NCBI GenBank assembly: GCA_032718475.1
Contig: JAUCBJ010008913.1
Span: 1-47,793, forward strand
DNA length: 47,793 nucleotides
Source: Nemertoderma westbladi
Taxonomy: Eukaryota; Animalia; Xenacoelomorpha
Direction: 5' to 3'
A program made the position numbers and the translations under genes. Below are positions 1 through 47,793 of this stretch, piece after piece; within the stretch, counting starts at the first letter, position 1; each line of letters starts with the position of its first letter. Below the pieces are notes generated by a model. The model was given only the letters and a program-made list of their open reading frames with translations, made no database searches and was not told where the DNA came from.

Positions 1-1988
1 TTCCTGCCAATCGAAACTCATTCGGGGCTCCACAGCGGTTAACTCAAAATCCCAAAACGGGTTAACCACTTTTACCTCTTCACTTAAAACTTCCGGATTT
101 CTATTTAAAAAACGAACAGCGAATTTTTCAACATTAGAAAGTCGATTTCTTTGGAATAAATCCGCGCCGACGGAAGTTAAAACTTCCCAAATTCCGCGAG
201 GTTCTTCTGAAAGCTCTTCCTCCTCAACTCGGTTTACGTATTGCTCCCAAACTTCCGAAGTTGGCGAGATATCGAGTGTTTCGATGAGTCGGGATATCTC
301 TGAATGCGACTCGAAGGGCTCGAGTTGGGCGGCGGCTTTTCCGCGGTCGGCGTCGAGTCGTTTCATCCGGTTGAAGACGTGATGCTCCGCCGTGGATTCC
401 GTAATGAGGTAGTAGATGACGAGGTCGTTGCGACGCCCCACTATCTCCCGGACGTAGTTGAGTCGCGACTCCACCGCGTATCGCCATTCCACATCGAAGA
501 ATATCACGATATCCACCTGGGATATCCCGAGGAGGAGTTTCCAGTGGCAGCGAGTGGAGGCGAGGCAACTCGAGACAGAGGGTTCGTTGTTGAACCGACG
601 GATAAAGTGGGTTGTCTCCATCGCGTTCATCGACCCGTCGACGCAGACGTAAGGAAACCCGTTGCGGGTCATATACCCGCCCAGTATACCCAACATAGAA
701 GAGAAAGACGAGAGGATAAGACAACGTTTCCGTAACGATTTCGCTGTTACCAAAATCTTCTGAAGGACATGGAATTTAGGGGATTCAGTGGGGGGTTTCG
801 AGATCCCATAGAACATTCGATTAGTTATGGGATATAAATAGTTAACAATGTCATCATCGATAGAGAAACAGTTTGTAAAGCAGATCGGGGGTTTAGATAA
901 AACTTTATTCGTTGGGAAAATTAAATCCAGTCGCCATGGATTCAATCGATAGTCTATCGAATTCGAAATCGTTTCGAATTCTAATACATTACTAGGATAA
1001 TTATTTATAAATCTTAATATATCATTAGGTTGGCTTATAATCGGTTCTGTGTGAGTGAATTTATTGGGAGTAGGTTGATGGACTCGCGAGGGTAAAGAAC
1101 CCTCATGCAAGTTCCCGATCCCGCCGAGTTTCAAAAAAATGGGTTTCTTCGACGCCGGACTGCGAGGGTGAGGGAGATTATGGGGGAGATTTGGAGTTGT
1201 ACAAGAGAAATATGAGATTAAATTAAAAATTAAGTCTGGCGGTCGGCTGAAATGAATTCCACACATTAGAGGAGTTTTAATACGATAATTTGTTGGTAAA
1301 AATAAATCCGGATGATTGCAGATACTATTGAGTTTATAAATCGTGGCGAAAGACTCGAAACTGTCGGCGGTGGGGCACCGCAGTCGCAGGTAGTTGTCGT
1401 ATAAACCTTTCTGATTGGTTGATAGACTGCAGGGGACGTGTAATTCCGTGCGGATCGGTAGCTGGTCGACCACGTCGTCTATACAGCGACGCAGGAAGGA
1501 TGAGAGGATCACGGAGCGGAGAGAGACGACGGCGTGAAGGTTGGCCTCCGAGTAGTCGCGAGATATCCTATGCCACGGCATAATAAACTTTATTACTTTG
1601 AGTAAATCAGCGAGGCGGGTTGATAGTTCGGCGCCGTAGCAGAGAACCCGGTGTTTGGAGCGAAGCGAAGAGAAATTATCCCAATTCTTTTCGGATTGAA
1701 CGTCGTCCACGATTAGGAAACCCCAGTATTTATTGCGGAGAGTTTCGGACGACTTTAGGAAACCGTGGGTTGTCAATATAACGTGGTATCGATTCAACTG
1801 GCCGATGTGTTTCTGTTTTATAGACACGCTGCCGGAGCGAGATTCCGCAGCCACACGGAATTTTAACCTCGGGGAGAACCTCCTCAAGGCGGCTTCCCAT
1901 TTTAGTAGACTGTAGTAGTCGCAGACTATAATATGGGGCACCGGGGACGTCCCGCTGGCTAATAGACAGACACATTGGACGCTCTTAC
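1..1988 (-). CDS. dom: Domino/p400/SRCAP-family SNF2 chromatin remodeller, exon 2 (split ATPase lobes; continues beyond the window start)
   Basis: Hand translation from acceptor ttcAG|GT (1990-1989) is stop-free to base 1, which probably explains its absence from the ORF track. It reads (G)KSVQCVCLLA..PHIIVCDYYSLLKWEAALRRFSP..YHVILTTH..WGFLIVDDVQ..FLRRCIDDVVDQLP..HVPCSLSTNQKGLYDNYL..ICNHPDLF..KRCLILSSFSSMLGIL..VDGS..RFNNEP..LASTR..DIVIFFDVEW..VIYYLITESTAE..LSNVEKFAVRFL. This is collinear with SWR1/SRCAP/p400 SNF2_N, HELICc and the post-helicase 'PIERYAMKFL'-type motif. Confidence 0.9.
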
Positions 1989-2051
1989 CTGAACAAAAAT
2001 AATCAGCTTACAAGATAATGATATAGAAAGAACCGTGTTAATAAAACAATA

Positions 2052-2957
2052 TGGGCCAAAATCACTAAAGGTGGCCAAACTTAAGATGGGATTTTCGTCA
2101 AAATTTTTTTCTTTCAAAACCTAAACATAATATATATATCATACAAAAGCTCTTTTTAAATTTAAGGAAAATTCGATAAGCACTGTGGTCAGCTATTAAA
2201 ATTTACTTCACTAAATATATTTGGGTTTTAAGTTAAGTCCACCCTGTAATGCCATTTTCGTATAGAAATAGTATAGAGCATTACAGGGGGGGGGGGGGGC
2301 ATTACAGGGGGGACGCATTACAGCTGCAGGGGGCAATAGCTACATATTTTATAAGGAGAGTATAGAGCATTACAGGGGGGACGCATTACAGCTGCAGGGG
2401 GCTATAGCTACATATTTTATAAGGAGAGTATAGAGCATTACAGGGGGGGGGGATTACAAGGGGGCATTTCCTGCATGTCATTTATCTCTTACAGCTGCAG
2501 GGGGCTATAGCTACATATTTTATAAGGAGAGTATAGAGCATTACAGGGGGGACGCATTACAGCTGCAGGGGGCTATAGCTACATATTTTATAAGGAGAGT
2601 ATAGAGCATTACAGGGGGGGGGGGGGGGGGGGGATTACAAGGGGGCATTTCCTGCATGTCATTTATCTCTTATTTCAATAAACTTCTACATATTTTATAA
2701 TGTTTGGGCAAGTTGAAAAGCCCGCGAAATTTCCCTTTCAAAAAGACCAAATATAAAGACTAACTTGGGAATATTTTATTGACATTTAAGTGGCATTACA
2801 GGGGGGGGGGGGGGGGGGCAAAAAATTGTGTTCAATAACACCGAAAAATGCCGCTTATTTTAAAATATAAATTATTGGAAATGATCGAGGAAGACAAAAG
2901 TTACGGCGTGTCTAATGTTTTTGTTTAGTTTTGGCCACTTTTTGTGAGTTTGGGCCC
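2052..2957. mobile_element. Putative non-autonomous DNA transposon (MITE-like) with imperfect 28-bp TIRs and an internal minisatellite, copy 1
   Basis: Left tgggccaaaatcactaaaggtggccaaa (2052-2079) versus reverse complement of 2930-2957 gggcccaaactcacaaaaagtggccaaa, 23/28 matches. TA flanks; no coding capacity. Confidence 0.55.
2268..2650. repeat. 68-bp minisatellite (gcattacagctgcagggggctatagctacatattttataaggagagtatagagcattacagggggg..) with poly-G tracts
   Basis: Units start at 2315 and 2383 (68-bp spacing). About 4 units here; a different unit arrangement in the duplicate at about 4540-4820. Confidence 0.85.
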
Positions 2958-3039
2958 TATACAGAATGTTCTTTATGGTGAACCAAAAAACCCACTAAAA
3001 ATCGATCATTGTAGTTCGAAGCCATCGAAGGTATTGGTG

Positions 3040-4032
3040 AAAAATATCGCGAGTAAAAATATCGAGAGTAAAAATATCGAGTGTAAAAATTTCGAGAGTA
3101 AAAAGAACGAGAGTAAAAATATCTAGAGTTTTAAAATATTGAGAGTAAAAATATCGAGAGTAAAAATATCGAGAGTAAAAATATCGAGAGAAAATATATC
3201 GCGAGTAAAAATATCGAGAGTAAAAATATCGAGAGTAAAAATATCGAGAGTAAAAATATATATCTAGAGTTTTAAAATATTGAGAGTAAAAATATCGAGA
3301 GTAAAAATATCGAGAGTAAAAATATCGAGAGTAAAAACATCGAGAGTAAAAATATCGAGAGTAAAAATATCGAGAGTAAAAATATCGAGAGTAAAAATAT
3401 CGAGAGTAAAAATATCGAGAGTAAAAATATCGAGAGTAAAAATATATATCTAGAGTTTTAAAATATTGAGAGTAAAAATATCGAGAGTAAAAATATCGAG
3501 AGTAAAAATATCGAGAGTAAAAATATCGAGTGTAAAAATTTCGAGAGTAAAAAGAACGAGAGTAAAAATATCTAGAGTTTTAAAATATTGAGAGTAAAAA
3601 TATCGAGAGTAAAAATATCGAGAGTAAAAATATCGAGAGAAAATATAGCGCGAGTAAAAATATCGAGAGTAAAAATATCGAGAGTAAAAATATCGAGAGT
3701 AAAAATATTGAGAGTAAAAATATCGAGAGTAAAAATATCGAGAGTAAAAATATCGAGAGTAAAAATATTCGAGAGTAAAAATATCGAGAGTAAAAATATT
3801 GAGAGTAAAAATATCGAGAGTAAAAATATCGAGAGTAAAAATATCGAGAGAAAATATATCGCGAGTAAAAATATCGAGAGTAAAAATATCGAGAGTAAAA
3901 ATATATATCTACAGTTTTAAAATATTGAGAGTAAAATATCGAGAGTAAAAATATAGAGAGTAAAAATATCGAGAGTAAAAATATCGAGAGTAAAAACATC
4001 GAGAGTAAAAATATCGAGAGTAAAAATATCGA
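3040..4032. repeat. 15-bp satellite AAAAATATCGAGAGT, short block (about 65 monomers)
   Basis: Direct reading; gives the spurious VKISR/SKNIE/SIFLL/YFYSR ORFs. Confidence 0.98.
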
Positions 4033-4262
4033 GAAACCGTGGGTTGTCAATATAACGTGGTATCGATTCAACTGGCCGATGTGTTTCTGTTTTATAGACA
4101 CGCTGCCGGAGCGAGATTCCGCAGCCACACGGAATTTTAACCTCGGGGAGAACCTCCTCAAGGCGGCTTCCCATTTTAGTAGACTGTAGTAGTCGCAGAC
4201 TATAATATGGGGCACCGGGGACGTCCCGCTGGCTAATAGACAGACACATTGGACGCTCTTAC
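4033..4262 (-). pseudogene. Truncated duplicate (230 bp) of the 5' end of exon 2 inside the intron
   Basis: Matches 1759-1988. Its frame runs directly into the satellite (ORF 3580..4215: ..YHVILTTHGF-SIFLLSIFLL..). Its acceptor is ttaAG rather than ttcAG. Confidence 0.9.
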
Positions 4263-4325
4263 CTTAACAAAAATAATCAGCTTACAAGATAATGATATAG
4301 AAAGAACCGTGTTAATAAAACAATA

Positions 4326-5128
4326 TGGGCCAAAATCACTAAAGGTGGCCAAACTTAAGATGGGATTTTCGTCAAAATTTTTTTCTTTCAAAACCTAAAC
4401 ATAATATATATATCATACAAAAGCTCTTTTTAAATTTAAGGAAAATTCGATAAGCACTGTGGTCAGCTATTAAAATTTACTTCACTAAATATATTTGGGT
4501 TTTAAGTTAAGTCCACCCTGTAATGCCATTTTCGTATAGAAATAGTATAGAGCATTACAGGGGGGGGGGGGCATTACAGGGGGGACGCATTACAGCTGCA
4601 GGGGGCTATAGCTACATATTTTATAAGGAGAGTATAGAGCATTACAGGGGGGACGCATTACAGCTGCAGGGGGCTATAGCTACTAATTTTATAAGGAGAG
4701 TATAGAGCATTACAGGGGAGACGCATTACAGCTGCAGGGGGCTATAGCTACATATTTTATAAGGAGAGTATAGAGCATTACAGGGGGGGGGGGGGGGGGG
4801 GGATTACAGGGGGGCATTTCCTGCATGTCATTTATCTCTTATTTCAATAAACTTCTACATATTTTATAATGTTTGGGCAAGTTGAAAAGCCCGCGAAATT
4901 TCCCTTTCAAAAAGACCAAATATAAAGACTAACTTGGGAATATTTTATTGACATTTAAGTGGCATTACAGGGGGGGGGGGGGGGGGGGGCAAAAAATTGT
5001 GTTCAATAACACCGAAAAATGCCGCTTATTTTAAAATATAAATTATTGGAAATGATCGAGGAAGACAAAAGTTACGGCGTGTCTAATGTTTTTGTTTAGT
5101 TTTGGCCACTTTTTGTGAGTTTGGGCCC
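4326..5128. mobile_element. MITE-like element, copy 2 (within the duplication)
   Basis: Same TIR pair as 2052-2957. Confidence 0.55.
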
Positions 5129-5210
5129 TATACAGAATGTTCTTTATGGTGAACCAAAAAACCCACTAAAAATCGATCATTGTAGTTCGAAGCCATCGAA
5201 GGTATTGGCG

Positions 5211-8200
5211 AAAAATATCGAGAGTAAAAATATCGCAGTAAAAATATCGAGAGTCAAAATATCGCGAGTAAAAATATCGAGAGCAAAAATATCGTGATAA
5301 AAAATATCGAGAGTAAAAATATCGAGGGTAAAAATATCGAGAGTAAAAATATCGAGTGTAAAAATTTCGAGAGTAAAAATTTCGATATATCGAGAGTAAA
5401 CATATTGAGAGAAAAAAATATGGAGAGTAAAAATATGGAGAGTAAAAATATCTAGAGTTTTAAAATATTGAAAGTAAAAAAAATATCAAGAGTAAAAATA
5501 TTGAGAGAAAACAATATGGAGAGTAAAAATATCGAGAGTAAAAATATCGAGAGTAAAAATATCGAGAGAAAAAATATCGAGAGAAAATATATCGAGAGTA
5601 AAAATATCGAGAGTAAAAAGAACGAGAGTAAAAATATCTAGAGTTTTAAAATATTGAGAGTAAAAATATCGAGAGTAAAAATATCGAGAGTAAAAATATC
5701 GAGAGTAAAAATATCGAGAGTAAAAATATCGAGAGTAAAAATATCGAGAGTAAAAATATCGAGAGTAAAAATATCGAGAGTAAAAATATCGAGAGAAAAT
5801 ATATCGCGAGTAAAAATATCGAGAGTAAAAATATCGAGAGTAAAAATATCGAGAGTAAAAATATATATCTAGAGTTTTAAAATATTGAGAGTAAAAATAT
5901 CGAGAGTAAAATATCGAGAGTAAAAATATCGAGAGTAAAAATATCGAGAGTAAAAATAACGAGAGTAAAAATATCGAGAGTAAAAATATCGAGAGTAAAA
6001 ATATCGAGAGTAAAAATATTGAGAGTAAAAATATCGAGAGTAAAAATATCGAGAGTAAAAATATCGAGAGTAAAAATATCGAGAGTAAAAATATCGAGAG
6101 TAAAAACATCGAGAGTAAAAATATCGAGAGTAAAATTATCGAGAGTAAAAATATCGAGAGTAAAAATATTGAGAGTAAAAATATCGAGAGTAAAAATATA
6201 GAGAGTAAAAATATCGAGAGAAAATATATCGCGAGTAAAAATATCGGGAGTAAAAATATCGAGAGTAAAAATAAAAATATCGAGAGTAAAAATATAGAGA
6301 GTAAAAATATCGAGAGAAAATATATCGCGAGTAAAAATATCGAGAGTAAAAATATCGAGAGTAAAAATATCTAGAGTTTTAAAATATCGAGAGTAAAAAT
6401 ATCGAGAGTAAAAATATCGAGAGTAAAATTATCGAGAGTAAAAATATCGAGAGTAAAAATATCGAGAGTAAAAATATCGAGAGTAAAAACATCGAGAGTA
6501 AAAATATCGAGAGTAAAAATATCGAGAGTAAAAATATCGAGAGTAAAAATATCGAGAGTAAAAATATCGAGAGTAAAAACATCGAGAGTAAAAATATCGA
6601 GAGTAAAAATATCGAGAGTAAAAATATAGAGAGTAAAAATATCGAGAGAAAATATATCGCGAGTAAAAATATCGAGAGTAAAAATATCGAGAGTAAAAAT
6701 ATGGAGAGTAAAAATATCGAGAGTAAAAATATCGAGAGTAAAAATATCGAGAGTAAAAATCTCGACTGTTGAAAAATATCGAAAGTAAAAATATCGAGGG
6801 TAAAAATAAAAATATCGAGAGTAAAAATATAGAGAGTAAAAATATCGAGAGAAAATATATCGCGAGTAAAAATATCGAGAGTAAAAATATCGAGAGTAAA
6901 AATATCGAGAGTAAAAATATCTAGAGTTTTAAAATATTGAGAGTAAAAATATCGAGAGTAAAAATATCGAGAGTAAAAATATCGAGAGTAAAAATATCGA
7001 GAGTAAAAACATCGAGAGTAAAAATATCGAGAGTAAAAATATATATCTAGAGTTTTAAAATATTGAGAGTAAAAATATCGAGAGTAAAAACATCGAGAGT
7101 AAAAATATCGAGAGTAAAAATATCGAGAGTAAAAATATCGAGAGTAAAAATATCGAGAGTAAAAACATCGAGAGTAAAAATATCGAGAGTAAAATTATCG
7201 AGAGTAAAAATATCGAGAGTAAAAATATCGAGAGTAAAAATATCGAGAGTAAAAATATAGAGAGTAAAAATATCGAGAGAAAATATATCGCGAGTAAAAA
7301 TATCGGGAGTAAAAATATCGAGAGTAAAAATAAAAATATCGAGAGTAAAAATATAGAGAGTAAAAATATCGAGAGAAAATATATCGCGAGTAAAAATATC
7401 GAGAGTAAAAATATCGAGAGTAAAAATATCTAGAGTTTTAAAATATTGAGAGTAAAAATATCGAGAGTAAAAATATCGAGAGTAAAAATATCGAGAGTAA
7501 AAATATCGAGAGTAAAAATATCGAGAGTAAAAATATCGAGAGTAAAAATATCGAGAGTAAAAACATCGAGAGTAAAAATATCGAGAGTAAAAATATCGAG
7601 AGTAAAAATATATATCTAGAGTTTTAAAATATTGAGAGTAAAAATATCGAGAGTAAAAATATCGAGAGTAAAAATATCGAGAGTAAAAATATCGAGAGTA
7701 AAAATATCGAGAGTAAAAATATCGAGAGTAAAAACATCGAGAGTAAAAATATCGAGAGTAAAAATATCGAGAGTAAAAATATCGAGAGTAAAAATATCGA
7801 GAGTAAAAATATCGAGAGTAAAAATATAGAGAGTAAAAATATCGAGAGAAAATATATCGCGAGTAAAAATATCGAGAGTAAAAACATCGAGAGTAAAAAT
7901 ATCGAGAGTAAAAATATCGAGAGTAAAAATATCGAGAGTAAAAACATCGAGAGTAAAAATATCGAGAGTAAAAATATCGAGAGTAAAAATATCGAGAGTA
8001 AAAATATCGAGAGTAAAAATATCGAGAGTAAAAATATAGAGAGTAAAAATATCGAGAGAAAATATATCGCGAGTAAAAATATCGAGAGTAAAAACATCGA
8101 GAGTAAAAATATCGAGAGTAAAAATATCGAGAGTAAAAATATCGAGAGTAAAAATATCGAGAGTAAAAATATCGAGAGTAAAAATCTCGACTGTTGAAAA

Positions 8201-11200
8201 ATATCGAAAGTAAAAATATCGAGGGTAAAAATAAAAATATCGAGAGTAAAAATATAGAGAGTAAAAATATCGAGAGAAAATATATCGCGAGTAAAAATAT
8301 CGAGAGTAAAAATATCGAGAGTAAAAATATCTAGAGTTTTAAAATATTGAGAGTAAAAATATCGAGAGTAAAAATATCGAGAGTAAAAATATCGAGAGTA
8401 AAAATATCGAGAGTAAAAATATCGAGAGTAAAAATATCGAGAGTAAAAATATCGAGAGTAAAAACATCGAGAGTAAAAATATCGAGAGTAAAAATATCGA
8501 GAGTAAAAATATATATCTAGAGTTTTAAAATATTGAGAGTAAAAATATCGAGAGTAAAAATATCGAGAGTAAAAATATCGAGAGTAAAAATATCGAGAGT
8601 AAAAATATCGAGAGTAAAAATATCGAGAGTAAAAATATCGAGAGTAAAAACATCGAGAGTAAAAATATCGAGAGTAAAAATATCGAGAGTAAAAATAAAA
8701 ATATCGAGAGTAAAAATAAAAATATCGAGAGTAAAAATATAGAGAGTAAAAATATAGAGAGTAAAAATATCGAGAGAAAATATATATATCGCGAGTAAAA
8801 ATATCGAGAGTAAAAATATCTAGAGTTTTAAAATATTGAGAGTAAAAATATCGAGAGTAAAAATATCGAGAGTAAAAATATAGAGAGTAAAAATATCGAG
8901 AGAAAATATATCGCGAGTAAAAATATCGAGAGTAAAAATATCGAGAGTAAAAATATCTAGAGTTTTAAAATATTGAGAGTAAAAATATCTAGAGTTTTAA
9001 AATATTGAGAGTAAAAATATCGAGAGTAAAAATATCGAGAGTAAAAATATCGAGAGTAAAACCATCGAGAGTAAAAATATCGAGAGTAAAAATATCGAGA
9101 GTAAAAATATATATCTAGAGTTTTAAAATATTGAGAGTAAAAATATCGAGAGTAAAAATATCGAGAGTAAAAATATCGAGAGTAAAAATATCGAGAGTAA
9201 AAATATCGAGAGTAAAAATATCGAGAGTAAAAATATCGAGAGTAAAAATATCGAGAGTAAAAATATCGAGAGTAAAAATATCGAGAGTAAAAATATAGAG
9301 AGTAAAAATATCGAGAGAAAATATATCGCGAGTAAAAATATCGAGAGTAAAAATATCGAGAGTAAAAATAAAAATATCGAGAGTAAAAATATATAGAGAG
9401 TAAAAATATCGAGAGAAAATATATCGCGAGTAAAAATATCGAGAGTAAAAATATCGAGAGTAAAAATATCGAGAGTAAAAATAAAAATATCGAGAGTTTT
9501 AAAATATTGAGAGTAAAAATATCGAGAATAAAAATATCGAGAGTAAAAATATCGAGAGTAAAAATATCTAGAGTTTTAAAATATCGAGAGTAACAATATC
9601 GAGAGTAAAAATATCGAGAGTAAAAATATCGAGAGAAAATATATCGCGAGTAAAAATATCGAGAGTAAAAATATCGAGAGTAAAAATAAAAATATCGAGA
9701 GTAAAAATATATAGAGAGTAAAAATATCGAGAGAAAATATATCGCGAGTAAAAATATCGAGAGTAAAAATATCGAGAGTAAAAATATCTAGAGTTTTAAA
9801 ATATTGAGAGTAAAAATATCGAGAGTAAAAATATCGAGAGTAAAAATATCGAGAGTAAAAATATCGAGAGTAAAAATATCGAGAGTAAAAATATCGAGAG
9901 TAAAAATATCGAGAGTAAAAATATCGAGAGTAAAAATATCGAGAGTAAAAATATCTAGAGTTTTAAAATATCGAGAGTAACAATATCGAGAGTAAAAATA
10001 TAGAGAGTAAAAATATCGAGAGTAAAAATAAAAATATCGAGAGTAAAAATATAGAGAGTAAAAATATCGAGAGTAAAAATAAAAATATCGAGAGTAAAAA
10101 TATCGAGAGTAAAAATATCGAGAGTAAAAATATCGAGAGTAAAAATATCGAGAGTAAAAATATCGAGAGTAAAAATATAGAGAGTAAAAATATCGAGAGA
10201 AAATATATCGCGAGTAAAAATATCGGGAGTAAAAATATCGAGAGTAAAAATAAAAATATCGAGAGTTTTAAAATATTGAGAGTAAAAATATCGAGAGTAA
10301 AAATATCGAGAGTAAAAATATCGAGAGTAAAAATATCTAGAGTTTTAAAATATCGAGAGTAACAATATCGAGAGTAAAAATATCGAGAGTAAAAATATCG
10401 AGAGAAAATATATCGCGAGTAAAAATATCGAGAGTAAAAATATCGAGAGTAAAAATATCGAGAGTAAAAATAAAAATATCGAGAGTAAAAATATATAGAG
10501 AGTAAAAATATCGAGAGAAAATATATCGCGAGTAAAAATATCGAGAGTAAAAATATCGAGAGTAAAAATATCTAGAGTTTTAAAATATTGAGAGTAAAAA
10601 TATCGAGAGTAAAAATATCGAGAGTAAAAATATCGAGAGTAAAAATATCGAGAGTAAAAATATCGAGAGTAAAAATATCGAGAGTAAAAATATCTAGAGT
10701 TTTAAAATATCGAGAGTAACAATATCGAGAGTAAAAATATAGAGAGTAAAAATATCGAGAGTAAAAATAAAAATATCGAGAGTAAAAATATAGAGAGTAA
10801 AAATATCGAGAGTAAAAATAAAAATATCGAGAGTAAAAATATCGAGAGAAAATATATCGCGAGTAAAAATATCGAGAGTAAAAATATCGAGAGTAAAAAT
10901 ATCGAGAGTAAAAATATCGAGAGTAAAAATATCGAGAGTAAAAACATCGAGAGTAAAAATATCTAGAGTTTTAAAATATTGAGAGTAAAAATATCGAGAG
11001 TAAAAATATCGAGAGTAAAAATATCGAGAGTAAAAATAAAAATATCGAGAGTAAAAATATCGAGAGTAAAAATATCGAGAGTAAAAATATCGAGAGTAAA
11101 AATATCGAGAGTAAAAATATAGAGAGTAAAAATATCGAGAGAAAATATATCGCGAGTAAAAATATCGGGAGTAAAAATATCGAGAGTAAAAATAAAAATA

Positions 11201-14200
11201 TCGAGAGTTTTAAAATATTGAGAGTAAAAATATCGAGAGTAAAAATATCGAGAGTAAAAATATCGAGAGTAAAAATATCTAGAGTTTTAAAATATCGAGA
11301 GTAACAATATCGAGAGTAAAAATATCGAGAGTAAAAATATCGAGAGAAAATATATCGCGAGTAAAAATATCGAGAGTAAAAATATCGAGAGTAAAAATAA
11401 AAATATCGAGAGTAAAAATATATAGAGAGTAAAAATATCGAGAGAAAATATATCGCGAGTAAAAATATCGAGAGTAAAAATATCGAGAGTAAAAATATCT
11501 AGAGTTTTAAAATATTGAGAGTAAAAATATCGAGAGTAAAAATATCGAGAGTAAAAATATCGAGAGTAAAAATATCGAGAGTAAAAATATCGAGAGTAAA
11601 AATATCGAGAGTAAAAATATCGAGAGTAAAAATATCTAGAGTTTTAAAATATCGAGAGTAACAATATCGAGAGTAAAAATATAGAGAGTAAAAATATCGA
11701 GAGTAAAAATAAAAATATCGAGAGTAAAAATATAGAGAGTAAAAATATCGAGAGTAAAAATAAAAATATCGAGAGTAAAAATATCGAGAGAAAATATATC
11801 GCGAGTAAAAATATCGAGAGTAAAAATATCGAGAGTAAAAATATCGAGAGTAAAAATATCGAGAGTAAAAATATCGAGAGTAAAAACATCGAGAGTAAAA
11901 ATATCTAGAGTTTTAAAATATTGAGAGTAAAAATATCGAGAGTAAAAATATCGAGAGTAAAAATATCGAGAGTAAAAATAAAAATATCGAGAGTAAAAAT
12001 ATCGAGAGTAAAAATATCGAGAGTAAAAATATCGAGAGTAAAAATATCGAGAGTAAAAATATAGAGAGTAAAAATATCGAGAGAAAATATATCGCGAGTA
12101 AAAATATCGGGAGTAAAAATATCGAGAGTAAAAATAAAAATATCGAGAGTTTTAAAATATTGAGAGTAAAAATATCGAGAGTAAAAATATCGAGAGTAAA
12201 AATATCTAGAGTTTTAAAATATCGAGAGTAACAATATCGAGAGTAAAAATATCGAGAGTAAAAATATCGAGAGAAAATATATCGCGAGTAAAAATATCGA
12301 GAGTAAAAATATCGAGAGTAAAAATAAAAATATCGAGAGTAAAAATATATAGAGAGTAAAAATATCGAGAGAAAATATATCGCGAGTAAAAATATCGAGA
12401 GTAAAAATATCGAGAGTAAAAATATCTAGAGTTTTAAAATATTGAGAGTAAAAATATCGAGAGTAAAAATATCGAGAGTAAAAATATCGAGAGTAAAAAT
12501 ATCGAGAGTAAAAATATCGAGAGTAAAAATATCGAGAGTAAAAATATCTAGAGTTTTAAAATATCGAGAGTAACAATATCGAGAGTAAAAATATAGAGAG
12601 TAAAAATATCGAGAGTAAAAATAAAAATATCGAGAGTAAAAATATAGAGAGTAAAAATATCGAGAGTAAAAATAAAAATATCGAGAGTAAAAATATCGAG
12701 AGAAAATATATCGCGAGTAAAAATATCGAGAGTAAAAATATCGAGAGTAAAAATATCGAGAGTAAAAACATCGAGAGTAAAAATATCTAGAGTTTTAAAA
12801 TATTGAGAGTAAAAATATCGAGAGTAAAAATATCGAGAGTAAAAATATCTAGAGTAAAAATATCTAGAGTTTTAAAATATCGAGAGTAAAAATATCGAGA
12901 GTAAAAATATCGAGAGTAAAAATATCGAGAGTAAAAATATCTAGAGTTTTAAAATATTGAGAGTAAAAATATCGAGAGTAAAAATATCGAGAGTAAAAAT
13001 ATCGGGAGTAAGAATATCGAGTGTTGAAAAATATCGAGAGTAAAAATATCGAGAGTAAAAATATCGAGAGTAAAAATATCTAGAGTAAAAATATCTAGAG
13101 TTTTAAAATATCGAGAGTAAAAATATCGAGAGTAAAAATATCGAGAGTAAAAATAAAAATATCGAGAGTAAAAATATCGAGAGAAAATATATCGCGAGTA
13201 AAAATATCGAGAGTAAAAATATCGAGAGTAAAAATATCGAGAGTAAAAATATCGAGAGTAAAAATATCGAGAGTAAAAACATCGAGAGTAAAAATATCGA
13301 GAGTAAAAATATCGAGAGTAAAAATATCGAGAGTAAAAATATCGAGAGTAAAAATATAGAGAGTAAAAATATCGAGAGAAAATATATCGCGAGTAAAAAT
13401 ATCGAGAGTAAAAATATCGAGAGTAAAAATAAAAATATCGAGAGTAAAAATATATAGAGAGTAAAAATATCGAGAGAAAATATATCGCGAGTAAAAATAT
13501 CGGGAGTAAAAATATCGAGAGTAAAAATAAAAATATCTAGAGTTTTAAAATATTGAGAGTAAAAATATCGAGAGTAAAAATATCGAGAGTAAAAATATCG
13601 AGAGTAAAAATAAAAATATCGAGAGTAAAAATATCGAGAGTAAAAATATCGAGAGTAAAAATATCGAGAGTAAAAATATCGAGAGTAAAAATATCGAGAG
13701 TAAAAATATAGAGAGTAAAAATATCGAGAGTAAAAATATCGAGAGTAAAAATATCGAGAGTAAAAATATCTAGAGTTTTAAAATATCGAGAGTAACAATA
13801 TCGAGAGTAAAAATATAGAGAGTAAAAATATCTAGAGTTTTAAAATATCGAGAGTAACAATATCGAGAGTAAAAATATCGAGAGTAAAAATATCGAGAGA
13901 AAATATATCGCGAGTAAAAATATCGAGAGTAAAAATATCGAGAGTAAAAATAAAAATATCGAGAGTAAAAATATATAGAGAGTAAAAATATCGAGAGAAA
14001 ATATATCGCGAGTAAAAATATCGGGAGTAAAAATATCGAGAGTAAAAATAAAAATATCGAGAGTTTTAAAATATTGAGAGTAAAAATATCGAGAGTAAAA
14101 ATATCGAGAGTAAAAATATCGAGAGTAAAAATATCTAGAGTTTTAAAATATCGAGAGTAACAATATCGAGAGTAAAAATATCGAGAGTAAAAATATCGAG

Positions 14201-15146
14201 AGAAAATATATCGCGAGTAAAAATATCGAGAGTAAAAATATCGAGAGTAAAAATAAAAATATCGAGAGTAAAAATATATAGAGAGTAAAAATATCGAGAG
14301 AAAATATATCGCGAGTAAAAATATCGAGAGTAAAAATATCGAGAGTAAAAATATCTAGAGTTTTAAAATATTGAGAGTAAAAATATCGAGAGTAAAAATA
14401 TCGAGAGTAAAAATATCGAGAGTAAAAATATCGAGAGTAAAAATATCGAGAGTAAAAATATCGAGAGTAAAAATATCTAGAGTTTTAAAATATCGAGAGT
14501 AACAATATCGAGAGTAAAAATATAGAGAGTAAAAATATCGAGAGTAAAAATAAAAATATCGAGAGTAAAAATATAGAGAGTAAAAATATCGAGAGTAAAA
14601 ATAAAAATATCGAGAGTAAAAATATCGAGAGAAAATATATCGCGAGTAAAAATATCGAGAGTAAAAATATCGAGAGTAAAAATATCGAGAGTAAAAACAT
14701 CGAGAGTAAAAATATCTAGAGTTTTAAAATATTGAGAGTAAAAATATCGAGAGTAAAAATATCGAGAGTAAAAATATCTAGAGTAAAAATATCTAGAGTT
14801 TTAAAATATCGAGAGTAAAAATATCGAGAGTAAAAATATCGAGAGTAAAAATATCGAGAGTAAAAATATCTAGAGTTTTAAAATATTGAGAGTAAAAATA
14901 TCGAGAGTAAAAATATCGAGAGTAAAAATATCGGGAGTAAGAATATCGAGTGTTGAAAAATATCGAGAGTAAAAATATCGAGAGTAAAAATATCGAGAGT
15001 AAAAATATCTAGAGTAAAAATATCTAGAGTTTTAAAATATCGAGAGTAAAAATATCGAGAGTAAAAATATCGAGAGTAAAAATATCGAGAGTAAAAATAT
15101 CGAGAGTAAAAACATCGAGAGTAAAAATATCGAGAGTAAAAATATC
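5211..15146. repeat. 15-bp satellite AAAAATATCGAGAGT, about 9.9 kb (roughly 650 monomers) with higher-order structure
   Basis: Continuous array with recurrent variants (atctagagttttaaaatattg, gagaaaatatatcgcgagt, taacaatatc, aaaaacatc, aaaaataaaaatatc) repeating in blocks of about 0.9-1.9 kb. Confidence 0.99.
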
Positions 15147-15961
15147 CTAAGTAAAAGAAAAAGCGTGTAGCCAAAGAACGAAATCAACAATAAAAATTCT
15201 GTCTCACCCAGCAAAGAGGAGGGAGGTGAAACTATCTGTTTCAAACTTCCTGCAATCTCATTAAGATTTGTAGAAAAATTAGGGGGGGGGGGGGGGGGGG
15301 GCGGGGTACCTGAATAACGACACTATATTGTGTAGTTTATTATTGGTGTTATGGGTGAGCCCATGAAGTTAGCCAATGTTTCGTTGGTAGCTACAGTCTT
15401 AGTGTTTTTTTTTTACAAAAACCGAGGCCTATATAAATTGTTACTTTCGTAATATATTTATTTGTTAATTTCTGCGGTACTAGTTTATATAGCGTATGCA
15501 TTGGCGCACATGCAATGCATTTTTTGAATGAATTTAATGAATGAATTGAATGAATTTTTGTTTTCACAAAAATTTTTGATATAACAATTTTTAAATTTTC
15601 GTTGATGTTTCATTCCAAAAATTACAGCCAATTTTACTAGAATAATTTACTAAATAAATAATTTACCCTCGTTATTTTTATATGTGGAGACAAATTAAAT
15701 TAAAAACAAATTAAATTAAATTAGGCTAAAAAAAAATGTAAAAAATATATTTTAGAAAATTTCATATACCGGTAAGAAAAAAATAAATTATTTAAATAAG
15801 AAAAAAATAATAAAAAAAATTCACAAAAAAAATAATAATACTGGGTAGGTAATACAAGTGGAATTTCTTAAAAAGTGTGTTGTGTAGAAAAGGTTTGAAC
15901 GTAAGCAAAATCCATGCACACTCTCAAAAGTTATTGCTGGTATGACAATAAACATTCTTAC

Positions 15962-17327
15962 CTAAACCCTCGTCGTCCCCGAGAATCGAATTCAACCCCT
16001 CCGTAGCCATGGAAACGAGCCACGCCAATCCGATCTGTTGAAACTCGAACAACTCCGGATTGGGGACGGCTAGGCGTCCGGCCAGGAACGGATTGACGCA
16101 TTCCCGGAGTCTCACGGCGACCGGAAGCCGCTCCCGTCCGCACTCCGCCACCTCATTCAGCGACCGCCCTCGACCGGGCGTCGCTGGGGATTCGTCGCAA
16201 CTCGATTCCGAGTCGGAAACAACCTCGGAAACCGGCTCGGCTGGAAACCGCAACGCTGGAAAGGAACTAAGCAGCTCGGAAATATCGGTGTTGGAATCGT
16301 CCCGCAACATCCGCAGCTCAACCGCCGGATCTTCCGACGACTCTAAACACTCATCTTCATCAATAACATCTTCGTCGTTAGAAATGGAATCCGGCCGATA
16401 TAAAACGCAGATTTTATCGAACGCGGGGCGAAGTTTATAGCCATTCGGTAGAAACGATTCGATATCGCAGATTAAAGGATTCAAATCCTCGAATCTGTCG
16501 TCGTTAATTTCTACACCGGATTTTAAAATTCCCCCAATTCCGGACCAGAAACGTTTAATCTCTTCAGCCAGGTGATTCGCTTTCGCTTTAACTGCCGTTA
16601 TATCCGCCAGATGCTTGCGTTTCAATTTGTTTTCATTGTCCCGGTGGTATTTTCTCGCCGAATAGGCTAGCAGCTTCGCAGCAGCTTTCTTCCAAATAAG
16701 TTCTTCCGCGAAATCCGCTGCCATCCACGTCGCTTCCTCCAGTAAATAATCCCAGGAAGTTTTGTAACGCGACGGTTCAATTATTTTAGGGAGTCTCGTT
16801 CGACTCCATAGGCCTTCCTTTCTTAAGTTTTTCACCCGTTGGTGAGTGTGTGCGTCCAGCTTAGCAATGTCGATGGATGTTGACGGAGGTTTCGGCGCGT
16901 TCTCAGGCGTTGTATTACCGGTACCGGAAACGCGAGATAAATTTCGAAAATGTTGACTTGGGTTCTGGGATACGTTACCATAATTGGGTTGATTTCCCCT
17001 CTGTTGGGTCGAAAGATACCCATACTTCCAGACTAGCCCAGCCAGGTGTTTTATTTGTTTATGATTAGTTAATTTCTTATTAGCTAAAAAGTTTGAGAAA
17101 GCGAATGATGGTCGTTTAAGCCACGAGGAATAATCAACGATATTACCACCAGATTCCAAAAAGTACAATTCTAGTATGTGTGAAGAATACTCATATTCAA
17201 TTTCACTCAATTTATTTGAATTAAAAACAATAGCCCGTTTCCTCCCAGATAATTTCATTGACTTTGGATCTGATTCTTTAATTTCGCTGGACTGTACGGA
17301 CAGTTTGCGCTTTATAGGCGTTCCCAT
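15962..17327 (-). CDS. dom: Domino/p400/SRCAP-family remodeller, exon 1 (EP400 N-terminal-like region, HSA domain, start of SNF2 ATPase)
   Basis: ORF 15924..17327 contains ELYFLESGGNIVDY (EP400/Domino N-term-like), LRKEGLWSRTRLPKIIEP..KTSWDYLLEEATWMAADFAEE..WKK (HSA) and LFEFQQIGLAWL..LNSILGDDEGLG (Q motif/Walker A). Donor TTAG|GTAAGA at 15962/15961. Exon length 1366 nt (phase 1) joins in frame to exon 2, giving GLG|KSVQ. Confidence 0.92.
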
Positions 17328-18439
17328 AACTCCAATTTGCCAATATCAGAATATCATGAATATCATATCATCATTACAGCATTAGGCTTACTACCTGCTG
17401 ACCTGGCTCAAATCACAAATCGGTTTCAGTCTGTCAGTACCCCGACACACACCTTGGTATAATGATCGTTTAATGTTTTGGTTAGAAAAGCCCGCCTCTG
17501 TAACCTGCTCATTTGGTATATACTGAACTGATATATAATATAATATCTGTATACTGGTACCAGTATAGGCAGATAGGGATAGGCCTATACCAGTACAGTA
17601 CATCAGACAGTCAGAAAATCAACGGGTTTGCTTATCTGCAAGGTGAACTCCAAAACGGAACTCAATATCCAATATTGGTTTACAGGTTTATGTATACTGC
17701 ATGGTATAGATATTAGTTAATCCAGTAAGCAGTTCAGCGGCTCTCTGCTCTAGTCAGCTAGTTACGTAGGCCTAATAAATACCGGCATTCGAAAACACTA
17801 AACTATTTCAGTATTTAACATTGACTGATTGAGTAAGGCAGCATCAGGAATTGAAGAGTTCAATAGGCTAATTTGAATCGCAATAGGCCTAACTCAAGGC
17901 TGATGGGAGCAATTGAGTAGGGGCCTAAAATATGAAATACTATAGTTCAAAAAATGTTGTAGTAACCCTATATCGCTCTAAAAGAATTGAGTAACAAAAA
18001 GTACCAATCAGACAATTTAAGAATAAAATTACGTATTAGGCCTACCAGTACATAAAACTGTAAAAAACGGGGGAAAAACGTATAACGTTTTTTGTTCCAA
18101 TATTCTCTCGACACCTTTGCCTTTATTAACCTCGGTTGCCGCGTTACGCTCGGTAAAGAAAATAATGTACCGGTACCTCGAGAATATTGAAAAAAATATA
18201 TACTTATTTTTTCCCATGTACCGGTATTGAGTGACTGATTGATGTAATAAATAATTATTACATGCAGAGTAACACTTGTTCACAATTACAGCATTACAGT
18301 ACAATAATATAGTAATGTATCCTCATGGTCCTGGTCCTCACGGCGAAAGCAATGACCTGCAAACTGGAGGCGACGTTGTTCTAGTGTCAAGCTTGGGGGA
18401 AACAATGAGACACCTCCAATGTTATATAGTGTCTGGTTG

Positions 18440-19090
18440 GATATGTGTGCATTGTACTTGACACAATGAGCCCGGCGTACAGTAGCATTCTTGTGAATGT
18501 GCCATCCAGAGATTTGGTGTCCTCAGCAGTTAGAGCCCAGGACGGACTCCCATAGAAAGAGTACTGGAACTATTGCTGCTCTAATTAATCGGACCTTAAG
18601 TTTCTGATTAATTCTATGTGACTTCCAAATCCTGGAAAGCCTATTCAAGGCTGCCCATGACTTTTCCTTACGTATTCGAAGGTCCTCCATCTGACTTCCA
18701 GATCCATGATCCCAGGTTATAGAAGTCATCCGCATGCTCAAGCATACCATCCTTTGAGCTCATGCTCATCCGGTCAGAGACTTGCTGAGGACTTTCAAAG
18801 TTAACTGTCAAAATTGTGGTCTTTTTGGTGTTTACAAAAAGACCAACACTAGAAGCAGCATGTTCTAATGAGCTGAGGAGCCGTTGGGCTCCCTCTAGTG
18901 ATTCTGAGAGTACTCCTAAGTTATCAGCAAAGTCTAGATCAGTTAGGTACTTGGCAGAATTTCCTCGACTTCTGGAGCCAGTAGGTGGAGTTCCATCACC
19001 CCATCATCATTATGATGATCTAAGGACATGCGTACTGTAGAACATAGTCAACCACAATTATGATCAAGAATGGCGCAAGTGTGTCTCCTG
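18440..19090 (-). mobile_element. Degenerate RTE-like LINE, C-terminal half of the reverse transcriptase
   Basis: Minus strand: GDTLAPFLIIIVVDYVL..YLTDLDFADNLGVLSESLEGAQRLLSSLEHAASSVGLFVNTKKT..DLRIRKEKSWAALNRLSRIWKS..LKVRLIRAAIVPVLF, with frameshifts. Confidence 0.8.
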
Positions 19091-19437
19091 TTGGGGTAAA
19101 TGTACTGTATAAAAATTAGAATAATACTAATTTAATGGAGGATAGGTGGGTGTTCAGGGTGGGTCTATATGTTCTTTAATAAGTAGAGATTCTTTAATGC
19201 ACAAATCCAAATTATTGGATGCAGAAGTTAATATTTTAAAATCACCTTTGCTAAGTACAGTAGGTGGTCTTCCGTTAGAGAATGGTCTAAAATACTGGAG
19301 TCTTTGGGTGGTTTAATTCTCGAGCCAGTGTATAATGAAACGCCTGAGTGTTCTACGATCCGTTCCTCTAAGTGTCGTATTGTTTTACCGATGTAAGAGG
19401 CACTACAGCCACCACAGGAAAATAGGTACACTGTATT
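19091..19437 (-). mobile_element. Penelope-like element, GIY-YIG endonuclease portion
   Basis: VYLFSCGGCSASYIGKTIRHLEERIVEHSGVSLYTG..SSILDH.. followed by LCIKESLLIKEHIDPTLN. Confidence 0.85.
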
Positions 19438-20301
19438 TTATTTATTTATTTATTTCATAAAAATCGGACAGGCCGACAGTTTAAAATACGTCAAACACAA
19501 TTTACAGGTTAAAATCCTCAGTAGGTAGGCTAATTAGCTACTAATCACACATCAATTTAGATCTATTGATCAATAACTTAAATCACATTGATTTGATACA
19601 CCAAAGTAGTTGAGTATATAATGGCGTCTCCTTGCAAGTGGGAGAGACAGTTTGTGGCACTGATCAATAAAATAGGCGTCCATTCTATCCTTGATGGATG
19701 GTTCTCCGGGAGCCACCCTCGACAATATACTTTTGACTGAGTATTTCATCGTTGCCAGTGAACTCAAGTAGGGAAGTGAGAATCTCGCAGATGCTTTAGC
19801 GTATATGCTGCCAAGACCAATGTAATTGCTGCCACTACGGGTAACATTGCGTATGAGGGTGATGCCGAGCCCAGAGTTCAAGCTTGTATTTGGGCAGCTC
19901 CGCAAACTCATGATTGTCCGAATAGAGGACCTGAACACATCATTGGCAAATATACTACCATTAAATAGCAAATATAAGGTGGAGTTACTGGCATATCGCC
20001 CAATACATAACAAACCCCTTAGGAGCCTCCTATAATGAATTTCCAGGATTTCAATCTGCGATTGTGATAGGGCACCAAGAAGGAATTTAAGTCTATATAA
20101 AATCGAGGGCACGCCCACAGCCTTCCACAATCTAACCACTGTCTTGCAGTCCAACCACTTAACGGTCCATGATTTCCTGCGGAAAATTGCATGGACCACC
20201 GACATGGTCCTTATGCAGTATTGTAGAGCATCCTGTTTCTTTACGGCAAGGTTGAATCCGAGGAATACCAACTCTTTCGCTTCAGTATTGGACTGTGATC
20301 G
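19438..20301 (-). mobile_element. 5'-truncated LINE (RTEX-like) with (TAAA)n tail and 9-bp TSD CACTGTATT
   Basis: TSD at 19429-19437 and 20302-20310; (ttta)n tail at about 19438-19455. Encodes FLGF..VRLWKAVGVPSILY..LEIHYRRLLRGLL..SNSTLYLL, a post-RT region of LINE ORF2. The clade call is tentative. Confidence 0.8.
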
Positions 20302-20915
20302 CACTGTATTGGAACGCATGTTGGATGGCAAGCGATATTTATATCTAAACATGGCGGATAAACGATATGGGGGCTTGAAAATGACTTTTAATTCTATGTG
20401 GGGTAAGGCCTTACGGAAAAGTTTATTAAGTCTATTCCTTATTTGGTAACCGTGGGACCCAGTAAAAGGGAGGATGAAGTAAACAGGCTTTTTATCTACT
20501 GTTTGAGGTTGTTGGCTGGGAGGGGAATGTTGCTTGTCTAAGAACATTTTCAACGCCCTATCGATAAGTACACCAGGGTAACCATTTAACAATAGGATAT
20601 TCTTAAGTGTAATAAATTCGGTATGGAAAATAAGGTAAAAGTATGTATAACTAATTTTGAAAATTCGAAAAATTAGGGTATAAATCAACCCAAATTTATT
20701 TTTAAACGGGATAAAACTGGAAAAAGAAGTATATAAGCCGGTAAAGGTGGGTTTACGGTAAGCTGAAGTAATGGACTGAAGAATGTTCGGGTTGGGTCAC
20801 TTTGGCAAGAAAAGCTTTGGCTATATCTGCAATCAACGAGGACCCCATGGCGACGCCATCTATTTGTTTAGATAGTTTTTCATTAAAAACAAATCGATTA
20901 TCTATTAAACACATT
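20302..20915 (-). mobile_element. Penelope-like element, RT and thumb/linker portion (internally deleted)
   Basis: FVFNEKLSKQIDGVAMGSSL, YRKPTFTGLYTSFSSFIP..LIYTLIFRIFKIS..LKNILLLNGYP..LPFTG..IRNRL..LPSNMRSNTV. Joins to YLFSC once the LINE insert is removed. Confidence 0.85.
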
Positions 20916-21830
20916 CTTGCTGCATAATTTCATCAGGAATCCCATATAATGAAAGTATGCTGAATATACGTGAGCGAGAGACTGAATCAAAGGCCTTGAA
21001 GAAGTCAACAAAGATAACAGCCAGATGCCTGTTTCTTTTTTGATAACTCTTCAATTATCCTTCTAAGTGCCAAAATGGGCTCCATGGTCCCACGACCTTT
21101 AGGGAACCCATTCTGATTTCCACGGGCAGTCTCTCAATGGGATCCCTGATGCGATTTAATATAATTATATTGTATAGCTTTGCAGCAATCGAGATCAATG
21201 AGATTCCCCGAAAATAACCATAGAGTGTTAGGTTGCCCTTCTTGGGAACTGGCACCAACTTATTTGTTATCATTTCTTGTGGGACTCTTGTTGTTCTGTA
21301 CATGTCTACTATGATGGGATAGATGAGCTTTAAACACTCAGGTATTTTAAAGACCTCAAGGGGAACACTATCTACTCCACTGGCACGATTGGTCTTAATG
21401 CTCTTTGCAACAGCCTTCACTTCTGCAAAGGAGATATCGCAAATGGGAATATCTGTGAGTACAGACTCAGACACTTTTACTTCTATAAAGTTATCAGGCA
21501 ATACCCTGTCATTATTGAGGAGCCTTTCAAAGTGGGCCTTCCAACCATTGAGGCGATCGTGGTTGGTTGGCTTTTCCGACCAGTAAGCAAGTTGATCGAT
21601 TTCCATGCCTGGGGTGATAGCCTGCTGTCGTCAGCATCACTGATGGCATCAACCTGTTGGTTTATTAGCTCCTGTAGATTAACAGAGTACTGCCTGTTCA
21701 GGGACCTAGATGCAGCCTTAACTGCATTCTTGGCTGCTGTAGTCTGTTTTAGTCGGGACTCTTCCTGCGCCTTATAGAGCTCATTTCGGCAGTTCTGAAT
21801 TTTGTTGTCAGTCCAGGGGGCCCTTTTCCT
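20916..21830 (-). mobile_element. Degenerate RTE-like LINE, N-terminal half of the reverse transcriptase
   Basis: WKAHFERLLN..RASGVDSVPLEVFK..VPVPKKGNLT..FRGISLISIAAKLYNIIILNRIR..VIFVDFFKAFDSVSR..ILSLYGIPDEI. Collinear with the 18440-19090 fragment. Confidence 0.85.
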
Positions 21831-21858
21831 ATTTCGAGGGTATACAGTTACTACAGTA

Positions 21859-22268
21859 TATAAATAAATGTAAAATACATAAATTATGTTATGAAAAAGT
21901 TAGCTTATATATTTATGGTGGCGTTTGGAGTCATGTTAATAGTTTGTAGCTACTGGTTATTAATAGCTACCGGTAGGTAATGCAGTAGGCATTTATACTG
22001 TCTGGCTGGCTGACTGGCTGTCAGGCAATTAATAATAAATTCCAACTACTGTATTGTTAATTTGGTAACCATGACGGCGTGATGTAAAGTCACACCAATA
22101 ATGGGACATTACCACATAATAATACACTAAATACTGTACAATACTAATTGTACAGGCCATTATAATACTGTAATGTCATTTAAAGTTGTAAAAGCGCTAA
22201 ATAACAACTCGCTGTTAATACTAACGGCATTGAGTGATGTTACAATTTTGGAATAAAATTATTTTATT
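21859..22268 (+). repeat. Dispersed repeat of about 410 bp, copy A
   Basis: tataaataaatgtaaaa..ttagcttatat..ggcgtttggag..taccggtaggtaatgcagtaggc..taaataacaactcgctgttaatactaacggc..aataaaattatt is shared with 26598-26999. A short fragment also lies at about 25412-25455. Confidence 0.8.
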
Positions 22269-23175
22269 AGTGTGTAACACATAGAGTATACGAGTATATT
22301 AGTGTTATTCTATTATGTGAAATGTGAAGGTATTTTTTCACTAAATTTTCAAAAGTACCTCTACCAGGGCCTGACAGCCTGATTAGCCAATATGAAGTCG
22401 TAGGCAAAAGGAAATTTGAGGCCCTTCTAAAAGTCAAAAATTGCAAGTTTTTCAACCTTAAATTGCCTTTGAGGAATAATGCAGCGAAAAACGAACATTA
22501 AAGAAAAAACGGACATATAATATCACTGCCATTCAAATGTGCCTTTTTTTGTACTATTCCAAATTTTTCAAATGTTTATAACAAAATATTAATATCATTT
22601 ATTGACAAAAATGCACCGAATTGTCTAAGGGATTATCAATATACTGTATGTGAGAAAAATATTGATTATGATTAGGCCTACTCCATGTGGGTACTATACT
22701 TAAAATACTTTACTTAAATGGTCCACGGGTACCATTTTAAGTCAAAACAAATTTTAGAACATATTGGTTTCAACGGGAGCATCTCCACTGGTAAGTTGTA
22801 AGTTATAACCCATGAGTCCGAGTCTAAAGTGATTACAGAAAGTGATGTCCCATTTACCATCTTTTGACTTACGAGTTATGGCATGCTGGAGGCCTTTCAT
22901 TGGTTACTTTGGGTAGAAATGGGTATTAAATGTAAGACACTATCAGCAAATAACTTATGACTTATAAGTGGAGCAGCATGGGAGCTGTAATTTTGACATA
23001 TTGACTCGGACAAAATATGAAAACATCTATGACTTTACAAGTGGGTGCCTTATAAAATATAGAGAAAATTAATTTAATGTGATTTCTATTCAAATATGTA
23101 CCAAAATATTCCTAAGACTAAGGCTGTACAAAGATTAGTAATATACAGTAGTATCTACTATACAGTTCTAGTGTC

Positions 23176-24663
23176 CTACACGCTGTATGTAGAGGATGAA
23201 GTTGTTCCCCCAGTACCCGTCCAGTTTGTGTGGTGGAACGTTCCGGGCTGGGCCTCCAACTCGTAGGTGTGGGCACCAAAGTAGTCGCGTTGAGCCTGGA
23301 TCAGGTTGGCAGGGAGGCTGGGGTTCCGGAATCCATCGTAGAAGGACAACGCGGAAGAGAAACACGGAATCGGGATCCCGAGAGTGAAAGCAGAAGAAAC
23401 AACGCGACGCCACGATGGTTGACATCGGTGGATCGCATCCATGAAGAAATCATCGAGGAGTAATGATGAGAGATCGGGGTTGTTTGTGAAAGCCTCTTTG
23501 ATTCGTCCCAAGAAGATACTCCGGATGATACAACCCCCTCGCCACATAAGAGCGACTCCTCCGTAGTTTAGATCCCATTGGTTGCTACGGGCGGCCTCCC
23601 GTAGCAACATGTACCCCTGTGTGTAAGAGATAATCTTGGAGGCGTAGAGAGCTAGTCGGACGTTCTCAATAAATTCAGTGCGTTCAGCGCCAACCATTCC
23701 CAGACTTCCTTTCCCCCCGCCCCCTGACTGCCCCCCAGGCCCCTTGAGCTGCTTACTCGCTACAACTCTCTCCGGTTTTAACGCAGACAGACACCTCGCG
23801 AACACCGACTCCCCTATCAAGGTCACTGGTATTCCCAGATCCAAAGAGGATATCGCGGTCCACTTTCCCGTTCCCTTCTGTCCCGCACTATCACGGATTT
23901 TCTCCACTAAATATTCCCCATCAACATCTTTGTACTTCAAGATATTTGCAGTTATTTCTATCAGATAAGAATCCAATTCACCTTTATTCCACTCCTGGAA
24001 AATTTCGCTCATTTCCTCACAGTCCAATCCAACAGCCTGCTTTAGCACGTGGTAAGCCTCACCTATCAGCTGCATATCCCCGTACTCAATACCATTGTGT
24101 ACCATCTTAACATAATGTCCCGCCCCGTCCTGTCCCACCCAATCGCAGCATGGGACTCCTCCATCAACCTTAGCGGCAATCGATTGGAATATCGGTTTAA
24201 TGTGCGACCAAGCCTCGGGGTCACCTCCCGGCATTAGTGACGGCCCGTATCTAGCACCCTCCTCCCCACCACTAACACCGCTCCCGACATACAGTAAACC
24301 AACCTCCCGCAACGCCTTGCACCGTCGTTGCGTATCGGTATAATCGGTATTCCCTCCATCTATAATTATATCTCCTCTTTCCAACAACGGGATGAGTTTA
24401 TCAATAAACATATCAACCGGTGGTCCTGCCTTCACTAACATCATAACACGTCGCGGTTTTTTCAGCATTTTTACCATCTCCTCAAGAGAGTACGCCGGCA
24501 CAACACGTGTCCCCTTGGCCTGCTCGTTCATAAACTTTGTTACCTTTTCGGTGCTGCGATTGTAGGCGCAGACAACAAATCCATGATCGTTCATGTTTAA
24601 GATTATATTTTGGCCCATTACAGCCAGTCCTATCAGGGCGATGTCGGCCACATGTTCACTCAT
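23176..24663 (-). CDS. PGD: 6-phosphogluconate dehydrogenase, decarboxylating (495 aa, intronless)
   Basis: IALIGLAVMGQN (Rossmann fold), GVSGGEEGARYGPSLMPGG, GHYVKMVHNGIEYGDMQLI, IRDSAGQKGTGKWT, WRGGCIIRS, LIQAQRDYFGAHTY, and a eukaryote-type C-terminus HTNWTGTGGTTSSSTYSV. Confidence 0.98.
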   Translation of the reverse strand: MSEHVADIALIGLAVMGQNIILNMNDHGFVVCAYNRSTEKVTKFMNEQAKGTRVVPAYSLEEMVKMLKKPRRVMMLVKAGPPVDMFIDKLIPLLERGDIIIDGGNTDYTDTQRRCKALREVGLLYVGSGVSGGEEGARYGPSLMPGGDPEAWSHIKPIFQSIAAKVDGGVPCCDWVGQDGAGHYVKMVHNGIEYGDMQLIGEAYHVLKQAVGLDCEEMSEIFQEWNKGELDSYLIEITANILKYKDVDGEYLVEKIRDSAGQKGTGKWTAISSLDLGIPVTLIGESVFARCLSALKPERVVASKQLKGPGGQSGGGGKGSLGMVGAERTEFIENVRLALYASKIISYTQGYMLLREAARSNQWDLNYGGVALMWRGGCIIRSIFLGRIKEAFTNNPDLSSLLLDDFFMDAIHRCQPSWRRVVSSAFTLGIPIPCFSSALSFYDGFRNPSLPANLIQAQRDYFGAHTYELEAQPGTFHHTNWTGTGGTTSSSTYSV

Positions 24664-26597
24664 GTTGCTTTGTTCACTTTTTCACACGTAGTAGCATAAA
24701 CATATCATTGTACACTATACACTTTATACAGTTGTCAAATTATATGTAATAATACTGTAAAGCTGAGATATTCCTACATGTTCACACTGTATATGAACCA
24801 GGATTCGTAGGCCTATACTGTATGAATCAGTAAATATTACAAACTAATGTATTTGACATACCCAAATGTGGTTATGTCGAATTATTATCACTATTAATAG
24901 TATTTGTGTATAATGTATTACCTTAAGTAAGTAGGACTTAATTAAAAGTATTAACTTTAGATCTACTAAAATTTATTGATGAGAAACCAACAACAAACCA
25001 AACCAAACAAACAAAAAAAAAACCTACTGTACAGTATGAAACATTTGCACTCCTTAAATAAAAATGGTTACAATACGCAATAAATTAATTAAATAAAATA
25101 TATGATAAATGTGATTAAAAAATTAGTTAGAGTTTTGCTTGGGCGGTGCTGAATGCATTTGGGCGTGTGGCCTGGCGGGGTTGGGAAATGAAGCCCATTT
25201 ATTAAATTAAGTGATAGGATAAGATAATAGGCTAATTAAAGTAATAGGAGAAAAATATACAAACTCTGCGTGATGGTCGTAGTTTCGTAGCTACTGTACA
25301 GTAGTATTGTTCAAATAAAAAAATGATTTGTTTTCCAAGTCTGACGCAGCAACTGCAGTTCAGGTTAAGTACTACACTGTATCAATGTAATTTTATAATG
25401 TGTTTTATTCTATAACAACTCACTGTTAATATAATAACGGCGTTAATTAATGTTGAAGTTATGGGAAAAGCGGGCTACAATATAACAAGTAGATAACAGT
25501 AGGCCTATGTAAATACAGTGTACAGTAGTTATCGCGTTCTCAGTTTTAAATTTATACTAAATTTATACAAAAGTATGTAGAACTACAATAGGTACAGTAC
25601 AATCCAGGTACAGTATGTAGAACTATAGGGGAGTTGTGTGTTACTACAGCATTACAAAGTATTTACATACTGTATCATATGTATTTATTATTACGGCTAC
25701 TTTAGGCCTATTCACAACGTTAAAGCTGCATATTAATAAATAGCCTTTACAAACTACAATAATGTATGAATGTACGTACGATAGGTCAATATTTCTATAC
25801 ACTGCCTGGCGAGCATTCATAACAAAGAAGTATAAAACGGTGTAAATGGACAGTTATACATAGGCCTACAACAGTGACTGTGAGGTGCCAAAATGCACTT
25901 TCGTCAAACAAAACAGAACAAAGGCCGCGTGGGATTGACATATTGTGTAGTGTATGTACTGTACAGTAGTACTCCTGTATTTATAGATTAAATGATTAAA
26001 AGCAATCTTTATTAAACGCAATAAGCCTACACCTACTCTATACACAATCTCCATCAATAACAATATCCATCAATATCCGTCATATATCCTGTATTACATA
26101 ATATATCCTGTATAATATTACAACCCTTCCCGATTCCTGGGACAGTATGCCTATTGCCTATACCGTTAAAAAAAGTTTGCTCTTGGACTTACAAATACAA
26201 TACAATAACGCCCAGGCAGGTGAAAACTACAGTACTGCCTAAGTGAAATCTGCCTAATATTTAATCTGATATGATAGACCTGTAGAAAGATCACAGTTCA
26301 CATATTGTAGTCTGCTTTTAGTTGGGTTCTGTCTAAGACTTCTCGATATGTATTACTTTAAGTATATCCCCCCTGTGCCACTGATACTGTATCTCAAAAG
26401 TTGTAATAACTACTGGATTTACATACTTGTATGTAAAGTAGCACTTTTCAGCGTGATGATCCGAGTGCTTTGTTACACGAACGAACGTAGTTAGTGAAAC
26501 AATTATGTATGTAGTTTTATTCCAAAATTGTAACATTGCGAAATTATTGTATATATATTATAAGTGATAGAAACTGCACAAAATAAATTAGTTGCCG

Positions 26598-26999
26598 TAT
26601 AAATAAATGTAAAAATGACATAAATTATGTTATAAATAAGTTAGCTTATATTTATCGCGGCGTTTGGAGCCATGTTATAATGATATAGCTATAGGCCCTA
26701 CTGGTTATTAATAGCCCCCGCCTACCGGTAGGTAATGCAGTAGGCCTATCTGGCTGTCAGGCAATTAATAATAAAACTATTGCAAACTATTGTATTGTTT
26801 ATGAGGTATTCATGACGGCGTGACTTTACAGTAACGCCGTCGGGACATTATATAATAATAATACGCCGACAATACAATACTAATTGTACAGGCCAATACA
26901 ATACTGTAATGTACTCTAAAGTTGTAAAGTGCTAAATAACAACTCGCTGTTAATACTAACGGCGTTGAGTAATGTTACAATTTTGAAATAAAATTATTA
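26598..26999 (+). repeat. Dispersed repeat of about 400 bp, copy B (direct orientation to copy A)
   Basis: Aligns by eye with 21859-22268, with scattered substitutions and indels. Confidence 0.8.
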
Positions 27000-27636
27000 T
27001 CGTGCTACCTCGAGCGTTTGCTAAGTCAAAAACGGGAATTAATTATCTTTAAATTACTGAGTTGCGGTGCAGATTTGTCGGCGAAAAGTTAAACATTGAT
27101 GAGCGATGATTTACAGTGTAGGCCTTACAGTACGTAATGTTCAATCATTTGTATCAAGGGTATAAATATCCCCGAAAATACATAAAATGTGTGGCTGCCA
27201 ATTTAGCTAACTGTGTACTGTATAAAGATCTATTTTTTCTGCATTAATTATACTGTAAGTAACTATATATTGTTAAATACACTGCATTTGTATAGAAACT
27301 CGAAATTTTGTAATAAAATACCGACTCTATGCTCTACAGTTGTAGTAGCAGTAGTGTCACTATACAACCCCAAGAGCTGACCTATTTTTAACGATTTAGG
27401 TATTAACAAACTGTGCCAGGATCGTTAAAAGTAGGGCTGCTATCAAGGCGTACTATATTATTAGGTCGTGGGGTGGGTGAGGGTGGGGTCGAAGTGTGCT
27501 ACGGCCAAGGCGTATTATATACTGTACAAGGCCATGCCATTGAGTTAACTGGGGGTGGTGACAGGGGGCAAGATTTTCTGTATAACAGAGATTTCCCTCT
27601 GTTATTACAATTTATGAATAAAATACGCTTTGGTAA

Positions 27637-28625
27637 GGGGCCGTCCATAAATGACGTCACGCAGAGTAGGGGGGGGGGAGGGGGTCAGAGATTTTGTGAC
27701 GAATTGGGACAAGGGGGGGGGGGGGGGGGGGGGGGGGTTGTCGATTTTGTGATGTCACGAATCCGAATATTCTACTAGTTGTGCAAATCAATTATTTTGT
27801 ACTTTTACAGTAAAAAGTTTTAAAATGTGAATTATAAGCTGTCTCTCACCCTAGTTTCCACTTAACTACACTAAACTACTAAACGGTCCCTAAACTACTG
27901 GCTGACTGGTAGGTACTGGCCTAGGTAGATGTTTATTAGAACATGTAGATGTTTATTTCAAGTGATTCCTTCCAGATTTATCCCTCCACCTATTCCAATA
28001 TCACAAAGTGATACTGGACTGAAATGTCCTGAACAATCTTCCGTCTCAACCCATAACTTTTCATCACTCTTTGTCAATCTAGCTTTGGGTACGACCATTT
28101 TGACGCTCCTACCTCGTCCTACAACCGCCTTCAAGGCTATTCCATACGATTTGTATTGTCCCTCAATAATATCAAAGCTTAGTGAACGCATCTGCGAAAC
28201 GTGCAGCATTTATTTCGCATCGAAGGTTTTGTTAAAACAACATATTCATGTCCATGGAGGAGCGGAACACGACAACGCGTGCTTGGATGAAGAGAACAAA
28301 GAACAGGCAGATCCAGCCCTACTTCAAACCAACCGAGCGATATCCATTATATCTATCGAGGAACACTTCAACCACCCTTGGGAGGAAATTACTATTTAAT
28401 ATTAATTGCTATTGCTAATTATATTTTATTGATTATTGCTATTGATAAAAAACTAATTAGTATTAATTATTAATTACAGTATAATGTTAATAATAATTTT
28501 TTCTGAGCGTGATGTGATATAGGGGAGGGGGGGGGTGTCAACAATTTTGTGACGAATTGTGACAGAAGGGGGGGAGGGGGTAAAAAATAGCCAAAAAATG
28601 CGTGACGTCATTAATGGACGGCCCC
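27637..28625 (+). mobile_element. Internally deleted Zator-like DNA transposon (27-bp TIRs, TAA TSD) with transposase C-terminal remnant
   Basis: ggggccgtccataaatgacgtcacgca (27637-27663) and tgcgtgacgtcattaatggacggcccc (28599-28625); TAA at 27634-27636 and 28626-28628. ORF 27929..28399 has RFIPPP..PYDLYCPS..ICETCSIYFASKVLLKQHIHVH. GG termini with a TWA TSD fit Zator (PIF/Harbinger is the alternative). Confidence 0.85.
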
Positions 28626-30379
28626 TAAGACTGTATTAGTAATTGTAATTAATGTATCTTATGTTAACTTTCAAATTATGATAAATAAATTATGTGTAAA
28701 TAAATTATTATTGTGTACAATAAATATTGCCAAATATTAATAAATTATATTACATTCAATTATGAAATGCAGCAATATTTGATCGTATTTTTTGGAATTG
28801 GTACATTAATTCACCACGTTGGTTTTCATATGAAAGATATGTAAAACTCTAACTAGCAACAGATCACTTTGTATTATAACTGAGTTCTTTATAAGACTGT
28901 AAGACTTATTGTAAAATTTAAATAATAGTTCACAAAATGGGGAACAGACAAGTCGACATTTTAATAGAGGCCGTGTAGCCGAGATTTGGTGAGAATTAGC
29001 GCAGTCTGATACTTTTACAATACCCAGGCTTATTTTATTTTATTATCAGGCACTTTATGTTATTAGCCTACTTTATTATACATGTATATTATCATTTAGT
29101 ATCATGTATATTATGATTTCCAACCCAATATTCCCCAGCGTGAAAACACATTGAGACGAGGCACTGAAACTCGCCATTTAGTGGAATGACGGGAATCATC
29201 CGCGGACAATACACGATCATCTAGACAATAAACGACTCCCCACCACCAAGACATTTCACCATTATGGCTAACATCGACTTAGCTAATTCATCCGGATAGT
29301 TTGCAGCTCGTCAAAATATATAACCACAATGATAACGTAGGACTGGCTTAACTTTACTTTACTCTTTTCTTTTTTTCTACTTTTCTCTTCGTTTAAAACA
29401 ACACAATTGCGACGTTTGGGTTCCAGGGATTTAAACTACAATAAATAAAGGCCTTATCATCTCGAGTTGAGACCTTTGATGTCAATCGCTGATTATATGG
29501 GTACTCGGCACTTGGAATGTCATCGCGGTGTCTTATGCATGCCGATGCCGAAGGCCGACCAATCGCATAATATCGAACGGCTCTGATAATGTCATCGTTC
29601 GAATACTTTCAGTCTCCTAATTAACGCCTTATTAACTCCCATGTTTCGCATTATTATCTCATCGTGATGTCCCGGTGTCTTATAAGCGTAGTTAACTGAC
29701 CAACGGCATCATCCAAAAGATTTTTCTTGTTGTGTTTGAAAACTCTATACAACAATGCAAAGGAAATCTCAGTTCTTAGATAAACTGAGAATTCTAAACT
29801 CAACTCAATTTGCGTCGGTTTTAAAGGTAAAATAAGGATGAACAGAAATTAACAAATGAATGAAGACCGTGATTAACGTTCGACTGTTCGAGTATTGTAT
29901 ATTAAGTGGCAGAGTGGAAGAGGTGTATCACTTGATAACAAATAGGCTAATAAATCTGTAAATAAAACCCGACAATTTTTGACCTGCTTCTATTAGTACT
30001 GTAGTATATGAATTCCTTGACTGAACCGAGAACGTCCTGACCTGAACAGAGTCTGAGAATGCAACAAAAAGATCTATATTGGAAGATCTCCTCTCCTCAG
30101 CACCCGATCCACTGGTTGGTTGAGGCGGCGGATCCGGTGTTGGGACTTGGGACGACGCTCACAAGGATAATGGTCAAACTGATGGCGGAACAGCGGGTCG
30201 AGGTTTACCCCGAACCGTTACCCTTACCATCTCGACGTCATCCGGTCAATGTTTATAGAAATAACAGTATCAGTAGTTGGCGTGAATTCTACTTAAAAAC
30301 TCGACATTTTAACGCGGAGCCGGAGATCCATACTGATACTACCATAGCCAGATAGCTGCATAGTGGGTTCGGATACCGC

Positions 30380-30474
30380 ACCGGTGGTAGGCGGAATACT
30401 GGAATACGGAACACTGAGTACTCTCCACTCCAGTTTACTTGGCATTTCGGTATAGCGCACCACTTTTTCCCCAT
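30380..30474 (-). pseudogene. THAP-domain N-terminal remnant inside the P-like element
   Basis: MGKKWCAIPKCQVNWSGEYSVFRIPVFRLPP fits the THAP start M-x-C-x(4)-C..F-x-L-P. It lies about 400 bp inside the right terminus and points inward. The later W/C/HF motifs were not found. Confidence 0.5.
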
Positions 30475-31717
30475 TTTAAATAATATTATTATTAAAAGAT
30501 AGAGAAACTCATGATTAAACAAACGCTAGGTATTACTACAATGATCAGATGATTACAGAATTGCTAATTTTTGGGTAGGCTTATTTACTTTTGACTGTAG
30601 TCTACCAGAATACGTGTAATATAGTAATACACTAATAGTGCCCTTGGGATTGTCATTTCAGTAATTCCAATTCAGTACGTACGGGTATTTATAAAATGAC
30701 ATTCTGAATGGTAAATTATCCCATAATTTAAAACTAACAAGACACAAATACAGTCATACAAAGCGTATTTTAGTCATAAATTGTAATGACATAAGGAAAT
30801 CTCTGTTATAAAGCTTAAGAAAATCTTGCCTCCAGTCACTGCCCCCAGTTAACTCGATGGCATGGCCTTGTATAGGGCCAATACAATATAGTACACCTTG
30901 CTGCCTTGGCTGCTATACTTTGTCAATCAGTCAATGACAACCCCACATTATTAGCGGGAAATTTAAAATATTTTCAAGAGTAAACCTGTTATTGAGAACT
31001 CGTCCATTATGCATTAGCCTGACAGGTTCTTTGGCAACCGTATCTTTTAGTTTAGTTGTTTTTTTGTTTTTTTACTGTTTTATTATTACTGTAATAACTA
31101 TTAGCACTTTCTCCTGATTGGTTGTAATTTGATTTACAAACAATCAGAGAATAGGCCTAGTGTGATTAGTTGTTTGTTGTTATAAGAGCAGAAGTGAGAA
31201 GAGTGCTAAGCTGCTAAGTACTGAAGTATAGTGTTGAACTGGTAGGCCTACCACCAGACCACCGCAGCTCACTGCTCACCGCGGTACCGGTACCGCTACC
31301 GGTATCGATGTCTGTATCAGATCATGCTGTGACTGTCTGTGTATCTATTATCAGATTATCGTTTATAGGCCTGTCAGCCTGTAGGCAGGTAGGCCTATTG
31401 CAGTAGGCCTATTGCAGTATTGTTATTTTAAAAGACATTATACCGGCTATACCACTGTCAGACTGTACCCGTACCTACCGCAGTACTGGTAGGCCTACCG
31501 TCTGACCGGTACTGTTATTAATATATTGATGCTGGAGGCCGGTATCGGTATATATTCAATATTGGAGTGGATGATTAACCTACTGCCTACCCCCCCCGTC
31601 CCATGCGCGTACCGGTACTACAGTACTATCCAGCTATCATCCATTGAATTGAATTAATTCGCGATCCAGTCAGTCCAGCAGTCCTTGCAGTCACTGTCAG
31701 ACTGCTGGTGCTGCAGT

Positions 31718-32038
31718 ATGAGCAGCCAACGTGGGAACTCTGTGAAAGATCGCGCACCCCGGCACCCGAATCGAGTTGTCTATCGTGCCGATAAACACGG
31801 TCTGTGCAAGGAACGCAGTACGGCACTAAAGGGCTTAGAGTTCCCAGGTGTGTGTACTCGATGCAAAGAGCAACTGAGTTGGAAGGTTTCTTACGATAAA
31901 TACAAACCATTAACTGGCGCCCCTAGAAAGTGTGTTAGATGTGAGGGAAAGACAGTAACTCGTGCCTATTACTCAGCGTGTTTGCCTTGTGGAGAAAGTC
32001 TTAATATATGTTGCAAATGTCTTCAACTAATGTCCTAG
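31718..32038 (+). CDS. C9orf85: C9orf85 / DUF2039-like Cys-rich protein (106 aa, intronless)
   Basis: MSSQRGN..PRHPN..GVCTRCKEQLSWKVSYDKYKPL..PRKCVRCEGKTVTRAYYSACLPC..LNICCKC matches the C9orf85 pattern (MSSQKGN..GVCQRCKE.LEW.VKY.KYKPL..P.KC.KC..K.VK.SYH..C.PC....C.KC). ATG at 31718. Confidence 0.9.
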   Translation: MSSQRGNSVKDRAPRHPNRVVYRADKHGLCKERSTALKGLEFPGVCTRCKEQLSWKVSYDKYKPLTGAPRKCVRCEGKTVTRAYYSACLPCGESLNICCKCLQLMS

Positions 32039-32235
32039 ATTGCAACGGTAGTGGCAACAATCAGACAATCTAATGCCCTACTGATATGTAATGCAGTAAT
32101 ATATGTACGGTGCCTTTCAGAAAGGCTCTCAAGCCTGAAAGATGGACTGGCTGACTGGGAGCGGTTTACGCAAATTCTGTTATATCTGTATATTGTACGC
32201 AAATTATGATATATTGTACGTAATACGTAAATAGG

Positions 32236-32720
32236 TTTTGTTACTTTTTTTAAAAAATATTTTAGAACATTTGTCTATTCATTTTTTTATTAATTTTGTT
32301 CTAGAACAAATAGTTGTTGTTCTAGAACAAAATTATTTATGTTTTTTGTTGTTATCAAGGCTAGTTATCAAAAGTTAGGTATCTAAGTTATCAAAACTTT
32401 TTTAAAAATGTTCTTGAACATATAGGCCCAGTCTATTCATTTTTGTATAAAGTAATGTTCTAGAACAATCAACAAATATTTTTGTTCTAGAACATTTGTT
32501 TTTTTTATATTTGTTTATTTGATTAGTTTTAAAAACAATTAAAAACAACTACAAATTTCCATTGTATATTACTGTAATATTAAATATGTGATACAATGAA
32601 AACATACCGGTACAAAAAATTAACAAATTAACTAGTTTTTTTTATGTTCTAGAACAACATTTTTATATTAAATGATTAGATAATATGTTCTAGAATATTT
32701 TTTTTACAAAGGTAACAAAA
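32236..32720. repeat. Imperfect foldback/MITE-like palindrome rich in GTTCTAGAAC
   Basis: ttttgttac..aaaaaatattttagaacat..tctattcatt at the left mirrors aatgattaga..atgttctagaatattttt..gtaacaaaa at the right. Confidence 0.6.
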
Positions 32721-32955
32721 ACTAGCTATTATAAAAAATTTGAGGGTGGTGTGCCCAAAACACAGTAGTACTATACACTGATATAGTCTTTCGTCGCCAG
32801 GGTTTATTAACTCTGGAATATTATTTGCACACATCAAGCGTGCCACTTTTATTTCATCTAATCATATCATATGAGAGTAGCTTGGAAACAGTAAATTGCA
32901 GTTCTGGAATTTAAATGTCTTAAGTATTAGAGTGTCTAGGTACTATATATATATA

Positions 32956-33772
32956 CGGCCTAACATGTTGTCGATTTGGCCTTAAAAAAAGAGGCCAGTT
33001 TTTTTTAACAATATTTTGATATGGTGAGAGTTCTATAAACTTTCATTTGCTGCAATTTGGTCAACGGACGTAATTGAAGCCTCTTCGTTAAGTATGATAC
33101 TAAATTTTATGGTAGCTTAGCTAGTGTTTTAGATAGGTTTAGTTTAGATAGATAGTAATTCCAACACTGGTTCCGACATCCTACTTCCCTCTATAAATAT
33201 TTTGTAGTAGCTAGTTCTTATTACTATTTGTATAGAAAATATTCCAGAACATGTTAGCTATTCATTTTTGAAAAAGTTATGTTCTAGAACAAATATTTCT
33301 TGTTCTAGAACATTTTTGGAAAAAAAAATTTTGAATTTTTTTTATTGATTTTAAACACGTTTTAAAACGATTCCATGCGTTTTAAATAGAATCTAGATTT
33401 TTTTCTAAAAAAAATTTTCTAGAACCAAAAATATTCGTTCTAGAACGAACGTGATTTTTTCTTAAAATGAATAGCTAACATGTTCTGGAACATTTTCTAT
33501 ACAAATAGTATTAAGAACTGCTAGGTCTACTACAAAATATTTATAAAAGGAAGTAGGATGTCGGAACTAGTGTTGAAATTACTAGCTAAACCTACCTAAA
33601 ACACTAGCTACCATACAATAATTTAGTATCTTGCTTAGAGACTTCGATTACGTCCGTTAACCAAATTGCAGCAAATGAAAATTTATAGAACTATTCCCAT
33701 ATCAAAGTATAAAAATAGTGTAAAAAAAACTGGCCTCTTTTTTTAAGGCCAAATCAACAACATGTTAGGCCG
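32956..33772. mobile_element. Foldback MITE of about 817 bp with inverted arms of about 390 bp, set in a (TA)n tract
   Basis: cggcctaacatgttg..gatttggccttaaaaaaagaggccagttttttt mirrored by aaaaaaaactggcctctttttttaaggccaaatc..caacatgttaggccg. Inner arm blocks also pair (ttcatttgctgcaatttggt, gttccgacatcctacttcc, ccagaacatgttagctattcatttt). Flanked by tatata on both sides. Confidence 0.85.
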
Positions 33773-33949
33773 TATATATATAGTAGGCCATGGTATTAAC
33801 AGTACCGTACCATTTTACTTTAAACAAAACAATGTCTGACAATTTAAGCGCACGCGATATTGATGAACTTATTAATCTCAATGACTTCGAAAATTCACCT
33901 TTCGGCGAAGTCTCAGAAGTTCGTGTTTCTAATCCTGAAGTCGATGCGT

Positions 33950-34046
33950 GGTGTGGGATCCATTGCATGTAGTATTGTAGTGGTGTGGGGTCCATTGCAG
34001 GTAGTATTAGAGCGGTGTGGGATCCATTGCAGGTAGTATTAGAGCG
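33950..34046. repeat. Short tandem repeat, about 32 bp x 3 (ggtgtgggatccattgcaggtagtattagagc)
   Basis: Three consecutive near-identical units. Confidence 0.8.
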
Positions 34047-34127
34047 GCCTTTTACCCATTTTTATAGATATTGAATTTATTTACCATCTCACTCAATTAT
34101 TCATTTTTAATTCTTGATATATTTGGT

Positions 34128-34197
34128 CCAGGGACTATTACAATGTCAGTGGCGAAGCCAGGGACTATTACAATGTCAGTGGCGAAGTCAGGGACTT
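34128..34197. repeat. 30-bp tandem repeat x 2.3 (ccagggactattacaatgtcagtggcgaag)
   Basis: Direct reading. Confidence 0.8.
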
Positions 34198-34834
34198 TAA
34201 TTATTTAATTATTTAATTTAAATATTAATATTAAAATATAAATAAGGACTTTGATTATAATATTAATATTAATATACGGATATGTCCGAAGACAGATAGT
34301 GTAAGTGTAGTACAAAATTGTTTGCAAAATACAAAACAAATTATCATATTTTTCTTTTTCTGAAACTGAATTATATTAGAAAGAATTCCAAAATAAAAAT
34401 AACAAATCAAAACACTAAACGCAATCAGACCAAGTTACAACCCACAAACACAATTATTATTATCTAATTTAATTAAAAAAAAAAAAACTAATTGACTAAT
34501 TACACAACTAAGAACTGTACTAAAAAATAAAATTACTGATTAGATTAATAAAATACTTACTAGCTACCACAAAATGAAGCAAACTAGTAAAAATTTTTTT
34601 TATTAAACACAATTTAATTACCTGTTGAAACACAGGGTATCACAGTGTGGTAACAGGCCCCTCTAGTACCCATTGCAGGAAATAACTGCTACGGAAAACT
34701 ACGACAATTGTTTACCATATTCGCGAGAGATTACGGATAAGGAGTTTATTGAACTCAACAAGAATCCAAACGCCCTTATTTTGACAAATACCGCCGTATC
34801 CGCCGTATTCCCCATATTGTTGTTTAAGATTAAG

Positions 34835-35530
34835 GTAGACAAAGCCATAGAGGACATGAGTAGGGAAGAATTGGCTAACTATTTTAACCATTTCATCACA
34901 CGCTACAACTAGCCGAACGCGGAAAGATTTGACACAACTACTCTCTGATCCTATTTCTACGGCCGTTTACGATATTTCAAACAAATTGGTATAGAAAATC
35001 TGTTAGAGTTACCTGAATTTTCAATGACCACGGAAATCCTGAAGGCACGTCTAGTGTAGATCAAAAAGGCAGGCAAAAGTAATCTGGAGCGCTAGCGAGT
35101 CTGTAACTGGCGCCGACTTCCAGAAGTTAAAACAATGCGAACAGATCGAATAGATAATCCCACCAAGTTGCGAACTTCTTTGCATTCTCTTTTTGGTGCA
35201 CTTACTTTACTTGATGCACTTTGGAATGAGACCAGGAAATGAAATGAGGGCAATATGTGTGGGCGACAAATAAAAATATTGCTCAGAAAAGAAATTATTT
35301 TATTTAGAACTGACGGAACGGCTGACAAAGACACGTACGGGAAGTACTACAACCGACCGGTTGCCATTCATTCTCTAAGATTGTTACAAAGATGTCTGAA
35401 TCGGCAGGCCTTCGTGAAATTGGACGTCGTTTGACTGCGATGAGTTTTCGGAAAACGACAGCCCAAGCTCCTGTTGATGCTGGTCAGCCTAGTAATTACG
35501 CACAAATGCAGTTGGGTCACAGTAGACTCA
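34835..35530 (+). pseudogene. Degenerate Crypton-like tyrosine-recombinase transposon relic (DUF3504-type)
   Basis: KAIEDMSREELANYFNHF..LPEFSMTTEILKARLV*IKKAGK..YYNRPVAIHSLR..MSESAGLREIGRRLTAMSFRKTTAQAPVDAGQPSNYAQMQLGHS resembles the Crypton C-terminus (..MSEKAGL..TNHSxRKT..L.DAG..GH). Contains stops and frameshifts. Confidence 0.6.
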
Positions 35531-35900
35531 ACAGACGAGCTCCGCAATCTACCATCGTCCAGAGGATCAAGGTTATTTTGTCTCTTGTCTTAAAACTATT
35601 ATTTCGAAATAATAATTATCGTACAAAATATCCGTACAAAATAACAAATAACAGTTCAATAAAGATAGTTGTCAATTTTGATAAATTTCAACAGTTGTTG
35701 TTGTTCAATTTCTCCCCTGTCAGCCACTCTGCCAGTCAATTCATACATACACTATCAACTATAAATATTGAAATTACGTATTTGCCGACACGCCGACTTC
35801 AGGCTCGGTGACATCATCGAGTCAATCCTCTACCGGTACCTCTTTTAGTACACAGGCCTGTAGTTGTGGTGTATTTTGTATTTTATATTTATCTTTTGTA

Positions 35901-35937
35901 TCCCTGAAGAAGGCCGCCAAGGCAGAAATCGATCGGA
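35901..35937 (+). ncRNA. Minimal type I hammerhead ribozyme motif (Penelope pLTR-type)
   Basis: tcc-CTGAAGA-aggcc-gccaa-ggca-GAA-atcgat-C-gga: core boxes CUGANGA and GAAA, stem I tcc/gga, stem II gcc/ggc, palindromic stem III ATCGAT, AUC cleavage triplet. One mismatch at the base of stem II. Confidence 0.6.
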
Positions 35938-36717
35938 CGTTAAAGTCATAACTTTTTCATAGTTTATGGGAGGTAGACCCCAGGACCCATCATTATAAAA
36001 CTATAAATATTCAGATGATAGGCCAATTGAATATTTATATATATTATATATCCTGCGTATTAATGTGAATGAATCTCCATTAAAATTATTAAATGTTGTC
36101 CAATCTTTATTGCACTGTATTTCAGTATTCGGTATTTAAAAAATGTTAACATCCAATCTTCCGGGTGAGCAGTATGTGTCTTTCTTCAAAACTTAAGGCC
36201 GGAGTACCCGCCCCACCCCCCCACCCCCCCTGGTCAAAATTTCAAACGTCTGTTTTTTATTTACTCTATAGCAGAATTTAATGAGTAATCTGAAATCCGC
36301 TTTGCGAAACCTCTTAGTTCTCAAGTTATTGCTGTTTTTCTGTATGAAGATCTGTCAGTCAATTTGTAAGACAGGCAGACAGACTAGATTCCACCAAACC
36401 TTAAAACTGAAATCGGAAATGAAATCTGCGACCCCGAAAACCCCCATAATAAAAGTTTTGGCCCGGTGATGTGCTTCGTTCGTTCCAGAAATGATTAACC
36501 AACCAGACCACAGACAGATAGTTTTGAACGGGAAGATTTAAACTTTGAAGGCAATTATCTCGGAATGACATTTTTCATTTTTCAAAATACTACTCCGCCA
36601 TTTTTTAACCAATTTTCTTTATTTTTGGCTCATTCGAAAGGGTTTCGGCAGTTCATTAAATGTTATTGGTAGGAATTTTTATATTTCTGTTTTTTTACCA
36701 CCAATTTTTCAGATTAA

Positions 36718-36831
36718 GGGGGCGTTCATAAAGTACTGTATGTCACGCACTAGGGGGGGGGGGGGGGCGTGGGGGGGGTAGAGCTTGCGTGACAGAGGGG
36801 GGATGGGAGTGTCGACTTTTGTGACGGTCAC
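36718..36831 (+). mobile_element. Solo left end of a Zator-like element
   Basis: taa-gggggcgttcataaagtac..gtcacgcactag(G)n..gcgtgacagagggggg..ttttgtgacg has the same layout as 27637-27760. No matching right end was seen. Confidence 0.55.
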
Positions 36832-37106
36832 GGCGATGTTCTATGCTTTAATGTTAGCTTGGCTTTGACTTTCACACATGTGTAGAAGAGTGGGTAACTT
36901 TAAGGAAAACAATAAACTCAATAACATTGAGTATAATCGATAATTTGAGTAGGACATAGAAGCCATTAACACACGGTATAGAATTATATTCTCATAAATG
37001 CCGTGGATTTTCAAAATTTTATTTTGTTCGAATTAACTTTGCTATAAAGATTACATTAAGTCCTCATTTGCATTTACCATATCTATTTGTATAAGATTGT
37101 TCAAAT

Positions 37107-37178
37107 GGTTCAGTAACTCAGTCGGTTAAGCGTTGGAAATTCGTGTGGTAGGTATCGAGTTCGAATCCTAGTAGGTGC
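37107..37178 (+). other. tRNA-derived (SINE-head-like) sequence with Pol III A and B boxes
   Basis: A-box-like taactcagtcggt at 37114 and B-box-like gagttcgaatcc at 37157-37168. Acceptor and anticodon stems do not pair, so it is not a functional tRNA. Confidence 0.5.
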
Positions 37179-37289
37179 AAATTATTTTTGTGCTGAGTTT
37201 CAACTCATTTAAATTAACCGCTACGAATTAAATTGCATTTGCTCAAGGTAGATTAACCAATAAGATTGCAGTTATTAGATGGTAACCAA

Positions 37290-38157
37290 TGTCGTGCAAG
37301 ATACGTGTTTGCTGGACCAATGATTATCTTTAAAAACCTAGTAGAACTCATAGAACAATCTAGATTTATCTCGATTGATTGCAGCACAAATTTGCTATAA
37401 AAGGTGCGATTTGTTCATTTAGTTATCACTTCAATTAGTTACTTCTTATTAGTTATATATCTCTACTTAGTTATTCACTCTTGTTACATTTATTGTATAT
37501 TAGTTATTGTTCAAGTTTGTAATAAAGTTAGAAATATTCGTTACGTCTGTTTTTTTACTATGCTTCACCACGGTGAACCCAACTGAGGGACAGATGGCTG
37601 GCTAGACAGCGGACCGCGGCAATAGACGGGAACATCGGAGGAATGTAGGAAGGAGACAACCCGCAATATCTATTCTTAAGTTATTCGCCCATCGCCTGAA
37701 AGGTTAGACAGCGTTCGATGCCTTGCTATCTAAGTGTAAGACCAAAGATCGAAGGTAGAGGTAGTGACACGCTGTGCGCTAAAAATTACATCTAGGGACT
37801 GTACTGTCTTAATTCAGAGAAAAACCCGCAGTAGACCTTCACATTCCTACGGGGGGGGGGGGGGGGGGGGGGGAGGAGAGATCAGGCAGAAAGATACTAG
37901 TACACAGATAGGACGCAGGCACACCAGTACAAAGCATACACATTGGTAGGGTGCAGCAAACTGTACGCCTAACTCTTGCTAGGTATAGGTGCGTCGGTGG
38001 CTGTTTGTAGTACAACGGTGTCCATTTGCGTTAGAACTTGTAGGCCAGGAAGGGTTACTGTGTTTTTACCTGAATTAGGATTGTACCGTTCAGGCGGTAG
38101 GGCAGTTTACCACTAGGCGCAAATAAATTGAGGCTATTAGGGATACTAACATCTACC
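37290..38157 (+). mobile_element. Putative LTR (37290-37570) with PBS-like motif and decayed internal sequence, truncated by the 52-bp satellite
   Basis: TGT at 37290, TATAAAA at 37396, AATAAA at 37521, ..cacCA at 37570, then cggtgaacccaac (resembles tRNA-type PBS tggtgaccccgac). KIEAIRD-like pol linker codons at about 38125-38146. Confidence 0.4.
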
Positions 38158-41100
38158 GTAAGTGAAATCCATTGTCAGACAACATGCGACCATTGTAAAG
38201 ATGGAAAAAGTAAGTGAAATCCATTGTCAGACAACATGCGACTATTTTAAAGATGGAACAAGTAAGTGAAATCCATTGTCAGACAACATGCGACTATTTT
38301 AAAGATGGAACAAGTAAGTGAAATCCATTGTCAGACAACATGCGACTATTTTAAAGATGGAAAAAGTAAGTGAAATCCATTGTCAGACAACATGCGACTA
38401 TTTTAAAGATGGAACAAGTAAGTGAAATCCATTGTCAGACAACATGCGACTATTGTAAAGATGGAAAAAGTAAGTGAAATCCATTGTCAGACAACATGCG
38501 ACTATTTTAAAGATGGAACAAGTAAGTGAAATCCATTGTCAGACAACATGCGACTATTTTAAAGATGGAAAAAGTAAGTGAAATCCATTGTCAGACAACA
38601 TGCGACTATTGTAAACATGGAAAAAGTAAGTGAAATCCATTGTCAGACAACATGCGACTATTGTAAAGATTGAAAAAGTAAGTGAAATCCATTGTCAGAC
38701 AACATGCGACTATTGTAAATATGGAAAAAGTAAGTGAAATCCATTGTCAGACAACATGCGACTATAGTAAAGATGGAAAAAGGAAAAAGTAAGTGAAATC
38801 CATTGTCAGACAACATGCGACTATTGTAAAGATTGAAAAAGTAAGTGAAATCCATTGTCAGACAACATGCGACTATTGTAAATATGGAAAAAGTAAGTGA
38901 AATCCATTGTCAGACAACATGCGACTATTGTAAACATGGAAAAAGTAAGTGAAATCCATTGTCAGACAACATGCGACTATTGTAAAGATGGAAAAAGTAA
39001 GTGAAATCCATTGTCAGACAACATGCGACTATTGTAAAGATGTAAAAAGTAAGTGAAATCCATTGTCAGACAACATGCGACTATTGTAAAGATGTAAAAA
39101 GTAAGTGAAATCCATTGTCAGACAACATGCGTCTATTGTAATAATGGAAAAAGTTAGTGAAATCCATTGTCAGACAACATGCGACTATTGTAAAGATGGA
39201 AAAAGTAAGTGAAATCCATTGTCAGACAACATGCGACTATTGTAAAGATGGAAAAAGTTAGTGAAATCCATTGTCAGACAACATGCGACTATTGTAAAGA
39301 TGTAAAAAGTAAGTGAAATCCATTGTCAGACAACATGCGACTATTGTAAAGATGGAAAAAGTCAGTGAAATCCATTGTCAGACAACATGCGACTATTGTA
39401 AAGATGTAAAAAGTAAGTGAAATCCATTGTCAGACAACATGCGACTATTGTAAAGATGGAAAAAGTTAGTGAAATCCATTGTCAGACAACATGCGACTAT
39501 TGTAAAGATGTAAAAAGTAACTGAAATCCATTGTCAGACAACATGCGACTATTGTAAAGATGGAAAAAGTAAGTGAAATCCATTGTCAGACAACATGCGA
39601 CTATTGTAAAGATGGAAAAAGTAAGTGAAATCCATTGTTAGACAACATGCGACTATTGTAAAGATGGAAAAAGTAAGTGAAATCCATTGTCAGACAACAT
39701 GCGACTATTGTAAAGATGGAAAAAGTCAGTGAAATCCATTGTCAGACAACATGCGACTATTGTAAAGATGGAAAAAGTCAGTGAAATCCATTGTCAGACA
39801 ACATGCGATTATTGTAAATATGGAAAAAGTAAGTGAAATCCATTGTCAGACAACATGCGACAATAGTAAAGATGGAAAAAGTAAGTGAAATCCATTGTCA
39901 GACAACATGCGACTATTTTAAAGATGGAAAAAGTAAGTGAAATCCATTGTCAGACAACATGCGACTATAGTAAAGATTGAAAAAGTAAGTGAAATCCATT
40001 GTCAGACTACATGCGACTATAGTAAAGATGGAAAAAGTAAGTGAAATCCATTGTCAGACAACATGCGACTATTTTAAAGATGGAAAAAGTAAGTGAAATC
40101 CATTGTCAGACAACATGCGACTATAGTAAAGATTGAAAAAGTAAGTGAAATCCATTGTCAGACAACATGCGACTATAGTAAAGATGGAAAAAGTAAGTGA
40201 AATCCATTGTCAGACAATATGCGACTATTGTAAAGATGGAAAAAGTAAGTGAAATCCATTGTTAGACAACATGCGACTATTGTAAAGATGGAAAAAGTAA
40301 GTGAAATCCATTGTCAGACAACATGCGACTATTGTAAAGATGGAAAAAGTAAGTGAAATCCATTGTTAGACAACATGCGACTATAGTAAAGATGGAAAAA
40401 GTAAGTGAAATCCATTGTCAGACAACATGCGACTATTGTAAAGATGGAACAAGTAAGTGAAATCCATTGTCAGACAACATGCGACTATTGTAAAGATGGA
40501 AAAAGTAAGTGAAATCCATTGTCAGACAACATGCGACTATTGTAAAGATGGAAAAAGTAAGTGAAATCCATTGTCAGACAACATGCGACTATTGTAAAGA
40601 TGGAAAAAGTAAGTGAAAACCATTGTCAGACAACATGCGACTATTGTAAAGATGGAAAAAGTAAGTGAAATCCATTGTCAGACAACATGCGACTATTTTA
40701 AATATGGAAAAAGTAAGTGAAATCCATTGTCAGACAACATGCGATTATTGTAAATATGGAAAAAGTAAGTGAAATCCATTGTCAGACAACATGCGACTAT
40801 AGTAAAGATGGAAAAAGTAAGTGAAATACATTGTCAGACAACATGCGACTATAGTAAAGATGGAAAAAGTAAGTGAAATCCATTGTCAGACAACATGCGA
40901 CTATAGTAAAGATGGAAAAAGTAAGTGAAATCCATTGTCAGACAACATGCGACTATAGTAAAGATGGAAAAAGTAAGTGAAATCCATTGTCAGACAACAT
41001 GCGACTATTGTAAAGATGGAAAAAGTAAGTGAAATCCATTGTTAGACAACATGCGACTATTGTAAAGATGGAAAAAGTAAGTGAAATCCATTGTCAGACA

Positions 41101-44100
41101 ACATGCGACTATTTTAAATATGGAAAAAGTAAGTGAAATCCATTGTCAGACAACATGCGATTATTGTAAATATGGAAAAAGTAAGTGAAATCCATTGTCA
41201 GACAACATGCGACTATTTTAAAGATGGAACAAGTAAGTGAAATCCATTGTCAGACAACATGCGACTATTTTAAAGATGGAACAAGTAAGTGAAATCCATT
41301 GTCAGACAACATGCGACTATTTTAAAGATGGAAAAAGTAAGTGAAATCCATTGTCAGACAACATGCGACTATTTTAAAGATGGAACAAGTAAGTGAAATC
41401 CATTGTCAGACAACATGCGACTATAGTAAAGATGGAAAAAGTAAGTGAAATCCATTGTCAGACAACATGCGACTATAGTAAAGATGGAAAAAGTAAGTGA
41501 AATCCATTGTCAGACAACATGCGACTATAGTAAAGATGGAAAAAGTAAGTGAAATCCATTGTCAGACAACATGCGACTATTGTAAAGATGGAAAAAGTAA
41601 GTGAAATCCATTGTTAGACAACATGCGACTATTGTAAAGATGGAAAAAGTAAGTGAAATCCATTGTCAGACAACATGCGACTATTTTAAATATGGAAAAA
41701 GTAAGTGAAATCCATTGTCAGACAACATGCGATTATTGTAAATATGGAAAAAGTAAGTGAAATCCATTGTCAGACAACATGCGACTATTTTAAAGATGGA
41801 ACAAGTAAGTGAAATCCATTGTCAGACAACATGCGACTATTTTAAAGATGGAACAAGTAAGTGAAATCCATTGTCAGACAACATGCGACTATTTTAAAGA
41901 TGGAAAAAGTAAGTGAAATCCATTGTCAGACAACATGCGACTATTTTAAAGATGGAACAAGTAAGTGAAATCCATTGTCAGACAACATGCGACTATTGTA
42001 AAGATGGAAAAAGTAAGTGAAATCCATTGTCAGACAACATGCGACTATTGTAAAGATGGAAAAAGTAAGTGAAATCCATTGTCAGACAACATGCGACTAT
42101 TTTAAAGATGGAAAAAGTAAGTGAAATCCATTGTCAGACAACATGAGACTATTTTAAAGATGGAACAAGTAAGTGAAAACCATTGTCAGACAACATGGGA
42201 CTATTGTAATGATGGAAAAAGTAAGTGAAATCCATTGTCAGACAACATGCGACTATTGTAAAGATGGAAAAAGTAAGTGAAATCCATTGTCAGACAACAT
42301 GCGACTATTTTAAAGATGGAAAAAGTAAGTGAAATCCATTGTCAGACAACATGCGACTATTTTAAAGATGGAACAAGTAAGTGAAATCCATTGTCAGACA
42401 ACATGCGACTATTGTAATGATGGAAAAAGTAAGTGAAATCCATTGTCAGACAACATGCGACTATTGTAAAGATGGAAAAAGTAAGTGAAATCCATTGTCA
42501 GACAACATGCGACTATTTTGAAGATGGAAAAAGTAAGTGAAATCCATTGTCAGACAACATGCGACTATTTTAAAGATGGAAAAAGTAAGTGAAATCCATT
42601 GTCAGACAACATGCGACTATTGTAAAGATGGAAAAAGTAAGTGAAATCCATTGTCAGACAACATGCGACTATTTTAAAGATGGAAAAACTAAGTGAAATC
42701 CATTGTCAGACAACATGCGACTATTTTAAAGATGGAACAAGTAAGTGAAATCCATTGTCAGACAACATGCGACTATTTTAAAGATGGAACAAGTAAGTGA
42801 AATCCATTGTCAGACAACATGCGACTATTTTAAAGATGGAAAAAGTAAGTGAAATCCATTGTCAGACAACATGCGACTATTTTAAAGATGGAACAAGTAA
42901 GTGAAATCCATTGTCAGACAACATGCGACTATTTTAAAGATGGAACAAGTAAGTGAAAACCATTGTCAGACAACATGCGACTATTGTAAAGATTGAAAAA
43001 GTAAGTGAAATCCATTGTCAGACAACATGCGACTATTGTAAATATGGAAAAAGTAAGTGAAATCCTTTGTCAGACAACATGCGACTATTGTAAAGATGGA
43101 AAAAGTTAGTGAAATCCATTGTCAGACAACATGCGACTATTGTAACGATGGAAAAAGTAAGTGAAATCCATTGTCAGACAACATGCGACTATTGTAAAGA
43201 TGGAAAAAGTAAGTTAAATCCATTGTCAGTGTACGCGCTTTTATAGACCTTCAGCAGTTTAACCTGCCGAAATTTATATGCTTTAGCTCTCTTATTTTCC
43301 AAGAATCCCGTTCAACACATGTAATCAGCAGTGAGACAGGATAATTTCAGTTCAGTAGCTCGGGATTGGTCGAAATCAGAACTAACTCAACGCAGGGCTA
43401 TGGGTAACTGGGGCAACCTTCCCAAGCCGGCTGGCCAATCGAACAGCTCAGATCCCTCCTAAAGGATTCCAACGCCTTGGAGGGGGGAACTGGTTAGCAA
43501 AGAAAACAAATCAGTCATATCCCAGAAAAACCTTTACAGTAGGTTTCAGAGTATTTTAGCGTATGGGGGAAAAACTGGGTTGCGGGGCGAAGGGCCAGTT
43601 ACATCCCACAGAAGCTTTTACAGTCAGACAACATGCGACTATTGTAAAGATGTAAAAAGTAAGTGAAATCCATTGTCAGACAATATGCGACTATTGTAAA
43701 GATGGAAAAAGTAAGTGAAAACCATTGTCAGACAACATGGGACTATTGTAAAGATGGAAAAAGTAAGTGAAATCCATTGTCAGACAACATGCGACTATTG
43801 TAAAGATGTAAAAAGTAAGTGAAATCCATTGTCAGACAATATGCGACTATTGTAAAGATGGAAAAAGTAAGTGAAATCCAGTGTCAGACAACATGCGACT
43901 ATTGTAAAGATGGAAAAATGGTCAGACAACATGCGACTATTGTAGAGATGGAAAAAGTAAGTGAAATCCATTGTCAGACAACATGCGACTATTGTAAAGA
44001 TGGAAAAAGTAAGTGAAATCCATTGTCAGACATCATGCGACTATTGTATAGATGGAAAAAGTAAGTGAAATCCATTGTCAGACATCATGCGACTATTGTA

Positions 44101-47100
44101 TAGATGGAAAAAGTAAGTGAAATCCATTGTCAGACAACATGCGACTATTGTAAAGATGGAAAAAGTAAGTGAATCCATTGTCAGACAACATGCGACTATT
44201 GTAAAGATGGAAAAAGTAAGTGAAATCCATTGTCAGCCAACATGCGACTATTGTAAAGATGGAAAAAGTAAGTGAAATCCATTGTCAGACAACATGCGAC
44301 TATAGTAAAGATGGAAAAAGTAAGTGAAATCCATTGTCAGACAACATGCGACTATTGTAAAGATGGAAAAAGTAAGTGAAATCCATTGTCAGCCAACATG
44401 CGACTATTGTAAAGATGGAAAAAGTAAGTGAAATCCATTGTCAGACAACATGCGACTATAGTAAAGATGGAAAAAGTAAGTGAAATCCATTGTCAGACAA
44501 CATGCGACTATTGTAAAGATGGAAAAAGTAAGTGAAATCCATTGTCAGACAACATGCGACTATTGTAAAGATGGAAAAAGTAAGTGAAATCCATTGTCAG
44601 ACAACATGCGACTATAGTAAAGATGGAAAAAGTAAGTGAAATCCATTGTCAGACAACATGCGACTATTGTAAAGATGGAAAAAGTAAGTGAAATCCATTG
44701 TCAGACAACATGCGACTATTGTAAAGATGGAAAAAGTAAGTGAAATCCATTGTCAGCCAACATGCGACTATTGTAAAGATGGAAAAAGTAAGTGAAATCC
44801 ATTGTCAGCCAACATGCGACTATTGTAAAGATGGAAAAAGTAAGTGAAATCCATTGTCAGACAACATGCGACTATTGTAAAGATGGAAAAAGTAAGTGAA
44901 ATCCATTGTCAGCCAACATGCGACTATTGTAAAGATGGAAAAAGTAAGTGAAATCCATTGTCAGACAACATGCGACTATTGTAAAGATGGAAAAAGTAAG
45001 TGAAATCCATTGTCAGACAACATGCGACTATAGTAAAGATGGAAAAAGTAAGTGAAATCCATTGTCAGACAACATGCGAATATTGTAAAGATGGAAAAAG
45101 TAAGTGAAATCCATTGTCAGACAACATGCGACTATTGTAAAGATGGAACAAGTAAGTGAAATCCATTGTCAGACAACATGCGACTATAGTAAAGATGGAA
45201 AAAGTAAGTGAAATCCATTGTCAGACAACATGCGACTATTGTAAAGATGGAAAAAGTAAGTGAAATCCATTGTCAGCCAACATGCGACTATTGTAAAGAT
45301 GGAAAAAGTAAGTGAAATCCATTGTCAGACAACATGCGACTATAGTAAAGATGGAAAAAGTAAGTGAAATCCATTGTCAGACAACATGCGACTATTGTAA
45401 AGATGGAAAAAGTAAGTGAAATCCATTGTCAGACAACATGCGACTATAGTAAAGATGGAAAAAGTAAGTGAAATCCATTGTCAGACAACATGCGATTATT
45501 GTAGAGATGGAAAAAGTAAGTGAAATCCATCGTCAGACAACATGCGACTATTGTAAAGATGGAACAAGTAAGTGAAATCCATTGTCAGACAACATGCGAC
45601 TATTGTAAAGATTGAAAAAGTAAGTGAAATCCATTGTCAGACAACATGCGACTATTGTAAAGATGGAAAAAGTAAGTGAAATCCGTTGTCAGACAACATG
45701 CGACTATAGTAAAGATGGAAAAAGTAAGTGAAATCCATTGTCAGACAACATGCGACTATTGTAAAGATGGAAAAAGTAAGTGAAATCCATTGTCAGACAA
45801 CATGCGACTATTGTAAAGATGGAAAAAGTAAGTGAAATCCATTGTCAGCCAACATGCGACTATTGTAAAGATGGAAAAAGTAAGTGAAATCCATTGTCAG
45901 ACAACATGCGACTATTGTAAAGATGGAAAAAGTAAGTGAAATCCCTTGTCAGACAACATGCGACTATAGTAAAGATGGAAAAAGTAAGTGAAATCCATTG
46001 TCAGACAACATGCGACTATTGTAAAGATGGAAAAAGTAAGTGAAATCCATTGTCAGACAACATGCGACTATTGTAAAGATGGAACAAGTAAGTGAAATCC
46101 ATTGTCAGACAACATGCGACTATAGTAAAGATGGAAAAAGTAAGTGAAATCCATTGTCAGATAACATGCGACTATTGTAAAGATGGAAAAAGTAAGTGAA
46201 ATCCATTGTCAGACAACATGCGACTATAGTAAAGATGGAAAAAGTAAGTGAAATCCATTGTCAGACAACATGCGATTATTGTAGAGATGGAAAAAGTAAG
46301 TGAAATCCATTGTCAGACAACATGCGACTATTGTAAAGATGGAAAAAGTAAGTGAAATCCATTGTCAGACAACATGCGACTATAGTAAAGATGGAAAAAG
46401 TAAGTGAAATCCATTGTCAGACAACATGCGACTATTGTAAAGATGGAAAAAGTAAGTGAAATCCATTGTCAGACAACATGCGACTATTGTAAAGATGGAA
46501 AAAGTAAGTGAAATCCATTGTCAGCCAACATGCGACTATTGTAAAGATGGAAAAAGTAAGTGAAATCCATTGTCAGACAACATGCGACTATTGTAAAGAT
46601 GGAAAAAGTAAGTGAAATCCATTGTCAGACAACATGCGACTATAGTAAAGATGGAAAAAGTAAGTGAAATCCATTGTCAGACAACATGCGACTATTGTAA
46701 AGATGGAAAAAGTAAGTGAAATCCATTGTCAGACAACATGCGACTATAGTAAAGATGGAAAAAGTAAGTGAAATCCATTGTCAGACAACATGCGACTATT
46801 GTAAAGATGGAAAAAGTAAGTGAAATCCATTGTCAGACAACATGCGACTATTGTAAAGATGGAACAAGTAAGTGAAATCCATTGTCAGACAACATGCGAC
46901 TATAGTAAAGATGGAAAAAGTAAGTGAAATCCATTGTCAGACAACATGCGACTATTGTAAAGATGGAAAAAGTAAGTGAAATCCATTGTCAGACAACATG
47001 CGACTATAGTAAAGATGGAAAAAGTAAGTGAAATCCATTGTCAGACAACATGCGATTATTGTAGAGATGGAAAAAGTAAGTGAAATCCATTGTCAGACAA

Positions 47101-47793
47101 CATGCGACTATTGTAAAGATGGAAAAAGTAAGTGAAATCCATTGTCAGACAACATGCGACTATAGTAAAGATGGAAAAAGTAAGTGAAATCCATTGTCAG
47201 ACAACATGCGACTATTGTAAAGATGGAAAAAGTAAGTGAAATCCATTGTCAGACAACATGCGACTATTGTAAAGATGGAAAAAGTAAGTGAAATCCATTG
47301 TCAGCCAACATGCGACTATTGTAAAGATGGAAAAAGTAAGTGAAATCCATTGTCAGACAACATGCGACTATTGTAAAGATGGAAAAAGTAAGTGAAATCC
47401 ATTGTCAGACAACATGCGACTATAGTAAAGATGGAAAAAGTAAGTGAAATCCATTGTCAGACAACATGCGACTATTGTAAAGATGGAAAAAGTAAGTGAA
47501 ATCCATTGTCAGACAACATGCGACTATAGTAAAGATGGAAAAAGTAAGTGAAATCCATTGTCAGACAACATGCGACTATTGTAAAGATGGAAAAAGTAAG
47601 TGAAATCCATTGTCAGACAACATGCGACTATAGTAAAGATGGAAAAAGTAAGTGAAATCCATTGTCAGACAACATGCGACTATTGTAAAGATGGAACAAG
47701 TAAGTGAAATCCATTGTCAGACAACATGCGACTATTGCAAAGATGGAACAAGTAAGTGAAATCCATTGTCAGACAACATGCGACTATTTTAAA
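38158..47793. repeat. 52-bp satellite GTAAGTGAAATCCATTGTCAGACAACATGCGACTATTGTAAAGATGGAAAAA (about 175-180 monomers, runs off the window end)
   Basis: Units start at 38158, 38210, and so on. Highly homogeneous, with no unique spacers. Confidence 0.99.
43230..43622. mobile_element. 393-bp solo LTR inserted into the 52-bp satellite, with 5-bp TSD GTCAG
   Basis: ..cattGTCAG|tgtacgcg..gcttttaca|GTCAGacaac..: TSD at 43225-43229 and 43623-43627, TGTA..TACA termini, no coding sequence. Confidence 0.88.

What the first reader, a model, noticed from the sequence alone, without database searches (positions are those of the whole stretch)
4257..4280. Candidate newly born recursive splice site ('ratchet point') created by duplication inside a 14-kb satellite-filled intron
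Seen: exon 2 begins with GTAAGAG, so its acceptor reads AG|GTAAGA, and the duplication placed a second such junction at 4264-4257, which the polymerase meets first. Splicing exon 1 (..TTAG) to 4262 would rebuild TTAG|GTAAGA, the same core as the real donor at 15962. That could then splice to 1988 and give the correct mRNA. Established: AG|GT zero-length exons define recursive splicing in long Drosophila and vertebrate introns. Inference: the intron could be removed in two steps (11.7 kb, then 2.27 kb), making an otherwise truncating partial-exon duplication harmless and showing a simple route by which ratchet points arise.
Basis: partly seen in the sequence, partly recalled or inferred. Interest (0 to 1): 0.8.

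Follow-up and report, generated by a model that had tools for sequence, protein, structure and literature searches.

The report
Weakened decoy splice site from duplication
Inside a 14-kb repeat-filled intron of an animal chromatin-remodelling gene lies a second copy of the intron's end and the next exon's first 230 bases; its splice-acceptor signal differs at a key base and the copy was not seen in the assembled contigs of two public DNA samples, so it is likely a skipped decoy and likely not a newly born stepwise-splicing site.

Summary
The geometry is as described. A Domino/p400-like gene has a 13,973-nt intron (15961-1989, minus strand). A tandem duplication put a second AG|GTAAGA at 4264-4257, followed by 230 nt of exon 2 and then satellite. 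Splicing there would rebuild the real donor's 9-mer.

The copy's acceptor is TTAAG|G, the real one TTCAG|G, and this is the only difference in the 538 nt next to the breakpoint. Only 4 of 243 high-confidence fly recursive sites have AAG. No good donor follows to define a cryptic exon. Contigs of two public DNA samples show only the single-copy CAG form, though contigs can drop minor variants. No RNA holder was listed, so use of the site is untested.

The donor-like exon start is ordinary: the Gly-Lys-Ser codons of the Walker A motif dictate it.

Best reading (0.55): a private or young two-copy duplication of an intron-exon border whose weakened acceptor is skipped. Artefact 0.2; working ratchet point about 0.12. 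The scan earlier noted much larger splice-border repeats in other genes of this genome (unchecked AI notes). Low interest.

The parts
15962..17345 (-). Exon 1 reading frame of a Domino/p400/SWR1-family gene (HSA domain; ends ...GDDEGL-G). Start taken from the stop-to-stop frame; true start not mapped
   Evidence: Pfam HSA E 5e-12; aligns to oyster domino-like P0121 up to the Walker A motif
15956..15964 (-). Real 5' splice site TAG|GTAAGA (first intron base 15961), phase 1 in the Gly codon
   Evidence: inferred from frame continuity, no RNA
5211..15146 (.). Large 15-bp satellite array (about 640 units, higher-order variants)
4033..5211 (-). Upstream copy (B) of intron 3' end plus first 230 nt of exon 2
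   Evidence: 1177 aligned columns against copy A, 5 substitutions, 4 indels
4257..4265 (-). Duplicated junction AAG|GTAAGA, the candidate ratchet point; -3 base C>A at 4265
4033..4262 (-). 230-nt exon-2 copy, identical to 1988-1759, fused to satellite through 2 nt of microhomology (TC)
3040..4032 (.). Small 15-bp satellite array carrying the rare marker variants of the large array's distal end (second breakpoint near 6000), since changed by an internal 449-nt repeat and deletions
2049..2960 (.). MITE-like element (36-nt terminal inverted repeats, 81% complementary) holding a 68-bp minisatellite; present in both copies
   Evidence: high summed contig depth at both ends; the label MITE is inference
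1983..1991 (-). Real acceptor CAG|GTAAGA (last intron base 1989)
   Evidence: CAG in contigs of X1 and X2
1..1988 (-). Exon 2 (SNF2 and Helicase_C domains; open to the window edge)
   Evidence: one unbroken contig over 1-2100 in X1

Best explanation
A tandem duplication of about 2 kb copied the end of the intronic satellite, the intron's 3' end and 230 nt of exon 2 upstream of the real exon, and the copied acceptor reads AAG where the real one reads CAG, so the spliceosome likely passes over it and joins exon 1 directly to the real acceptor at 1989. Shown: duplication geometry, the C>A difference, lack of a consensus donor behind the copy, in-frame exon 1-exon 2 join. Inferred: that the duplication is a real young or private allele made by microhomology-type repair at the satellite; that AAG without a downstream donor loses to the CAG site 2.27 kb further on; that the C>A change may have been kept because it disarms a truncating decoy. 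Rare use of the copy, followed by re-splicing or by decay of a truncated message, is not excluded.
For: Only difference in 4033-4570 is the -3 acceptor base; a post-hoc chance of 1.3% that one of 5 substitutions in 1177 nt hits -1..-3. AAG|GT at 4 of 243 high-confidence fly recursive sites and none flagged as in the Duff set (60 of 61 text hits read, 4 off-centre). No GT[AG]A between 4261 and 3040; best donor GAG|GTTAAA at 4141, whereas fly ratchet points need a cryptic exon with a donor, mostly under 100 nt away (PMC8605326 Introduction; PMC6224609 section 15). The rebuilt donor equals the mature junction, a class repressed by the EJC in mammals. Amphioxus border duplications do not disturb splicing (PMC3087553). 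The copies differ by 5 substitutions, a 102-nt indel and rearranged satellite ends, so they are not a verbatim assembly repeat.
Against: No RNA was available, so skipping is not shown. AAG sites do occur among fly recursive sites (52 seen among 296 medium-confidence ones), and that table was called with a motif score. The copy keeps the same branch-point-like and U-rich upstream sequence and is transcribed 2.27 kb earlier. The EJC appeared not to repress recursive splicing of annotated exons in fly cells in one study. This organism's acceptor preferences are unknown. The duplication was not seen in 2 of 2 informative samples, which fits an artefact as well as a private allele.
Confidence: 0.55

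Rival explanations
1. The duplication is an artefact: a chimeric amplified molecule or an assembly join of two haplotypes at the satellite. The AAG would then be a read error or a minor allele.
For: X1 (3159-nt contig, depth 21.1) and X2 (1583 nt, depth 7.1) run unbroken through the breakpoint and read CAG. Depth in bin 4045-4064 equals these single contigs, so no contig bridges exon copy to satellite in X1, X2 or X3. An X1 contig wholly inside the duplicated part has depth 18.4, not double. X2 shows the copy-A base at 3038.
Against: Contigs drop minor variants and short links into a high-depth satellite. X2 contigs inside the duplicated upstream part have depth 15.6-22.8 against 7.1 in exon 2, though that part is repeat-laden and X2 coverage is uneven. 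X3 contigs break at 1753-1761, at the breakpoint, though with a 9-nt overlap at depth about 4 and with other gaps nearby. X1 and X3 differ from the window at 517, so they sample another haplotype. The two copies have diverged in many ways.
Confidence: 0.2
2. One reading: exon 1 is spliced to 4263, the rebuilt TAG|GTAAGA is then spliced to 1989, and the intron is removed in steps of 11.7 and 2.27 kb (a newborn ratchet point).
For: The rebuilt nine-mer is identical to the real donor and no stronger donor competes downstream. Upstream acceptor sequence is intact except at -3. AAG recursive sites exist in flies (4 high-confidence), some in introns of 6-14 kb. Re-splicing from rebuilt donors is shown in flies when no EJC protects them (PMC8184009 section 9).
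Against: AAG acceptor; no cryptic-exon donor within 100 nt; not seen in two samples; not needed for correct mRNA; the same junction must be silent in the mature mRNA, where exon 2 has YAG sites with pyrimidine runs at 1427, 1160 and 760.
Confidence: 0.12
3. The copied acceptor is used but the rebuilt donor is blocked, giving a message that reads into satellite and stops (688 codons counted from the frame start). This would be a hypomorphic allele tolerated in a heterozygote or because the protein is already degenerate.
For: The frame stays open to a stop at 3582-3580. EJC repression of rebuilt donors is shown in mammals. ATPase motifs are degenerate.
Against: The AAG acceptor is weak; the spliced frame is intact over 1124 codons, which suggests selection for the full product.
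Confidence: 0.08
4. Nested (Rogers-type) removal: AAG|GTAAGA at 4262 acts directly as a donor and splices to 1989, cutting out exactly one duplicated unit; exon 1 then joins the rebuilt AAG acceptor.
For: Duplicated AGGT motifs can form a working intron (6-16% in a minigene; PMC3265369). AGGT sites can act as either donor or acceptor (PMC10809524). C>A at -3 harms the acceptor but leaves a consensus donor context (recalled consensus MAG|GTRAG, also quoted).
Against: No upstream acceptor defines an exon for this donor. 3'-to-5' order is rare in flies (13 candidates). The product leaves exon 1 with only the weak AAG acceptor.
Confidence: 0.05

Closest known systems
Drosophila intronic ratchet points / zero-nucleotide recursive splicing (PMC8605326 Introduction; PMC6110457 passages and S1 table rows)
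   Same: AG|GT inside a long intron; splicing to it would rebuild a strong donor and give the same final mRNA.
   Different: Acceptor is AAG; no nearby cryptic-exon donor; not conserved or seen in other samples; made of a copied real exon start; no intermediates shown; intron 14 kb, whereas fly sites are commonest above 40 kb.
Amphioxus 'mirage' duplications of intron-exon borders (BflGb6, BflGb9, Adh3; PMC3087553 passages)
   Same: Tandem copy of an intron 3' end plus the exon 5' part upstream of the real exon, carrying splice signals; reported not to disturb splicing.
   Different: Two copies of a unit of about 2 kb that includes satellite, not a minisatellite of 10-160 bp units.
Annotated putative RS-exons repressed by the EJC (PMC6224609 sections 8 and 15)
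   Same: The real exon 2 rebuilds a donor at its junction, as 3.6% of human exons do.
   Different: Exon 2 is at least 1988 nt and may be terminal; EJC dependence is untested here.
Intron creation by tandem duplication of AGGT (Rogers model; PMC3265369 passages)
   Same: Duplicated AG|GT pair whose 5' GT and 3' AG bracket exactly one repeat unit.
   Different: Here the duplication spans an existing intron-exon border, so no new intron position arises.
Partial exon duplications in satellite-rich Drosophila Y genes (PMC8794474 passages)
   Same: Extra exon copies beside satellite-filled introns; microhomology repair proposed for Y rearrangements.
   Different: Those are exon subsets on Y chromosomes, some expressed; no link to recursive splicing in the passages read.

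Membership tests
Intronic ratchet point (recursive splice site) | Juxtaposed acceptor and donor (AG|GT) inside an intron | tested here: met
   4264-4257, only AGGTRAG in the intron
Intronic ratchet point (recursive splice site) | Splicing to it rebuilds a strong donor | tested here: met
   TAG|GTAAGA, same nine-mer as the real donor
Intronic ratchet point (recursive splice site) | Strong YAG acceptor | tested here: not met
   AAG; 4 of 243 high-confidence fly sites have AAG. Rare, not forbidden
Intronic ratchet point (recursive splice site) | Short cryptic RS-exon with a downstream donor (mostly under 100 nt) | tested here: not met
   No GT[AG]A in 4261-3040; best GAG|GTTAAA 121 nt in, by a crude U1-match count only
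Intronic ratchet point (recursive splice site) | Conserved or fixed site | tested here: inconclusive
   Not in contigs of 2 of 2 informative samples, but contigs show presence, not absence; no related genomes available
Intronic ratchet point (recursive splice site) | Intermediates, saw-tooth coverage or second-step lariats in nascent RNA | not testable with these tools
   No RNA holder listed
Mirage-type border duplication | Tandem copy spanning an intron-exon border | tested here: met
Mirage-type border duplication | Minisatellite of short units (10-160 bp), several copies | tested here: not met
   Two copies, unit about 2 kb; known sizes
Mirage-type border duplication | Mature mRNA unaffected | not testable with these tools
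   No RNA holder listed
Rogers-type intron from AGGT duplication | 5' GT and 3' AG of duplicated AGGT more than about 60 nt apart | tested here: met
   2274 nt
Rogers-type intron from AGGT duplication | Duplication lies within coding sequence and creates a new intron position | tested here: not met
   It spans an existing acceptor
Annotated putative RS-exon (real exon 2) | Exon-exon junction rebuilds a donor | tested here: met
   GTTTAG|GTAAGAGC; MaxEnt score not computed
Annotated putative RS-exon (real exon 2) | Skipped on EJC loss | not testable with these tools
   needs knock-down

The most novel reading that the evidence does not exclude
A ratchet point caught at birth: a young, still polymorphic duplication of a donor-like exon start gives an AAG|GT site that is used first and re-spliced, so carriers and non-carriers form a natural before-and-after pair for how recursive sites arise and why the same junction is re-used in the intermediate but silent in the mature mRNA.
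Probability: 0.12. Interest if true: 0.6.

Novelty: new member of a known kind. Interest (0 to 1): 0.2.

Why it matters
If the best reading holds it matters little: partial duplications over intron-exon borders with skipped splice signals are known. The one mildly useful point is that the single nearby change hits the acceptor's -3 base, as expected if the decoy was being disarmed and not recruited. If recursion were shown, it would document a one-step mutational origin for a ratchet point. My searches listed no paper showing that, within an open-access library only. It would also give a clean test of EJC protection, since the intermediate and the mature mRNA carry the same junction.

Tried and rejected
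No whole genome is held, so no species-specific splice-site model and no search for other copies was possible. Sequencing-run search: 6 runs listed, no RNA holder listed; this is no evidence on expression. Placing the organism: 6PGD best hits are 72-75% identical across many animals, and the tree of 43 rows (33 named and 9 unnamed of the 120 hits plus the query; proteins over 560 aa cut to their last 500) gives a long, unresolved branch. Rfam: 0 matches. The literature search for AAG acceptor frequency gave nothing used. Considered and set aside: the whole 14-kb intron as a private insertion with an 8-bp target duplication (the intron's last 112 nt are joined to exon 2 in X1 and X2); a verbatim assembly duplication of one haplotype (copies differ); enrichment of AGGTRAG (none); a competing cassette donor in the copy (none good). 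No MaxEnt scoring was available; my donor ranking is a crude match count to a recalled U1 consensus. Supplements: only the S1 table of PMC6110457 was searched, by text match; bioRxiv supplements could not be seen and were not needed for any claim.

Full report
Gene and intron. The minus strand holds a Domino/p400/SWR1-family gene: HSA domain in exon 1, SNF2 and Helicase_C domains in exon 2, best hit an oyster domino-like protein at 27%. Exon 1 aligns up to the Walker A motif and exon 2 continues from its Lys. Joining 15962 to 1988 gives GDDEGLG-KSVQ and 1124 codons without a stop up to the window edge. The intron is 15961-1989, 13,973 nt, most of it a 15-bp satellite. The organism is an animal on a long branch that I could not place. 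No genome is held.

The observation. AGGTAAGA lies at 4264-4257 and is the only AGGTRAG inside the intron. It belongs to a copy (5211-4033) of the intron's end and the first 230 nt of exon 2 (3040-1759). The copy ends in satellite through 2 nt of microhomology. Rare satellite variants place the other breakpoint near 6000, so the unit was about 2 kb. Segment sizes of 11.7 and 2.27 kb are right. Splicing to 4263 would rebuild TAG|GTAAGA, the real donor's nine-mer.

The copies differ by 5 substitutions and 4 indels in 1177 columns. In the 538 nt next to the breakpoint (4033-4570) the only difference is the acceptor's -3 base: TTCAG|G in the real site, TTAAG|G in the copy. CAG is the form in the contigs of two samples, so the copy is the changed one. 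The chance that one of 5 substitutions hits -1..-3 is 1.3%, computed after seeing it. In the fly catalogue of 539 candidate recursive sites (PMC6110457, passages and S1 table), I read 60 of 61 text hits for AAGGT. Four were off-centre; of the 56 central ones, 4 are high-confidence (of 243) and 52 medium (of 296), and none is flagged as in the Duff set. That table was called with a motif score, so the count is partly circular. AAG is rare there, not forbidden.

Exon definition. Fly and vertebrate recursive sites are recognised through a short cryptic exon with a downstream donor (PMC8605326 Introduction; PMC6224609 section 15). Behind the copy there is no GT[AG]A down to 3040. The best candidate is GAG|GTTAAA, 121 nt in (crude match count to a recalled consensus). 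This cuts both ways: nothing helps define the acceptor, but nothing would compete with the rebuilt donor if it were used.

The donor-like exon start is ordinary. It is spelled by Gly-Lys-Ser codons; GGT then AAG has about 8% chance with this window's codon use. In humans 3.6% of exons rebuild such a donor, 93.8% of these are constitutive, and the EJC represses them (PMC6224609 section 8). In flies the EJC blocks re-splicing of mRNA (PMC8184009 section 9), although one study saw no EJC effect on annotated fly RS-exons. The mature junction must stay unused, since exon 2 offers YAG sites at 1427, 1160 and 760. Whatever protects it would likely act on the intermediate too (inference). Recursion is not needed to make the duplication harmless: skipping the copy gives the same mRNA. 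Use without re-splicing would read into satellite and stop at 3582-3580.

Is the duplication real? Six public runs were listed, none on record as RNA; five were laid. X1 (sample S1) has one 3159-nt contig unbroken over 1-2100 and X2 (sample S2) one 1583-nt contig over 518-2100. Both pass the breakpoint into the true exon and read CAG. Depth just inside the junction (4045-4064) equals these single contigs, so no contig links exon copy to satellite in X1, X2 or X3. An X1 contig inside the duplicated part has depth 18.4 against 21.1. Results the other way: X2 contigs in the duplicated upstream part have depth 15.6-22.8 against 7.1 (repeat-laden sequence, uneven library), and X3 contigs break at 1753-1761 (depth about 4, 9-nt overlap, other gaps nearby). 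Contigs drop minor variants, one of these runs may be the source sample, and X1 and X3 differ from the window at 517. The copies' satellite ends differ by a 449-nt internal repeat and deletions, which argues against a verbatim assembly duplication. It does not exclude a chimera of two haplotypes. So the duplication is not shown to be fixed: a private allele or an artefact.

Comparison. It would work like a ratchet point only if the AAG is used. It fails two defining features and the decisive one could not be tested, so I do not file it as one. Structurally it is a two-copy, long-unit relative of the amphioxus 'mirage' border duplications, which were reported not to disturb splicing (PMC3087553 passages). 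It also has the geometry of Rogers-type AGGT duplications (PMC3265369 passages) and dual-specific sites (PMC10809524 passages), which gives a rival nested route. Partial exon copies beside satellite introns are known from Drosophila Y genes (PMC8794474 passages). PMC7175933 (passages) links DMD pseudoexons to duplications and to recursive sites separately. Searches listed no paper showing the birth of a ratchet point by duplication; the library is open-access only.

Earlier notes. Unchecked AI notes on other pieces of this genome describe arrays of hundreds of copied splice borders, including 778 acceptor-donor copies in an NF-kB intron. They gave me the mirage lead, which I then read myself. 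They are not evidence, but if true this two-copy case is a small instance of something common in this genome and a poorer test bed for recursion.

Verdict. Skipped, weakened decoy 0.55; artefact 0.2; ratchet point 0.12; truncating use 0.08; nested removal 0.05. New member of a known kind; interest 0.2.

Noticed in passing
window 15963-15956 and 1990-1983 (-): The intron is flanked by the same 8 nt (AGGTAAGA) at donor and acceptor. This fits a proto-splice site in Gly-Lys codons, but also intron gain by AGGT duplication or an 8-bp target duplication; orthologous gene structures were not available.
   Followed up: partly
window 1-1988 and 15962-17345 (-): The Domino/p400-like protein has degenerate ATPase motifs against the oyster homologue: GDDEGLGKS for ADEMGLGKT, DDVQ for DEAQ, and no QDRCHRIG-type motif VI. 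Likely a catalytically weak or dead scaffold form, with an intact frame.
   Followed up: partly
window 38158-47793: 52-bp satellite (about 185 units) in which 168 units carry GTAAGT and 170 TTGTCAG on the + strand. It could be another splice-border array whose host exon lies beyond the window; the minus strand also reads like an acceptor.
   Followed up: partly
window 2049-2960 (and its copy in 4323-5131): MITE-like element with 36-nt terminal inverted repeats and an internal 68-bp minisatellite, ending about 60 nt before the acceptor; high copy number by summed contig depth.
   Followed up: partly
window 23176-24660 (-): 6-phosphogluconate dehydrogenase in one uninterrupted frame, at most 75% identical to any hit.
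   Followed up: partly
window 31658-32038 (+): DUF2039 frame (Pfam E 1e-23).
   Followed up: no
window 18668-21899 (-): Broken frames that look by eye like LINE-type reverse-transcriptase and endonuclease remnants; two of them gave no Pfam hit, so the label is recalled resemblance only.
   Followed up: no
window 15312-15303 (-): A chance CAG|GTACCC in the intron's 5' part: a YAG|GT with a weak donor, a background comparator for the candidate site.
   Followed up: no
window 517: X1 and X3 read T where the window has C (+ strand), inside exon 2.
   Followed up: no
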